Source: a virus
Virus record (IMG/VR): IMGVR_UViG_3300045988_160931
Coordinates: 46,005 to 110,004 of that record
Length of the DNA: 64,000 nucleotides
Strand: one strand, 5' to 3'
Part shown: positions 1-64,000 of the stretch, piece by piece
Position numbering within the stretch: position 1 is the stretch's first letter
How the letters are laid out: each line of letters starts with the position of its first letter
Program-made: the position numbers and the translations under genes
The notes under the pieces: model-generated
Database searches by the model: none
Told to the model about the DNA's origin: nothing
What the model saw: the letters and a program-made list of their open reading frames with translations, nothing else

Positions 1-20
1 ATAGACTACCAGAAGAATCA

Positions 21-365
21 ATGACGTTGCAGGAAAGTGCAAAATTTCAAAAGGAATACTTGTCGTTCGTACAGATCGATTCTGCATTAGATGTAGACGA
101 AAATTATTACATGGTAATTGATTTTAAGGTGTATAAAGATAAATCACGCCCTTACTTAACACTGCAAAACTTACATGACGGCACAAAAATCAAATCAAGA
201 ATAAAGAGTTCAAGGGTATTTACAGCAAAACCATTCGATGAAATGTCAATTCTTTCAATCCCGGTTTTAGAGATGGATTTCAAAAAGAAATGTATTGATG
301 GGGAATGGAAAGAAACAAAGGAGTTAGAATATATTCTGACAAATTATGAGGTCGTAAACGTATAA
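21..365 (+). CDS. hypothetical protein; the frame stays open back to position 3, so this may be the 3' end of a gene cut by the window edge
   Basis: 114-aa ORF in the track with no in-frame stop upstream. Followed by the inverted repeat AAAAACAACTTACA (369-382) / TGTAAGTTGTTTTT (434-447). Confidence 0.4.
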   Translation: MTLQESAKFQKEYLSFVQIDSALDVDENYYMVIDFKVYKDKSRPYLTLQNLHDGTKIKSRIKSSRVFTAKPFDEMSILSIPVLEMDFKKKCIDGEWKETKELEYILTNYEVVNV

Positions 366-472
366 TAAAAAAACAACTTACATTAGCTTGTTCGATTCTT
401 TTAGTTTTAATGCTAAAAATCGTATTATAATAGTGTAAGTTGTTTTTATTATTTCTGAAAGGCGGTATGCGA

Positions 473-2749
473 ATGGCACGAAAACGTGACGAGCCTGAGA
501 CACGAGTAAGTTTCTCAGGGGAAGTTATCAAAGAAATCTGGAAGTCTGATACATTCAAAGTATATGGTGTATTGGTTAATACGGCAAAATTCCCAGATAT
601 TAAGCAAAACGATTTTGGGAATGTATCAATTAGTGGCGATATTCAAGATTTGGTGATTGGTGCTACATATGATTTTGTTGGTATTGAACAGACAACAAAG
701 AATGGAATCGGATACAAACTTGAAAATGTCAAAAGAGAAACGCCAAAAGGGGATAGTATTCTTATCTTCTTGAAAGAAATATTAACAGAAAAGCAAGCCG
801 AAGAACTATATCGTGTTTATCCAAATATTATCGATATTATAAAAGAGAACAAATATGACGATCTTGATTATAAGAAATTGCATGGTATTGGTGAAACGCA
901 TCTCGAAAGAATCAAAAACAAAATCATTGAAAACTTCTGCCTTTCAGATATTATCACAATGTTCAATGGTTGTTTGAGCATTTCTGTGGTGAAAAAGTTA
1001 TACGACAAATATGCAGATGTGCTTGTCATAGAAGAGAAATTAAAAAAATCCCCCTATGATTGTTTATGCAATCTTGGCGGAATTGGATTCAAAACAGCCG
1101 ATTCGATTCTATTAAACCTTGAAGAAAAATCAAAGAAAGATGGTTTGAAATCAATTATTAAGTTTGATGATGATCTAAGAACCAGTTTACAACGGTGTAT
1201 TTCTTGTGCGATTTATCTTCTAAAGAAAAACGAGGAATCTGGGAACACTAAAATGAATTTAGTCGATCTCAGAAAACAAGTTCTTGAAACAACCCCGGAA
1301 TGTATTGATAAGTTCCCAACTGCAATTCAAGATAAAAGAATTTGGTATGATAAAAAGACGTTGGATATTGCACTTGATTCTACATACAAAAAAGAATTGA
1401 AAATATCTGATTTTATACATACGATGGTTCAATCTGATTCTTCATGGGGAATTGATAAAAATAACTTTGACATTGAATGCTATCGCAAATCCGGAGATAT
1501 TGAATTGACAGATGAGCAATTAAGCTTGCTGCATAATATCATCAAATATAACATTTGCACACTAGTCGGCAATGCTGGTTCCGGGAAAACAAGTGCTGTC
1601 CAATCTGTTATCAAGATGCTACAGGATAATCACAAGCTGTTCCGACTATTAACTCCAACAGGAAAGGCTAGTAGAGTGTTATCGAAATATACAAAATGTG
1701 CAGCGTCCACAATTCATAGAGGGCTACTCTATAATCCGTCAGACGGGTGGGGATATAATGAAAATTGTAAACTGCCATATGACATCATAATTGTAGATGA
1801 GTTTTCTATGGTAGATATTTCACTATTTTGTAGATTGATTGACGCTATTGATTGCAGCAAGACAAAAATTCTTCTGATCGGGGACGATGCTCAGTTACCT
1901 TCTGTTGGATGTGGTAATATCTTGCATGATATTCTTAGTTCAAATTTAGTTCCAACAGTAAAATTGACAAAAATCTTTCGATATACTTCTGGTGGTTTAA
2001 TGAAAGTTGCTACTGACATAAGAAATTGTTCTCCTTATCTTGATAATAAGAACAAGGGCAAACTTATTCCGTTTGGTGAAGATAAGGATTATGTTTTTAT
2101 TTCATCGAACGAAGATGATATTATTTCAGATACAATTTCATTATACAGAAAACTACTGCAATCATATAATGTCGAAGATATTCAAATCTTAACGGCAAAA
2201 AATGTAGGTAAATATGGAACAGAAAAATTGAATTTTGCCGTACAAAAGGTAGCAAATAAGAATTATGGTTCGTCAAATAACATGATAGTAGGAAATACGA
2301 CTTATTATATAGGAGACTTGATTATCCAGAAAGCAAATAATTATAAAGCGAAGATTTATGACGAGATCGATTCTGATAATGATTCAGGGAAATCCGAAAC
2401 AGCTTTTGTTGCGAATGGGGAGCATGGAATCATCAAAAAGATTGATCGTAATTACGTTGTGATTGATTTCGATGGAGTTATGATAGCATATAAAAAAAGC
2501 GAATTAAATTGTATTGGCTTAGGGTATGTAATCACAACACATCGTTCACAGGGTAGTCAAGCTAATATTGTTATTGTTGTAACTCCTAAAGCAGATTCTT
2601 TTGTATTAAACTCTAATTTATTGTATGTAGGCGTGACGAGAGCAAAGAAAACGTGTTATCATGTTGGGAATGCTTATGCTATCAATCGTGCTATTCAAAA
2701 GAAAGAAGATTGGAGTAGAAACACTTTTCTTTATAAGTTTTTAAGCTAA
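473..2749 (+). CDS. RecD-like SF1 DNA helicase
   Basis: Walker A GNAGSGKTS, Walker B IIVDEFSM, TTHRSQGSQ and LLYVGVTRAKK C-terminal motifs. The track ORF opens at 440. ATG 473 has the best spacing to the GAAAGGCGG SD; ATG 467 is also possible. Confidence 0.8.
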   Translation: MARKRDEPETRVSFSGEVIKEIWKSDTFKVYGVLVNTAKFPDIKQNDFGNVSISGDIQDLVIGATYDFVGIEQTTKNGIGYKLENVKRETPKGDSILIFLKEILTEKQAEELYRVYPNIIDIIKENKYDDLDYKKLHGIGETHLERIKNKIIENFCLSDIITMFNGCLSISVVKKLYDKYADVLVIEEKLKKSPYDCLCNLGGIGFKTADSILLNLEEKSKKDGLKSIIKFDDDLRTSLQRCISCAIYLLKKNEESGNTKMNLVDLRKQVLETTPECIDKFPTAIQDKRIWYDKKTLDIALDSTYKKELKISDFIHTMVQSDSSWGIDKNNFDIECYRKSGDIELTDEQLSLLHNIIKYNICTLVGNAGSGKTSAVQSVIKMLQDNHKLFRLLTPTGKASRVLSKYTKCAASTIHRGLLYNPSDGWGYNENCKLPYDIIIVDEFSMVDISLFCRLIDAIDCSKTKILLIGDDAQLPSVGCGNILHDILSSNLVPTVKLTKIFRYTSGGLMKVATDIRNCSPYLDNKNKGKLIPFGEDKDYVFISSNEDDIISDTISLYRKLLQSYNVEDIQILTAKNVGKYGTEKLNFAVQKVANKNYGSSNNMIVGNTTYYIGDLIIQKANNYKAKIYDEIDSDNDSGKSETAFVANGEHGIIKKIDRNYVVIDFDGVMIAYKKSELNCIGLGYVITTHRSQGSQANIVIVVTPKADSFVLNSNLLYVGVTRAKKTCYHVGNAYAINRAIQKKEDWSRNTFLYKFLS

Positions 2750-2896
2750 TAAATCTTAATAAAATAAACAATATAAAGAAAATAAATAATAAATCAAAGC
2801 GATAGAGTATATAAAATTACTCTTTTATATAGATTTTTTACATCATCGTATTCTTCTTGAAGCAATACGTTTGCATAAAAACAAATTTGTAAGCAG

Positions 2897-5035
2897 GTGA
2901 TTATTATTCAAATAAGGAAGAAAAACGGTAGAATTGATAATTTTGATTCTAATAAAATCCGGAATGCTATTATTTCTGCATGGATTCAAATTGGAATGCC
3001 AGATTTTAATAAAATCGATGAGATTGTTTCTACTGTACAAGAAGAAATAAAGGATAAAGAAAATGAAAACGATTACACATCGGTTGGAGAAGTAGAGAAT
3101 ATTGTTATGTCTGTTCTTTTCAAAGAAGTCCCAGACGTGGCAAGAGAGTATTCTAGTTACAAAATGGATAGAGAAAGAGCGAAAAAGAACCCTACAGAAA
3201 TTGAAAAGGTTCTTTATGTAAACGATGAAGTTGGTTCTGAGAACGCAAACAAAAATGTTGAATTGACGCATATTAAAAACGCTTACCTTGCTGAAATTCC
3301 TAGTAAAGAAATGATGCGAAAACTTCTCCCGAAAGATTGTGTGGAAGCACATGATAAATCAATTGTGTATTTCCACGATGCAGCTTATAGTGTAAGAAGT
3401 ATGGAGAATTGCAGATTGCTAAATCTTGATGAACTTCTTCAAAATGGTTGTGAAATAAATGGTGTTTGGATTGACAAGCCAAAGTCATTTAGAACCGCTG
3501 TTACGATTGCAACACAGGCTCTCACGCATATAACTTCTAATAGTTATGGTGGTTGTACAATCAATTTACTTCATCTAGCAAAATTTGTAGATGTGAGTAG
3601 ACAAAAAATCAAAAAGAAATACGATAATTACAATATTGATGATGAAACAAAAGCTAAACTTGTATCAGATGACTTGAACGAAGAAATTAAGCAAGGAATG
3701 CAGACATTTACCTATCAAAACCAGACACTTTGTTCTTCAGTAGGGCAGGCTGTATTTTTGACTGTATCTGTATATCTAAATGAAGAGCCTAAATATACAA
3801 ATGATCTGATTTTGATTTTTACAGAGATGCTACGACAAAGAATCCAGGGGATAAAGGATAAGAGTGGTGCCTATGTCAATCCTAATTTCCCTAAGATTCT
3901 TTATTTTCTTGACAAAGATACAATGCGTGGCGGTAAGTATTATGATGTAACAAAACTTTGTGCAGAATGTTCGGCTAAGAGATTAGTCCCAGATTATATG
4001 AGTGTAAAGAAACATATGGAACTAAAAGGCATTTGCACAGCAAGCATGGGTTGCCGAGCATTATTATCTCCATGGCGTAATCCGAAAACAGGAAAACTTC
4101 AAGTCTGGGGTAGGGCAAATATGGGAGTACAATCATTAAATCTCCCTTACATTGCAATGGAGAACAACGAAAATCATTCTGAAGAAATCCTTTTTGAGAA
4201 TTTAGACAAATATCTTGACATCGCATATCGAGATATGTTGTGGAGAATAAATCATGTGGCAAAGATTAAAGCGAAATCTTGTCCTTTAATGTGGGTATAT
4301 GGTGGAGTTTCACGTCTTAATCCAGAAGATAATCTTGAAAGTCTTGTGTATGGTGGTTACTATACGATTAGTCTCGGCTATAGTGGACTTTATGAATGTA
4401 TAAAATATATCACTGGTGAAAACCATTGGGAAGGTAACGGCAAAATCCTTGCTCATAAACTACTTGATTACATCAATTCAAAAAATGATGAATTCGGAGA
4501 GAAGATAAATGTAAGTATTGCACTTTATGGAACGCCATCAGAAGTACTTACAACAAAGTTTGCAGATGCTTGCCTAAGAGATTTCGGACAAGTTGGCGAT
4601 GGCACTCAAAGGCATTATCTCACAAATTCATATCACGTCCCTGTATTTGAAAACATGGATGCCTTTACAAAACTAACAGAAGAAGCACAATTTAGTGACA
4701 AAACTACTGGCGGCAGCATTAGCTATGTAGAAGTTCCAAATCTAAGTAATAATCTTGATGCAGTACTAGAAGTAATAGAGCATATTGGGAATACTTGCTT
4801 ATATGCTGAATTGAATAGTGAAGTATCTCAATGTGAGAACCCAGATTGTATGTTCTCTGGATATGATTTCAAGAAAATTCAAGATGGTGGCACTCTGAAA
4901 TGGCAATGCCCTAAATGTGGCGAAACAGAAAGAGTAAGGACAAGCTATCGTGTATGCGGATATATCAGTAATCTAAATCAGCTCACTGTTGGTAGGGCAT
5001 CTGATATTCATGATAGAAAGAAACATTTGAATTGA
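2897..5035 (+). CDS. nrdD: anaerobic ribonucleoside-triphosphate reductase (class III)
   Basis: N-terminal ATP-cone-like segment (IQIRKKNGRIDNFDSNKIRNAI). C-terminal Cys4 cluster (CENPDC...CPKC) followed by the glycyl-radical motif RVCGYI. GTG start. Confidence 0.9.
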   Translation: MIIIQIRKKNGRIDNFDSNKIRNAIISAWIQIGMPDFNKIDEIVSTVQEEIKDKENENDYTSVGEVENIVMSVLFKEVPDVAREYSSYKMDRERAKKNPTEIEKVLYVNDEVGSENANKNVELTHIKNAYLAEIPSKEMMRKLLPKDCVEAHDKSIVYFHDAAYSVRSMENCRLLNLDELLQNGCEINGVWIDKPKSFRTAVTIATQALTHITSNSYGGCTINLLHLAKFVDVSRQKIKKKYDNYNIDDETKAKLVSDDLNEEIKQGMQTFTYQNQTLCSSVGQAVFLTVSVYLNEEPKYTNDLILIFTEMLRQRIQGIKDKSGAYVNPNFPKILYFLDKDTMRGGKYYDVTKLCAECSAKRLVPDYMSVKKHMELKGICTASMGCRALLSPWRNPKTGKLQVWGRANMGVQSLNLPYIAMENNENHSEEILFENLDKYLDIAYRDMLWRINHVAKIKAKSCPLMWVYGGVSRLNPEDNLESLVYGGYYTISLGYSGLYECIKYITGENHWEGNGKILAHKLLDYINSKNDEFGEKINVSIALYGTPSEVLTTKFADACLRDFGQVGDGTQRHYLTNSYHVPVFENMDAFTKLTEEAQFSDKTTGGSISYVEVPNLSNNLDAVLEVIEHIGNTCLYAELNSEVSQCENPDCMFSGYDFKKIQDGGTLKWQCPKCGETERVRTSYRVCGYISNLNQLTVGRASDIHDRKKHLN

Positions 5036-5051
5036 TAGAAGGTGAGTATAG

Positions 5052-5561
5052 ATAAATTACGCTGATATTATTTATTATGACACGGGAAACGCAGATGGTA
5101 TTTCTACAGTCCTGTTTGTTTCCGGTTGCGAAGCCAAGTGTAAAGGATGCCATAATCCGCAAACATGGGATTTTAATTATGGCAGAAAATTTACAGAGAA
5201 TACAACATCGGACATCATTGAATCTCTGAAGAATCCTCATATAAAGAACTTTGTTATTAGTGGCGGGGAACCATTACATAATAGAAACGCATTCTGTGTG
5301 TCTGAACTTTGTAAATTGATAAAGCGTGAAACTAATAAAACAATCATTGTATATACAGGTATGACTTTACAGGAACTGAAAGTCCAATATCCTTATCTTT
5401 CTTGTCTTTCTTATGTCGATTATTTAATTGACGGCAGATTCGAGAAAGAAAATGTTACAGAGAAACTTGAAAAAAGAGGCAGTAAAAATCAAAAATGCTA
5501 TAAAATTAAACATTATGGTGTGACGAATGTAGCCGTAGATGTTACTGACTCATATTTTTAA
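5052..5561 (+). CDS. nrdG: anaerobic RNR activating protein (radical SAM); no canonical start, putative ATA start
   Basis: Hand translation from 5052 gives INYADIIYYDTGNADGISTVLFVSGCEAKCKGCHNPQTW..., containing the CxxxCxxC radical-SAM cluster. In-frame TAG at 5049-5051. The first ATG/GTG/TTG in frame is the GTG at 5298 used by the track, inside the domain. SD-like GAAGGTGAG at 5038-5046. Confidence 0.75.
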   Translation: MNYADIIYYDTGNADGISTVLFVSGCEAKCKGCHNPQTWDFNYGRKFTENTTSDIIESLKNPHIKNFVISGGEPLHNRNAFCVSELCKLIKRETNKTIIVYTGMTLQELKVQYPYLSCLSYVDYLIDGRFEKENVTEKLEKRGSKNQKCYKIKHYGVTNVAVDVTDSYF

Positions 5562-5572
5562 TCGGAGGTTTT

Positions 5573-6214
5573 ATGAGCAAAAAGAAAGAAAAATATGCGA
5601 TTGGTAAATCGGATTTATATATACCATATGACAATAGTGTAAGTGCTTGCTTTCGCAATTGTTTGGCAAGCAACACATATTTTGAAAAGGTTTCAGAATA
5701 TCAATTCAAAAAGGATTTGGCGAATAATATCCCGATTAGTTGGGATGTTAATGGTTATAATGTAACGAATGTAGATATCGAGAAATTCTACAATAATATC
5801 AAAATCCCAGACAGAGCAACTATTGGTTCGGCTGGGTATGATTTCTTTGCTCCATTTGACTTTACACTATATAAAGATCAGTCAATTGTAATCCCGACAG
5901 GGATTCGATGGGTTTCAAAAGACCCAATCTTCTTTCTTAGCCTTTATCCCAGAAGTGGGTTTGGCTTTAAGTTTGGTTTATCTCTTGCAAATACTGTTGG
6001 GATTATTGACAGCGATTATCATGAATCTGCAAATGAAGGGCATATCATGGTTAAATTGTCTAATGATGGTATCCATAGCAAAGATATTTCATTTAAGACC
6101 GGGGATGCTTTTTGCCAGGGTATTATTTTACCGTTTATGGTAACGGGCAACGAGAACTTTAATGCAAAGAAAAAAAGAAACGGTGGATTTGGCTCAACAG
6201 ATAAGAAGGACTAA
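5573..6214 (+). CDS. dut: dUTPase with an N-terminal extension of about 80 aa
   Basis: dUTPase motifs GSAGYDF, GIIDSDY and RNGGFGST. Confidence 0.85.
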   Translation: MSKKKEKYAIGKSDLYIPYDNSVSACFRNCLASNTYFEKVSEYQFKKDLANNIPISWDVNGYNVTNVDIEKFYNNIKIPDRATIGSAGYDFFAPFDFTLYKDQSIVIPTGIRWVSKDPIFFLSLYPRSGFGFKFGLSLANTVGIIDSDYHESANEGHIMVKLSNDGIHSKDISFKTGDAFCQGIILPFMVTGNENFNAKKKRNGGFGSTDKKD

Positions 6215-6216
6215 TT

Positions 6217-6444
6217 ATGTTAAAATACAAAAATGAATGTGTTGGATGCGATTTACCATGTGTTGATTGCGGTAGAAAACGTATTGCTCATATGTACTGT
6301 GATTCTTGTGGTGAAGAAGCCGATGAATTATATCACATGATTGATTCTGCTTATGACAGTCAATACATTTGTAAAAGTTGCAGAGATTCTTTGTTTGAGA
6401 TATTTACGTTAGATGATTATCCATCTAGCTGTTATGAAGATTAG
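6217..6444 (+). CDS. small Cys-rich (zinc-ribbon-like) protein
   Basis: 75 aa with CVGCDLPCVDCG, CDSCG and CKSC pairs. Tightly packed between dut and thyX. Confidence 0.5.
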   Translation: MLKYKNECVGCDLPCVDCGRKRIAHMYCDSCGEEADELYHMIDSAYDSQYICKSCRDSLFEIFTLDDYPSSCYED

Positions 6445-6451
6445 GTAAGGA

Positions 6452-7213
6452 GTGATATTATTGAGCAATATAGATAATAGAGTAAGACCAAAGGTAAAAC
6501 TCATAAGTCATACTCCACATCCAATTGATTTAATTGCAAAATGTGCAGCAGTCTGCTATGATAGCGAACCCAAAACGTCAACAGTAATTCATTGTGTAAA
6601 ATCAGGGCATACATCTATTTTAGAACACGCCAATTTTACTTTCCAAATTGAGAATGTATCACGTTCTCTTTTAGCACAACTCACACGCCATAGAGTTGGC
6701 GTAGCATTTAGTGTAATATCTCAAAGATATGTCTCTATGGAGAATACCCCATTTGTTACTCCCAGAGCAATAAAAAGTACAACTACTACAGTTAATGCGA
6801 TAAGTATTATTCAAAATACGTTTGATAATATCAGAAATGATTATTTGGAATTGCGAGATATCGGAGTATCAAAAGAAGATGCACGTTGTATTCTCCCCAA
6901 TGCTTGCTCTTGCAAGATTATAATGACAATTAATCTAAGGGCATTGTGTCATTTGTGTAATGAGAGATTATGTTCAAAAGCACAGCTTGAAATTAGAGAA
7001 ATGGTTCAAAATATGAAAGGCTGTATTTTGAACCTTGAAGATATTCCAAATGATTTCAAGCAATTTATGAAAAATAAGATGCTTGTGCCAAAATGCTGCA
7101 CTTATGCTGTAGAACATTGCCCAGAATCAAAGGGGTGTGGTTTAAGATTATCTGCAAATGAAATAAACCAGTATATTAAAGAAAGGAATGAGCCAATTGA
7201 ATTTGATTCATAA
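6452..7213 (+). CDS. thyX: flavin-dependent thymidylate synthase
   Basis: ThyX signature RHRxxSxxxxSxR, present as LTRHRVGVAFSVISQRY. Confidence 0.9.
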   Translation: MILLSNIDNRVRPKVKLISHTPHPIDLIAKCAAVCYDSEPKTSTVIHCVKSGHTSILEHANFTFQIENVSRSLLAQLTRHRVGVAFSVISQRYVSMENTPFVTPRAIKSTTTTVNAISIIQNTFDNIRNDYLELRDIGVSKEDARCILPNACSCKIIMTINLRALCHLCNERLCSKAQLEIREMVQNMKGCILNLEDIPNDFKQFMKNKMLVPKCCTYAVEHCPESKGCGLRLSANEINQYIKERNEPIEFDS

Positions 7214-8099
7214 AAAATATAAGGATATTCATAGATTAAAGACAACATATGCGAATGATTTTTCTATTGGGAATCATATCATCATTCAAGAAAAAATTGA
7301 TGGCGCTAATGCCTGCATTCGATATGACTTAGAAAACGATCAAATTATTGCTCAAAGCAGAAAGTGTATTCTTTCAGATGGGAATACACTTCGTGGGTTT
7401 TATACTTGGGCAAAATCCTTAAATACAAAACAATTCTCAATTTTAGGCAATCGATTTCTTGTTTTTGGAGAGTGGCTTGTTCCTCACTCTATAAAATATC
7501 CAAACGAAGATTATAACAAGTTTTATGTTTTTGATGTATACGATGCTGAAAAAGAGGAGTACTTACCACAAACAAACGCTCATGATTTTGCAAATGCTCT
7601 TAATTTGCTTTATGTCCCGACATTCTATGATGGTAAGTTTACTTCGTGGGATGATATTTTAGAATATGTAGGGCAAACCGAAATGGGCGGCGAATACGGT
7701 GAAGGTATTGTGGTAAAGAACCAAACAACATTAAATAGCCCTAAGCTTGAATTTTATGTAAAGATTGTCGGAGAAAAATTCCAAGAAACAAAAGGTAGTA
7801 ATGCAAAAGCGGTAGATAAAGAAAAACTACATTCTTTAGAAGTAGACATGAACCTAGCACAAACAATTGTTACTACAGCAAGAGTAACTAAAATTCTTAA
7901 TAAGCTTGTAGATGAATCTGTTCTTCCAGAAGATTGGGGGCTTGAATCTATGGGTATTGTAGCTAAAAATTTATGCAAGAGAATTGTAGAGGATTGCATT
8001 AAAGAAGAACCAGAAACAGTATCAAAAATCAATAACTTTGGGAAGATTGCAAATAAAATTGCTATGCAATATGCAAAAGAAATGGCAATGGCAAGATAA
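7188..8099 (+). CDS. ATP-dependent RNA ligase-like nucleotidyltransferase (Rnl2-like)
   Basis: Motif I EKIDGAN, motif III FLVFGEWLV, IIIa FYVFDVY, IV EGIVVKN, V YVKIVGEKF. 303 aa. Confidence 0.6.
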   Translation: MSQLNLIHKKYKDIHRLKTTYANDFSIGNHIIIQEKIDGANACIRYDLENDQIIAQSRKCILSDGNTLRGFYTWAKSLNTKQFSILGNRFLVFGEWLVPHSIKYPNEDYNKFYVFDVYDAEKEEYLPQTNAHDFANALNLLYVPTFYDGKFTSWDDILEYVGQTEMGGEYGEGIVVKNQTTLNSPKLEFYVKIVGEKFQETKGSNAKAVDKEKLHSLEVDMNLAQTIVTTARVTKILNKLVDESVLPEDWGLESMGIVAKNLCKRIVEDCIKEEPETVSKINNFGKIANKIAMQYAKEMAMAR

Positions 8100-8134
8100 T
8101 ATAAAGCAGTTTTGAATCAATGAATTTTGAATTC

Positions 8135-8180
8135 GAAAGAGATGTTGGTTAATCCAGCATCTCTTTCTTTGTTTTTTTTT
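8135..8180 (+). terminator. rho-independent terminator ending the rightward metabolic operon
   Basis: Stem GAAAGAGATG... (8135-8148) pairs with ...CATCTCTTTC (8154-8167), followed by TTTGTTTTTTTTT. Confidence 0.7.
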
Positions 8181-8333
8181 CTCAATTTCAATCCTCAATG
8201 CCAAATCGATCTTATATAATAAAATATAGATTTAACAAGAAATCCTTGTTAGGACTAGATTATTTTCTGTAGTTTGATGTATAATAGCTATACTTGTGAC
8301 TTTTGAAGATTATAAATTGAAAGGACGTTTTAT

Positions 8334-9524
8334 ATGAGAAAAGTAGGCAGACCTCCAAAAAAGAAACCGAATAGAAAAGATGGAAGATACGAAGTTAAAG
8401 TAAAAGTCGGAGAAAGCTTTGATGGAACAAAAATAATGAAAAGCTTTTACAGTAGTAAAAGTAAAGAAGATGCCAGAATGAAAGCAGAAGATTATATCAA
8501 TGGGATAAACTCTCATTTTGATACAAGCCCTATTTATTCAGAGAAATCTTCTATCAGTTCTTTTGACGTATGGAGCCTCACTGTATTAGATATGCTAAAA
8601 GGGACAATAAAAGATAATTCCTGGGCTTTACATTATAAAAACACCATCGAAAATCATCTAATCCCTTACTTTAAGTCTAAGAAAGTATACGACATAAAAC
8701 AAATTGATATCCAAATTTTCTTCAACAAGCTGAAGTCAAAGTATTCCTTAGAAACTCTCAAAAAATTCAAAATGGTTCTTAACAAAATTTTTGAATTAGC
8801 AATCCAAAATGATATTATCATAAAGAACCCATGTGCTAATATAAAAGTAATAAGCAGCAAGAAACAAATAGAGAAACAAACGTATACAGAAGAACAATGC
8901 GGTCTGGTTTTACAATATGCGTTAACTCACAGATATGGTTTAGATGTCATCTTAATGTTGTTATATGGGGTTACAAGATCAGAATTGCTTGGATTGCAAT
9001 GGGATGATTTTGATAAAAATGAAAAAACACTTCACATTCAACATGGGGTAACAGACACGCCTAATGCTGAGACAGGAAAAACAGAAGTTATTGTTGGTGA
9101 TACAAAAAACCAATTTCGGAATAGAATCATCCCTATTAGTGCAGACGTAGTTGACCTATTAAAAAATAGGAAGAAACAAGCTAAAGTAAAATCAGAATAT
9201 ATTTTCTGCAATAATAAAGGCAATGTACAAAGTCCTAGAACATGGAGTAGACGGCACTATGATGTATTTATGCGTGATATGCACAATTATTATGCAGAGC
9301 AAGGAATTGAAATCCCAAAATTGCATCCGCATGAACTCCGACACACAAGAGCAACGCTGTGGGTAAATAAGGGATTAAATTTGTATGCAATTGCAAATGT
9401 TTTAGGACATTCAGACTTGAAAATGTTAAGAAAAAGATATGCACATGAAAATGTAGAAAGCACAAGAGAAATGCTCAATATAAATGTTCATATAAATGTG
9501 AACAAAGGGAAAGACGAATTCTGA
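8334..9524 (+). CDS. int: tyrosine integrase
   Basis: Basic arm-type N-terminus. Catalytic-region motifs TRSELLGL, HELRHTRATLW and LGHSDLKMLRKRYAH. Confidence 0.85.
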   Translation: MRKVGRPPKKKPNRKDGRYEVKVKVGESFDGTKIMKSFYSSKSKEDARMKAEDYINGINSHFDTSPIYSEKSSISSFDVWSLTVLDMLKGTIKDNSWALHYKNTIENHLIPYFKSKKVYDIKQIDIQIFFNKLKSKYSLETLKKFKMVLNKIFELAIQNDIIIKNPCANIKVISSKKQIEKQTYTEEQCGLVLQYALTHRYGLDVILMLLYGVTRSELLGLQWDDFDKNEKTLHIQHGVTDTPNAETGKTEVIVGDTKNQFRNRIIPISADVVDLLKNRKKQAKVKSEYIFCNNKGNVQSPRTWSRRHYDVFMRDMHNYYAEQGIEIPKLHPHELRHTRATLWVNKGLNLYAIANVLGHSDLKMLRKRYAHENVESTREMLNINVHINVNKGKDEF

Positions 9525-9664
9525 CGAATTTCTACCCTAAAAAATCGTCTAATTTTAATTTATTTAGAGGATTTCAAATTTTGAAAAACAACGAAAATAC
9601 GTGATTTATTAGACTGTGCCAATGCTTTTTGGGTATAGGACACTGATTTGGGGTGGTAGAGGCC

Positions 9665-9692
9665 GCCCGTTCAAGTCGGGTCACTCAGACCA
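9665..9692 (+). other. tRNA 3'-end-like fragment (T-arm, 3' acceptor strand, CCA); candidate attP core
   Basis: GCCCG-TTCAAGT-CGGGT T-arm, then CACTCAG, A, CCA. No matching 5' acceptor strand (CTGAGTG) or D/anticodon arms upstream. Lies 140 nt downstream of int. Confidence 0.5.
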
Positions 9693-9698
9693 GAAAAT

Positions 9699-9745
9699 AA
9701 CACGCAGTTTCGGGAAGATTTCCGGGACTGCGTGTTTTGTTTTGT
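9699..9745 (+). terminator. rho-independent terminator directly after the tRNA-like fragment
   Basis: AACACGCAGT (9699-9708) pairs with ACTGCGTGTT (9727-9736), with an inner CGGGAA/TTTCCG stem. Followed by TTGTTTTG. Confidence 0.65.
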
Positions 9746-10097
9746 GTGGGAAACAGCCGTTTGACGAACTTTTTGACGAACTTTTCAGAGAAAATTCAAC
9801 TTGCGTCATACATATTATTGGAAATTTATTCCTCCTGTTTTTCATATTAACGGGAAAAATAGCTGAGAAATAGCATGATACACTAAATAAAAACTATAAA
9901 AAATCTAATTAAGTGAAATTTTACAATTGATATTTTTGCTCAAAATCACGTCTGCTTTGCCGTTCATAAAAAATTTACTTTTGAAATAGCGTAAATATGT
10001 ACATACTATTGAAACGTATATTTACAATCTATATTTTATCATAATTAAGCAAGAATACTCCGGCTTCTATAAGCCGTGTAGGATGTCACCATACAAC

Positions 10098-10126
10098 TTG
10101 ACTACTTTCGTAATATATGCTATAAT
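10098..10126 (+). promoter_or_regulatory. near-consensus sigma70-type promoter with extended -10
   Basis: TTGACT (10098-10103), 17-nt spacer ending in TGC, TATAAT (10121-10126). AAGGAGG SD and ATG at 10171 lie downstream. Confidence 0.65.
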
Positions 10127-10170
10127 AAGGTTAAGATTACAGATTTTATTATAATATAAGGAGGTAGACA

Positions 10171-11328
10171 ATGAGTAACATAAAAGGTAATACAAATAAA
10201 CATCATAAAAAGCGAAACTTAAATACGCCAAATGCACTTATTCCAAACGTATTAAAAAGGTTACCGGGTATATTTGATAAATTGAAGATCGTACAAACCT
10301 CTACTAACAGGGATATATTACCATTTGGCATTATTACCAACTTAATAGAAGAACAATATGGTTTACCCACAATGCAGGCGATATCAGAAACAAAAATTGT
10401 TCAAGCTTTATTTTACTGGGGTAAAAACAAGCAAATTTACGATTTCAATGTAGACATAGCAGAAGAATTGATCGTCAGTTTTGAGAGCGCAGAATCTTTA
10501 CCGATAGAAGTCTTTGATAATATGCCATATGACTGTGTTTATATGTCCGTAAATGACGATAAATTCCAAGTCTTTGCCACTAAAGATATTAGAGTTGATA
10601 CCAAAAAACAGAAAACGAAGCAAATATCATTCTATTTTCCACAAAGCGATAAAATCCTGTATCTCCCATTTTCTAAGAATACGATTGCAGATTGTATAGT
10701 AGACGATTATAATACAACCATGAATTTCTTTGATGATTACAATTATATAGAAAGTATCAAAAAAGAATATCCAGGTAAGACCATTGATGAAATACAAGAA
10801 CAAGTAAAGAACTCATATAAAAAAGATTACGTCAATACGAAAAGACTACTAGAAGAGTGTGTTGCTCTATTGTTGTATTTATGCTCTCAAAATGCGGAGA
10901 TTGTAGATACAAATGGGATTTCTAAAAATTATCATCGAAATGATATTACTAATAATAATGATGACGTTAAGATCGTTAGGGAAGCGAATAAAGAAAAGGG
11001 TATAGATAATTACACTCCAAAAAATCCTTCAAAACCTAAAAAAGTAGAAAAGCTAAAAGTGGGCTATAGAATCGGCAAAACCATCCATTATAATAAAACA
11101 AATCATACAGATAGCACACTCTCTAAAAATCAAAAACAGATTTCGAATAATAGCAAACCATATACAAAGAAATCTGCTCATATTCGCCGAGGTCATTATC
11201 ATCATTATTGGGCTGGAAGTAAGAAAAACGGTACACAGAAGTTAATACTAAAATGGACACCGCCCACATTTGTCAATGCTACAAATGAAAATGAAATCAT
11301 CCCAACAAAACATAAAATAAAAATGTAA
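10171..11328 (+). CDS. hypothetical protein with a basic, His-rich C-terminal motif; orphan gene next to attP
   Basis: 385-aa ORF with a strong SD (TAAGGAGGTAGACA-ATG). C-terminal SAHIRRGHYHHYWAGSKKNGTQKLILKWTPPTFVN. I recognise no family. Confidence 0.7.
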   Translation: MSNIKGNTNKHHKKRNLNTPNALIPNVLKRLPGIFDKLKIVQTSTNRDILPFGIITNLIEEQYGLPTMQAISETKIVQALFYWGKNKQIYDFNVDIAEELIVSFESAESLPIEVFDNMPYDCVYMSVNDDKFQVFATKDIRVDTKKQKTKQISFYFPQSDKILYLPFSKNTIADCIVDDYNTTMNFFDDYNYIESIKKEYPGKTIDEIQEQVKNSYKKDYVNTKRLLEECVALLLYLCSQNAEIVDTNGISKNYHRNDITNNNDDVKIVREANKEKGIDNYTPKNPSKPKKVEKLKVGYRIGKTIHYNKTNHTDSTLSKNQKQISNNSKPYTKKSAHIRRGHYHHYWAGSKKNGTQKLILKWTPPTFVNATNENEIIPTKHKIKM

Positions 11329-11335
11329 ATCGTAA

Positions 11336-11380
11336 AAAATAGGGACGTTGCAATAAAGCAATATCCCTATTTTGTTTTTT
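11336..11380. terminator. bidirectional terminator between convergent genes
   Basis: AAAATAGGGA (11336-11345) pairs with TCCCTATTTT (11364-11373). A-run before, GTTTTTT after. Confidence 0.65.
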
Positions 11381-11419
11381 AATTCTTAGCTCACTTAACC
11401 AGTGATAATTAAAGTGGGA

Positions 11420-12478
11420 TTAAGAAAAGTTATCGTAGCTTACAAAACCAGTTACGTAATTACCAGCAGGGGATTTTCCACAATACTCTGCCTTAGTTGT
11501 TATTCTGTATCTTCCTAGTCCACATTGTTTTCCATCGTAAATATAGTATGTCCCAGAAATGCGCTTAGTCATTTTAGTTGTACTATCATTTGCAAATAAA
11601 GGAGTATTAGCACGAATAGTAACCTTTTGCCCTTTTGTCCATTTGTTACTTTTCGACATTCCTACTGGGTAAACTTTCTTTCCAGTAGAATCAAATACAG
11701 AATATCCAGATTTACAAACTTTTTTAGCGTTTTCTAAAGATGAATAAGCACCCAACTGTGACATAGAATCGTTCCATGTTTTTCGAACACGATAGATAGT
11801 ATTATTCTTTAAGGATGTATTATTTGAAGAATTAGTTTTCACAGGTGTGGTAGTATTTGCCGCAGTTTTACTAGAATTCATATAAGACTGAACTTTTACC
11901 TTAAAAGTAGCCCAGTGAGGTAAAATATATGCCGGACACATTTTATAGTTGTTGTGCATCGTATTTAACTGGTCTACAGTGCCTTTCTTACCATCACGAA
12001 CATTCAGCCAGTGAGTATGAGTGTATAAGTGATTGATGTCAAGACCATACTTCTTCAGAAGTGCCGCTGCCAATCTTGCACAATTATCCTCAGACTTTTT
12101 ATCGGCAGAATTGTATGCAGAGGACATAATGCACTCAATGGCAATAGTTCCTCTATTACCATTACCATTGCCATCGGCAGCATGCCAACCGCTTAGAGTT
12201 AAAGGCAAATTCTGCCATGCACAAGTATTGTCTACATAGTAATGGACACGCACGTCCTTCATATTGCCATTAACAGTGGCACGAGTATACTGTTCCGCAG
12301 GCGTTGTGCCACTCGCAACAGAAATCCAACCAGTATTATGAATTGTAATACCAAGTACTTTACTTGGTAAATTATAAGACGGCATACTGATTCGATTAGG
12401 ATTATGCTTTGTAAAAAGATATTCTTTTACAGTTATCCCGCCAAAATTAAAAATAGAATCTGGATTCAAAAAAGCCAT
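11420..12478 (-). CDS. endolysin: N-acetylmuramoyl-L-alanine amidase (Amidase_2/PGRP type) with C-terminal wall-binding region
   Basis: ITIHNTG, HYYVD, GWHAADGNGNGNRGTIAIE and HTHW...CP motifs. The C-terminal YRVRKTWNDSMSQLGAYSSLENAKK module is typical of cell-wall-binding repeats. Confidence 0.85.
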   Translation of the reverse strand: MAFLNPDSIFNFGGITVKEYLFTKHNPNRISMPSYNLPSKVLGITIHNTGWISVASGTTPAEQYTRATVNGNMKDVRVHYYVDNTCAWQNLPLTLSGWHAADGNGNGNRGTIAIECIMSSAYNSADKKSEDNCARLAAALLKKYGLDINHLYTHTHWLNVRDGKKGTVDQLNTMHNNYKMCPAYILPHWATFKVKVQSYMNSSKTAANTTTPVKTNSSNNTSLKNNTIYRVRKTWNDSMSQLGAYSSLENAKKVCKSGYSVFDSTGKKVYPVGMSKSNKWTKGQKVTIRANTPLFANDSTTKMTKRISGTYYIYDGKQCGLGRYRITTKAEYCGKSPAGNYVTGFVSYDNFS

Positions 12479-12480
12479 GA

Positions 12481-12771
12481 TTATTCCTCCTTACTTCCAA
12501 CATCATTTGCTGTAAATATAAGCTGTTTCCCGATTTGATTTACACCTGTGGCAGCAAGCCCACTTACAATACCTACTGCAATTGAATTGATAATATCTGT
12601 AGCTGGGAAGTCTGGAATAGTAAAAGAACCTACTACGCCTAAAATTGCACCAACTACTCCACTAATAACAGGTAACCACTTGTTATCTAACTTTGTAGCT
12701 TTTACACCAACACAAATCAGGTAACAAATAACTACAATACCTACTACACTTGTAATTCCCATAAAATCCAT
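12481..12771 (-). CDS. holin
   Basis: 96 aa with three hydrophobic segments (VVGIVVICYLICVGV, PVISGVVGAILGVVG, IAVGIVSGLAATGV). Lies immediately upstream of the endolysin. Confidence 0.7.
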   Translation of the reverse strand: MDFMGITSVVGIVVICYLICVGVKATKLDNKWLPVISGVVGAILGVVGSFTIPDFPATDIINSIAVGIVSGLAATGVNQIGKQLIFTANDVGSKEE

Positions 12772-12807
12772 AAAATTTTACCTACTTTCTTTTTTTGTTT
12801 ATTTTAA

Positions 12808-14217
12808 TTATAAATTTGGTTTGCATGATAAAGTTTCATATGTTAATGTTATCCTATAAGAACTTGAGGGATGACTTGCTGAATATTCTCCAGCTATTGC
12901 TTTGTCAAATAAAGAAAACTGCCAAAAATTATTAAAAGATGAAGATAAAGGATATACCCCATCTGAATAATTGCCTGAAGATATGAAAATACTTTTATAT
13001 ATATTAGATGAACTATCTAATTTTTTATATGGATAAAATGCCCCATTATTATTGTATTTATATTCACCTATATCACATTTACGCAGGCTATCACAAGATT
13101 TTTCTGTTAAACACTGTTCTGCTTCTATATAGCCATCGCCTGTAAAATTATAGCCATTTAGCGAATTATCCTCAACATCTCCATATGTTAATTTATATTT
13201 ATATTTATATTCTAAATATGCTTTAGACTCCCCATCAGTGATTCTAGTAACAATACAATAAAATCCATTTATATATTCAAATAATGAACCCTTTTCCATT
13301 CCAAAAAACTTTTTAGGAGTATTCTTTGGGACATTTATACTATTAGTCATATCAGCAAAAAACAACCCTCTATCATTTAGTACTCCATGATTCAAAATAG
13401 CTTTTGCAGAAGAAGCTGTATATCTCCCATAACCAAAGCAATTCATTGTATCAAGACTTTTTGAAATTAATGTAGATAATAAAGCTATAATTACATAATC
13501 ACAATATAAGTTTATATTCCATAATTTATTATTCTCAGTATTGTTTAATTCTGCCATTTTAATTATTTCTTCTATATTATAGGAAGTATCTTTAAGAAAA
13601 TGTTTCCCAGAAATAGATCTTAATTTCCCATTCTCATCCCTAAATCCTGTATAAATTCCCATATAAAAGTGAGGGACTATTTCATTTTTAGCATTTATAT
13701 TAGCCCAGCATTTGTAATCATCGTCAGCTTTATAATTACTAATATAAATATCTGCCGTTCCACTATCATCACTAGACATTTTATAATAAATAAGTGGAAA
13801 TTCCACCATCGCATTACCGAGATAATCGATGTTTGAAACATCCGAAACAGTCCCATCTAATTTTTTGGAATAATCATTAGAGTCTAAATAGTAATCTACT
13901 GTCCCATCATATTTTAACATGCAAGGTTTTGGCATAAAAAACGCATTCTTCCATGAACCATAATCAAACTCTGAATCTCCCATTTTAGCAGGTGTCATAC
14001 CAATAGCATCTGCTAGATATGTAACCGCTTTATCCGAGTCATATTCCGATGAATCTATATGGTACCCATAAATAACCTTTTTAGAATTACTATCATCAGA
14101 TGTTGAATCTGTACTATAAATGGGAGTATTGCCTATTGAAACCTTTTTAATTTGATTTTGATTGTAGTGTATACTAGATGATAAATTAGAACCTATATGT
14201 AAATTATTTATGCTTAT
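12808..14217 (-). CDS. tail fibre / receptor-binding-type protein; start extended to a putative ATA
   Basis: The track ORF starts at Met 13998, but the frame is open to 14229. The upstream peptide (...KKVIYGYHIDSSEYDSDKAVTYLADAIG-M...) reads as protein. SD-like AAGGAAGTGA, 4 nt (TAGT), then ATA at 14217-14215. Confidence 0.55.
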   Translation of the reverse strand: MSINNLHIGSNLSSSIHYNQNQIKKVSIGNTPIYSTDSTSDDSNSKKVIYGYHIDSSEYDSDKAVTYLADAIGMTPAKMGDSEFDYGSWKNAFFMPKPCMLKYDGTVDYYLDSNDYSKKLDGTVSDVSNIDYLGNAMVEFPLIYYKMSSDDSGTADIYISNYKADDDYKCWANINAKNEIVPHFYMGIYTGFRDENGKLRSISGKHFLKDTSYNIEEIIKMAELNNTENNKLWNINLYCDYVIIALLSTLISKSLDTMNCFGYGRYTASSAKAILNHGVLNDRGLFFADMTNSINVPKNTPKKFFGMEKGSLFEYINGFYCIVTRITDGESKAYLEYKYKYKLTYGDVEDNSLNGYNFTGDGYIEAEQCLTEKSCDSLRKCDIGEYKYNNNGAFYPYKKLDSSSNIYKSIFISSGNYSDGVYPLSSSFNNFWQFSLFDKAIAGEYSASHPSSSYRITLTYETLSCKPNL

Positions 14218-14229
14218 ACTATCACTTCC

Positions 14230-15327
14230 TTACTCAGTACAGAAATAAACCGTGTTATTATCTTTTTGTTCTAATGAATCATATTCAGACGTAGTTGTTT
14301 TCTTTAATTTCAACCCGTCTAATGCTGTTTCTAAAGCTTTTACACGATTCAAAAGGTCTAGGACATCTACTCCAGTATCAGAATTATTGACGTAGATTTT
14401 TCCTTGCCAATCAACTGCAATTGCATTGGAACGAGTGGTTGTTTTAGAATCACTGTCATACGTACCATTCCCGATAATAAATAGATACTTACCATCTTCG
14501 TCTTTCTCGTTATACTGCCCAATAACAAACTGATTTGATACACCGCTGGCAATTGTCCCTTCGCCAGCAGCATGAGAACCGGGGGAGATAGCTTGTGTAT
14601 TTATGCCTTCAGCAAATGCAGCATATCCATTTGTTGTAGTCTTATATCCAAAAGTTGCAGAATTATCTGATTGTGCCTGTGTTGACTCACCATGTGCGCT
14701 TGAATTTATCCCAGATGCGACATTCTTTTCACCAAAAGCCACAGCGTTAGTTGCGCTTGCAATACTTTCAGAACCGGATGTCAAAGAATTACTTCCAGAT
14801 GATTTTGTAAGTGTTCCTGACGCAAAAGACATACTTCCAGTTGCACTTGCAGTATAATTACAAGAAGTCCCAGAATTTTGATCTCCTTTTTTTACATAAA
14901 TAGAATCACCATTCTGAACTAATTGTTCTAATTCGGTAACACGATCACGTAATGAAATAACTTCATCGTCATTCGCATAATGATAATCGTCTGGTTTTTT
15001 TCTTTTGTTTACCGGGAGTTCTATGTGTAAGATAGTTTTCATAGATGTTTCGTCTGTCGAATCTGTTAAGTAAATATAGCAATGTAACGGCAGAGATTCT
15101 TGCAACAATTTATTGGGGACTTTTGCAGTTATTGTTTTAGAATCTGTATCTACAGTAGAATCTACAACATAAGCATATTCGCTATTATCATTACAAAAAT
15201 GTACTTCCGGCGCTTTCGTTAAATCATAATCCTCTAATTTTACAGAAATACTTTGGTTAATATCCCATTGTGTAAAATAATTTATTGTATTCCCATTTTT
15301 ATCTAGTGCATTTGTTTCAATTATAAT
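14230..15327 (-). CDS. tail fibre with BppU-N-like N-terminus, YadA-head-like Ser/Gly/Ala repeats and a coiled-coil tip; putative ATT/ATA start
   Basis: The track ORF starts at TTG 15108, but the frame is open to 15330. The upstream peptide is IETNALDKNGNTINYFTQWDINQSISVKLEDYDLTKAPEVHFCNDN.... AAAGGAG SD at 15340-15334, then ATT 15327 or ATA 15324. Repeats such as SFASGTLTKSSGSNSLTSGSESIASATNAVAFGEKNVASG. Confidence 0.6.
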   Translation of the reverse strand: MIIETNALDKNGNTINYFTQWDINQSISVKLEDYDLTKAPEVHFCNDNSEYAYVVDSTVDTDSKTITAKVPNKLLQESLPLHCYIYLTDSTDETSMKTILHIELPVNKRKKPDDYHYANDDEVISLRDRVTELEQLVQNGDSIYVKKGDQNSGTSCNYTASATGSMSFASGTLTKSSGSNSLTSGSESIASATNAVAFGEKNVASGINSSAHGESTQAQSDNSATFGYKTTTNGYAAFAEGINTQAISPGSHAAGEGTIASGVSNQFVIGQYNEKDEDGKYLFIIGNGTYDSDSKTTTRSNAIAVDWQGKIYVNNSDTGVDVLDLLNRVKALETALDGLKLKKTTTSEYDSLEQKDNNTVYFCTE

Positions 15328-15366
15328 TACTCACTCCTTTTTATAAAAAAGAAGAACGATAAGGAT

Positions 15367-15600
15367 TTACTCCTTATCGCCCAATTGTTTTTCTATTTCT
15401 TCAATTTTACATTCCGCTTTCAGAATTCTATCCTGTACATTATTGTGTTTGTCTACACGTAATGACAATTTAGATAAATCTTCTTTCAAAGAATCTAATT
15501 TTACTTGTAGAACAGCAGTTGCTTTATTTTGCATTAAAGCAGAACCAGCAATAGCACTTATTGCTGCAATTGCAGCTGTGATAATCTCAGTAAAATCCAT
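15367..15600 (-). CDS. small protein with a hydrophobic N-terminus and a coiled coil
   Basis: 77 aa: IITAAIAAISAIAGSALM followed by a heptad-like KLDSLKEDLSKLSLRV segment. Confidence 0.45.
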   Translation of the reverse strand: MDFTEIITAAIAAISAIAGSALMQNKATAVLQVKLDSLKEDLSKLSLRVDKHNNVQDRILKAECKIEEIEKQLGDKE

Positions 15601-15637
15601 ATTTTATTTGTCACCACCTTTCTTACATAACATAATC

Positions 15638-18600
15638 TCACCCCCTAATCAGTACCTTGATGTGTGTATCATCTATCCGGGATAGTACCCGATAGCCAAC
15701 CCGTCCATCAGACCGTGTGGCGATACCGCCGGTTGTCGGGATGCAGTAATCATTGGGTCTGCAAGTGCCGTCATCAATGACGATGAGTTTGCCCATCATG
15801 CCTACAGCAGACCATTCCTGCCGCTCCGAGCGTGGCACATACTGCTTGTCCGGGTCGTAGTCCGGATTGAGTACCCAGACCTTACGAGTTGTTCCGTCCT
15901 CATCCGTGTAGTCCTCCGTCAGTAGCTCACCGTAGATATCGGTTAGGTATTGTCCCTGCCACTGATCTTCGTAACTATCACCAACTACGGACGGATTGCC
16001 GGATACAATGCCTAGAATATCATCATCTATGGATTTAGCAAGCAGTATCTTTTCACCGTCCAATTTCACGAAACGTCCACGTCTGTCCTCACCATCCGGA
16101 TTCCCGTCCATCCACTCGAAATACTCTGCATAGTCAGCGCCGGAACTGTGATAAGAACCGGAAGAGTACACACCAGCGGCAGCAGCACGGAAAGCGTTTG
16201 CCCTGGCAGATTCTGTGCCGTTACCCAGACTCAGATATGGTCCTGAAAAACTATATCCGTTATAAGCACCGAAAGCAGCACATGATGCAGTTGCAACAGT
16301 TATGTGATTTCCATAGCCGATTGACTGATTAGACGATTTCTGAACTTCTGTATACCAGCCACCACTTAGAGACGCATTCGCCTTGCACGTATTATAGTTA
16401 CCAAGCGATAATCCACCTTGTGCATCTGCTGTGACTTGGTTTCCGCTGCCGAGAGCGATATTAGCTATACCAGCAACAATGTTATCCTGACCCATTGCAG
16501 CACACTGATTTCCTTGTACCGTGTTTCTCCATCCAGACACAAATATACAGTTTCCATTAAACGCCTTGTTCTGCGAGCCAATCACAAATTGCCAGTCACC
16601 GCCACCAGCTTGGTTGTTATCAATATCATGGAAAATATAATCCTTAGAGCTGCCAGTCACAGTTTCGTTGTTGAACGTGTAACTCTTCCCGGCAGTTGTC
16701 CTACCTAACACGCCGATTTCATCCAGAGACCATGAGACGTTAGCTGCGCCGTTAAATGATTTGCCTGTATTGCCGATGGTGAGGGTACGGGCTGTATTCA
16801 ATTTTGTGGCACTGGCTACGTTACTGGTCAGAAACGCCTGGTCATAGTAGGCTGTGTCAGCACCTGTGCCTTCTGGCTCATCAGACTGTATCAGCGGCTG
16901 AGGTGTCCAGGACTTGTATTTGCCATATACGGCATAATTTCCGTTCCAGTACGTCCACGGCAGATATACCCAGACTGTATAAGTGTCGTGTGCTGTAGGT
17001 ATCACTTTGACCTTGACACTACTACAGTTGATACGATATACTGTAACGGCACACGCTTTTGTCGCCGACTCTGTGGATTGCCATCCATCCTTGATCTGAA
17101 CTTCAAAAGATGAGTTTTGGTTCGCACGACCATTTGCTCCATCGCCGCTCCATACACGTATCATGGCATTGCTGAAATTACCGGAGGATACCAGCGTGCC
17201 TAGCTTAACCCATTTTGCAGTGTTGTTGGCACCGTTTACCAAAAGAGCACTGTTTGTTATCATCGCATGTGTATGACCAGATGCCGACTTGCTGTCCAGT
17301 TCGGCTTTTACAGCTTTGTTCTGCACCGGATTTGTGGAGGTAGCAGACAAGGCACTGTCTACCGCAACCTTGGTTGCACCAGCAGCGATACCGTCCAGTT
17401 TTTTCTTATCCGCCGCAGTCATCAGACCATGTGCAGACTGTGTGGCATCGCCATAGGTGGTATCAGTGAATTTCGCATTCGCAGGTACATCTGAATTGAC
17501 GGAATGGGATATAGGCGTAGCAACACCATTCGCCGCAACGTAAACAGGCTTTGTAGCAGAGCCCACCGCAGTATTTGCACTATGTGTTACAGCCGTGGAC
17601 TTGTCTTGCTTACCGGAAATGTCTTGATGTGCTGTGATAACCGTACCCAGATCAACTACGCCGCTAGTACCCTTGCTTGCACCATTCATTTTGATGCCTG
17701 TGATAGTACCAATGTTGGATGTTTTAGCATTCCATAACGCTTTTTCTCCGGTGGTTACCAACGATACATCCGTACCGCCACTGACTGCTGCTTTGCTGGT
17801 GTACGTTGTGTCTTTTGCGCTGATTGTATTACCGCTGATCGAGATGTTTGTGCCTGCGGTCAGCTTGTCTTGCTTGCCGCTGATATCCGGAATGTCCGAA
17901 GTTAATGCTATTGTCCCACTTTTTCCCGCCGGCAAAACATAGTAATAATGCTGAGTGCCATAGGAGTTATTGGGGTCTGGTGTTATGGTATATTGGCAGC
18001 CTATATAATCTACCAAGTCCAACCGACCGGTTGATTTATCTTGCCACCCACCGAGTTTCAAACTAAAATTTCTTTTGCCATCATCGTCTCTACGGTCAAA
18101 CCCAATCTCTGCGATGTTGCGGAGTCCACCACCGTAAAATAAGGTCATAAAAGCTAGAGGAATATCACCGATATAGTCCTGGAAAGTTAATTCGCTTTGG
18201 ATTACGCCCCCAGCATTGTATATGTCTTCTTTTGTCATCGCCTCAGCCTCAGTCACATGACCCTCGTCATCAACTGCAACCTTATACATACCCTTGTTGT
18301 AGGCAGTATGTGCCGGATGCACATAGTTCTCCAACCCCGACAGCTTATCCCGTTCCGCCGTGGTGTACGGCTGCTCAACCTTGTCCAAGATGGACTTATT
18401 TTCATGGCTATGAGCTGTTTTTTGCACCGATAAAATATCAGTTTTAATCCCTTCAATTACTTCATTTTCAGATACATCAATATACGTTCCGTCACCGGTA
18501 ATGTGCAATTTCCCATCTTGATCTACGTAAAATACATCTTCTTCGCCATTTTTTATTTTTAGTAAATTTACATCTTCTGGATTTACAATAAATGTATTTG

Positions 18601-21289
18601 TTCCATTAGAAATGATTAACCCATTTTGATCGAAAGTCATTGTATTATTTTCGTTTGAAAAATACAATTCATTACCTAAAACGAGTTTACCAACAATGGT
18701 TTCAGCATTTATACCATAAGTAGACTTTAATTCTCCATCGCTATCCGTATAAAAATAATACCCAATTGCTGTTTTTACAGTCTCCCAATTATCGTTTGTA
18801 ATAGCAATAGTGCTATTTACAATTTTCATTTGTTCATCTTCATACTTATCTTCTATACTGTCATATTTACGAAGTAGTATACCATGAGAATCCCATGTTT
18901 GATTTTGATAATCAGAACCACCCATAATCTGTGTAGCTGTTGCATCTAAACCATTTTGTTGCCAGTCTTTTACAACATTATCGCCTTTTTCGCCTTTGCT
19001 TGCTTGATGTTGTGTATATTCATATGACGTTGCCATAGACTGCACAGCAGATATAATTGATTGCTGATCGCTTATCCCATACGAAGAGCGTAAAACATTT
19101 GAAAACTCTACATTTAATGTCTCTAAATTATCATAATCAATCTCATAATCAAGCAAACGAAGTTTGTATATCTTCCCATCAACTTCAACACGTATCCAAT
19201 TCCCGATCGTAAAATCATTCAGTAAAGGCTTAAACTTATCAATTACCAGAAGATTATTTAGAGTAGCAGATATAGAAAACTGTAATTCAGCAGATTGTGA
19301 TATTTCTTTTTTAGCACATTCATAGAATTCTATAGCCTTTTCGAATAATTCTTTGTTGCTCAAACCATCTGAAACGTAATTTTGGTTTGTATATTTGTCA
19401 TCTCTTCTATAACAACAAAATTCAAGCCATAAATCTTCACCAAGGTATTTTTCAAAATCCAAAGCCTCATGTGTTTTTGATATATAAGTATCAATTGCAC
19501 GTTCCATCAATTTAACTGCTGACAGATCATTTTCTTTTTCTTTTAATTCATCCTCTAACGCCATCAATTTATTGTAATAGGGGATATACAAATCATCATA
19601 CAAGTTAGGTTTCTCGCCAGCCCAGGTCTCTTTCGTTCCGACACCTTGTTCAACAAGAATGTCAATTCCTGCCTGACAAGCATCATGAAAATCTGTAAGC
19701 ATATCAATGCTATATTTCTTCATTTCGCCTTTGAATTCTTCTAACTCTAATTTGAATATCCCGGCTATACTTACATTATCTATGTTGTGCTTTGCAAATA
19801 CCTTGTCAACTTTTTGCCGAACATACGTTTCATAATTATCATCAATTTGAATAATCAATTCAGATGTATTTGCGGTATCGTTTTCATCTGAATTATTTGT
19901 AACCTTTAACGTCCCTATCCAATGATTACTGTCATCTATTGACGAATCTATAATTTCTGTTATATATCTGTTATCGATTACACATTTGCAATATCCAAGT
20001 ACAGCAGAATTAGCAGAGCTTAAAGATAACGCTTTAATATTAGACACAGATATTGTACCTATTTTTTCTGTTGTTAATAATTGAACCTGTTCTTCTGCAC
20101 TTGTATCGTCTAAACTAGCGTCTGGCATAAGTTCAGTTTGGATAAATAAGCCTAAATCAATAACATCGTATTTAGTATTTATAATATTAGGGAATCCAAT
20201 AATAGGGGATGATACCTCTGAAAAGCGACTTTTATAAGCATTGTACTTTGAAACAACATTATTATACCCAGATAATGTGTTTACCTTTATATAGTATTCC
20301 TTTTCATTATTGTACTTGTTATATAGTGTATCATAATCATCTATCTTTTGGACTAATTCTTCCGTCATATCTTTCTTCATATCGCCAGTAATATTCCAGA
20401 TATAAGAAGAACCATTTGGATTACAGTTTTTAATTGTTGCAGTCATTAAATCATCGCCAGCCTCTAACTTTAGACAATTTTTTACTGAGTCAACATCTGC
20501 CTTAATACTTATCTGATCTGCTAATTCATCTGAGGTAACAAATACACCTGTATCTTGTCCATAACCAGAGATTATCTGTTTACTGCCACACTTAGGGCAT
20601 ACGTCTGTAAAGTCACCTCTGTATCCGCAATCAATACAATTAGACCACATATCAAAAACAGCGATTTGCCGTCTTATTTTTGCAGTACCACCTTCTTTTG
20701 GGAAAGTGAAAATACACCCAATTTCATCTTCGACTTGTTTCAGAGCATCATAAAGAGAAACATTGTCAAAAGAAAATGTCCTCTGAATATTGCACAGAGT
20801 AGAATCTACATGGATAATAGTATAGTGAGGTGCTTTTTCAAGCATTCTATCAAGCAAAGATACATCTTTATTTGTTTTATTATAAAAAACAGTAGGAGCT
20901 TTATAATCTTCTCTTGCAATATCATCTTCTGTATTGATCTGATAATCGTACAACATAATTTGAGATAATTCGGATTGTGATAATTTTACACCGGAAATGA
21001 TTTTTATTGTATCATCTTCTTCATCTATCTCTACACTTATTTGATAGATGATGTCATACTCAACGCACCAAACTAATTTTAGATCGACAATATCAGCCCA
21101 AATATTGTTTAGTACCCCATTATAATATTTATTCACTCGAAACGAAATTTCACTTGGATTTTGCAGAGATATATGTGCAATTAGACTATTATAGTTTATA
21201 AGCCCAATCTTTTTACCACTTCTTGTCATTAAGACCAGCGTTGGAGATTCTGGATTTCCAGATGAATCAAATTTGATTTTAGCAGCCAT
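15638..21289 (-). CDS. tail-associated (Tal-like) protein fused to a long fibre, with a C-terminal Peptidase_G2-type intramolecular chaperone
   Basis: The N-terminus resembles prophage-tail minor structural proteins and sits directly after Dit. Fibre motifs are AHSHENKSILD, repeated SGKQDK and GLMTAADKKKLDGI. The C-terminus carries DYAEYFEW...GNPSVVGDSYEDQWQGQYLTDIYGE, typical of autocleaving chaperone domains. Confidence 0.85.
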   Translation of the reverse strand: MAAKIKFDSSGNPESPTLVLMTRSGKKIGLINYNSLIAHISLQNPSEISFRVNKYYNGVLNNIWADIVDLKLVWCVEYDIIYQISVEIDEEDDTIKIISGVKLSQSELSQIMLYDYQINTEDDIAREDYKAPTVFYNKTNKDVSLLDRMLEKAPHYTIIHVDSTLCNIQRTFSFDNVSLYDALKQVEDEIGCIFTFPKEGGTAKIRRQIAVFDMWSNCIDCGYRGDFTDVCPKCGSKQIISGYGQDTGVFVTSDELADQISIKADVDSVKNCLKLEAGDDLMTATIKNCNPNGSSYIWNITGDMKKDMTEELVQKIDDYDTLYNKYNNEKEYYIKVNTLSGYNNVVSKYNAYKSRFSEVSSPIIGFPNIINTKYDVIDLGLFIQTELMPDASLDDTSAEEQVQLLTTEKIGTISVSNIKALSLSSANSAVLGYCKCVIDNRYITEIIDSSIDDSNHWIGTLKVTNNSDENDTANTSELIIQIDDNYETYVRQKVDKVFAKHNIDNVSIAGIFKLELEEFKGEMKKYSIDMLTDFHDACQAGIDILVEQGVGTKETWAGEKPNLYDDLYIPYYNKLMALEDELKEKENDLSAVKLMERAIDTYISKTHEALDFEKYLGEDLWLEFCCYRRDDKYTNQNYVSDGLSNKELFEKAIEFYECAKKEISQSAELQFSISATLNNLLVIDKFKPLLNDFTIGNWIRVEVDGKIYKLRLLDYEIDYDNLETLNVEFSNVLRSSYGISDQQSIISAVQSMATSYEYTQHQASKGEKGDNVVKDWQQNGLDATATQIMGGSDYQNQTWDSHGILLRKYDSIEDKYEDEQMKIVNSTIAITNDNWETVKTAIGYYFYTDSDGELKSTYGINAETIVGKLVLGNELYFSNENNTMTFDQNGLIISNGTNTFIVNPEDVNLLKIKNGEEDVFYVDQDGKLHITGDGTYIDVSENEVIEGIKTDILSVQKTAHSHENKSILDKVEQPYTTAERDKLSGLENYVHPAHTAYNKGMYKVAVDDEGHVTEAEAMTKEDIYNAGGVIQSELTFQDYIGDIPLAFMTLFYGGGLRNIAEIGFDRRDDDGKRNFSLKLGGWQDKSTGRLDLVDYIGCQYTITPDPNNSYGTQHYYYVLPAGKSGTIALTSDIPDISGKQDKLTAGTNISISGNTISAKDTTYTSKAAVSGGTDVSLVTTGEKALWNAKTSNIGTITGIKMNGASKGTSGVVDLGTVITAHQDISGKQDKSTAVTHSANTAVGSATKPVYVAANGVATPISHSVNSDVPANAKFTDTTYGDATQSAHGLMTAADKKKLDGIAAGATKVAVDSALSATSTNPVQNKAVKAELDSKSASGHTHAMITNSALLVNGANNTAKWVKLGTLVSSGNFSNAMIRVWSGDGANGRANQNSSFEVQIKDGWQSTESATKACAVTVYRINCSSVKVKVIPTAHDTYTVWVYLPWTYWNGNYAVYGKYKSWTPQPLIQSDEPEGTGADTAYYDQAFLTSNVASATKLNTARTLTIGNTGKSFNGAANVSWSLDEIGVLGRTTAGKSYTFNNETVTGSSKDYIFHDIDNNQAGGGDWQFVIGSQNKAFNGNCIFVSGWRNTVQGNQCAAMGQDNIVAGIANIALGSGNQVTADAQGGLSLGNYNTCKANASLSGGWYTEVQKSSNQSIGYGNHITVATASCAAFGAYNGYSFSGPYLSLGNGTESARANAFRAAAAGVYSSGSYHSSGADYAEYFEWMDGNPDGEDRRGRFVKLDGEKILLAKSIDDDILGIVSGNPSVVGDSYEDQWQGQYLTDIYGELLTEDYTDEDGTTRKVWVLNPDYDPDKQYVPRSERQEWSAVGMMGKLIVIDDGTCRPNDYCIPTTGGIATRSDGRVGYRVLSRIDDTHIKVLIRG

Positions 21290-21309
21290 TTACAGCACCT
21301 CTTTTCATT

Positions 21310-22119
21310 TTATATAAAAACTTTTGCGATAGGGATGTAGGTTAATTCTATCTCCCCATTTGTTGCATTTATAATATTCTTACGATTGTTTAATGTATTA
21401 GCAATTCTTAAAAACACCCAATTAAAATCTTTGTTTATATCATGAGCCGGGATAGAAGAAGAGATTATGGGATATTCTACTGTAATAATTTCACCCTCTC
21501 TACAATTTTCTATTTTCATTACTCTATCTGGTTCAATCGAATTTGATATTAAATATATGCCGTCATCTCCAACTGAACCTACTGTAATTTTCATTGATGG
21601 ATAGACATATCCTATTTCATCAGATTCATCGTAAATAGGAGTTAAAATATTAGAACTACCATTTGCTTTTAGAATATACTTTCTCTCATTTAATAACCCA
21701 AACGGTCTATCTGTTGTAAGAGTAAGATCGAGACCATATAATTTATTGTCTAATTCGACCTTTTCTATATTAAAGCTGCCATAAAAATAGATGTCAGCAT
21801 ATTCATTATTAAGCACTCTAAATTTGTAAAATCTCTTACGATTAAGCCATCTCATCATTTTTCTAAATTCAGAAAGGCTAATTTCAAGTGAATCTCTATA
21901 CGAACAAACGTTTTTTACAATTGTAAATTTTGTTTGTAAACACGAATCATAAGTAGCACTTGTTAATTCGTATTTGTATCCATTCATTGTTTTTATTGTA
22001 TTGAACGTAAGTTCACTCCCAGCAGATTCTGTTTTAAGCCCATCATCTTTGAAACAACCAACCATAAATCCCATATCGCTCAATCGTATTCCGTCATATT
22101 CAAAATCATAAACTATCAT
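21310..22119 (-). CDS. distal tail protein (Dit-like)
   Basis: 269 aa in the conserved slot between the tape measure and Tal; the call rests on synteny. Confidence 0.55.
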   Translation of the reverse strand: MIVYDFEYDGIRLSDMGFMVGCFKDDGLKTESAGSELTFNTIKTMNGYKYELTSATYDSCLQTKFTIVKNVCSYRDSLEISLSEFRKMMRWLNRKRFYKFRVLNNEYADIYFYGSFNIEKVELDNKLYGLDLTLTTDRPFGLLNERKYILKANGSSNILTPIYDESDEIGYVYPSMKITVGSVGDDGIYLISNSIEPDRVMKIENCREGEIITVEYPIISSSIPAHDINKDFNWVFLRIANTLNNRKNIINATNGEIELTYIPIAKVFI

Positions 22120-22475
22120 AAGGCAGTTTTATCCTTTCGAATGCACTTTAATAGAGCTTTTTTCGTTCTTAAAATGATAATTTTATAAATCGGCATCTTA
22201 AACCCTTCTTCTGTAAATCCACGCTTTTTCAAAACAGTTTTTAGACTAGATAACTCATTGATTAGTTTTCTATACTCATCTCTTTGATTTTTAAGTTCGA
22301 CAATACAATTATCAAATTCGATAACTTTCTTTTTGAACTCTATAGCAGTATCATTTTCAAAACTAGATTTGTATTTATCTTTTAATTCAGTATTTTCTTT
22401 CTTGATTTCATTTAATTCTTCAAGAAGTTCGCTATTTCTTTTTCTTAAAATCTCTATTTTTTTAGAATTTGTCAT
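22116..22475 (-). CDS. small coiled-coil protein
   Basis: 119 aa rich in Lys/Glu heptads. Its stop overlaps the start of the next gene. Confidence 0.45.
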   Translation of the reverse strand: MTNSKKIEILRKRNSELLEELNEIKKENTELKDKYKSSFENDTAIEFKKKVIEFDNCIVELKNQRDEYRKLINELSSLKTVLKKRGFTEEGFKMPIYKIIILRTKKALLKCIRKDKTAL

Positions 22476-22548
22476 TGTTCATTCCTCCTTATATAATTAA
22501 AAATATGTATTACATTTTAATCACCACCCATTTACACCATGATGTTTA

Positions 22549-25500
22549 TTACTTTCTCTTATACTTTGCCAACGAACTACCTCCAAATAATCTGTCAGTA
22601 GTCATCGCCATAATCATCTTTTCGAAATTTTTATCATGTTGCAACTCGGTCTTAAATTCTTCGTAATTAGAAACATTTGGGAGAGTAACATTAAAATCGA
22701 CACCGCCATTTATAACATTCTTTACCTGTTTTGTGTTAGCATCACCATATGTGTTTATCGCATTCAAAAAGCCATCTTCTATAATATTCTGGATATTATT
22801 GAGACTAAATGCCCCAATAGAAGAATCAGCTAAACTAGAAATGCCACTATCATTTCCCAAAGGAATTAAGATTTCGCCATTAAGTAGTTTTATATCATTA
22901 TTCCCAACAGAAGTACTACTCTTATTTAATAAGTTACTTGATGTGCTTGATGTGCTTGTTCCAGACTGTTTATTTTCTTTTACATCACTGACAATATCCG
23001 ATAAAGAACCAATAATTTTTTCTCTTTCTGAATCACTTAAATCGCTTAAAAGGATAGGGATGTAATTAAGGAGATCATTATTAAAATCCTTTCCTGTTTT
23101 TCCAGGGAATGCTTTAAGCCATTCTTCTCTTTGAGAAATCATTTTCTGATATCCAGTAATTAAATTCAACATTGCGGCAACAGACGTTCCCCATTGACCA
23201 GTTTTAGAATTAAAGATAGAATCTTTTTTATTATCCCCATACTCATAGTAGGAAAATGTTTTATCTTCCTTGTATTTCCCCCCATCGATTACACGATCAT
23301 TGAAGATACCGTTAAACCATGAAGAAATATTATAACCAAATTTCTCGCTCTCTGCTTTTATAGTGTCACTAATAATTTGAGTGTTATTATTAGCGTTCTC
23401 TATCATATCAAGCATTAAGTTATCGATATTATCCAATCTGGCATTTAATATATCTTCGTATTCATTATAAATTTCATCAAGTAAGTCTTTTTGATCTGAA
23501 ATGTATCTATCATACTCAGTGTCCTTTAAGTCTTGTTTTGCCTCTTCTAAAGAGACTTTTAATTTTTGAATTGTTGCTTTTGTCTCTTCCGAATTGTCAC
23601 CTTGGTATGCCATCAATTGCTTTTCAAGAGTCGAAATTTCAGAAGTATGAGAAGAAATCTTTTGCTGATAATCATATAAATCTTTTTGACTGTCAAGAGC
23701 ATCTTCATACTTATCAATTAAATCTTGTAAATAATCAAGTTCTAATTGGATTCCTTCTTTCACCATGTCAACAATCGCTTGTTTTTCATCCTGGGCGGCT
23801 AAAATAGACTCTTGCTGTAATTCAATCAATTCTTTTCGTCTATCGATTAAATCTTTGTTAGAACCATCTTTCTCGATTTGTTTATCAAGTTCTTTAATCT
23901 CATTTGCATATTTTTGCGCAGAGCCATAATATATGTCATAATTTGCAACGTGTAGTCCCATCGTTGTATCGCCATAATTAGTTAACTGACCTCTATCATC
24001 ATAAAGCTTTTTATCTTTCATTAAATTGATAAGGTAATCTGATTCGTCTGATAGATCACTAATTGTATTATGGATTAAGTCATTCGTATCCCATTTTAAC
24101 TGCCGAATATTCTTGATATATTCCAAAGTAGATTCATTAGACTTATCAATAGCAGCATTTACTTCATCAATGCTTTGCCGCATTTGGAACCAGGCTTCAC
24201 TATATTTTTGTATTTTCCCACTGTCCATAGCTTCATCAAAAGCGGCTTGCATTTCACTTCTTTGGGCTTTCAGCAATGTTAGATTCGATTGTTCTTCTCC
24301 CATCAATCTTTCATAATACGATGCAGAAACAATATATCCTTTCGACTGCTCTTGTGAAATTAAAGATTGGATATGATTTTTTAGAGATTCTACATGGCTT
24401 GTGTAATAGTCAAACTCAGAAGAGATATTATCGAATGAATTTTTATACAACTCCGCCTCTTTCTCTTTTAAGTCTGCAATTGCATCTCTGCACTCTATAG
24501 CTTTCTCGTACCAGTTTTGATAATCTTTGATCTTATTGCTTAAATCTTCATTTGTAATGGTTTCAATATCAATTTTACCTTCACGAACTTTTCTAGCCCA
24601 ATCACCAGATAAACCAACAGAATTTGCCTGTTTCATATATCTTTCGTATCCAGCTTGTTGAATACCAATTTCGTCAGAGACCAATCCCAATTCTCTTTTA
24701 ATATCTGCATTACGATAGCCCCATCTACGATATACATTGCCAATTTGATTATCCAGAGCTGATATTGCAGATTGGATTCTTTTTATCATAATTTCAATCC
24801 AGTCAAGAGTTTCTTCGAATTTATCTTCTTCTTGTTCAGCCTCTTTTGTAGAATCATTTGAAGAATTTGAACTGCTAGATTTTCCAGAAGAACTTGATTT
24901 TTCAGAGGAATTAGATTCTTTTTTTGCGCTTGACTTTGATTTTACTTTTCTACTAAATCCACCAGAACCATTTGAGAAAGCTGTTCCCTCTGCATAAGCA
25001 GAGCCACGTTTGTTGCCAGATGTAATTTTTCCATACTTTAACAAGTTTTCTGTCTGATCGGCATTAAAGATGATATCACCACGCTGATACTTAAAAAATT
25101 CAGCACCATTTTCACCAATTGTCTGCCAATGACCACCATGAACTACAATTTCCTCACCTAATTCTCCGCCCAGAGCAACACCAGAATCTTTCGTTCCCCA
25201 ATTGCCATGTGCATATGCTGTCCCATTTACATGAGCTTTGCCACTTTTAGCAGTAGTTGTGGTAGTACCAGAAGGAACACTACCAACAATCTCGGTGTTA
25301 TAATAAATCGTCCTTTGGATATCAGTAATGTTTGCGTTTGCTCTATAAACAGCAGTTAAATCCGGAGAATATCTTACTTTTGCATTCTTATCTTCTGGAT
25401 TATACGCATCTACTTCAGATGAGTCTACATTAAATTTGGTTACGCCATCTTTTTCAGCAGTTGTAGAAGTATATCCTTTTACAGCACTTTCATCTACACC

Positions 25501-28500
25501 AACACTAATTAACTGCTCTTTAGAAATCGAATTGATTGTCTGCTGTACAGTAGCAATATCATTTGGATTTACTTCAGCACCCACATCAAGCTTTGTGTTT
25601 TGAATGTTTGCTAAAGCTTGTTGGAAATCAGCATCATCAAGTCCTAATTTTGCTTTCATCTCCGTAGGCATAGTTTGCAGCATAGGAATTATACTTTGTA
25701 TTTTGCTTTCTAATCCACTAGTATCTATACCCAAGGAAACATTTAACTCGTAATCATTACTATCTTGTAACAACATTCTCAAATTTGTCATTTGAGTTGA
25801 AAGACTTAAATCATTTAATTGACTTGTATCAATCGCCATAACAACAGGATTTGCTAGTTCCTGCTTGCGAGTAATTAGGGCAGACAGAACAGTTTCAGCT
25901 TCTTTTGCGCCGTCAGCATTGATGTTTATAGTGCCATCATCATTTTTGAAAGAATCAAATACACTTTGTGCTTCTTTGATCTGTTCATTTACATTATCAA
26001 TATCTGTTGTATTTATATCAAAGGTTACACTGGTTTTCCCAAGGGATTTTAGCTTTTCATTTGCACTTTCTAATAAACTTACAGAAGTATTAAGAGAATC
26101 AAGATTGATGTCAAACCCATATGCCGACAATGCCCTCATCAAGATTTGAACTTGTTGAGTAGAAATCTGTAAATTATCCATCTCAGTAAGCATATTAGCG
26201 ACTTCTTCATCGCCGCCAATACCAAAATCAATGTGATAATTACCATCTTTATCAATGTTTACCCAGTTCTTTCCGAGTTCATCACTAATAGCCTTTACAT
26301 CATTTACGAAATTTTCTAAGCCGCTTCTGTCATCTGTAAAGAAACGCTGTATTGTAGAAGTGCCTTTTTCGTACATTGCTTCTAAGTCAGCTATAGATGC
26401 AGTTGCCATATCAGCATTTGTCATCATTTGAACCCAAGAACGGAAATCGTCTGTGCCAACACGACCTAAGTCATATTGTTCCTGCATATTCTCAATCCCA
26501 TTAGAGATTTTAGAGAACATATCATCCTCGTCTGTTGTGGATTGTGCATTTAACCATTCATTATAAGAAGATGTAAGCCCATCATATTCAGCAGCCAACT
26601 GTGAAACGGAATCAATCTGTTCACTCAGTTCCTGTAATTGCTTAGAGTACTCAATTGTTTTTGAAGTATCCGTGCAATTTTTCATTGCTTTATACAATCT
26701 AGCATACTCTTCAGACATACTTTCGATCTGGCTAGTTAAATCAGTTTTCTTCTGAGTTTTATATTCAGATTCAAGTTCTCTTAAAGCAGATACATTCAAA
26801 TGGATACCATTTACAGTTCTCTCAAAAAGTTTATTTGGATTATAACCATCGAGACTTCTATATCTAGCTTGTATCTTTTTGATAGAATCTTCACTTAAAC
26901 CAGTAGCAGTTACAGATTCATTGACAGCAGTTTTATAATTTTCTATCCCTTGTGTTTCTTTTGATATGTCAAATGGTGTATCATTGATAGCTTGAATAGC
27001 CTTTTGTAGTTCAAGCATTGCTTGTCCAGCAACAGTAGATTCCCCACCTAATTCTTCTATTTGACTTTGGAAACTATCATCTAACCCAGATTTTATATCG
27101 TCAATAAGATTTTCAAGGCTGTCTCGTAAAGCATCTGTATCATTGATATATGGGGCTAATTGCGGATAATTCATAGCCAGGTTAGCTAGATCGGAGTCAG
27201 ATAATTCTCCTAAATCTAATTTATCTAAGCTATCTTGTAGAGAAGTAATTGAATCTATACTATTTTCAATCTGACTTCTGAAATTACCATCATCAGAATT
27301 GCTCATAACATCATAGAACTTAGAAAGAGATTCCGATGTAGTTTCACCAGTTTCTTTTAAGCGATTCAGCTCTTCTTCCCATTTTGTCAAATCCCATAAA
27401 GAAGTATCATCAGTTTCTGCACTAATTTTGTAAACAAGCTGTTTGTCCCCAGCAGATAAAGAATCAAACCAACTTAAAGAAGAATCTCCTTGTTCTTTGA
27501 AACTATCTCTTAATGCTTTTATTTGCGTATCTGTTGCTTTAGTAACTTTGTTAAAATCATTTGCGATATTTGTAGCAAATTTATCCCCAAATTCACTTGA
27601 TGCTATTACCCGAAGCTGATTCTGTAATGCTTCCATGCCATTTGCCGAACTATTGATATAGTTAAGCATTTTCTCATAATCTTCTTTTGTAGTAGGAATA
27701 CCATTTTCGGACTCAAATTCAATTTTCTTTTGATTATATAAAGCTTTTGTATATGATTCAACATCATTTTTTAATCTTGTTATTTCTTCATCGATTTCTT
27801 TATATTCATCAGACTCGATTTCGCCTTTTTTAGTCAACTCATCTTTTGCTTCTATTAAAGAATAATAATAATCTGCAATTTTTGTCGCACTTTTTTTGCC
27901 ACTTATATCTAAAGTATAAATACTCATTCCATTTGGAGAATTTTGAGTTGTCCCCATGTATTTTTTACCAACATAAAGATTTTTAATAATATCAGTAGAT
28001 TTATCTTGATTCGCAATTGATGATAATTGAATACCTTCTTGTGGGTTAAAAAAAGTGCCGTCAAAAGTATCTTTTAATGTGTCTTTTGCAGATTTTGTTG
28101 CTTGTTCCAATTTAACTAATGATTCTTTTAATGTAGCTTTAGTGCTATTTTCTATACTTTTTGTATATTCATCAGCACTACTTTTCGCATTATCAAATGC
28201 AGAAACTTGTAACCCAAGAGCAGAATTTGTGGAGTTTATTGTATTTTCAAGAGTTTTGTTAGCTTCACTTGCTTGCTTAGTCCCAGCATATTTTTGTGCA
28301 GCAATATATGAATCTTCTAATTGCTTTACATTTTCAGAAGTTGTTTTCCCAAATTCAATAGCACTTTCTCTTGCATCTTTTTCTGCTTGTGTCTTTTTCT
28401 GAATTGCACTAATAAAACCATTTATTGCATAACTTATACCAGCCATTAAAATAGCATTTAGTGCCGCTGTTGCAACATTAAGTGCAATTGTACCAGCTTT

Positions 28501-31173
28501 AGCTAACGCAAGAGAACCATAGTATTTAACCATGCTTGCATTAGCACCATTTAACCCAGACAAGTATTTTCCGAGTGAAGAATTTCCTTCTCCAACAGCA
28601 GATACAAAATCTTTTTGTGACAAGCCTGTTTGCCTACATCCACTATTATATTCTTTAATAATACTAGATACGCTTCTAAAATTTTTCTCAGATGCTTTCA
28701 TCGCTACTTGTGACGAAACCATATTCTTAGAAAATGTCTCAGAAGATAATGCTCCATCTGCAATAGATTTCGCATATTCTTTAGCACTATTACTTGCACT
28801 CGCTAAACAAGATTCAAAAGCCTGACTTCTGCCTTGCCCATTCGCTATAGCCTCATTAAAACTATTTATTGCCGAAATATCAGAATTCAAACTAGCTGAG
28901 AAAGAATCTGTTATAATACCCTTTTCTTTGTTTCCAAAAGAACCAGTAAAAAGAGATTTCAGAGAATCCCGTTTTACTAAACCTTTATCCCCAATTGCCG
29001 AAAATGCAGCTGTAACAGCACCAACCAAAGTCGGTAATGCTCCAACTTTTTGGACAACAACGTCTAACGCACTACCAAGCTTAATGATAATATCTAATGC
29101 TTGCTTTAGACTGTCGGAATCGAGAAAATCCATAGAAATAGATTGACCAGTCGCTTTTAACTGATTTACTTTTGCTTCTATAGAATCCAAAGCCTTGCTC
29201 ATTTCTTTTTCAGCAGAACCGGCAGATTGATTCGCAGAAACATCAAAAGCTTCTCTTGCTTTATCCCAGTTTTGCATCAAAGCAGCAAATACATTTGCCC
29301 TATTCTTACCAGCTAAGGTATCTGTTAACTCAGCTTGTTGTAAAGAAGATAAACTACCCCATTTTTCAGAAAGTTCATCTAAAATCTTATAGGTAGACTT
29401 TAATTCGCCGTTCGTATCTGTAATGCTAATCCCAGCAGTTTCTTTCATCTTTTTGTTTAGAGCGTCAGTAGACTCAGCGACATTATCTGTTTCTTCGCCC
29501 AATTTTTCTAATTCGTCTTTATTCCCGATAAGACGAAGTGCTATGGTTTTCATACCATTGCCGACTTGTTCTGGGTCTTGTATGATTTCGTTTGCAGATG
29601 CAATCATCGCAATACTTTCATCTATATCATTCCCGGCTGTTTTTAATGCAGACGCAGATCGTTGCATTGCATCACCAATGCCACCACTGGAGATTGCAAA
29701 GCGATTTCCGATCTCATTGTATTTGTCAACGATACTTATTGCATTATCAGCTTCTATCCCAAAAGCTTTCATCGTAGAAATAACACTTTGCGTTGCATCA
29801 TCTACAGAAGAAATTTCATCACCTACAGTAGCATAAATATTTGCTACCTTAGCCAAATTCTGCGAGTCATCAAAAGAATATCCCAGTCTCGCAAAATCAC
29901 CAGTAGACGTTACAAACCCATCTACTGTCGCTCCAATCTCTTTTGCACTCTTAGATGCACTGCCTAAAAAGTTATCATAAGAAGAATCAGTTTCGTCAGT
30001 AACTTTTTTTAGCTCTGTCATTGCAGAATCAATGCTTTTTACTTGATCATACATTGATTTCACAATTTGCGTAGCACCGCCCATTAAAGTCGCAGCAGAA
30101 TAATACGAACTTAGTTCTCTTGCTTTTTCTTTAAGATCACCAAAAAATGATGTTGTTTTTAATCCTGCCTTTTCTGCCTCTGCATCTAACTCCTTAAACT
30201 CCTGTTGAATTCCTTTCAATTGGATTCCATCACAGGAACGAAGTCTTTCTTTTAGTTCGTCTATCTTCGAACCAAAAACATCGGCAGCTTTCGAATTTGT
30301 TTGTAACCAAGCGTCCATTTTCAAAGAAAACATCTGTTTTTGAGAAGCTAATCCCTGCATGGATGATGCCTGTCGATCGATATTCGCTGCTTGCTTTAAT
30401 TGATTTTGCGTCTGTTCGACTTGTTCTTTATATTTCTTCCAGTGATCTATTGCTTTATCAATATCACCAGAATCAAAGGCGCTTTTCATACCAGACAGAG
30501 ATTGCTTCGCCCCATCTAAGCTAGTTACAAGCTTCTTCCCTTCGTCACTCAACTTAACATATTTTGTAGTCAAGTTAGAAAGTTGAGAATCGAATTCTCC
30601 AAACCCAGTATTTGTACCAATAGCAGTTTTTAGATCGGCAATTCTCTGAGAAAATCTTTCAACTTTTACATCTGCTTTTTCAGCCTCTAATGCAAGGTTC
30701 CCAAGTTGAGTCTCAGAAAAACCGCCTTCAAATTCAGTTTTTAAGTTCTTATAATTTTCTTTTAATCCTTCGAGTCTTGCATTTACAGAATTTAATTCAT
30801 TTTCACTGCCACCCTTAAATGACAGCCTTAGAGAATCGACTTGCAATCTCCCTATTTCGGCAAGATTCTGTTTCATCTCTTTATATGCAAGATTTATTCT
30901 TTCAATATTACTAGAATCTGCCCCAGGGATATTTGATTTTATTCTGTTGTTGCTGTTTACTGATATTGACGAAACGCTAGGATTTATTGTTATCTTTTGA
31001 TTTGAAGAAAGATTTTTTATTTGTGATTTAATATTAGATATCTGTTTCTGAACATCGCTAGTGTCTAATTTGATCTTTATTGGGTCAACTTTTATATTTT
31101 TTAACTTTGAACTTATGCTATTTAGACTAGATTCATCAAGTTCTGTGCCTAATAGAATTTTGAATTCATCCAA
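22549..31173 (-). CDS. tape measure protein (2874 aa)
   Basis: Very long alpha-helical repeat protein with hydrophobic segments (LPTLVGAVTAAFSAIG, GTIALNVATAALNAILMAGISYAI) and the tape-measure-type motif GGELGEEIVVHGGHWQTIGENGAEFF. Confidence 0.9.
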   Translation of the reverse strand: MDEFKILLGTELDESSLNSISSKLKNIKVDPIKIKLDTSDVQKQISNIKSQIKNLSSNQKITINPSVSSISVNSNNRIKSNIPGADSSNIERINLAYKEMKQNLAEIGRLQVDSLRLSFKGGSENELNSVNARLEGLKENYKNLKTEFEGGFSETQLGNLALEAEKADVKVERFSQRIADLKTAIGTNTGFGEFDSQLSNLTTKYVKLSDEGKKLVTSLDGAKQSLSGMKSAFDSGDIDKAIDHWKKYKEQVEQTQNQLKQAANIDRQASSMQGLASQKQMFSLKMDAWLQTNSKAADVFGSKIDELKERLRSCDGIQLKGIQQEFKELDAEAEKAGLKTTSFFGDLKEKARELSSYYSAATLMGGATQIVKSMYDQVKSIDSAMTELKKVTDETDSSYDNFLGSASKSAKEIGATVDGFVTSTGDFARLGYSFDDSQNLAKVANIYATVGDEISSVDDATQSVISTMKAFGIEADNAISIVDKYNEIGNRFAISSGGIGDAMQRSASALKTAGNDIDESIAMIASANEIIQDPEQVGNGMKTIALRLIGNKDELEKLGEETDNVAESTDALNKKMKETAGISITDTNGELKSTYKILDELSEKWGSLSSLQQAELTDTLAGKNRANVFAALMQNWDKAREAFDVSANQSAGSAEKEMSKALDSIEAKVNQLKATGQSISMDFLDSDSLKQALDIIIKLGSALDVVVQKVGALPTLVGAVTAAFSAIGDKGLVKRDSLKSLFTGSFGNKEKGIITDSFSASLNSDISAINSFNEAIANGQGRSQAFESCLASASNSAKEYAKSIADGALSSETFSKNMVSSQVAMKASEKNFRSVSSIIKEYNSGCRQTGLSQKDFVSAVGEGNSSLGKYLSGLNGANASMVKYYGSLALAKAGTIALNVATAALNAILMAGISYAINGFISAIQKKTQAEKDARESAIEFGKTTSENVKQLEDSYIAAQKYAGTKQASEANKTLENTINSTNSALGLQVSAFDNAKSSADEYTKSIENSTKATLKESLVKLEQATKSAKDTLKDTFDGTFFNPQEGIQLSSIANQDKSTDIIKNLYVGKKYMGTTQNSPNGMSIYTLDISGKKSATKIADYYYSLIEAKDELTKKGEIESDEYKEIDEEITRLKNDVESYTKALYNQKKIEFESENGIPTTKEDYEKMLNYINSSANGMEALQNQLRVIASSEFGDKFATNIANDFNKVTKATDTQIKALRDSFKEQGDSSLSWFDSLSAGDKQLVYKISAETDDTSLWDLTKWEEELNRLKETGETTSESLSKFYDVMSNSDDGNFRSQIENSIDSITSLQDSLDKLDLGELSDSDLANLAMNYPQLAPYINDTDALRDSLENLIDDIKSGLDDSFQSQIEELGGESTVAGQAMLELQKAIQAINDTPFDISKETQGIENYKTAVNESVTATGLSEDSIKKIQARYRSLDGYNPNKLFERTVNGIHLNVSALRELESEYKTQKKTDLTSQIESMSEEYARLYKAMKNCTDTSKTIEYSKQLQELSEQIDSVSQLAAEYDGLTSSYNEWLNAQSTTDEDDMFSKISNGIENMQEQYDLGRVGTDDFRSWVQMMTNADMATASIADLEAMYEKGTSTIQRFFTDDRSGLENFVNDVKAISDELGKNWVNIDKDGNYHIDFGIGGDEEVANMLTEMDNLQISTQQVQILMRALSAYGFDINLDSLNTSVSLLESANEKLKSLGKTSVTFDINTTDIDNVNEQIKEAQSVFDSFKNDDGTININADGAKEAETVLSALITRKQELANPVVMAIDTSQLNDLSLSTQMTNLRMLLQDSNDYELNVSLGIDTSGLESKIQSIIPMLQTMPTEMKAKLGLDDADFQQALANIQNTKLDVGAEVNPNDIATVQQTINSISKEQLISVGVDESAVKGYTSTTAEKDGVTKFNVDSSEVDAYNPEDKNAKVRYSPDLTAVYRANANITDIQRTIYYNTEIVGSVPSGTTTTTAKSGKAHVNGTAYAHGNWGTKDSGVALGGELGEEIVVHGGHWQTIGENGAEFFKYQRGDIIFNADQTENLLKYGKITSGNKRGSAYAEGTAFSNGSGGFSRKVKSKSSAKKESNSSEKSSSSGKSSSSNSSNDSTKEAEQEEDKFEETLDWIEIMIKRIQSAISALDNQIGNVYRRWGYRNADIKRELGLVSDEIGIQQAGYERYMKQANSVGLSGDWARKVREGKIDIETITNEDLSNKIKDYQNWYEKAIECRDAIADLKEKEAELYKNSFDNISSEFDYYTSHVESLKNHIQSLISQEQSKGYIVSASYYERLMGEEQSNLTLLKAQRSEMQAAFDEAMDSGKIQKYSEAWFQMRQSIDEVNAAIDKSNESTLEYIKNIRQLKWDTNDLIHNTISDLSDESDYLINLMKDKKLYDDRGQLTNYGDTTMGLHVANYDIYYGSAQKYANEIKELDKQIEKDGSNKDLIDRRKELIELQQESILAAQDEKQAIVDMVKEGIQLELDYLQDLIDKYEDALDSQKDLYDYQQKISSHTSEISTLEKQLMAYQGDNSEETKATIQKLKVSLEEAKQDLKDTEYDRYISDQKDLLDEIYNEYEDILNARLDNIDNLMLDMIENANNNTQIISDTIKAESEKFGYNISSWFNGIFNDRVIDGGKYKEDKTFSYYEYGDNKKDSIFNSKTGQWGTSVAAMLNLITGYQKMISQREEWLKAFPGKTGKDFNNDLLNYIPILLSDLSDSEREKIIGSLSDIVSDVKENKQSGTSTSSTSSNLLNKSSTSVGNNDIKLLNGEILIPLGNDSGISSLADSSIGAFSLNNIQNIIEDGFLNAINTYGDANTKQVKNVINGGVDFNVTLPNVSNYEEFKTELQHDKNFEKMIMAMTTDRLFGGSSLAKYKRK

Positions 31174-31229
31174 TATATATCCCTACTTTCAAAATACATT
31201 TGCAGTATAAGGATATATACTGCAAACAT

Positions 31230-32300
31230 TTATTCTTTTACATTATTTTCTTTTCGTATGTCATCTATTTCGTTTTGTATTAGTTCCGTTTCTAATGCAG
31301 CACGAAGCTTTTCTAAGCCTTTCCATTTCATATCTTTTGCAGTTGTGTCATTATAGATATCGACAAGCTGATCGGAACTCCAATTCTGCATTTCTTGTAC
31401 TAATTGTTTTTCTACGCCAATAGACATCAAATAAGAAACCCAAAAATGGCGTATCGAGTGTGCGTATAAATGTTTGTTAAGAACAGTATCCCATTTTTCC
31501 ATCCATGATTTTATTGTCCCAACAGTAGCAGGCGTTCCATCATTTTTGATAAAGATGCTATTATGTTCTTGATTATTCTTTCGCATAATTTCTTCTCTTA
31601 TTGGGAGATATGCCTTATAATAGGGGAGAAACATATCTTTGATAATATATCTCACGATACTTTTCCCATGAATTCCACGCCCTTTTACTTGCATTGATTT
31701 TGTAGTTTCCAAAAACAATCCCTCAAAAGCTACTGAATTCTCATCAATCATGTCTGTCGTAAAACGAACTAATTCGCTTAATCTTGCACCGCTTGCCATC
31801 ATCAAAGCCAATAAACACTGTTCGTTGGGCTTATTTTTCTCCCCAAGCCATTTCATAAGAATATCAAGTTCTTCTTTTTTGAAGATAGATTTTTCTCTAA
31901 CCGTTTGCTTTGGCAATTTTTCTATCTTTTTTACGTTGTTCCTAAAATTAGGATATTTTTCATCTAAATACATTTCGATAAAATTAGAAAGACTACTCAA
32001 AGAAGAGTGCATCTGCGCAAAACGATTTGCAGACCATTTTAGATCAGTTACACAATAATCAAAAAAATCTAAGAACGTATATTTTTTGATATCTACAAAA
32101 GATTCATTATCAGCATACAATACGACCCAACATAAGAAAATCTGAAAATTAGACTGATACACCTTTACTGATTTTGGCGATCTCTTAGTAGCAAAATTTT
32201 TTAGAAATCTGTCTACAATCTTTTGACTTTCTGGGTTTATCTGTGCGACCAATTCTGGTGAGGTTATCTTTTTTCGAAAGGTTTTTCTTCCATTACTCAT
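31230..32300 (-). CDS. tyrosine recombinase (XerC/D-like), second copy in the window
   Basis: ASGARLSELVRFT (Arg), HSIRHFWVSYL (HxxR) and a C-terminal ...LVDIYND (Tyr). SAM-like N-terminal domain. Confidence 0.8.
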   Translation of the reverse strand: MSNGRKTFRKKITSPELVAQINPESQKIVDRFLKNFATKRSPKSVKVYQSNFQIFLCWVVLYADNESFVDIKKYTFLDFFDYCVTDLKWSANRFAQMHSSLSSLSNFIEMYLDEKYPNFRNNVKKIEKLPKQTVREKSIFKKEELDILMKWLGEKNKPNEQCLLALMMASGARLSELVRFTTDMIDENSVAFEGLFLETTKSMQVKGRGIHGKSIVRYIIKDMFLPYYKAYLPIREEIMRKNNQEHNSIFIKNDGTPATVGTIKSWMEKWDTVLNKHLYAHSIRHFWVSYLMSIGVEKQLVQEMQNWSSDQLVDIYNDTTAKDMKWKGLEKLRAALETELIQNEIDDIRKENNVKE

Positions 32301-32313
32301 ATTATCACCACCT

Positions 32314-32775
32314 TTATCTTATCGGTATTCCAGCAGAAATAAGAGAATCTTTAAGTACTTTTATTGCCTCTTGGTTTAATTTAGCAATTGCTTCTAAATA
32401 AATCCCATTGCCGCCAGCAGGGGAGTATCCACCGTGAGGAGAACCAGATGTCATAGTAACATTAAGAACTGTTTCAGCTGACCATCCATGATTGGGATAC
32501 TCTTTTCCGTTTACCATTTTCATATAATAATCCAAACGGCTCGCATCAAAATATACAGTTGCTGTTACACTATTCCCGATTATTTGAATATCAGACTTTA
32601 TAAGAGACTGATATAATTGATAAGTACGTTCATATTGGACAGGTGAGTATCCAGCATAAAACTCTTTCACAAATGTATTAACTATCTGATACACTTTCGA
32701 TTGCGCTTGAATCATAGCTGATTCACTTTTCTTTAGAATATATGATTTTAATTCTTTTGCACTCTTAAATGTCAT
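32314..32775 (-). CDS. hypothetical tail-module protein
   Basis: 153-aa ORF, co-oriented and tightly packed. Confidence 0.45.
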   Translation of the reverse strand: MTFKSAKELKSYILKKSESAMIQAQSKVYQIVNTFVKEFYAGYSPVQYERTYQLYQSLIKSDIQIIGNSVTATVYFDASRLDYYMKMVNGKEYPNHGWSAETVLNVTMTSGSPHGGYSPAGGNGIYLEAIAKLNQEAIKVLKDSLISAGIPIR

Positions 32776-32777
32776 TG

Positions 32778-33335
32778 TTATTCTTTATTATCTGAATGGA
32801 TTTCCTTATAAGCATCAGAATTCATATAAGACTCTACAATAGAATCAGATGTAATTCCGTTTGCATTCTCACTGAACGCTTTTGCAAAAGACATAATTTC
32901 ATCAATATCCACAGATTCTACCTGCCCAATAATCTTTTGGATTAACTTTTCTAAAGACTTCTCAATTGAATAAGTATGCACACCTGTTCGATACTCTATA
33001 TTGTCATTTACGACTGATTCAAGTTTCTCAATAAATCCATTAACGCAATTATCCTTTACAGTTTTTACAATATCTGTACTATCTAAAAAGGATTCAATAG
33101 CATCGATTTCATTCTCCGATTCGTCAATCTCAATAGTATCGACATCTGTCATAAATTTTACAATTGCATAGTCAAATACGATATTCTTCAAATGAGAATA
33201 ATAGCTATCTAAGATAATAGACTCTGCTACAAAGTTTACAAATTCGCAAATCCTGCTTGCAGTTAAACTTGTACGAAAATTAAAATCTTTTTCTTGTCCA
33301 TCCATAAAATAAGTAGATTTCATAATGTTATTCAT
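32778..33335 (-). CDS. acidic protein, tail assembly chaperone-like
   Basis: 185 aa, strongly acidic (DVDTIEIDESENEIDAIESFLD), located upstream of the tape measure. Confidence 0.4.
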   Translation of the reverse strand: MNNIMKSTYFMDGQEKDFNFRTSLTASRICEFVNFVAESIILDSYYSHLKNIVFDYAIVKFMTDVDTIEIDESENEIDAIESFLDSTDIVKTVKDNCVNGFIEKLESVVNDNIEYRTGVHTYSIEKSLEKLIQKIIGQVESVDIDEIMSFAKAFSENANGITSDSIVESYMNSDAYKEIHSDNKE

Positions 33336-33351
33336 AAACTAACCTCTTTCT

Positions 33352-33936
33352 TTAATTTATTTTATACTCTCTTATGTACCTATCAGCTAGTACATCAAAC
33401 GTATTACTTAAATTCCATCTATAACGAGTCCTTTTTATTTCGCCATGTATTTTTACAGCACCATTATTTATAAGATCGATTTCATTAAACGATTTCTTAT
33501 CCAATTTATTTATCATACCAACAAACTGCTTTATATAAATAGAATAAGTCCTCTGCATTTTGTTTTTCTCATCTCTAAAATTCAAAATGAAACACGGTAT
33601 CACATAATCAATCGTTGAATATTTTAATAGCCCATCTATTTGATGCCACTTAATCATTTTTGACGTATCTTTTTCATTTTCGCTCTCAAAAGACATCGAC
33701 TTAAATTTTGTAGACTTTAATTCCATAGGGAATAAAATTCTTGTTTTACTATCAAATACAATGAAATCACATGGGTTCTTTACAGAAAAAGACGTATCAT
33801 CTCTTTTTGTAAAACTTTGTGGCGGGTCTGGGATTCGTATAATTAAGCACCTTGATCTGTCAACTGATTTTTTTATATCTTCCTCAAATATTTTCCCTGT
33901 ATTTTTCATGACACGTTCCTTTTGCAAGAAAGCCAT
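33352..33936 (-). CDS. RecU-like PD-(D/E)xK Holliday-junction resolvase/nuclease
   Basis: NTGKIFEEDI, NPCDFIVFD...LFPMELKSTK (D...ExK) and IKWHQIDGL, in the order seen in RecU. Confidence 0.6.
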   Translation of the reverse strand: MAFLQKERVMKNTGKIFEEDIKKSVDRSRCLIIRIPDPPQSFTKRDDTSFSVKNPCDFIVFDSKTRILFPMELKSTKFKSMSFESENEKDTSKMIKWHQIDGLLKYSTIDYVIPCFILNFRDEKNKMQRTYSIYIKQFVGMINKLDKKSFNEIDLINNGAVKIHGEIKRTRYRWNLSNTFDVLADRYIREYKIN

Positions 33937-34121
33937 CTCTCTCGAAATTTTTCATGTGTTTCTTTCGTAAAAGCGAACACAAGTTTACCATCACTCCCAG
34001 TGAAAATATCAACTGGCAAAGCTCCCCAGTGAATATACTTTGAAATTTGATAAATATTCCGAAAGAATACGCAATCCTCAACGACATATTCTTTATTTGT
34101 AATTTCTGACTTTTCTGTCAT
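33906..34121 (-). CDS. small DUF5659-like protein
   Basis: 71 aa. VFFRNIYQISKYIHWGALPVDIF...GKLVFAFTKETHEKFRERW resembles that small phage/plasmid family. Confidence 0.4.
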   Translation of the reverse strand: MTEKSEITNKEYVVEDCVFFRNIYQISKYIHWGALPVDIFTGSDGKLVFAFTKETHEKFRERWLSCKRNVS

Positions 34122-34207
34122 ATCTCAAATCCTCTCTATATAGTAAAAAACGGGAAATATGAAACTATTAAATTCATGTAGTAACATACCTCCCATTTTA
34201 CTAAAAT

Positions 34208-34567
34208 TTATACTTCGATTTTATTTTCTTTATTTTCTACTTTGCGATTTTCGTTAGAAATTACAGTATCAGATTCAATTGCAGAACTTTGTTTTTTATC
34301 TTCTTTAAGGATTTCATCAATCTGTGCTTTTACAGTAGGGCGGAAAGAAGAATAGTTTTTAAGATCTAATTTCTTAAACTTCCCCCTCATTTCAGCTTTC
34401 GTATATACACCGTTTGAATATCCTCTTAGAATCTGAAACAGCTTAAAATGCTCTGACGTATCTGTATGTAGTTTCCATGGTTCAGCATTCATCTTGCTTT
34501 TGCAGGCTAAGCATAGATAATAGCCTTTTCCGCAAATCGCACAAGTGCTATTGTTTTTCTCAGCCAT
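34208..34567 (-). CDS. zinc-ribbon protein
   Basis: 119 aa with CAICGKGYYLCLACKS. Confidence 0.45.
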   Translation of the reverse strand: MAEKNNSTCAICGKGYYLCLACKSKMNAEPWKLHTDTSEHFKLFQILRGYSNGVYTKAEMRGKFKKLDLKNYSSFRPTVKAQIDEILKEDKKQSSAIESDTVISNENRKVENKENKIEV

Positions 34568-34580
34568 ATTTTAACCTTTC

Positions 34581-35366
34581 TTACTCAGCAACAACGATCT
34601 CAAACAGTTCGTCATTTGTCTCATCGCAGTAATCCTTCATCATAGTGAGTTCAAATGCGTGCTTACCAGTAGAAGTAAGTGCAAGTTCAATAGATTCAGG
34701 GTTTAATTTTGCCTTCGGGCAAATAACTTTACCGGAATAAACCTTATTCTCATTGCACTTGTCTTTGAAATAAGCGTAAATCACTACCATTGCAGCAGAC
34801 GGGAAGTCACTTGCGTTGTTTACAACACGGACTGCATTCTCAGCTTCGGTCTTGTATTCAACATAGAATTTCCCAGTAGTGTTACCAGTTGGCAGAGTGA
34901 TGGTCTTATTATCCTCATCAATCTTAAAATCTGTAGTATTTGCAGTAGTACCCTGTTTGAAACTCTTTGCTACTTCACCGGACTCCAGAGAATAGATATA
35001 CTTGACAGAATCCGCAATTGCCGCCTTAGAAAGTACGATTTTCCCAGCGTTTGCTTCAAGAATCTCATACTCATAGTTCGTAATCTTTGCAGTAGTACTT
35101 GCCACTTCTTTCTTAGAACCGAACTGTGCAGCAGCCAGATCAATAGAAAGCAGAGAATTTGTTGCAGAGAAAGTTGCCTTTTTCGCACGATACAGAGTAG
35201 TAATTACAGAACCAAGGGCATCTGTAACTTCCTCGCTTTCAGCGGTGCAATTTAGAGTGGGGTCTTCTATCGAAGTCAATCTAAATAGCAGCTCACCAGT
35301 TTCCAAATCAGAAAAACTCATTGATCTTACACGATCAAGGATAAGTTCATTTTTATTAAATGCCAT
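34581..35366 (-). CDS. major tail protein (putative)
   Basis: 261 aa; position, composition and higher GC are typical of an abundant structural gene. Strong SD. Confidence 0.5.
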   Translation of the reverse strand: MAFNKNELILDRVRSMSFSDLETGELLFRLTSIEDPTLNCTAESEEVTDALGSVITTLYRAKKATFSATNSLLSIDLAAAQFGSKKEVASTTAKITNYEYEILEANAGKIVLSKAAIADSVKYIYSLESGEVAKSFKQGTTANTTDFKIDEDNKTITLPTGNTTGKFYVEYKTEAENAVRVVNNASDFPSAAMVVIYAYFKDKCNENKVYSGKVICPKAKLNPESIELALTSTGKHAFELTMMKDYCDETNDELFEIVVAE

Positions 35367-35413
35367 ATAATTTTTCCTCCAATTTTATATTTGTTATAAA
35401 ATAGAAAAGTGGG

Positions 35414-36259
35414 CTAGTTTAGTTCACCAGCCCACTCTAACCTATTTCGATCAATTCCTTTAAGACTTGCAAAGCCAGAATATGCGCCTTGCAACAATAA
35501 TTCACAATCTTGTATTTTGCCAACACGTTTTATGTTGTCTAAAAACATTCCAATTTTCATATCCCATATTTTATCATCACCACATTGCCCACATTTTACA
35601 GTCAAAGCAGAAATCAAAGGAGTTAAAACACTTTTATATGGTTTGCTAGAAGATGCAAGTGCTTCATCTCTTGCGTCCTCAATCAAATCCATTTTAGTTC
35701 GCTCATTTGCAGGTACTTCGTTATTCCGTTTCAACCCATGTATTTTCCGAATAGCCTGTACTATTTTTTGATATACAACTCTATCAATACGGATATCATC
35801 CTCGTTTGAATATAAGATTATTTCTTCCGTATCCTTAATTACATATCTTTCAAAGTTACATAGATCTATTGGTTCACCATTTGACTTCTTTAGAATAAGT
35901 TTCAATGGGTTTACAGAAAAATCCGCAATTTCCTCTTCTGTTAAATTAGATAATGTTTCACTATACTTGTCCTTTTCTAATAACATATTTTCATACATTT
36001 TTTTCTTACTCGATACAAGCATAAAAATCAATTTAACAAATAAGTCGTAATCCTCAATTTCCGTATAATCAATTCCGCTATCCCATAATTGCCACTTCAT
36101 GTCTGCACCAACAGCAGTTAAATTGTAGACAGCACTAAAATACTTACGTTCACTAAACTCTTGTATTTCACCCAATGTGGGCTGAGACACCATAATCTTA
36201 TTGCTTACAGGAATATCTACACCCCTGTAAACACTCAAATCATCAATATCAAAAGTCAT
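35414..36259 (-). CDS. hypothetical neck/tail protein
   Basis: 281-aa ORF in the structural operon. Confidence 0.4.
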   Translation of the reverse strand: MTFDIDDLSVYRGVDIPVSNKIMVSQPTLGEIQEFSERKYFSAVYNLTAVGADMKWQLWDSGIDYTEIEDYDLFVKLIFMLVSSKKKMYENMLLEKDKYSETLSNLTEEEIADFSVNPLKLILKKSNGEPIDLCNFERYVIKDTEEIILYSNEDDIRIDRVVYQKIVQAIRKIHGLKRNNEVPANERTKMDLIEDARDEALASSSKPYKSVLTPLISALTVKCGQCGDDKIWDMKIGMFLDNIKRVGKIQDCELLLQGAYSGFASLKGIDRNRLEWAGELN

Positions 36260-36266
36260 AACTCTA

Positions 36267-36761
36267 CTAATCCTCTATATCACATAAAGAATCATTAAAG
36301 TCAAGTCCTTGAAATACAAGTTTTCGATAAACATAATCTGCCTGATAAGAACCTTCAATATTACTTATCAAGGCTAATTTCCCTATTCCAAAATCACTTC
36401 TTCCATTCAATAAAATATCAATTAACTTTGATATATAGTCATTTCTGTTTTCTGTGACCTTGGGTATATTGTCAACAATCATATGAGAAACATGAGATAT
36501 AATCCATATTTCAACTTGTGGCTGAATCAAAATTTTACTTTCGAAATTATACGATTGCGGTAAATGTATTTGAACTGTGAGGAACGTCATTACATCATTG
36601 ATTGTATTTGGGTTTTGATGATAATCGAATATACGTTTGCCTATTAAATCTTGTGGTTTTTTTAATTCTTTATAATCAATTGCGTCAATAATTTCTTTGT
36701 TTTTTATAAATTCTCTGATAATCTTATTTTTTGCTTTCCCAATGAAAGAACTGTTTGCCAT
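36267..36761 (-). CDS. hypothetical head-tail joining protein
   Basis: 164-aa ORF whose stop overlaps the neighbouring start. Confidence 0.4.
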   Translation of the reverse strand: MANSSFIGKAKNKIIREFIKNKEIIDAIDYKELKKPQDLIGKRIFDYHQNPNTINDVMTFLTVQIHLPQSYNFESKILIQPQVEIWIISHVSHMIVDNIPKVTENRNDYISKLIDILLNGRSDFGIGKLALISNIEGSYQADYVYRKLVFQGLDFNDSLCDIED

Positions 36762-37828
36762 TATAATAACGACTCTACGGAAATAATAATTGAAGATCGA
36801 TTATTTCCATTCATGTCCGAAAGAATCAATCTAAAATCTTCGTCAATGTAATCATCATTATCTATAGATATACTTATACTATTTCCACTTTCTTTTATGA
36901 TAAGAGCATCAAGGAAACCACAAACAACTTCCCATTTGCACTTTATATTTGAAATTTCTTTTTTTTGATTATCATAGAATCTGCCAACAAACACTTGTTC
37001 GTCTCCACCAGAAGTAATTATATTTGTATCATACTCTATTACAGATTTTAAGACATAATTCCCACCAGAATTATCCTTCTGAAAGGAGCTAGTATCTTTG
37101 TAGTCGCAAATACCTAAATCCGGTCTGTCCGTGTCGCTGTTTTTTTCGCTTTCTAATAAGGTAATTCTTACAATTCCTTTGTCCCCAAAATTATAACTAG
37201 TCGTATCGTTTTGTGTAACGATATAACTAGTTGGGGAATTATAATTTTTGTCTAAGAAAAACCTCTTAGGCGTATTTAGAGAAACTGTATTTTCATCATA
37301 TGGGAGTATAATTAAATGCTGCGAAGAACCGATTGTGAATTGCCTATTTGATTGTTCTCCGCTATTATATTGTGTAGCATTCGTATCATAACAAGGATAT
37401 TCTAAGATATCCCCATTTTCATTTTGCCATTTAAGTAACCAGTTACATAACGTAAACTTTCCATGCCAATGAATCCCGTTTAAGTCAAAAGCTTCTGTGC
37501 AAATTAAATACTTGTCTTTCTCAGAATCGTAAATCACATCTCCAACTTGTATCGGAGTATTGTATAATGTCTGAAATTTTACAGTTACACCATTTGCAGC
37601 AGAATATGTTCTTTTGTATAACCGTATCTCTATTGGAATATCATTATGATATTTTTCTTTTCCAATTTTACCGAGAGACCATATATAAATCCCTGGCGCA
37701 TAAGAAGAATCATCTGCAAATGTAACATCAAGTAATTCACGGCTGCTTTTAATATTTTCGCTACGAAGATTGCCACCAGCTTGTTTCATTTTAGCATTAA
37801 AACGATCTAAACATCTCACCGACCACAC
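36761..37828 (-). CDS. hypothetical structural protein
   Basis: 355-aa ORF in the structural operon. Confidence 0.4.
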   Translation of the reverse strand: MWSVRCLDRFNAKMKQAGGNLRSENIKSSRELLDVTFADDSSYAPGIYIWSLGKIGKEKYHNDIPIEIRLYKRTYSAANGVTVKFQTLYNTPIQVGDVIYDSEKDKYLICTEAFDLNGIHWHGKFTLCNWLLKWQNENGDILEYPCYDTNATQYNSGEQSNRQFTIGSSQHLIILPYDENTVSLNTPKRFFLDKNYNSPTSYIVTQNDTTSYNFGDKGIVRITLLESEKNSDTDRPDLGICDYKDTSSFQKDNSGGNYVLKSVIEYDTNIITSGGDEQVFVGRFYDNQKKEISNIKCKWEVVCGFLDALIIKESGNSISISIDNDDYIDEDFRLILSDMNGNNRSSIIISVESLL

Positions 37829-38298
37829 CCCACATTACCTTTGCGTAAATGTAAAGAGTTGCCTAGTAAAGATGGTGCATCATCTTTTGCAGTCATCCAC
37901 GCATATCTTGATAATAATGTTTCATTCTCAGAAATGTATTTTGTTTTCATATCTAACAGTTTGTCAAGCATATTTGCAGGTGAGTACGAATTAAAATCAG
38001 AAGAACTCAAACTAACTTTTAACAAAGAAGGAGTTCTAATGTATTTTGAACTCAGAAACTCTAAAAGCATATAATTGCTTATAATTTCAATTTCCGTATC
38101 ATCTAAATCACAATTAAACTGCTCTAAAACATCATCTCTGTCACTTAAATCTTTTACGCATACATGGAAAGAAGAGATGGCTGGGATAAAAAAGTCGTGT
38201 AGAAGTTCCTTTACTTCATCTTCTGTCATAATAGGAATATCATAATCACGAAATTTCGGTAAAAGGTTACCATATATTTTTTCGTATGATGTTGCCAT
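37816..38298 (-). CDS. hypothetical head-tail connector protein
   Basis: 160-aa ORF in the structural operon. Confidence 0.4.
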   Translation of the reverse strand: MATSYEKIYGNLLPKFRDYDIPIMTEDEVKELLHDFFIPAISSFHVCVKDLSDRDDVLEQFNCDLDDTEIEIISNYMLLEFLSSKYIRTPSLLKVSLSSSDFNSYSPANMLDKLLDMKTKYISENETLLSRYAWMTAKDDAPSLLGNSLHLRKGNVGCGR

Positions 38299-38312
38299 TC
38301 ATACACCGCCTT

Positions 38313-38852
38313 TTAGATCGTAGACAATAACTCCATCCCAAGAGTATTGTCAATATATTTAATTATATTGATGTCAGTCATTTTTCCATCGTCAACCATA
38401 GCACGAATATTGCCATAAATAGTGTTTCTTAAACCAGAAGGTGTATCAAGAATCTTATTGCAAACATCAGCAATTTTATCTCGTGTATAATTTTTTGAAT
38501 CCATTAAATAATCATAAGAATCATATAAATTCTGCAAAGAGAAATGAGATACAACTCGTTCATCTAATGGCTTCAAAACAAGATTGCGAAAATAGCCTTT
38601 ATAACTTCTCCACATATCCTTTAATACACTAAATGCCATATACTCTATATGTCCAACGGATTCCCAGATGTACATATCTCCTGTTTTTTTATCCTCATAA
38701 CTAACGTTGGGGATAAGTGAAACTACTTCAATTTCATCGGAATCATTCAGTTTTGCTTCTGCTGCCTTTTTTGTATTTACAGCACTCACGGATTCCTTTA
38801 CAGCAATATCATCATTAACTGTTGCATCATTTTTTTTAACTCTACCAGCCAT
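38313..38852 (-). CDS. hypothetical head protein
   Basis: 179-aa ORF directly downstream of the capsid gene. Confidence 0.4.
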   Translation of the reverse strand: MAGRVKKNDATVNDDIAVKESVSAVNTKKAAEAKLNDSDEIEVVSLIPNVSYEDKKTGDMYIWESVGHIEYMAFSVLKDMWRSYKGYFRNLVLKPLDERVVSHFSLQNLYDSYDYLMDSKNYTRDKIADVCNKILDTPSGLRNTIYGNIRAMVDDGKMTDINIIKYIDNTLGMELLSTI

Positions 38853-38889
38853 TCTCTAATCCTACCTTTCCATTTATTCTTTTATTTTA

Positions 38890-39927
38890 TCAGGTTAAAG
38901 TAAATACACCAGCATAAGGAGATAGTACCAGCCCAATACCCATTGCAGTCTGAACTTGAATATCTACACTCATGTCATTATATTTCTTACCTGTGGTATC
39001 GATATCAGAACGAGTGTCACCAATAAACTCTAGCTTAATCGGCTTTGTATCGCCACCCATGATAAACAGTTTAGTATCATCCAGAGCTAGATCAAATGTA
39101 CCGGACTTCAGTGTTTGAGGAATAATCATAAGCTTGTTGCCTTCCCAATCACCAATAGAACCAGTCATAGCTTTTGCTTCTTTCTGAGAGTTTGCGAACA
39201 TCTTATCCGGAATAATACCAGCAAGCTTACGCAGTGCGCCCTTAGTACCAGCAATCGTTAGAGAATCATAACCACCAGCAGCAGCGACCTTATCGCATAA
39301 TTCACCTACAGCAGACTCACTGTTACCAGTTGCAGAAAAATCAGCCGGGAAAGCGTTTGCAACATTGTTAAACTGTGCATAAATACGATCTTGAATATAC
39401 TTATTTGTAGACTTATAAATCTTATCAGTGATCTTATCCATAGAAGTAATACCCAGTAAGAAACGATCTAAGTCCTCATAGCAGTGAATATAGAACCATT
39501 CCTTTGGCAGGGTAATTTCGTCCCCAAGGTCAAGAGCCTGGCGGTTAGTATCCCAATGATTTCCGGCAAAAGATGCTACAGACAGCAAGCCGCCCTCTGA
39601 ATAGAACGCAGTAGTATCACCTAAAGCACGATTCTTCACTTCAACAAAAGCGTCCATAAAAGGAGAGGAAAGTACATTCTCGCCAATGGCAACATTAACA
39701 ATTTCCTCAATAATTTCAAACATAACAATGTTATTCCGGCGATATGCCTGATATAAAGTTGCACCATGCAGAATATCATTCTTGATCTTATCTCTTAGAT
39801 AGTCCTCTAAGTCTTTCTTAGAAACCTTTTCAGAATCTACGTGCATCGCAAACTCGTTTCTGGAAAGATCAAGGGCTAAATCATAAATTTTGTTTTCATC
39901 AGCACTAAATGTATTTTTAATCTTCAT
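38890..39927 (-). CDS. major capsid protein (putative)
   Basis: 345 aa in the slot after scaffold/decoration. Locally elevated GC and biased codon use suggest high expression. Confidence 0.6.
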   Translation of the reverse strand: MKIKNTFSADENKIYDLALDLSRNEFAMHVDSEKVSKKDLEDYLRDKIKNDILHGATLYQAYRRNNIVMFEIIEEIVNVAIGENVLSSPFMDAFVEVKNRALGDTTAFYSEGGLLSVASFAGNHWDTNRQALDLGDEITLPKEWFYIHCYEDLDRFLLGITSMDKITDKIYKSTNKYIQDRIYAQFNNVANAFPADFSATGNSESAVGELCDKVAAAGGYDSLTIAGTKGALRKLAGIIPDKMFANSQKEAKAMTGSIGDWEGNKLMIIPQTLKSGTFDLALDDTKLFIMGGDTKPIKLEFIGDTRSDIDTTGKKYNDMSVDIQVQTAMGIGLVLSPYAGVFTLT

Positions 39928-39948
39928 TAAACATCATCCTCCTTAAAA

Positions 39949-40503
39949 TTAAGACAGAATGGTTACTTTTGCTTCATAAACAACAGCAGAATAACCATAT
40001 GTACGTGCAGTAGTAGATAGAGTAGCGCCAGAAGTACGTGTGCGCATAACTTTTGCTTCAAACTGTGGGGTAGAAGAACTAGTCTTTGCAGTAGTACTAG
40101 CAGCTACTAGCTTACCAGTAGAATCAACCGTCAGAAATGCGTCTTTCTTCATCTCGCTTTGTGTAGCCGTTGTAACGCCCTCAACAGTAATCCCAAATTC
40201 GTCATTTAATGCTAATTCACGAACACAGAACTTTACACCAGCAGGAACAATATACTTATCTCTACGCTGATTCGGAATCTTACAAGTGTCATAATCCCAA
40301 GCCGGATTGTCAACAACAACAAGTGTTGCCCCAGCTTTTGTACCGGGATGGAAAGTGTAAGTAACGTCCTCACCTGTAGCTAACTCCTCAATATAACCAA
40401 ATGTACCATTCTCTACGTCAGTGGATGAAACAGCATCAAAAATTCTCTTTGCACCACGAGTAGAAAGCATATTAACAGACTCAAATCTTGTATACTTTGC
40501 CAT
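39949..40503 (-). CDS. capsid-associated / decoration-like protein
   Basis: 184 aa between the scaffold and capsid genes. Confidence 0.4.
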   Translation of the reverse strand: MAKYTRFESVNMLSTRGAKRIFDAVSSTDVENGTFGYIEELATGEDVTYTFHPGTKAGATLVVVDNPAWDYDTCKIPNQRRDKYIVPAGVKFCVRELALNDEFGITVEGVTTATQSEMKKDAFLTVDSTGKLVAASTTAKTSSSTPQFEAKVMRTRTSGATLSTTARTYGYSAVVYEAKVTILS

Positions 40504-40519
40504 GTTATCAATTCTCCTT

Positions 40520-41980
40520 TTATTTTCTATTTACTGGGATATTCCCATATTTTGTTTCTGCATAATTATGAGTGTCACTGCCATCATTGTCATCTAAAAT
40601 CTGAGCAGAAAACTTTCCATCTTTTTTAGCAGATTGATTAGAACCTAATGTCTTTTCGGCATACATAATTGCACATTCACTTGCAATTTCCTTTGCCGAT
40701 AATTCATCTTTCTTTGCTTTTAATTCTGCAAACTTGTCTACGTCACTTAGGAAAGCTTCATATCTTGAAAATTCAGATTCTTTTGCAGCATCAGACTCTG
40801 CTTTTTCTCTTTCTTTTTCTTTTTCTACAAGAACTTCGTATTTCGGCTTAATATCATTCAGTTCAGATTCAACTTTACTGAATTTTTCTAAAACATCATT
40901 CTTTTCGTTCTCAACTGCATCCAGGTTTTCCTTGGCAGTCTTTTGTATTTCTTTGATATACTCGCCAAAACTAAATGCACCTGTTAATACAGATGCGTCC
41001 TCTTTATCTTCATAATTTGCATAGCAAATCTTTTTTCTTGTAGCAGAAGTGAAATCAATGACAGGTTTATCATTATCGACAGTATATTTTAGACCATAAT
41101 AATTATAGTTATCTTTTGCATCAGCTACGATAACTTCTTCATCTTGAATATCTACTGCTCTATATCGATATATATTCCAGCCCCATTCATCTTCGAATTG
41201 CTCATAATTACGCACGATATTAGCAACATCCTTAAATAAAGACATCATAGTCTGTGTGTATTTTTCTTTTGACATTTTAGAGTCACTCACATCCTTTGTT
41301 TTATTTTTTTCTACAATCTTAGAAAATAAATTGTATTTATCCTTCAATTCCTTTTGAATCTCTTGCATAAAAGTGTTTATAGTAAAATCCTTTTGAGAGT
41401 CTGCTACAGATATGTTTGCACCAGACATCGCAGGAATCTTATCATCGCCCAAAATACAACATCCATCAAACCTGAATTTAGAAAAATGAAATACCCCATT
41501 TTCATCTTCTTCACCTTCAATAGATGAAATTTCAAGTTCCATAGACTGCGGTTTTTCACCGTCTCGATTTACAATAAATGTACTATCGTCAAACTTCGTC
41601 CATAGCAAAGCATCTACTTGTAAAAACAGTCTTTCTATTCCATCTGGACACATTTTATTAACCCATCTTGGATTGCACGATTCCGGGATAACACCATAAG
41701 CATGACCTAGATACTTTTCTTCAATACCATTATCAGTTTTCGTTATAACACTTTCGTGACCAGCAAAATCTTTTTCATTCTCATTGCATTTGATAAAACC
41801 TAAAACAGGTGTATTTTTGATGGAATCAATATTTTCATCTACAACCCTTTTTTCAAAACTACTTTTGTTTAGATTTACGCCTGTGTGCATAACATCAATT
41901 GTGACATTTAAGAATCTAGTATCTTCATCTATAATTTCATTTTGTACTTCAAATGTAGAAATAAGTCTTGATTTATCCAA
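40520..41980 (-). CDS. scaffold protein, possibly fused to a prohead protease
   Basis: 486 aa: a globular N-terminal 200 aa, then a Lys/Glu coiled-coil C-terminal half (KEKEREKAESDAAKESEFSRYEAFL). Confidence 0.45.
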   Translation of the reverse strand: MDKSRLISTFEVQNEIIDEDTRFLNVTIDVMHTGVNLNKSSFEKRVVDENIDSIKNTPVLGFIKCNENEKDFAGHESVITKTDNGIEEKYLGHAYGVIPESCNPRWVNKMCPDGIERLFLQVDALLWTKFDDSTFIVNRDGEKPQSMELEISSIEGEEDENGVFHFSKFRFDGCCILGDDKIPAMSGANISVADSQKDFTINTFMQEIQKELKDKYNLFSKIVEKNKTKDVSDSKMSKEKYTQTMMSLFKDVANIVRNYEQFEDEWGWNIYRYRAVDIQDEEVIVADAKDNYNYYGLKYTVDNDKPVIDFTSATRKKICYANYEDKEDASVLTGAFSFGEYIKEIQKTAKENLDAVENEKNDVLEKFSKVESELNDIKPKYEVLVEKEKEREKAESDAAKESEFSRYEAFLSDVDKFAELKAKKDELSAKEIASECAIMYAEKTLGSNQSAKKDGKFSAQILDDNDGSDTHNYAETKYGNIPVNRK

Positions 41981-42015
41981 AATCCATTTTCACCACCTTC
42001 CACAGCAATATTATA

Positions 42016-42201
42016 TTAAAACAAACTCCGTTCTCTATTTTTTTCATATTCTTCGAGTTTGCATCTTAATAATTCACATTCTTCAAAAACAAAAACATTT
42101 CCTGTTTTCGCTCTCAAAATTGTTAGAAGTGGGACACCGGATTTTACTAAATATCTAGCAAGTTTCTCAATTCTACAACGAAATTCCTTTTTCCCATTCA
42201 T
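42016..42201 (-). CDS. small hypothetical protein
   Basis: 61-aa ORF between the portal and scaffold genes. Confidence 0.3.
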   Translation of the reverse strand: MNGKKEFRCRIEKLARYLVKSGVPLLTILRAKTGNVFVFEECELLRCKLEEYEKNRERSLF

Positions 42202-42216
42202 CTATCTCATCCTCAC

Positions 42217-43755
42217 TTATCTATCAATATTAGAATCTGCATCGGCAGTAATTTCGCCGGATACGTCTAATGTTTCGCCTTTGCTTTCGTTTGTTGGTCT
42301 GCCGACATCGCCAGAAGTGCCGCCATTATAAGAGGATGAAAGGGGAATAAGCTTATTATGAAAATCGAAAATCTCATTTTGAACTATATACGAGCCTAAT
42401 ATTTTTGCTGGGGTCATATCGATCGTAGAAAGCCATCTATCAATAACTGGCGCTCCCAATGTACAAGCTTCTTTGTATCTCTTTGAAACAGTATCCTTAT
42501 TCAATGTTGTAATATCGATTAAATAGAACACAAATTTATAAGCTGCCTTGTTATAGTTCTTAGACTTAATAAAACGATTTACCCATCTTTCAAATTGACG
42601 ATATAAAGAATATATAAATCCAGAATCATTTTCGATTGAGAATGTTACTGCCGTTCCGCTTGAACTTCCGTTATACAATTCTTTTGTGACACCAGAAGAA
42701 TTGTATATTTCATCTACAGCATCAGAAACATTGTTTCTGGTATTAGAACTATTCTTAAAACTTATCGCATTACCATCTGAACCAAGAGTATATAATAAAC
42801 CAATATCATCACCAATGCTTTGCTTATTGATGTCAGCAAATATCGACAATGTTTTTGGTGTCAGCAACGGTTTATCTACGTTATTTTCGTCAATAGGCAC
42901 TTTCATCATGATAGCTTTATAGTTATCTGTAGTAGCAGATTGTAGCTTTAACTTTTTATATAAATCCAGATCGAGGATATCTCTTACAAGACCTACTAAA
43001 AATGGGAAAGGATAAGTCCATTGACTATTCAATTTAATACAAATCTGCTTATCCTCTGGTGGGCAATACCATGAACCACCTTTATCTTTTTGAAAATCCA
43101 AATATGCTTGCCGAACATAGTCTGGGTACGATAACAGCTTATTTGGCTGAATTTTCGCAAGATTTATTGCAAAATTGTATAACCCATCTTGAACCTCGTA
43201 TAATCGTACAAGACGAAAATCAAGATGTTGAATAAAGAAGTCAGACTCATTTTCGCCTTCGTAAACTAAACCACAATATATATCTTGATAGGGGATATAC
43301 TTCATAATCTTTGAAAATTCATGTTTTAAGTTCATTGCATCTAATTTTGAAGCAAGAGCAGAATAGCTTTTCTTCAACGTATCCATTCTTGCAGTAGCTT
43401 TTACATCCACAACATCTATCCCATAGCAAAACATCGCCATATTAGAAAACAACATATTCAATCTGTAATAGTGAGGGGATATGTGCATTAACTTCGTAGA
43501 AATATCAAGAATCATCTCCCAACGATGTTTTGGGTCTTGCAATGCAAAACCGATGTCTTTAATATCTATCCCAAATAAGCAATGATCGCTTAACAACTTT
43601 GAATTATTGCAGATGTCATTCAAAAAAAGCCGTTTGAAAGAAGAATAATCTAAGTTACTAGGATTCCCAGATTGAACAGCCTTTTCAAATTTGCTTTCAT
43701 CAGATTCCATTTGCTTTTTTGTATATACTGGGATATATTTGCTTTTCTTTTTCAT
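42217..43755 (-). CDS. portal protein (putative)
   Basis: 512 aa immediately downstream of TerL. Confidence 0.65.
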   Translation of the reverse strand: MKKKSKYIPVYTKKQMESDESKFEKAVQSGNPSNLDYSSFKRLFLNDICNNSKLLSDHCLFGIDIKDIGFALQDPKHRWEMILDISTKLMHISPHYYRLNMLFSNMAMFCYGIDVVDVKATARMDTLKKSYSALASKLDAMNLKHEFSKIMKYIPYQDIYCGLVYEGENESDFFIQHLDFRLVRLYEVQDGLYNFAINLAKIQPNKLLSYPDYVRQAYLDFQKDKGGSWYCPPEDKQICIKLNSQWTYPFPFLVGLVRDILDLDLYKKLKLQSATTDNYKAIMMKVPIDENNVDKPLLTPKTLSIFADINKQSIGDDIGLLYTLGSDGNAISFKNSSNTRNNVSDAVDEIYNSSGVTKELYNGSSSGTAVTFSIENDSGFIYSLYRQFERWVNRFIKSKNYNKAAYKFVFYLIDITTLNKDTVSKRYKEACTLGAPVIDRWLSTIDMTPAKILGSYIVQNEIFDFHNKLIPLSSSYNGGTSGDVGRPTNESKGETLDVSGEITADADSNIDR

Positions 43756-43771
43756 AATTCATCCTCCTTCC

Positions 43772-45340
43772 TTAATATAATTTTGCTTTATGACTCATTT
43801 TAGCCAACGCAGCAGCATAAACCATAGCGTCAAATTCATCTTCTTCATCATCAAGTTTTGATTCTAATTGCGTCATCACATAATAATTATAAGCCAATGA
43901 ACTATATCTATCTTTACGCATACCACTTTTTTCTTTTATTCTTATGTTTGTACCTTTTACTTCGTATTGTAAATTTATCAATTCATAAACCAATAAACTT
44001 GTCTGTATATATGGCATCTTATACATTAACTGCTCTTCGGGAGTGAGTTTTTCAAAGTTCTTTATTGTGGCTTTCAGTTCTTTTTCCGCCTCTGATTCAT
44101 TCAACAAGAGATTTATCTTACCTGAAATAAAGGCGTTCCTAAGCATAACACAAATATCATTATTAAATTGTACGGTGCCTTTGATTGACCAAATAACCTT
44201 TGGTGCATCTGCCACCTTACAACGTTCTTCCATCGCTTTATTATTACAGCAGGAGAGTGCAGGGTATGTTTCGCCAGTTTCCGGGTCTATAATATCTTTA
44301 ATTAACATATCATATACACCAAGTCCTGTGCCGGCAGTATCAATTACTAAATCAGTACAGTCAAATATACTAAATAATCTGCGTATCTTTAATGCTAGAT
44401 CATCTGTTGTCATTCCTTCAACATTTTCAAGGTACACAATATTTGCGATATATCGTTTGCCATTTGGTTTTGCCGAATTGATAATAATTGAACTAGCATC
44501 GTTAGAGTTCTTATGTTTTGATGCCATCAACGCAATATCAATAGACAATATTCTTCTTTCATCCGGTGCCAGATCAGGTAGTTTAGACCTTTTGGACATA
44601 ACTGTCCGATTTGTATAAAATGCCGTTTTTATCTTTCTTCTACGTGATATATCATTGAATGTAAAGAATGAACCATCAGTATCTCGAATAGGTAGGCAGC
44701 CCATTTCCATTTGGAACATACGTTCATCAAAATCTTCCTCTGACATTTCATCTTCGATTTCAATTCGCTTTTTCAAGCCTTCTTTAATTGCAATTTGATA
44801 AGGTAAGGCACAGACAAAATAACCGGTTCTACCGCCTAATAAATTGAATGTGAAAGCTTTGGATTTTTTGTAAGACCAGTGACTTTCAAACCAACAGGAT
44901 GACATATAAATTTCAATATTAGTTTCAAGAAGTTCTGGCTTGCCTTGATATTCTTTCTTGCTTAAATAAGCTGGTTGTCTAGGCGAACCCAAGAATCTTT
45001 TTAATACAGTATCGATCGTATCTTTGTCGAGCATTCTAAATTCATCCAATACCAATACATTGGCACGGTTACCTCTAGCATTGTCGCCACCTGTAACAAC
45101 TTTTATCCAAGAACCATTATGGAAATTGATATAAGCCAAATTATAACCTATTGAAAAGTTTTTTATCTCTCGTCTTAAATTTTCCGAACCTTCACCATAG
45201 TTTTTCATAAAATCATCGACAATTTTTGAGAGTACTTCATTCGCTTGTGACCTAGTTGCAGACGCTACACAAATTTTTGTTTTAGGGAATAGGATGCAGC
45301 GAACAACGCAAAATAACGCTGTTAGCCAGGTTTTACCAAT
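43772..45340 (-). CDS. terL: terminase large subunit, exon 2 (begins IGKTW...)
   Basis: Starts in the middle of Walker A (..IGKTWLTALF). Walker B-like VLVLDEF. The C-terminal nuclease half includes LSIDIALM. Confidence 0.85.
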   Translation of the reverse strand: MGKTWLTALFCVVRCILFPKTKICVASATRSQANEVLSKIVDDFMKNYGEGSENLRREIKNFSIGYNLAYINFHNGSWIKVVTGGDNARGNRANVLVLDEFRMLDKDTIDTVLKRFLGSPRQPAYLSKKEYQGKPELLETNIEIYMSSCWFESHWSYKKSKAFTFNLLGGRTGYFVCALPYQIAIKEGLKKRIEIEDEMSEEDFDERMFQMEMGCLPIRDTDGSFFTFNDISRRRKIKTAFYTNRTVMSKRSKLPDLAPDERRILSIDIALMASKHKNSNDASSIIINSAKPNGKRYIANIVYLENVEGMTTDDLALKIRRLFSIFDCTDLVIDTAGTGLGVYDMLIKDIIDPETGETYPALSCCNNKAMEERCKVADAPKVIWSIKGTVQFNNDICVMLRNAFISGKINLLLNESEAEKELKATIKNFEKLTPEEQLMYKMPYIQTSLLVYELINLQYEVKGTNIRIKEKSGMRKDRYSSLAYNYYVMTQLESKLDDEEDEFDAMVYAAALAKMSHKAKLY

Positions 45341-46667
45341 CAATTTTGTTATCCTATAAGCTTTTTATCTTATAGTTCTTATAGTTTCCTATAAGTTCAG
45401 CATATATTTTCATCCTCGTTTTACGTTAGGTTTGAGAATTGCAAATTCTCTCATATTACACTATATGTAATAATGCCGGACACTCTTGGAGAGATTATTC
45501 TTTTCGTCACTCTCTATGCGTTACAATTCTATTTGACCTTTTAATTCCAAATAGTTATCTCGGTATTGTCATATAACATAGTTACTTAGATTTCCACCGA
45601 TTTTGCCCGATTTATACTTGATTATCACTAACCAAGAGAGCATTTACTTTGTAATAATTTGAATTTATTATACTTTCTATCTAATTTTTGAACATTTTCG
45701 TTATAATATAAAAGTTCCATCAAACGATATGCTTCTTTTCCATTAAAATAAATTCTATGCTTTCTAGGCGTCTCAGAATATACATGTGATTTAATAGAAT
45801 AGTCATGGCTAACTCTATCAGATATATACTCTAACGCTTTTTTATTATATGATGTGATATGAACAGTTGGATAATACTTTTTATTTTTATTGACATAAAT
45901 GCACCCATCGCCATCTATATATCCTCTTAAAAAATCAATAAAATATTGTTTTAGTACAGGAAATTCTGACATATATGTTTTATTGCAAACAATGTTTTTA
46001 TCAATCAAATCTTCTACTAATTTTTTTGAATAAACTCTCAAACTAACAAGATCTGAAACGGTAACATTTTTATTATTCAAAATAACTCTTTCAAAATGAT
46101 TTTCTTTAATCTCGTGTACTCCGCCAAGTTCATTATTTAAGTCAATTAAAACCTGTTTATCACTCTTCTGCAATCTCATACAAAATTCATAGCTTCTATT
46201 TTCAGAATTGCATATCACGCATCCATCAGCATAAATATATCCTAACCAATATGCTTTATCTGGTGTATCAATTTTTTCAAAATAATTATCGTTGAACTTT
46301 CTGCTTTTATTTTCTAAATAATGCTCTGCATAATGTCTAATTTGTCTTTCTGAGAACCCAAGCTTATTAGCTATATATTTATAGGAATATTTTTTATAAT
46401 TTTGCTCCATATATTTTTTGTCATTGCTGGAAAATATAGAACGATTAGATTTCTTCTTCCCATTATTATGAATCCACCCAGCTATTTGAGTAGCAGAATA
46501 ATTAGTTCCTAATTTAATAGCTATTTCCTTATATGACATATTTTCATAATTATTTGAAATAAAAGTCTTTTGATTTTCATTAAACAATTCTCTTATAATA
46601 AACACCTCTTTTAATAAAAAAGAGGTGGGCGATATTTATTCGCCAAACCTCATTATTACATTTATAT
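45341..46667 (-). mobile_element. group I-type intron (about 1327 nt) interrupting terL
   Basis: The terL frame hits a stop 2 codons after ..FWAARS and resumes at IGKT 1.3 kb downstream. The insert holds a free-standing LAGLIDADG ORF in its own frame. Exon 1 ends in T (46668) and the intron ends in G (45341), as expected for U-1 and omegaG. Confidence 0.7.
45628..46605 (-). CDS. double-motif LAGLIDADG homing endonuclease with two N-terminal HTH-like repeats
   Basis: YWLGYIYADGCV and FLRGYIDGDGCIY. N-terminal MSYKEIAIKLG... and YSYKYIANKLGFSERQIRHY. Confidence 0.85.
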   Translation of the reverse strand: MFIIRELFNENQKTFISNNYENMSYKEIAIKLGTNYSATQIAGWIHNNGKKKSNRSIFSSNDKKYMEQNYKKYSYKYIANKLGFSERQIRHYAEHYLENKSRKFNDNYFEKIDTPDKAYWLGYIYADGCVICNSENRSYEFCMRLQKSDKQVLIDLNNELGGVHEIKENHFERVILNNKNVTVSDLVSLRVYSKKLVEDLIDKNIVCNKTYMSEFPVLKQYFIDFLRGYIDGDGCIYVNKNKKYYPTVHITSYNKKALEYISDRVSHDYSIKSHVYSETPRKHRIYFNGKEAYRLMELLYYNENVQKLDRKYNKFKLLQSKCSLG

Positions 46668-46856
46668 ACTCCGTGCAGCCCAAAACATAAAATGGTTATT
46701 GTGCATCATCGCATAAATCAAAAACTTCTGAAATAATTTCAATTTTATATTCAGATATTCTTCCACAAAACGCTGGGGATTCTCTCGATAAAAACTACCC
46801 CAAATTCCAACGCCTTCAAGAAGCTTATCATTCACAGTGCTTTTTATTTCTATCAT
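46668..46856 (-). CDS. terL: terminase large subunit, exon 1 (63 aa, ends ..MFWAARS)
   Basis: AGAGGTG SD, 7 T, then ATG at 46856. The peptide MIEIKSTVNDKLLEGVGIWGSFYRENPQRFVEEYL... is typical of a TerL N-terminus. Confidence 0.75.
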
Positions 46857-46869
46857 AAAAAAACACCTC

Positions 46870-47946
46870 TTATTCATCAGAAGATTCTTGCCCGAATAAA
46901 GCATCGAACAGTTCTTCTGTATCATCAGATTCAATTTTTTCTGGTCTAGTTACTGTATATTTTTGAATAAACTTATCATACATTTCAGTAACAGCATTCT
47001 TCAAATTCATCATCTTTGCAAGATGCCCCTTAAAGAACACATCTAAATATCTACCAATATGATCTACGTCTTTTAATTCTTCATCTACACCGGGTAAAGG
47101 CCTAGTGTTTTCATATTTATCAAGCAACACTCCAAATGATTGTGCAGAATTTACATCTTCCGAAGATGCCTGTTTTGGCTGTAACTTTGCAGAATCCATA
47201 AGCTTAATCAAAGTTAAATCCAAATCTTTTGTATCTTCTGCATTTAGAGTCTTTTTGTGTATCGCAAGTTGAGTAAAACAAATTCGCTTAAAGATTTCTT
47301 CTTGGGCTTTTGAATTGCATTCATGCCGTGAAATCCAATCTTCATACTGGGTTTGTAAAAACTCATAGTCTGAATCTAAAAGTCCATATCCAAATGTTTT
47401 CTTTGTCTCTTCCGAAATCTTATTCGCAACTTGATTTTTCACAGCAGTAGATACCATATGCTTCTCTACTTCTGGTGAAATATCATCCATTAAGTCAGAT
47501 GTATCTTTATCTTTTTCAACAGGGACTAAATCTCCAACAGCATCTATCTTAAATAATGCTTCATCAAGCCCCATATCCTTGTATTGTGACATACTTAATG
47601 TTTGAATATAGGCAGTTAAAACGCTCTTAAAACGTCCATCAGAGAATTTTCTAAAAGCGGAATCAAACAACTCTTCAGACCAATACCAATCAAAATTCAA
47701 GCACAATCTACGAATTGTATTCTTCTGAAAGTTATATGGATTTATTTTCTTAAATTTACTTGCATATTCATTATAAAGAATATCTACACACTTCTTGCAA
47801 ATTGGTGTTTTTCCATACGTTTCCTTATAAAATTCGCTTTTTACTGCATAGAATTTACTAGATGGTTGTGTTACACCACAATGGCAGCATCTTATAGTCT
47901 CTTTTTTAGGACGGCCTCTCGGTCTCGCATTCGCTATATTTTCCAT
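46870..47946 (-). CDS. terminase small subunit-like DNA-binding protein (putative)
   Basis: 358 aa directly upstream of terL. Basic N-terminus RPRGRPKK plus a Cys4 cluster. Confidence 0.4.
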   Translation of the reverse strand: MENIANARPRGRPKKETIRCCHCGVTQPSSKFYAVKSEFYKETYGKTPICKKCVDILYNEYASKFKKINPYNFQKNTIRRLCLNFDWYWSEELFDSAFRKFSDGRFKSVLTAYIQTLSMSQYKDMGLDEALFKIDAVGDLVPVEKDKDTSDLMDDISPEVEKHMVSTAVKNQVANKISEETKKTFGYGLLDSDYEFLQTQYEDWISRHECNSKAQEEIFKRICFTQLAIHKKTLNAEDTKDLDLTLIKLMDSAKLQPKQASSEDVNSAQSFGVLLDKYENTRPLPGVDEELKDVDHIGRYLDVFFKGHLAKMMNLKNAVTEMYDKFIQKYTVTRPEKIESDDTEELFDALFGQESSDE

Positions 47947-47958
47947 AAAATCACCGCC

Positions 47959-49149
47959 TTAATGCAAAATAACGGGATACATACACTGTACCCCGTTACT
48001 ATCACATATTAAAACTGTCTGAGATGGTTTCCCAGTCAATCTTTTTTGTACGCAATAATCATCGCCGCTGCCACCAAGACACCCAGATCGAACCATATAA
48101 ACATCTGAAATTACCTCCATCGCAGGAGTATGATAATGTCCAAATAAAACTCCGGCTGGTTTCTTCCCAGTAGCAAGTACTAAATTAGATAGCCCTCTCT
48201 TAGAGAAACTATCATAATCACCATGGCAAATATAATAATCAAGTCCCTCAACTTGAATATAATTTAACGATGTTTCATTTGATGAAACCGAATGAAAGTT
48301 AGGAATATGTTTCAAAGAATTACAAATATACCAACTTATCAGATCATCAAGTCTCTCGTCTTTCATAGAATCATCTTTCTTAGAAGTAATTCTTGAATGG
48401 TTCCCAGAAACATTTGCGAAACAAACATCGTCAAACATATTTGTGAGTTTATACAAAAAGTCAGAAACTAATTCAGAAGCTTTAATAACTTGCTGAATAA
48501 CATTTTCTCGATTAGTAACAGCAATCGTATAGTGGATATTACCAGAAACAAGATCGCCTAAACCGACAACAAATGCTTTAGAAATGCAATTCATTTCTCT
48601 TATAATTTCTATCTTCTGCAAGTATTCATCCAATCTTTCTTTCGCAATATCCGAATTGTATTTCCCAAATATAGAATCATACGTTGCACCAATATGTAAA
48701 TCTGACAAACAGATCATCATTGTTTTATCGTCACAATATGGAATTTGCTGTGTTTTTGCAATTTGGTTTACAGGATATTTCACTTCGCATGACCTGCGAA
48801 TAATATCCTCTAAATAATCTAATCGTTGTTCTACTCTTGCATCAGAATAATTCTGTTTTTGCCATGCGTTTCTTTCGTCTCTAAATTGAATCTTTGCACG
48901 TTCTAATTCACGTTTCTTTTGTTCAAGTTCTTCAATTTGCTCGTCTATATCAGACAATTTTTTCTGATTAGAATTATACATTCTATCGAAATACTGTCGT
49001 TCTTTTCGAAATTTACTTTCTGTATAATTTGTGCCTAACAGTTCATTTAATATATCTGCAACCTTTTGCCATGAGCCGATAAGTTCCTTATCACTCGTAA
49101 TTCGATAGATCAATTCTTCATCTGTCTCATTTTCAAATCTCTTATACAT
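47959..49149 (-). CDS. calcineurin-like metallophosphoesterase with an N-terminal coiled-coil domain
   Basis: DLHIG, GDLVSGNIH, GNHS, CHGDY and GHYH motifs in the canonical order. Confidence 0.75.
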   Translation of the reverse strand: MYKRFENETDEELIYRITSDKELIGSWQKVADILNELLGTNYTESKFRKERQYFDRMYNSNQKKLSDIDEQIEELEQKKRELERAKIQFRDERNAWQKQNYSDARVEQRLDYLEDIIRRSCEVKYPVNQIAKTQQIPYCDDKTMMICLSDLHIGATYDSIFGKYNSDIAKERLDEYLQKIEIIREMNCISKAFVVGLGDLVSGNIHYTIAVTNRENVIQQVIKASELVSDFLYKLTNMFDDVCFANVSGNHSRITSKKDDSMKDERLDDLISWYICNSLKHIPNFHSVSSNETSLNYIQVEGLDYYICHGDYDSFSKRGLSNLVLATGKKPAGVLFGHYHTPAMEVISDVYMVRSGCLGGSGDDYCVQKRLTGKPSQTVLICDSNGVQCMYPVILH

Positions 49150-49168
49150 TCTCTATCCTCTATAAAAA

Positions 49169-49642
49169 TTATACGTTTAGAATAGTTTCCTTTGTAAATG
49201 TTGGTGCTTTGCTACGAATATCTTCCATGATTGCAGCAATATCTTTCACAACAACTTCATCAAAAACAACACAATATGCTTGTGCAACTAATTCCTTCGT
49301 TGTTAAAACATTGGAATCAAGTGCAGATTGAGGAATCTTTGCAGTATCGATCTTGTACAATGCTTCAAAATCTTTGTCCAGCAAAATTTCTTTGTTTGAA
49401 AGTACAGGAAGTGTAACTTTTACAACACTATCGCTTACTGAATCATCGGTAACTTCAAGAGCAGAACCAACTAACTTTACATTTTTGGAAAATGTTAAAT
49501 TTCGATATGTTACTTTAGAAGGGAAGTCCCGTAAAATCTCTCTTTCTTCATCCTCTGACAAAGTTTCGGTTCCAAGAGAATCAATTGTAATTTTTGTTGA
49601 GAACACATGGTTCTCTATATCATGAGTAATTTTCAAATACAT
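49169..49642 (-). CDS. hypothetical protein
   Basis: 157-aa ORF. Confidence 0.45.
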   Translation of the reverse strand: MYLKITHDIENHVFSTKITIDSLGTETLSEDEEREILRDFPSKVTYRNLTFSKNVKLVGSALEVTDDSVSDSVVKVTLPVLSNKEILLDKDFEALYKIDTAKIPQSALDSNVLTTKELVAQAYCVVFDEVVVKDIAAIMEDIRSKAPTFTKETILNV

Positions 49643-49911
49643 TTTTTATCATCCTTTATTTGATTTCTTATTTGAGATAATGCACGAATCAAAACATTGA
49701 TCTTGTCATAATCTAATTTTCCACTAATTTCAGTGTTGTCAGTAATTGCATCCGACATAGTTATCTGAATATTTCCTTCATTTTCTAAATAATCAAGCCG
49801 AAGTATAATATCTTTAATCAATTCGAACTCAATCCCAGACGCAATAGGGGATGAGTCATATTTTCTATATTCTACTTTTACAGTATCACTATTCGTAATC
49901 GTAATCGCCAC
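49633..49911 (-). CDS. hypothetical protein (GTG start)
   Basis: 92-aa ORF; first gene of the late operon after the tRNA array. Confidence 0.45.
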   Translation of the reverse strand: MAITITNSDTVKVEYRKYDSSPIASGIEFELIKDIILRLDYLENEGNIQITMSDAITDNTEISGKLDYDKINVLIRALSQIRNQIKDDKKCI

Positions 49912-50010
49912 CCTTTACAAAATTTAATTTATATAGCAAAAGACAGCCCAGAAATATATCTAAGCTGCCTTTTGTTTACTTTAGGAGGTATCAAAATGGA
50001 GTGAAAATGT

Positions 50011-50084
50011 TGGTGGCAGAGTCAAGAGTCGAACTTGAATCACAAGTTTATGAGACTTGTATGTTTCCTTTACACCACTCTGCT
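50011..50084 (-). tRNA. tRNA, anticodon CAT (Met or Ile2), with unpaired A1 x C72
   Basis: Hand-folded. Acceptor AGCAGAG/CTCTGCC, T-arm TCAAG-TTCGACT-CTTGA, anticodon stem CAAGT/ACTTG with loop CTCATAA. CCA is encoded. Confidence 0.75.
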
Positions 50085-50093
50085 AATTTTATT

Positions 50094-50171
50094 TGGTCTA
50101 AGTGACAGGGTTCGAACCTGCGGCATCTTGTTCCCAAAACAAGCATTCTAACCAAACTGAATTACACTTAG
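50094..50171 (-). tRNA. tRNA-Pro (TGG)
   Basis: Acceptor CTAAGTG/CACTTAG (C1:G72), T-loop TTCGAAC, anticodon stem CTTGT/ACAAG with loop TTTGGGA. CCA is encoded. Confidence 0.85.
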
Positions 50172-50174
50172 ATT

Positions 50175-50250
50175 TGGTTGGACTAGCTGGGTTCGAACCA
50201 GCGAAATGACGGAGTCAAAGTCCGTTGCCTTACCACTTGGCTATAGTCCA
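50175..50250 (-). tRNA. tRNA-Gln (TTG)
   Basis: Acceptor TGGACTA/TAGTCCA (U1:A72), T-arm GCTGG-TTCGAAC-CCAGC, anticodon stem ACGGA/TCCGT with loop CTTTGAC. CCA is encoded. Confidence 0.85.
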
Positions 50251-50876
50251 ATATAGTATCCTAAAAATGAATACTCTATTGTGTATATGCAACCGACCTT
50301 CGCCGTACCACCCATTTACCGCACACATATTCATCCACTAGGGAGACAAGTCTGAGCGTTTGGGAGCGACCCTTGGCTTCTTGCCCCGGCATATGCCAAA
50401 TCCTATACAAGTCTGATTACTTGTAACTTTCACCCGAACCATTCAGAAGTTTCTATCATTTATATATAATCCTATAGAATATTCCTTGCACATTGGGCTA
50501 CTCGAACCAGAATCTCGCCTTATACCCTAGTTTCCTAGGTTCAGTGCAAGTAAGACTGTGTTTTGATATTTCCTAGGTTTGCATAAGTAATCAGCTTACA
50601 CCTAACTAGGATTCCACTTGTAGTATTTTACAAGTATCTATTTCCACAGCGACAAGATTCCATGATTTTGTGTACAGTAATGTCAGCACATTTGCCACCA
50701 AGGGACTGTTTTCAATCCTCAACAGTATGTTACCAATACTGCCGATTATAGCAACTAGCTTATCAGTTAATATGCTATCTACTTGATTTACAGACAAATT
50801 CTTCAGCAAGTTGGTTAGACTATCTGCACTGAGTTACTGCATACACACAATACAATATTCAATTATCAAGATACTG
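50251..50876 (-). ncRNA. 626-nt ORF-poor spacer inside the tRNA array; candidate large structured RNA
   Basis: Flanked directly by tRNA genes on the same strand. Only one 67-aa ORF in the track. Locally GC-rich blocks (line 50341: 35/60 G+C). Several 6-bp hairpins and a duplicated TTTCCTAGGTT (50531, 50569). Confidence 0.35.
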
Positions 50877-50951
50877 TGGAGCAAACAACCAGAATCGAAC
50901 TGGCATTCTCTGATTGGGAATCAAATGTTCTAACCATTGAACTATGCTTGC
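50877..50951 (-). tRNA. tRNA-Gly (CCC)
   Basis: Acceptor GCAAGCA/TGTTTGC, D-arm GTTC-AATGGTTA-GAAC, anticodon loop TTCCCAA, U73 discriminator. CCA is encoded. Confidence 0.8.
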
Positions 50952-51011
50952 ATGACAAGTCCAACACCCGAAGGTGTATAAAACTATGTTGGTCTAAAAC
51001 CAACAGTGCAG

Positions 51012-51099
51012 TGGTGGGTGAAGTAGGAATCGAACCTACGGTGTTTCTAATGTAACGGATTTACAGTCCGCCGACTTCGCCAACTGGTCACATTCACCC
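51012..51099 (-). tRNA. tRNA-Tyr (GTA), long variable arm
   Basis: 88 nt. Acceptor GGGTGAA/TTCACCC, T-arm GTAGG-TTCGATT-CCTAC, anticodon loop CTGTAAA. CCA is encoded. Confidence 0.8.
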
Positions 51100-51103
51100 A
51101 TAA

Positions 51104-51190
51104 TGGTGCCGCTAACCGGACTTGAACCGGTACGATATCGCTATCGAGGGATTTTAAGTCCCTTGTGTCTGCCTATTCCACCACAGCGGC
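51104..51190 (-). tRNA. tRNA-Leu (TAA), long variable arm
   Basis: 87 nt. Acceptor GCCGCTG/TAGCGGC, anticodon stem AGGGA/TCCCT with loop CTTAAAA. CCA is encoded. Confidence 0.85.
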
Positions 51191-51260
51191 ATTTACGACT
51201 TTCTTATGTGTCCTAAGACATTAAGCTTTCACTGCCAATCCGAAGATCTCAGAGGTCACT

Positions 51261-51337
51261 TGGTGGGCTATGTAGGACTCGAACCCACAGTCAACCGGTT
51301 ATGAGCCGGATGCTTTAACCAATTAAGCTAATAGCCC
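51261..51337 (-). tRNA. tRNA, anticodon CAT (Met or Ile2)
   Basis: Acceptor GGGCTAT/ATAGCCC, D-arm GCTT-AATTGGTTA-AAGC, anticodon loop CTCATAA. CCA is encoded. Confidence 0.8.
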
Positions 51338-51675
51338 TTATGAGTGCTTTATCGTAGCACACGCAATCTGCATTCCTAATCCAATGGAATCTAAATCGCA
51401 CGTCCAACTTTCATGGATAGTTCTGGACAAACTAGTATTCACTCGATTCGTGACAATTCCGGATAGATGAATTACACAAATCAGCTTAACATTTTTTCTT
51501 TGCATATATGCCTTGCAAGGTCTAACCCACTTCTCTACCTTGCTCACCGCAAGCCTACATTAACACTGCGATTCCCATTACCCGTTAAATCTCTACAAGA
51601 AACTACTTCTAACCGCTTGGATTTTAGCTGTTATATCTAAGTGGGCGGTATACTTTCAAATCTTGTACCCACTAT
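51338..51675 (-). ncRNA. 338-nt ORF-poor spacer inside the tRNA array; candidate structured RNA or processed spacer
   Basis: Lies between the CAT tRNA and tRNA-Lys on the same strand. Contains only a 69-aa track ORF with no SD. Confidence 0.25.
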
Positions 51676-51751
51676 TGGTGCAGTTTATGGGATTTGAACC
51701 CATGACTCTCACATTAAAAGTGTGATACTCTACCAGCTGAGTTAAAACTGC
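51676..51751 (-). tRNA. tRNA-Lys (TTT)
   Basis: Acceptor GCAGTTT/AAACTGC, anticodon stem TCACA/TGTGA with loop CTTTTAA. CCA is encoded. Confidence 0.85.
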
Positions 51752-51756
51752 ACATT

Positions 51757-51845
51757 TGGCGTAGAAGGTGGGATTCGAACCCACGGTTCCTCTCGGAATC
51801 ACTAGTTTTCAAGACTAACTCTTTCAACCACTCAGACACTTCTAC
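51757..51845 (-). tRNA. tRNA-Ser (TGA), long variable arm
   Basis: 89 nt. Acceptor GTAGAAG/CTTCTAC, T-arm GTGGG-TTCGAAT-CCCAC, anticodon loop CTTGAAA, G73. CCA is encoded. Confidence 0.8.
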
Positions 51846-51855
51846 GCAGTTTGTG

Positions 51856-51941
51856 TGGTGGGGGTAAAGGGATTTGAACCCTTATGTCACTAGGACAACG
51901 GTACCTAAAACCGTCCTGTCTGCCTATTCCAGCATACCTCC
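51856..51941 (-). tRNA. tRNA-Leu (TAG), long variable arm
   Basis: 86 nt. T-arm AAGGG-TTCAAAT-CCCTT, anticodon stem ACGGT/ACCGT with loop TTTAGGT. One A x C mismatch in the acceptor stem. CCA is encoded. Confidence 0.75.
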
Positions 51942-52181
51942 ATAAACGGTATTCTAATTTAACCTAAATCTTCCAAAAGAATACTTATCTAGAATTTCTT
52001 GCAATTTTCCAATTTAAGCAGCCAGCCTTTTTCAAACAAATACCGTTTTGCTGGTTTCATAACTAGTGCGTAGCGTGAGAATTGAACTCACATACAACAA
52101 CGTATTCCCAAAACTACACATTTGTCAGATCAGAACTTGGAGATGTAGTATAATTCTGATCTGACTACGAAAGGAGTCACT

Positions 52182-52433
52182 ATGAAAGAAAACCGATGTA
52201 AGGAACACGAAGAAACCTTACACTTATATAATACGATTTTTCTACCCAAAACTAAAACAAAATCAAATATTTTTTTTGAGAATTCTCGCAGATATATATC
52301 CTGCGTTCATCCATATACGGCTGCCATTAAGACAGCCTTAGTTAGAGAGAGGATAGAGAATCGCACAAACAACTATGTTATTAGCTGTTCATGTTCTTAT
52401 TTTTATCAGCAATCCTATTTATCTTATCCTTAA
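52182..52433 (+). CDS. small hypothetical protein (uncertain)
   Basis: 83-aa ORF with AAAGGAG SD 5 nt before the ATG. Preceded by a 12-bp hairpin. Its 3' end overlaps the convergent gene. Confidence 0.35.
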   Translation: MKENRCKEHEETLHLYNTIFLPKTKTKSNIFFENSRRYISCVHPYTAAIKTALVRERIENRTNNYVISCSCSYFYQQSYLSYP

Positions 52434-52722
52434 ATCTTCGACTAGCATCTGCCTTTACTTTGATTTTTGCTTTCACATATTGGTTCTCACCAACTAGATT
52501 ATTTTGCTTAAATCTTGGAGGCATATATGTTCCTGAAATCCAAATACCATCAAAAACTTGCATTTTTACATCTTGATCTTCATTTACAGATAAGAGCCGT
52601 GAGTTAATTTCATCTTCAATTGCATCGTAAATAATCTTTATGAGTTCCGGATTGCGTTCTGTTTTATCAATAATAGATTGAATAATATCATTTTTCTTAG
52701 CTAAATACGTCCCTATTTTTAT
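52381..52722 (-). CDS. small hypothetical protein; putative ATA start
   Basis: The track shows only the last 60 aa, but the frame is open to 52722 and the upstream peptide (GTYLAKKNDIIQSIIDKTERNPELIKIIYDAIEDEINSRLL...) reads as protein. AAAGGGAAG SD, then ATA at 52722-52720. Confidence 0.45.
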   Translation of the reverse strand: MKIGTYLAKKNDIIQSIIDKTERNPELIKIIYDAIEDEINSRLLSVNEDQDVKMQVFDGIWISGTYMPPRFKQNNLVGENQYVKAKIKVKADASRRFKDKINRIADKNKNMNS

Positions 52723-52868
52723 TCACTTCCCTTTTATAGACATTTCATTAAACTTTATGTACCTTGATTTCATGTACAACATTTTTCTGAATTTTTAATA
52801 TGTACATAAAAACAAGGTACAATTTACATTATTTTCGCTCTGTCCACAAGATGAATAGATAGCAAAAA

Positions 52869-55739
52869 TTACTTTTTTCTGTATTCAGATTGTTTTTCAG
52901 TTTTATATCTTCTTCTATATTCAGCATAGCATTTTCTGCATTTTGTTGTCGTATTATCATTCTTTTTTACAAAAAACCATGTACCACATTCTTCACACTG
53001 TATTGACTTTTCAAAAGATAATCCATATTGACGAATATCTTTTAGTATCAAGTTCTTGTTGCGAAGTAAATTTCTGTAGATTTGTTTTCCAAAGCAAAAC
53101 CAAAGTACTTCTTTGTTTTTGCTTTTCTTAAAGTCATATAGATACTTAACTAAAATATCCGTGATTTCCTTTTCTGTCTTACCAGTCTTAAAAAACTCTT
53201 GTCTTATTTCTTTCGCAACGTCACCAATAACAATATCATTCTTCAAATTTGAATCCAAATTTACAGAAGATGATGCAGAAAAAACATTATCATCGACATT
53301 TGTTATCTTATACCGATATTTCCGACTCATATCTAAATATGTTAGGATAACACTATCTGTTCTATCTGCAATCGGCTTACCATTCCCATTAACTTCAATT
53401 CTGATCTTCAGTTCTGGATTTGACATCATATAAGCATAATTGATTTTCCCTATTTTTAATCCTCTACAATTGATTCTTGGATTTGGGATAATCTTATCTA
53501 ATTGATTTACTAAACTTTCATTGACAGCTTCAACCTGAGATTCCAACTTATCTTTTGCATACACAAAAAAGTGTGGCAGTTTATTTTTTGTAAACATCTT
53601 AACTTGTTCACCAAAATCATCTGTTCTTTCTGGCATATATAATGTCTTAGCAGCATCAATTGAGAAATTGGATTCAGCACATAACAATCGGATTGTATCT
53701 AGTGCAATTTTCTTTTCTTCCTCAGTACCATATTGAAAAACACCACAATTCCAAATCTTTGAGATATTATTGCTATATACTCCAATATTCCCATATGTAA
53801 ACGCAGCATTTAACCCATTATATAATACTTCATTTGTAATCTCAGAAGCATCTGCTTTACGCATATTATAATAAAGAGGAACAAAATCATATTTTTCTTT
53901 ATTTCGTTTTGCAATTTCTATAATCTTTTTATCAGACACAACAAGGAGCGTATCCCCATCCACATCGAGCTGCAAAATTTTGGTAATTAAATCATGAGTA
54001 CTTGTATACAAGCTATTTGTACAGAACCATTTCCGAATTTTATCTCTATCCTGGCATTCAATATAAGCTTTGTTTTTACGTACAGCGTGTTCAAAGAATA
54101 AATGTGGGGAGCGAAGGCAATCAAGTTCTTCATCTTTTCGAAATAGCCAACAAAATACTTCGTCATCTTTCAAAAGACCTTCTGGAACCTCAACCCCTTG
54201 AAATAACCATTGACAAAAAGCAAATAAGTCCGGCAAAACAAACGTGTATTTTCCTTTAACCTCTAACTTCCCTGATTTATATCGCTTTACCATGCTATCT
54301 TTGATCTCACGAATTTTTGATTTGATGAAATCATCATTTATCAGATTCGGATATAGAGCAATCGACTTTTGGAGATATGTTTGATTCTGATTATATGCTG
54401 TAATACCTAATGCAGCTTTTATCGTATCTACAGAAGAACATAAGGAATTTAGTTTTTTTATAGAATCACTTGCGATCTCAACAATTTCATCATCTGTAAT
54501 GTCGGATAAGGATTGCAGCATTTGATAATTGATTTTAGAATCCTTAATTCGCTCTTCTTCTGGTTTAGTATAGCAAGCGTGGCATCTATATTTTTTGAAT
54601 TTTCGCTTATAATCTTCCCATGAATCATAGTATTTATAAAGCTTAAACTGGCTTTTCGTCATAATAACCTGAATCTTTTCGGCTATAACATCATGTTCTA
54701 TCCCATAAATATCTTTTATAACAGGGGAACAGTTGAACTCTTGTATGAACGAAACGAAATCAAATACACCAAGTAATCCTTTAATCCATGGTAAACGAAC
54801 CATCCTCGTACATCCCATTTCTGGAAGCATGATTCCGCAGCCATCAGTATGAGGGATAGGAACCCTATCATGTTTTCTAGTAATTGAATAATCTTCATCA
54901 GAAATATAATCAAATTCACCATATACTTGCGTTTCAAAATCATCTACAACAATAACTCTATCAATATCGAAACCAATCCATTCATCAGTAGCAGAATTGG
55001 ATAAAGCAGTGTAGGCAAGAAATTTATTTGGATTTATTCCACCCTTTTCATTTATCTTATCAAGCGTCAATCCACACATAAGTGTTTTTTCTTTCTCTTT
55101 CCAAATTGATTCTTTCATAAAAACACATTTCTTAGTTCTGATCTGTCCGGCAGAAGATGTAAAATACACATATTTTTCTCCGTGATACATAAATCCAAAG
55201 TGAATCATATCTTTTATTAGATCATAATAATAAATTTGGACAACCATAAAAGCATCTGAAAATTCATCCTGTTTCATTCCAATTGTTCTTGTGCAAAATG
55301 AATCAAATACTGAAATCACATTTTTATTGCAGAACTCACCAGAAACAGTCTTAATCGTTCTTTCGTCTAGCGTTCGAATATGATCTTTCCCGTTTGTAAG
55401 AATATTTTGGTTTGTTTTGTTCTCCAATAAAGAAAGCAATTTGTCTTTACTCTGCTTTATTCTTTCTCTCTTATGCACGATCAGATCACTATAGAATCGG
55501 TAATCAGAAACTAGATTAAAAATATCATCTGGGACATCCAATTCTTCTTTTACCATTGATTTGAATTCTTTTTCATGATACCCTTGTTTCTCAACAGAGG
55601 TTTCTATCAATTCAAGGCGTGTTTTTAGATATTTTCGTTCCTGCCGAAGTTTATGGTTCAAAATATGTAATCTTCTTTCTCGATTGCTATAAAAATTACC
55701 TGTGTCTACCGATAAAATCTTACACTGCTTATCAAGCAC
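52869..55739 (-). CDS. YonO / RdRP-like single-chain two-barrel RNA polymerase with a C-terminal zinc ribbon
   Basis: Ordered motifs match the RdRP/YonO family: FTSSAGQIRTKKCVFM, PHTDGCGIMLP, RLPWIKGLLGVF, MTKSQFKLYKY, INYQMLQSL, CLRSPHLFFEH, and catalytic LDVDGDTLLVV (DxDGD). C-terminal CEECG...CRKC. Confidence 0.75.
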   Translation of the reverse strand: MLDKQCKILSVDTGNFYSNRERRLHILNHKLRQERKYLKTRLELIETSVEKQGYHEKEFKSMVKEELDVPDDIFNLVSDYRFYSDLIVHKRERIKQSKDKLLSLLENKTNQNILTNGKDHIRTLDERTIKTVSGEFCNKNVISVFDSFCTRTIGMKQDEFSDAFMVVQIYYYDLIKDMIHFGFMYHGEKYVYFTSSAGQIRTKKCVFMKESIWKEKEKTLMCGLTLDKINEKGGINPNKFLAYTALSNSATDEWIGFDIDRVIVVDDFETQVYGEFDYISDEDYSITRKHDRVPIPHTDGCGIMLPEMGCTRMVRLPWIKGLLGVFDFVSFIQEFNCSPVIKDIYGIEHDVIAEKIQVIMTKSQFKLYKYYDSWEDYKRKFKKYRCHACYTKPEEERIKDSKINYQMLQSLSDITDDEIVEIASDSIKKLNSLCSSVDTIKAALGITAYNQNQTYLQKSIALYPNLINDDFIKSKIREIKDSMVKRYKSGKLEVKGKYTFVLPDLFAFCQWLFQGVEVPEGLLKDDEVFCWLFRKDEELDCLRSPHLFFEHAVRKNKAYIECQDRDKIRKWFCTNSLYTSTHDLITKILQLDVDGDTLLVVSDKKIIEIAKRNKEKYDFVPLYYNMRKADASEITNEVLYNGLNAAFTYGNIGVYSNNISKIWNCGVFQYGTEEEKKIALDTIRLLCAESNFSIDAAKTLYMPERTDDFGEQVKMFTKNKLPHFFVYAKDKLESQVEAVNESLVNQLDKIIPNPRINCRGLKIGKINYAYMMSNPELKIRIEVNGNGKPIADRTDSVILTYLDMSRKYRYKITNVDDNVFSASSSVNLDSNLKNDIVIGDVAKEIRQEFFKTGKTEKEITDILVKYLYDFKKSKNKEVLWFCFGKQIYRNLLRNKNLILKDIRQYGLSFEKSIQCEECGTWFFVKKNDNTTTKCRKCYAEYRRRYKTEKQSEYRKK

Positions 55740-55971
55740 CTATCAAACACACCCTCTCTTAACATCAATCCCAATTTCCATTTTCAATACAGAAATCGTC
55801 ATATGCTTTTTTATAATCATAATAGTCCGAATCATTATCGCCAGAATATCTATCATCAATTGGCGGCAAAAAATCTTTGTCCGTCAAAACTACATTCTTG
55901 TTTGTATTCCCATTCTTTTTCAACGGGAATAATTCCTTTCTTTTCTCTATCTCATACTCGCCACCTTTCTA

Positions 55972-56154
55972 TTACGCTGAAGTAAACACTAAACTCAATC
56001 CGTGGAACGTAAATGTTACACCAATAATGACAATTGCAAGGCAAGAAATTGCAAAAATCCAGTACGGCAGATCATCATTATATTGCCGCAGCATCACGCC
56101 AATTGAAATTACTGAAATTGTCATCAAAATCAATCCTAAAATCAGAAAAACCAT
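55972..56154 (-). CDS. small two-pass membrane protein
   Basis: 60 aa with two hydrophobic helices (FLILGLILMTISVISIGVM, IFAISCLAIVIIGVTFTF). Confidence 0.5.
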   Translation of the reverse strand: MVFLILGLILMTISVISIGVMLRQYNDDLPYWIFAISCLAIVIIGVTFTFHGLSLVFTSA

Positions 56155-56177
56155 TTGTACTCCTTTTCATCACCGTC

Positions 56178-57062
56178 TTATTGAGATAATAATTGCGATT
56201 TCTTTGCTTCTATCTCATTGCAATAATAAGATTCACCTTCTAAAATTAAATTTTTAAGATTATCTCTTTTCTTATACTCACAAACAAAATACGACTGTGA
56301 AAGATAGATACTTTGTGTTTGCATTACATTCGTTACTTTAGTCACATAGAAAATATTTAACTCTTCCAGAATATCCATTATGTCTTTTACATAATATTCG
56401 GAAAGTCCGGTGTTATTCGAAAATTCCGGATAATACATTAAGAATACTTCTGGACACATCAAAATAGCATTATCACATTTTGCTGGTCTTGCTGGAATTT
56501 CTTTGCGAACACAAGCCAACTCCAACAATATCTTTTGACAACTTTTATTTCTATTAAGACAATATCTTCTTATTGACAGAACTTCATCGACAGAAATAAG
56601 AATATACCCACCATTTACATTAAATTCAAGTTCTCCATACCCGATTGAGTATCCATCATATTCTGAGATATATGATGGATATAGTGAAAACTGAATTAAA
56701 TCCTTCGGTTTGGCATTTTCAAAGTCTCGCCAGCTACACCAAATATAATTATTCTTTACAAGCCATCTTAATGCCTTAATAACTCTTTCGTTAATTGCAT
56801 TTGAGTTTCTTCTTTGTTTTCTACCGAAAAAACAAATTGCATCTGATAACGAAAAGTCAGAAAACATTTGCTCGAAATTTTGTTTTACATTTAAGTGAAG
56901 ATATATGTATACAGATAACACATCCTCGAAGAATTTATATCCAAATCGCAATCCTCTACAGCAATCGTCAACCAATTTCTTACCAACTTTAATCGTGTGT
57001 TCTTCATGGTAATTCATTTTTCTCCAGTATTTTTCACTCATTAAAATCACCGCCAATTTCAC
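56178..57062 (-). CDS. RepA_N-like / winged-helix DNA-binding protein, paralog B
   Basis: 294 aa. Shares motifs at corresponding positions with the upstream ORF (ALRWLVKNNYIWC vs SITWLIENKFLKC; IFYVTKVTN vs IFYVKELKTN). Confidence 0.5.
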   Translation of the reverse strand: MKLAVILMSEKYWRKMNYHEEHTIKVGKKLVDDCCRGLRFGYKFFEDVLSVYIYLHLNVKQNFEQMFSDFSLSDAICFFGRKQRRNSNAINERVIKALRWLVKNNYIWCSWRDFENAKPKDLIQFSLYPSYISEYDGYSIGYGELEFNVNGGYILISVDEVLSIRRYCLNRNKSCQKILLELACVRKEIPARPAKCDNAILMCPEVFLMYYPEFSNNTGLSEYYVKDIMDILEELNIFYVTKVTNVMQTQSIYLSQSYFVCEYKKRDNLKNLILEGESYYCNEIEAKKSQLLSQ

Positions 57063-57924
57063 ATTTCACAATACCATCAAAATATTTTTTCAATTTTTGT
57101 TCTTTACTATTGATTTCATTTTTATAATATTCTTCTCCAATAATAATTGTATTTGTATTAAAGTGTCTAGCGCAGAAATTCGATACAATATGTTGCTTAC
57201 GAATAAAAAAATCCTTTGTTGCATTAGTTTTTAATTCTTTTACATAAAAGATATCAATCGATGTTAAAACAGTCAACGCTTTTTTTACAGCCTTTGTAGA
57301 AATTCTCAACTCATCTGCTATTTTAGAATAATAGAAGTTATAAGCTTCCGGTCTATCATCAGAATAGTATTGAACCCCGTTTCCCATTTCTTTTGCGTTA
57401 TTTTGACATTTTCTTAATGGGATTAGTTTTCGAAAAAATACAAGTACTCCCAAAGTCCTAATAATATCTGCTTTATTTTCTTTGCAAAAATAATGGGCAT
57501 TCATTAGTTCATCATAATAAATAGGAACGTAAGAATAGTTTCTCCCAGCAATATTTGATGTAACATCATACTCACAACAATTTGAATTTTTGACTTTTTC
57601 AAAGTCATTGTCGCATTTCAAGAATTTGTTTTCGATAAGCCATGTAATAGAATTTCTAATTCTTGCAGTTATCCCTTCTGGCACTCTATTCGGCACTCTT
57701 AACAATTGAGTAGTTATTTGATTATTGCTGATCGTTGTACCATAAAAGAAAGATTCAGCATTTTTATACTTCGGATTAAAACGTCTTACATGATTTTCAA
57801 TTATCATAAGGTACGCTGATATTGTAATGCAAAAATCACACTCCTTATCCTCGCTCGCAGCTTTAATAAGCGAAGATGGTACTTTATAAAAACTTGATTC
57901 AACCTCGGTCATTTTTCTAATCAT
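57034..57924 (-). CDS. RepA_N-like replication-initiator-type protein, paralog A
   Basis: 296 aa. The N-terminal SSFYKVPSSLIKAAS... resembles the RepA_N FYK(L/V)P motif. Overlaps paralog B by 29 nt. Confidence 0.5.
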   Translation of the reverse strand: MIRKMTEVESSFYKVPSSLIKAASEDKECDFCITISAYLMIIENHVRRFNPKYKNAESFFYGTTISNNQITTQLLRVPNRVPEGITARIRNSITWLIENKFLKCDNDFEKVKNSNCCEYDVTSNIAGRNYSYVPIYYDELMNAHYFCKENKADIIRTLGVLVFFRKLIPLRKCQNNAKEMGNGVQYYSDDRPEAYNFYYSKIADELRISTKAVKKALTVLTSIDIFYVKELKTNATKDFFIRKQHIVSNFCARHFNTNTIIIGEEYYKNEINSKEQKLKKYFDGIVKCEIGGDFNE

Positions 57925-58186
57925 AGCGATCTCCTCTCCAATCTAAAAACGGTATACCCAATGTCAAAATTCAAACAAATTTAGATAGCCTAAACCCAAA
58001 GCACAGTTCTCAGAAGGACTACAAATCACAAAAAGCAATCCTACTTATAATATACGATTTTTAATATAAAAAGTAAAAAGCATAATCAAATTTTATTTCC
58101 TTTGATAGTCCATTGGTAATCGTTTTATCGAGAAAATGACATTGAAATTCACTTTTCATTTTTGTAAACCGTTTGGTTGACACATA

Positions 58187-58272
58187 TTATTTACTTTACT
58201 TTTTTGTAAAGCTGAAATCGTTAAAATAGCCGATTTTGAGAAAATTACCTTACAAAAAAGTAAAGTAAATAA
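58187..58272. repeat. perfect 23-nt inverted repeat, arms 40 nt apart
   Basis: TTATTTACTTTACTTTTTTGTAA (58187-58209) and TTACAAAAAAGTAAAGTAAATAA (58250-58272). Further TTTGTAAA/TTTACAAA copies at about 58161 and 58283. Confidence 0.85.
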
Positions 58273-58317
58273 TAAAAAATCACTTTACAAAAATGTGCCG
58301 AAAAAAGCCGTATACTA

Positions 58318-58362
58318 TATATAAGAAAGAATATATATACAATATATAAGAAAGAATATATA
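58318..58362 (+). repeat. 20-nt perfect direct repeat, period 25
   Basis: TATATAAGAAAGAATATATA at 58318-58337 and 58343-58362. Confidence 0.85.
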
Positions 58363-60815
58363 CACTATAGAAGAAGATTATACGCACGTTGCCGCCAAAC
58401 ATAGAAAATCCAGTACTAGAGAAATCTAATACTGGATTGATTTTAGATATGATATTTTTCTAATTGAGTGTATCTCCAATAATAATATAAGCTAATATAG
58501 TTTATGCTTCTTATAGATTAGATAGATAAGATTATATTTTATATTGAGTAACTACTTTGTGTTAGTACTGATTAGTATTGAGATTATCTTTCTTGTATCT
58601 TAATACTGCATCATAATTTATCTGACTACAATTTTGGTATAATCAGATATTGAGTATTCTGTATTGACTATAGTAAGTTCTATATTAAAATCTCTAAATT
58701 GGATATGCTATTAATTAGCTATGTTATGTATTGTATTAGTTAGAGTTAATTTATGCTATTTCTTTTATGCTTCGCTACGCTACGCTGTCATTTCGCTACG
58801 CTCAATGATTGACTTTCATTCACTACGTTCATTCCAGTCAAATATATTACTTATGGATTATTGATTATTGATTATTTGGATATTAGATTATGTTTGATTG
58901 TCTTATTTAAGCAAATAAATTTTCAATTTGAATATGCTTTAGATAATATGTATTATGTTATATGATTCAATATTTATCTTAATTTTTGATTGCGTAATCT
59001 AATATCAATTTTAAGCTATCTAGAATTGATTCTAAGAGACTTTACTATTTCACCCTCAATTATACTATTTTTCTTATAGCGTCTTAAAACGGCTTTTAGA
59101 TGCCTTAGAATCGATATTGAGATTTTACACTATTTGATTATTGTGGTTTTAATGCTTTTATATTATAATCTTGCAGAATGAAATCATTATGATTTTATAA
59201 AATCAAATATAAGCTGCCAGAAGTCTTTCTAAGACGTTTTGCAGAGAATACTATAATCTAAGCCTGCCAATATAGCAAATTGCCTTAGAGATGATTCTGA
59301 TAGCAATTCAGATGCTAATAACAGCACTAATATGATTCGAATAGTAGAATTGATAGAGTAGAATATCTAAAATATTGGATATGCTTATTTAAGCTCACAA
59401 ACGCTAGAGTTTATCAATGTACAAGAACTTCTACAATTAGGGTAGTAAACTATACCCCTACATATTTGCAGTTGCAGATAACTCGATCATCATCGATGTT
59501 CTAGCGCTTAAAATCGATTCTGGGTTTAGATGTTTGATTTTGGTCTGTGCATACTTGTATATTATTCCAGAACTTTTTTATGATATGAAGCTATGTTAGG
59601 GTCGAACTGATAGACCTTGCAAATTTCGATTAAGCAATACCAGCTAATCAAGAGCAATATAATTTTTGTATGTGATTTTCAAATATGATATTCTGAAAAT
59701 ACAGTCTTAGCCTGAGTTAGACATCTAAACACAAGATTGGAGATTTTTAAGATTAGAGCTTTTAATGACTATGATAGTTTTAGACTCCGATTTTTGATTT
59801 AAGATTTTTTAGATTATACTTTTATTGCAGCTTAATGGGTACCTCCATAGAATGAAATTTATTTTTCTTCAGAAAATAGAGTACCTTAATTTTAGATACA
59901 GTGTTTATTTTATAACGAATAGAGGTTTTATTTTTCCGATAAATACGAAATTGCACGGGTATAACGTGAAAATATCCCAAAATAAGCAAAATTGCGGCAT
60001 ATGTAAAATATCACGCAAATGCGTTATTTTTTAGATTTTGGTTTCCAATTGAAATAATTGAATAAGTACTTAAAATCGTTGAAAATAAGTACCATCTGAA
60101 TGATTTTCTTCGAAATTTCGGTATATTTTATTTTTGATATTGGGGTAGGATTCGTAGTATATTTTGTAGAAAATTCAAACGAATATTTTTAATAATTCGT
60201 ATGGTGTCCAGAGCAATTAAAATCAGAAAATCAAATTTTGAGAATTTTGATTTAATCAAATTTAATCAGAATTGTTTGAAGGAAATCGGGAACGACTGAA
60301 GAGATGAACATAGCAAAAATGAGGAACGGAAAATGGGGTGAAAAACAGGGTAAAAATAGGGCGTTTTTAGGTGTTGAAAGTTACCAATTAAATGGTAATA
60401 AAACGGATGCGATTTTGAGTGAGATTATTTTGTTTTCATTTTTAACTATAATATTATGATTTGAATTTTGATTATGGTATTTTTGATTGAATCAGAATGA
60501 TAGAAATATTGAATGTGAAAAAATTGAATTTAGATTAGGGCGTGGATGAGCATTGTTTGGGTGCGATTTGAGTGTTACATGATAGCATCTGAATGCTGCA
60601 TAATGGCAGGGGAGGTCTGGCAACGAGTATAGAGAGAATTTCGGGAGGATAATTTGGACTAATTTTGAGTTGTTTTTGGGGTTAACCAGCAGAATGATTT
60701 AAGTCAATTTGAGAGTATTTTTTTTGTTGTGTTGGGGATTAGATTTGTTTTGATTTGTTATATTAATGTCGTGATTTTTGGCGAAATTGCGCTGTTTTTT
60801 GAATTTAGGAGAGAT

Positions 60816-60950
60816 GGGGATTGGGATGTGAATTGGGATTCGGGAATGTGGTAGGGGAGTGGGGCAAGAGGGGATGGAGGATGGGGAGATGAGAGTGAGA
60901 AATGAGATTTTTGAGTATGGGCGGTGTGTGGAACACGTATGGGGCTGGGG
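60816..60950 (+). repeat. cluster of at least 11 G-runs (3 or more G) on the + strand
   Basis: GGGG 60816, GGG 60823, 60835, 60842, GGGG 60854, 60861, 60870, 60883, GGG 60919, GGGG 60941, 60947. Only 2 C between 60806 and 60900. Confidence 0.85.
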
Positions 60951-61031
60951 TAAAAATGGAATGTTGAAAAAATTGTAAAATAGCCCCGGTTAAGATTGCA
61001 ACCGCCGGAAACAGCGACGGGAGAAAAAATG

Positions 61032-61069
61032 CGAATGTGAAAAAACCGATTTTTTTCACATTCGTTTTT
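61032..61069. terminator. bidirectional rho-independent terminator
   Basis: 14-bp stem CGAATGTGAAAAAA (61032-61045) / TTTTTTCACATTCG (61051-61064). A6 before, T5 after. Confidence 0.7.
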
Positions 61070-61257
61070 GCTAGTTTTGGGATATTATAAATATAAAATT
61101 TTCGTGAATTCAAATAGTTTCACGTGAAACATTTCTAAAATATTTCTGAGTCAATAGAAAATCTATATCTTGATTGCCGATCGCCTGGTATCGTTATAGT
61201 GATATGAGAACGATACCATACAAGCAGATCAGAAAACCGCTGCCGGTATTGGGATAT

Positions 61258-61292
61258 AAAAAAAGAGTGTAAAGCGAAATAACTTTACACTC
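61258..61292 (-). terminator. rho-independent terminator for leftward transcription
   Basis: 10-bp stem GAGTGTAAAG (61265-61274) / CTTTACACTC (61283-61292). The A7 run at 61258-61264 reads as T7 on the minus strand. Confidence 0.7.
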
Positions 61293-61317
61293 GATTGACT
61301 ACAATTTAACAATAGTT

Positions 61318-61507
61318 TATCACTAAACAATAATATATCCGCCGTAGTCCTCACTAGTCATCACTAAATTATCACGTATATTTCACACAGTTTTTACATT
61401 CCTATCACAAGGCTATCACGTATCAAATACTAACCCATCACTATTCCATCATTAGTCCAACACATACTTAACACTTATATATCACATACTTATCACAAAA
61501 CTATCAC
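61318..61507 (+). repeat. array of TATCAC / ATCAC motifs, partly phased at 11 bp
   Basis: TATCAC at 61318, 61370, 61403, 61414, 61480, 61491 and 61502. ATCAC at 61360 and 61437. Confidence 0.85.
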
Positions 61508-61827
61508 ATTAAGCACAGCGCCAACCATCAATAATTATATAACGCTGTTATACATACATTCCGAAACAGAACCCGAAAACCAGAAACAAGATATCATCTA
61601 TATAGATCTATCCAGCGTCAACCACTATCCAGAGCCAGAACCGGGGAACTATTGCCAACCAGATGTGCCCACATGAGACCCACCACATGCCGCATATACG
61701 CTAATATCGCCACATATACGCCCATATACCCTTCACACTTATATATAAAGTATAGGGCTTATATAAGCCTCTGAGAAGCCAATACAAGCCCTTGCCTACT
61801 ATATAAGAGTATAGCAGTATACCGATT

Positions 61828-62115
61828 TTATCTGCCGATATTATCCGCTTTTTGGGGGGATGCCGCCGCCGCCATGGCTGCTAGCTCCGCCGTACTATCG
61901 TCTGGCACATACTCTAGTATATCGCCAGGTTGGCATCCTAGCAATGCGCATATTTTGTCAATCGTTACCATATTAAAAATCATAGGGTCATTTTTGTGTA
62001 TTTTGGTTACTACTGCACCGGGCATAATCTTTTTATTTTTCAATGTTGAAGGACTCAGCCCTTTATTTTTCAAAGTATCTTGCACATTTTCCTTAAAAAT
62101 AATAATCAAAATCAC
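61828..62115 (-). CDS. XRE-family helix-turn-helix transcriptional regulator
   Basis: KENVQDTLKNKGLSPSTL...VTIDKICALLGCQPGDILEYVPD matches the short Cro/CI-type HTH family (...LCxxLxCxPGDLLEY). Confidence 0.8.
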   Translation of the reverse strand: MILIIIFKENVQDTLKNKGLSPSTLKNKKIMPGAVVTKIHKNDPMIFNMVTIDKICALLGCQPGDILEYVPDDSTAELAAMAAAASPQKADNIGR

Positions 62116-62954
62116 ACCCTTGCTTTATTTTATTCTGTTTTATACCTCAATTTAGGTATATTGCACTAAAAAAAGAAATATTGCATACCTAAGTTTAGGT
62201 ATAATGCCTATTGCAATTATACCTAAAGCGTGGTATACTATAATCACAGAAAGCGAAAAGAAACCACAACAGAAAGCAAGCCAGAGGCTGCAAAGAGAAT
62301 CGACAAATAACGGCAATGATAGCCAGAAGGGAGGGAACCACAGTACAACAGAAAACGGGCTTACAACCCAAAACCCACCGGGGCAATGTTCCCCATAGCA
62401 CACCACAGGAAACAGAAGCAAGATCAAAGAAAAGCATCTGAAATAGTTTCCGGTATTGCATACAATTTCTAATATTATCGCTATTTCTCCATTATCCGCT
62501 ATCTATATAGCACCGGATAAATAGTTTCCGATATTTCAAAATTACTATGGATACCGCCACAAAACAATATTTCAATAGCATTTCAATTCAAAATTGTTTC
62601 TAGTTCCGCACTGCATCTTGACAATTTTATAATTTTTCAAATTCCAAAACGGCAGCACCGGGAACGAACCCGGAAGCGTTTGAGTGCGCCATGACGGCTA
62701 GGGAATACCCCAAAACCACCAGCGAATAACACAAAATAACGCCATGACCACGTTGCCCATTATGAGATCTTGAAAAATAGCCCTGTAGCCTTGGGGCGAT
62801 ATAATACCGCTGCTGTCGCTAGTCATTTTTACTAGCCCACTAGGGCTTATTTTAGCCACTAGAAATCGTGGTATCTTAATATCATTTGATATTATACCAC
62901 ATTTCAAAAGAAAATGCAAGTAAACAAAATGTGAATATTATGGAGGTAATAACT

Positions 62955-63296
62955 ATGAGTAAAAAGCACATGACAAGAAAAGCAATCCGCAATTTCCCGG
63001 GCGTATCTCACGTATACTATGTGGGAGACAATGATTTGCAATTTTTGTTATCTGATCCGGTATTCTATAATGCGGGGAGTTACGGCTGGAATTGGGACGG
63101 GTATTTACTGTTTGATCGTTCCGGCAGAACTATTATTATCAATACCGGATACCGTAACATGACAGGGAGAAAAATCCCGTGGGAGATCGCAAAAAAGTAC
63201 AATGATCTTGCAAGTGGTGAACACGATAGCGAAAAACTGAACGAACTTTTGTTTGATATGTTCGATGAACTCGAAAATTCCCAAAAAAACAATTAA
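62955..63296 (+). CDS. hypothetical early protein
   Basis: GGAGG SD 8 nt before ATG 62955; the track ORF opens at 62886. Contains the YNAGSYGWNWDGY motif seen in phage/plasmid small proteins. Confidence 0.55.
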   Translation: MSKKHMTRKAIRNFPGVSHVYYVGDNDLQFLLSDPVFYNAGSYGWNWDGYLLFDRSGRTIIINTGYRNMTGRKIPWEIAKKYNDLASGEHDSEKLNELLFDMFDELENSQKNN

Positions 63297-63391
63297 ATTT
63301 CCGTGGGTTTTGGACTGTATCCCATAAAAAACAGTATCCCCCACGCCGGAGGGCGTAAAGCTTAAAAATAAAAAAGGATGGTAAAAAAACT

Positions 63392-63607
63392 ATGAAAAGA
63401 CAAGTAAAAACCTTGTACCGCTGCACTTATGCAGTGTTAGGCGCAGATCGTCCTACACAACGTTATTTTGAGACGCTGGAGGGTGCAAAAAGTTTTTGGG
63501 AAATGCACGATTTTTGCGACTACCCGAAAACCTGCAATTTCACACCAGAACACGCTGCCGAAGTCATGGAACTTGAAAACATGGTTGACTATAAGGAGGT
63601 AGTTTGA
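63392..63607 (+). CDS. hypothetical early protein
   Basis: 71-aa ORF, ATG start. Confidence 0.5.
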   Translation: MKRQVKTLYRCTYAVLGADRPTQRYFETLEGAKSFWEMHDFCDYPKTCNFTPEHAAEVMELENMVDYKEVV

Positions 63608-63747
63608 AAATGAAATGGTATTCCGTAGAACTTACAAGAAAAGAGTGGATTGCTCTGCGTCCGGCTCTGAAAAATCCGTTTTCAATTTGAAAAATCAGAT
63701 GCAGATCTGGAAACGCTGGTATATATCAGCGTATGGAGGTATGAAGT

Positions 63748-64000
63748 ATGGAAATCTTAAAAAGAAGCAATACACCAGATGGGATAAAAATTCAGTTAGA
63801 AAAGTGGGGTGAGTATAATCATTATGCGGTTGCTGCTTATCCAACTTGTAAAACACATGGCTCTATTATTAAGTACGGGCGCCCTTTCCGCTTGGATATT
63901 TGTTTTCACAAATATAATCTTAACATGGAAGATTGCCTTTCAAGTGAAGTTATGGAAACCGCTAAAACGGCAGCGGAAACTTGTTTCTCTTGTCTGGAAT
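63748..64000 (+). CDS. hypothetical protein, 3'-truncated by the window end
   Basis: GGAGG SD 8 nt before ATG 63748. Hand translation MEILKRSNTPDGIKIQLEKWGEYNHYAVAAYPTCKTHG... stays open to position 64000. Not in the track because no stop is reached. Confidence 0.5.
   Translation, partial: MEILKRSNTPDGIKIQLEKWGEYNHYAVAAYPTCKTHGSIIKYGRPFRLDICFHKYNLNMEDCLSSEVMETAKTAAETCFSCLE

What the first reader, a model, noticed from the sequence alone, without database searches (positions are those of the whole stretch)
57925..61827. 3.9-kb ORF-free, stop-saturated tract with a strand-composition flip, in an otherwise tightly packed phage
Almost nothing is coding between the start of the leftward RepA_N-like gene (57924) and the stop of the XRE gene (61828).
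- The track shows only two ORFs of 60 aa or more. One is a TTG-start 69-mer (59825..60034). The other is a Pro/His/Leu low-complexity reading of a G-tract (60805..61113).
- TAA, TAG and TGA all occur in all six frames, so no single stop reassignment rescues coding.
- The + strand is C-depleted from about 58.4 to 61.0 kb. My hand counts per 60-nt line are: 58861 G9/C2, 60421 G8/C2, 60661 G14/C4.
- It becomes G-depleted at 61.3-61.8 kb: 61381 G4/C17, 61441 G1/C16.
- The flip sits at two terminators (61032-61069 bidirectional, 61258-61292 leftward).

This pattern would fit two convergent, heavily transcribed non-coding units whose RNAs are both C-poor. Other explanations are a replication/partition control region served by the adjacent Rep-like genes, or former genes destroyed by strand-specific C-to-T deamination. 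The last would also create the excess of TAG/TAA/TGA and of TTTAGAT-type words seen here.
Basis: partly seen in the sequence, partly recalled or inferred. Interest (0 to 1): 0.8.

Follow-up and report, generated by a model that had tools for sequence, protein, structure and literature searches.

The report
Phage DNA-packaging start region, mirror-skewed
The gene-free 3.9 kb is real and is most likely where this SPbeta-like gut phage cuts its DNA to start packaging; its mirror-image base composition also brackets the experimentally mapped cut sites or DNA ends of two relatives and lies in the gap that holds SPbeta's.

Summary
Window 57925-61827 has no credible gene. GC skew reaches +0.76 at about 60.65 kb and -0.57 at about 61.3 kb; the rest of the window ranges from -0.48 to +0.35. 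Stop codons are not in excess: 6.1-7.9% of codons against 8.2% expected from composition.

The window is a temperate SPbeta-like phage with a YonO-type RNA polymerase. The tract occupies the slot between an XRE gene and the polymerase operon. That slot holds the mapped pac site of SPbeta and the 264-bp terminal repeat of phage Perkons.

SPbeta, Goe12, Perkons and the distant Enterocloster phage PMBT24 show the same mirror-image pattern at that site. On each side of the cut, the strand running 5'->3' toward it is G/T-rich and C-poor. In PMBT24 the PhageTerm pac site has a 215-nt C-free run ending 2 nt before it and a 218-nt G-free run starting 316 nt after it.

I therefore read the tract as a composite packaging-start region:
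- a 430-bp conserved core (60906-61335) with facing terminators;
- two fast-evolving skewed arms;
- a 14 x 11-bp phased repeat array;
- a 2-kb AT-rich spacer;
- a lineage-specific operator block.

No Rfam family, pseudogene remnant or DnaA box is present. No virion-read data were available, so the cut site is inferred. Why the arms are skewed is unknown.

The parts
57925..58397 (-). Lineage-specific control region of the operon of two winged-helix proteins plus the YonO-type RNA polymerase. It has a promoter-like site at 57967-57940 and the operator-like motif ACTTTACTTTTTTGTAA at 58151-58167 and 58193-58209 (+) and 58250-58266 (-). The last two lie in a 25-nt perfect inverted repeat, 58185-58209 / 58250-58274. 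Three 25-bp tandem repeats lie at 58300-58382.
   Evidence: Repeats. The motif gives 5 hits in the window against 1.15 expected, 3 of them here. MFE z-scores are -7.5 to -9.1 at 58150-58299. The block is non-homologous in L014, whose winged-helix genes are only 40% identical.
58407..58438 (-). Terminator-like hairpin on the minus strand, at the left border of the part of the tract shared by all alleles.
   Evidence: Conserved in all five aligned sequences.
58398..60560 (.). AT-rich spacer (GC 24-34%, C about 11% on the + strand) with no ORF and no known function. A conserved CGCTACG-rich block lies at 58778-58835. Short hairpins and palindromes lie at 59100-59720, for example AAATCATNATGATTT at 59182-59196.
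   Evidence: Divergence from L001 is 0.14-0.27 against 0.183 at 4-fold sites of the RNA polymerase gene, so roughly neutral. Single-sequence MFE z is about 0. Alignment-fold z is -3.4 to -6.3 at 59100-59700, but there are only 11 compensatory pairs on each strand. The called 51-aa ORF 60304-60459 is interrupted in L001. No Rfam hit.
60561..60905 (+). Left skewed arm, hypervariable part: G 34.5%, C 6.4%, T 33.9% on the + strand. The skew itself begins near 60150. It exists as at least three divergent alleles with recombinants.
   Evidence: Window against L004 shows 22.8% divergence plus 34 gap columns, where the RNA polymerase 4-fold sites show 0 differences in 297. L020 is a recombinant. C stays at 3.8-6.5% in all alleles. 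Of the 57 G runs of 4 or more in the window, 10 lie at 60561-60960. Canonical G4 motifs occur only here, at 60816-60890, and only in the window allele.
60906..61335 (.). Conserved core between the two arms, the predicted site of terminase cutting or of the terminal repeat. It holds a 33-nt invariant block at 60908-60940, a hairpin at 61185-61218 that is not kept in the L001 allele, and a promoter-like site at 61113-61084 (-).
   Evidence: 1.6% divergence from L004 and 25% from L001/L014. Invariant runs. MFE z is -2.7 to -6.8 and alignment-fold z is -4 to -8.6. Its size matches the roughly 425 nt between the skew patches that holds the 264-bp terminal repeat of Perkons.
61031..61065 (+). Intrinsic terminator closing the G-rich plus-sense arm. 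It also scores on the minus strand in the window allele.
   Evidence: The stem and the plus-strand T-tail are kept in L001 and L014, the minus-strand T-tail is not.
61265..61292 (-). Intrinsic terminator closing the minus-sense arm downstream of the XRE gene.
   Evidence: Conserved in all alleles.
61336..61827 (-). Right skewed arm: G 11%, C 28% on the + strand, so G-rich on the minus strand. It is allele-specific. Homology with the L001/L014 allele stops at 61335.
   Evidence: (21.7% divergence from L004).
61359..61512 (+). Array of 14 tandem 11-bp units (consensus TATCACAnnnn), all in one orientation. It looks like a helically phased protein-binding array.
   Evidence: Nine ATCAC in 189 bp against about 0.17 expected, eight of them in strict 11-bp register. 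Autocorrelation is 0.53 / 0.52 / 0.47 at lags 11 / 22 / 33 against a median of 0.29. TRF. The L014 allele carries TTTCAAC repeats instead, and the L001 contig ends inside them.
61828..62115 (-). XRE/Cro-type HTH gene bordering the tract, transcribed toward it. It is the positional counterpart of SPbeta yonR, which is transcribed away from its gap.
   Evidence: Pfam HTH_26, E = 4.4e-12. SPbeta map.
56178..57924 (-). Two paralogous proteins (296 aa, 57034-57924; 294 aa, 56178-57062) bordering the tract. They have a predicted dual winged-helix fold and unknown function.
   Evidence: Paralogy: 29% identity, E = 4e-17. No family hit. wHTH Pfam hits in remote homologues. AF2 pLDDT 85.5. Only weak fold matches.

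Best explanation
The tract is the non-coding junction region of an SPbeta-like temperate phage. This is where terminase opens replicated DNA to start packaging, so it is also where the ends of the virion DNA lie. It sits between the early arm (XRE gene and onward) and the arm that runs from two winged-helix proteins through the phage's own YonO-type RNA polymerase to the structural genes.

Its anatomy, left to right:
- an operator and promoter block for the winged-helix and polymerase operon;
- a 2-kb AT-rich spacer;
- a G/T-rich, C-poor arm;
- a 430-bp conserved core closed on both sides by facing terminators;
- a second arm that is G/T-rich and C-poor on the opposite strand, carrying a phased 11-bp repeat array.

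What is shown:
- the gene-order match with SPbeta, and a skew flip in the gap that holds the mapped SPbeta pac site;
- the mirror composition, which brackets the terminal repeat of Perkons and the PhageTerm pac site of PMBT24;
- the terminators, the repeats and the allelic hypervariability of the arms.

What is inferred: that cutting occurs in or at the edge of the core (60.9-61.35 kb).

Also inferred is a meaning for the mirror arrangement. After a cut in the core, the strand that ends 3' at each new DNA end would be the G/T-rich, C-poor one. Such a strand, and its complement, cannot form G-C hairpins when single-stranded. I propose that the arms serve end processing, by one or more of three routes: structure-free single strands for annealing or RecA loading after injection, recognition arms for the small terminase, or R-loop-prone transcription toward the cut. 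Deamination of the exposed strand would reinforce the bias. The 11-bp array is probably a binding platform for a DNA-bending protein.
For: Identity of the phage:
- The YonO-type RNA polymerase at 52869-55739 is 40-45% identical to SPbeta-group and D-1873 homologues.
- Relatives carry YonJ- and YonG-type genes. The terminase large subunit and portal are identified, and a tyrosine integrase lies at 8334-9524.
- The order XRE, gap, small genes, polymerase, RNA-gene gap, structural genes, terminase, portal mirrors SPbeta.

Mapped sites in relatives:
- SPbeta's genome opening and pac site lies between yonR (XRE) and yonP-yonO, from restriction maps and read pile-ups (bioRxiv 10.1101/2021.11.22.469490; PMC8270828).
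- Perkons (polymerase 38.5% identical) has a 264-bp terminal repeat defined by PhageTerm (PMC13245101). It lies inside a roughly 2.1-kb ORF-free gap next to its polymerase operon.
- Position 1 of the PMBT24 record is its PhageTerm pac site (PMC11035940).

Skew flip, all in polymerase-sense orientation:
- Window: +0.65, then the core, then -0.84.
- Perkons: +0.70 ending about 210 nt before the repeat, and -0.79 starting at the repeat's inner end. These are the maximum and minimum of a 19-kb stretch.
- SPbeta: +0.46 then -0.72. Goe12: +0.72 then -0.74, although its left flank is not homologous to SPbeta's.
- PMBT24: skew +1.00 then -1.00, with a 215-nt C-free run ending 2 nt before the pac site and a 218-nt G-free run starting 316 nt after it.
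- All three alleles of the window lineage keep the flip.
- PMBT24 also has about 3 kb around pac with only ORFs of 69 aa or less annotated.

Other support: the tract is non-coding in every relative.
Against: - No virion-read, restriction or RNA data exist for this phage, so the cut site is inferred from gene order and composition only.
- There is no sequence similarity to the SPbeta, Goe12 or Perkons regions.
- The tract is 3.9 kb against 0.95 kb in SPbeta, and about 2 kb of it (58.4-60.5 kb) has no assigned role.
- The XRE gene is co-directional here but divergent in SPbeta.
- In SPbeta the positive patch is modest and the largest positive skew of the 20-kb locus lies elsewhere.
- No flip was seen at the record junctions of CB473P1 and TR-TP1, whose starts are not known termini.
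- Facing terminators and the 11-bp array are not found in Perkons, PMBT24 or SPbeta.
- Contig ends scatter across the whole tract rather than piling at one point.
- Depletion in the window is not absolute: the longest C-free run is 64 nt against a maximum of 67 in shuffles.
Confidence: 0.62

Rival explanations
1. The tract is a replication origin and/or partition site served by the two adjacent winged-helix proteins. On this reading the repeats are iterons or a centromere, the AT-rich block is the unwinding element, and the skew flip marks a switch of replication direction.
For: Three 25-bp direct repeats and a 25-nt inverted repeat lie immediately upstream of the genes and co-vary with them. 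The 14 x 11-bp phased array resembles 11-bp plasmid centromere repeats such as R1 parC; that comparison rests on my own knowledge and was not tested. The predicted dual winged-helix fold gives weak Foldseek hits to RepE54 and Rep-iteron complexes (TM 0.30-0.39). The cumulative GC skew of the window has its minimum near 58 kb.
Against: No Pfam, NCBIfam or PHROG Rep family is matched, RepA_N included. No fold match reaches E <= 0.001. There are no DnaA boxes in the tract. SPbeta and Perkons show the same skewed architecture at this position in their maps without such genes next to it, and PMBT24 shows it at its pac site. L014 keeps the arms and core while its winged-helix genes and their upstream block are replaced. 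The cumulative-skew minimum coincides with the switch of gene orientation.
Confidence: 0.15
2. The arms are two convergent non-coding RNA genes whose C-poor products act in their own right, for example as regulators, protein sponges or immunity RNAs, unrelated to packaging.
For: A same-strand terminator follows each G-rich-sense arm within 45-130 nt, and the plus-strand T-tail is conserved. The arms are allelic and hypervariable, as specificity determinants can be. An sRNA, ncr1052, is known in the SPbeta yonR-yonP gap (PMC2965217).
Against: No Rfam match even at E <= 10. MFE z is about 0 across the arms. No conserved promoter was identified. The primary sequence of the arms is free to vary and only the composition is kept. 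The same composition flanks mapped DNA ends in Perkons and PMBT24, where no facing terminators are found.
Confidence: 0.12
3. The tract is tolerated spacer DNA. On this reading the skew is a pure mutational by-product: deamination of C and A on a strand that is often single-stranded near DNA ends or in transcription bubbles, with no function of its own.
For: Divergence is close to the 4-fold-site rate (0.14-0.27 against 0.183). The G+T-rich strand composition matches what single-strand deamination produces in vertebrate mitochondrial DNA (established knowledge). The two most skewed segments are also the fastest evolving.
Against: PMBT24 has 215- and 218-nt runs with no C or no G at all, at 47-50% G, which mutation bias alone should not reach. 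G is enriched about two-fold, not merely C depleted. The substitution spectrum in the arm is not directional. L020 shows that allele exchange by recombination, not only local mutation, produces the divergence. 60150-60560 is strongly skewed yet conserved.
Confidence: 0.09
4. The tract consists of former protein genes destroyed by strand-specific C-to-T deamination.
For: C depletion with T excess on the + strand.
Against: Stops are at or below the compositional expectation. Six-frame X-masked translations give 0 PHROG hits. There is no blastn hit in 50,697 phage records. Only 17% of indels are multiples of three and substitutions show no codon periodicity. No relative has intact genes. The gaps that hold the packaging site or DNA ends in SPbeta and Perkons, and the DNA around the PMBT24 pac site, are likewise free of substantial ORFs.
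Confidence: 0.02

Closest known systems
SPbeta genome-opening / pac region (yonR-yonP intergenic, Bacillus subtilis phage SPbeta and Goe11-14)
   Same: The position in the gene order is the same: XRE-type gene, gap, small genes and YonO polymerase, RNA-gene gap, structural genes, terminase, portal. The gap is non-coding and has a positive-then-negative GC-skew flip in polymerase-sense orientation. An sRNA is known inside the gap.
   Different: The SPbeta gap is 0.95 kb against 3.9 kb here, and there is no detectable sequence similarity. yonR is divergent, whereas the XRE gene here is co-directional. SPbeta has no winged-helix gene pair, no 11-bp array and no facing terminators.
Terminal-repeat region of Psychrobacillus phage Perkons (264-bp direct terminal repeat, PhageTerm)
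   Same: An ORF-free gap of about 2.1 kb lies next to the YonO-type polymerase operon. The skew maximum and minimum of the 19-kb stretch examined bracket a roughly 425-nt neutral stretch that contains the repeat, close to the 430-nt core here. On both ends the 3'-ending strand is the G-rich one.
   Different: It has defined ends rather than a pac/headful mode. It has no XRE gene, no terminators and no phased array, and no sequence similarity.
pac region of Enterocloster phage PMBT24 (PhageTerm; proposed family Kielviridae)
   Same: The mirror arms are the most extreme known case: a 215-nt C-free run ends 2 nt before the pac cut and a 218-nt G-free run starts 316 nt after it. About 3 kb around pac carries only tiny ORFs. 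The G-rich arm has the same GGGGAT / GAATGTGG flavour as 60800-60900 here.
   Different: Its polymerase is only 25.7% identical and lies 9.6 kb from pac, with minus-strand genes between. The phage is virulent, and the depletion is absolute there but partial here.
Tripartite pac site of Bacillus phage SPP1 (pacL-pacC-pacR), and lambda cos or the T7 concatemer junction as general models
   Same: The logic is the same: a central cleavage site flanked by two recognition or architecture arms. In T7 there is also a link between the phage RNA polymerase stopping at the junction and DNA maturation. This comparison rests on established knowledge and was not tested here.
   Different: Those sites are about 0.2-0.3 kb, lie in or next to the terminase genes, and are not known for mirror C-free / G-free composition. 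The SPbeta review reports no similarity to SPP1 pac.
Iteron-type plasmid origins (mini-F RepE, pPS10 RepA) and 11-bp centromere arrays (R1 parC)
   Same: Direct repeats lie next to genes for dual winged-helix proteins, and the second array has 11-bp helical phasing.
   Different: There is no sequence membership in any Rep family, only weak fold similarity, and no DnaA boxes. Relatives keep the arms and core without these genes.

Membership tests
SPbeta-like packaging-start / terminus region | Lies in the non-coding gap between the XRE/early arm and the YonO-type RNA polymerase operon | tested here: met
   Gene order compared with the SPbeta map and the Perkons map.
SPbeta-like packaging-start / terminus region | Terminase cut or read-start peak, or terminal repeat, in virion DNA | not testable with these tools
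   No reads are available. The evidence exists only for SPbeta and the Goe phages, Perkons and PMBT24.
SPbeta-like packaging-start / terminus region | Mirror GC-skew flip with the 3'-ending strand G/T-rich on both sides of the cut. I propose this feature here; it is not an established criterion. | tested here: met
   Window +0.65 / -0.84, the extremes of the 64 kb. The same pattern is found in SPbeta, Goe12, Perkons and PMBT24.
SPbeta-like packaging-start / terminus region | Sequence similarity to a mapped pac or terminal-repeat region | tested here: not met
   Only compositional low-score hits to SPbeta, Goe12 and Perkons. The mapped regions of SPbeta and Perkons are also dissimilar to each other.
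Any described structured RNA family (Rfam 15) | Covariance-model match | tested here: not met
   No match in the tract at gathering thresholds. Only miRNA-type noise appears at E <= 10.
Novel large structured RNA | Thermodynamic stability and compensatory base-pair changes, stronger on one strand | tested here: inconclusive
   Single-sequence z is about 0 over 58450-60900. Alignment-fold z is -3.4 to -6.3 at 59100-59700, but there are 11 compensatory pairs on each strand and effectively only two lineages.
Iteron-type theta replication origin | Adjacent Rep initiator of a recognised family | tested here: not met
   No Pfam, NCBIfam or PHROG Rep hit. Foldseek gives no E <= 0.001, and RepE54 matches reach only TM 0.30-0.39.
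Iteron-type theta replication origin | Direct-repeat iterons plus DnaA boxes and an AT-rich unwinding element | tested here: inconclusive
   Repeats are present: 3 x 25 bp and 14 x 11 bp. AT-rich DNA is present. No DnaA box with up to 1 mismatch lies in the tract, against 27 elsewhere in the window.
   No such hit even at E <= 10. Members of the 45-sequence family hit only generic winged-helix models.
Decayed protein-coding genes | Residual homology, a codon-like substitution or indel pattern, or intact orthologues in relatives | tested here: not met
   0 PHROG hits in six frames. Seven of 42 indels are multiples of three and the maximum periodicity chi-square is 5.4 over 41 windows. The tract is ORF-free in all relatives.
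G-quadruplex element | Four G runs of 3 or more with short loops, conserved | tested here: not met
   Motifs occur only at 60816-60890 in the window allele. None is found with loops of 9 nt or less in the L004, L001 or L014 alleles.

The most novel reading that the evidence does not exclude
Mirror-image C-free / G-free arms are a functional and so far undescribed component of the packaging start or DNA ends in phages that carry a YonO-type single-chain RNA polymerase (SPbeta-like phages and 'Kielviridae'). They would place a hairpin-free, G/T-rich 3'-ending strand at every new DNA end. Possible uses are end protection, RecA- or annealing-driven circularisation, small-terminase recognition, or R-loop formation by the lid-less polymerase. 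The flip would then serve as a sequence-only predictor of the cut site.
Probability: 0.3. Interest if true: 0.7.

Novelty: new variant of a known kind. Interest (0 to 1): 0.5.

Why it matters
Packaging sites of SPbeta-like phages are mapped to an intergenic gap but not understood; the SPbeta review states that the mechanism remains to be elucidated. This work found one compositional architecture at the packaging region of four experimentally anchored phages, of which SPbeta and Goe12 are close relatives of each other, and in this uncultured gut phage.

If that holds more widely, it has three uses:
- It predicts pac sites or termini from sequence alone, which helps to orient and close metagenomic phage genomes.
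- It defines a concrete, testable element in the genetically tractable SPbeta: replace an arm and measure packaging.
- It explains why assemblies of these phages tend to break here.

It also removes a false lead. The tract is neither damaged genes nor a recognisable RNA family.

Tried and rejected
- Known RNA family: Rfam at gathering thresholds and at E <= 10 found nothing in the tract.
- Large structured RNA: single-sequence z-scores are flat. The alignment-fold signal at 59.1-59.7 kb has few compensatory pairs and no strand preference. I left this as inconclusive.
- 'More conserved than the flanking genes': I first inferred this from L014, then withdrew it. L014 is a mosaic, with polymerase 4-fold-site divergence of 0.017 against tract divergence of 0.11-0.28, and the tract evolves at about the 4-fold-site rate.
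- Hypermutation signature in the hypervariable arm: the A<->G changes run in both directions at equal per-site rates. A diversity-generating retroelement is unlikely, because no second copy of the arm exists within 57.8-62.2 kb and C is almost never introduced. I did not search the window for a reverse transcriptase.
- Conserved G-quadruplex: present only in the window allele.
- Pseudogenes: rejected.
- DnaA-box origin: none in the tract.
- B. subtilis Chi (AGCGG) clusters in the SPbeta G-rich strand: none seen by eye in the printed sequence.
- Prophage end or att site: the integrase lies at 8.3-9.5 kb, and relatives continue with homologous DNA on both sides.
- Genome-collection hit L022 ('Elusimicrobia' MAG): a chance 21-mer.
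- Attempts to find the other end of the 107-kb IMG/VR contig failed.
- BUCT083, BUCT082, CB473P1, D-1873 and TR-TP1 gave no usable test, because their record starts are not mapped termini.
- Facing terminators as a shared feature: not found in Perkons or PMBT24.

Full report
1. THE OBSERVATION

All three stop codons occur in every frame.

The tract is not enriched in stops. Stops are 6.1-7.9% of codons per frame against 8.2% expected from base composition. The longest open stretch is 108 aa, within the range of shuffles (87 +/- 15).

The composition flip is a strong outlier. In 300-nt windows the rest of the 64 kb has GC skew -0.117 +/- 0.16, with a range of -0.48 to +0.35. The tract reaches +0.758 at 60651 (C 5%, G 36%) and -0.571 at 61301 (G 7%). 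Other intergenic gaps of the window lie between -0.21 and +0.16.

The two terminators at the flip are found by the scan: 61031-61065 on both strands and 61292-61265 on the minus strand.

The tract recurs in at least a dozen independent human-gut metagenome contigs, so it is not an assembly artefact.

2. WHAT THE WINDOW IS

The 956-aa ORF at 52869-55739 (-) is a YonO-type single-chain RNA polymerase. It hits Pfam RdRP and phrog_8308, and is 40-42% identical to SPbeta-group YonO, 45% to Clostridium phage D-1873 and 38.5% to Psychrobacillus phage Perkons.

Downstream on the same strand lie ten tRNA genes with a ROOL RNA among them. Next come YonJ- and YonG-type genes (Pfam hits on the relatives' products), the terminase large subunit and the portal.

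The other arm carries a RecD2-type helicase, NrdD, dUTPase, ThyX, an RNA ligase and a tyrosine integrase.

This is a temperate SPbeta-like phage of a low-GC gut Firmicute. The order XRE gene, gap, small genes, polymerase, RNA-gene gap, structural genes, terminase, portal is that of SPbeta.

3. RELATIVES AND RATE OF CHANGE

No INPHARED phage matches the tract at the DNA level.

Metagenome and IMG/VR contigs give four lineages: the window type (L018, L020), the L004/L008 type, L019/L021, and the L001/L014 type.

I calibrated against 4-fold degenerate sites of the polymerase gene.
- Window against L001: 0.183 at 4-fold sites and 0.14-0.27 in the tract. The tract as a whole drifts at about the neutral rate.
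- L014 initially looked as if the tract were better conserved than its flanks. It is a mosaic, with a window-like polymerase, an L001-like tract and replaced winged-helix genes.
- Window against L004: 0 differences in 297 4-fold sites and at most 2% divergence through most of the tract. Two segments stand out: 22.8% (plus 34 gap columns) at 60561-60905 and 21.7% at 61336-61827.

These two segments are the skewed arms. They exist as divergent alleles, L020 is a recombinant between two of them, and every allele keeps C at 3.8-6.5%. The substitution spectrum shows no directional hypermutation.

Indels are mostly not multiples of three (7 of 42) and substitutions have no codon periodicity. X-masked six-frame translations hit no PHROG family. 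The tract is non-coding in all relatives.

4. ANATOMY

(a) 57925-58397 is a lineage-specific control block. It holds a 25-nt perfect inverted repeat built from an operator-like motif present three times, and three 25-bp tandem repeats. It is replaced together with the winged-helix genes in L014.

(b) 58398-60560 is an AT-rich spacer that begins at a minus-strand terminator-like hairpin. It has no conserved ORF, no Rfam hit and flat folding z-scores. An alignment-fold signal at 59.1-59.7 kb rests on few compensatory pairs and shows no strand preference.

(c) 60561-60905 is the G/T-rich, C-poor hypervariable arm. The skew itself starts near 60150.

(d) 60906-61335 is a conserved core. It has a 33-nt invariant block, the two facing terminators and stable hairpins.

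(e) 61336-61827 is the opposite arm. It carries 14 tandem 11-bp TATCAC units in strict helical register. The L014 allele has TTTCAAC repeats instead, and the 107-kb IMG/VR contig ends inside them.

5. WHAT IT IS

In SPbeta the genome-opening point and pac site lie between yonR (XRE) and yonP-yonO. This rests on restriction maps and on read pile-ups in four isolates.

In Perkons a 264-bp direct terminal repeat defined by PhageTerm sits inside a roughly 2.1-kb ORF-free gap next to the polymerase operon.

I turned all loci so that the polymerase operon reads left to right and found the same pattern at these mapped sites.
- Perkons: a positive-skew patch (+0.70) ends about 210 nt before the repeat and a negative patch (-0.79) begins at its inner end. 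These are the maximum and minimum of the 19-kb stretch.
- SPbeta: +0.46, then -0.72.
- Goe12: +0.72, then -0.74, although its left flank is not homologous to SPbeta's.
- Window: +0.65, then the 430-nt core, then -0.84.

The distant Enterocloster phage PMBT24 (polymerase 25.7% identical) is the clearest case. Its authors set record position 1 at the PhageTerm pac site. That position is preceded by a 215-nt run without a single C, ending 2 nt before it, and followed after 316 nt by a 218-nt run without a single G. About 3 kb around it holds only tiny ORFs.

In each of these phages the strand running 5'->3' toward the mapped cut, repeat or gap is the G/T-rich, C-poor one. So it is the strand that ends 3' at the DNA end. 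I checked this directly on the Perkons record coordinates.

I conclude, with confidence about 0.6, that the tract is this phage's packaging-start or terminus region and that cutting occurs in or at the edge of 60906-61335.

6. HOW IT MAY WORK

Shown: the position in the gene order, the mirror arms, the core, the terminators, the phased array and the allelic arms.

Inferred: the cut site, and the role of the arms.

A strand made only of G, A and T, like its complement, cannot form G-C hairpins. Resected ends or displaced strands would therefore stay unstructured. G/T-rich single strands are also the substrates RecA prefers; this is established knowledge and was not tested here. That would favour annealing or circularisation of the terminally redundant DNA.

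The arms could also be recognition arms for the small terminase, as in the pacL-pacC-pacR layout of SPP1. In the window lineage they could be transcribed toward the cut and stopped by the facing terminators.

Single-strand deamination of C and A, as on the mitochondrial heavy strand, would push composition the same way and may add to the fast evolution of the arms. The absolute C-free and G-free runs of PMBT24, and the two-fold G enrichment here, argue that bias alone is not enough.

DNA ends are recombinogenic, which may explain the mosaic alleles. The arms may also contribute to the many contig breaks in the tract, though the break points scatter across its whole length.

7. RIVALS

Origin or partition site. 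The two flanking paralogues belong to no described family. Remote homologues show generic winged-helix hits. A confident model (pLDDT 85.5) matches RepE-type initiators only weakly. The tract has no DnaA boxes, and phages without such genes share the arms. An origin in the left 0.5 kb is not excluded.

Free-standing non-coding RNAs. This is compatible with the terminators. It is not supported by structure, by conserved promoters or by the comparative data.

Pure mutational by-product, and decayed genes. These are discussed above. The decayed-gene reading is rejected.

8. COMPARISON AND NOVELTY

The region is a member, by position, of a known kind: the SPbeta-type pac or terminus gap. It is much larger than in SPbeta and has extra parts, namely the allelic arms, the facing terminators, the 11-bp array and the 2-kb spacer.

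The shared mirror composition around mapped cut sites is not mentioned in the papers I could search. It is the new element.

It rests on four anchored phages, of which SPbeta and Goe12 are close relatives of each other, plus this lineage. For SPbeta and Goe12 the cut is known only to lie within the gap, not at the flip itself. Two other records with unmapped starts did not show the flip. It therefore needs a systematic survey.

Interest is moderate. The strange-looking tract has an ordinary identity, but it exposes a testable and possibly general signature of packaging sites.

Noticed in passing
window 50011-51941 (-), ROOL at 50275-50857: A ROOL RNA (RF03087, 288 bits) sits inside an array of ten tRNA genes, between the YonO-type polymerase gene and the late/structural operon. 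[quoted passage not shown] ROOL may therefore be the first product of the phage polymerase's late transcript.
   Followed up: partly
Enterocloster phage PMBT24, OQ326496.2 positions 99746-99960 and 317-534 (loci L115, L114): A 215-nt C-free run (47-50% G) and a 218-nt G-free run flank the PhageTerm-defined pac site at record position 1. My text search of the PMBT24 paper found no mention of this.
   Followed up: yes
window 60561-60905 and 61336-61827; loci L004, L020, L021, L001, L014: Two segments differ by about 22% between phages whose polymerase genes are identical at all 297 four-fold sites. L020 is a recombinant between two alleles inside the first segment.
   Followed up: yes
window 56178-57924 (-): Two paralogous proteins of about 295 aa with a confidently predicted dual winged-helix fold (pLDDT 85.5). 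They have 47 remote homologues in the 1.8-billion-protein library, belong to no described family and have no significant PDB fold match.
   Followed up: partly
window 58778-58835: A block invariant in all lineages and rich in CGCTACG-type repeats (CGCTACGCTGTCATTTCGCTACGCTCAATGATTG ... CATTCACTACGTTCATTCC). It lies in a stretch that folds less stably than shuffles (z = +2.3 to +2.7), so it may be a protein-binding site.
   Followed up: no
window 16000-18000, inside ORF 15638-21289 (-): A GC-rich island (47-48% against about 33% for the window) lies within the 1883-aa protein that carries a Peptidase_G2 / pre-neck-appendage-like domain. It may be a horizontally acquired receptor-binding module.
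   Followed up: no
window 8334-9524 (+) and gap 9525-10170: A tyrosine integrase is followed by a 0.65-kb gap, the likely attP region. This shows that the 3.9-kb tract is not the attachment site.
   Followed up: no
window 57957-62440 (contig ends of L001, L009-L013, L016, L018-L021): Thirteen metagenome contig ends map inside or just beside the tract. The two longest contigs (107 kb and 90 kb) end at about 61.40 and 61.56 kb, in the repeat-bearing arm.
   Followed up: partly
L022 (DHVG01000013.1, 'Elusimicrobia' MAG) 6963-6983: An exact 21-mer match to the conserved CGCTACG block turned out to be a chance hit with no surrounding similarity.
   Followed up: yes
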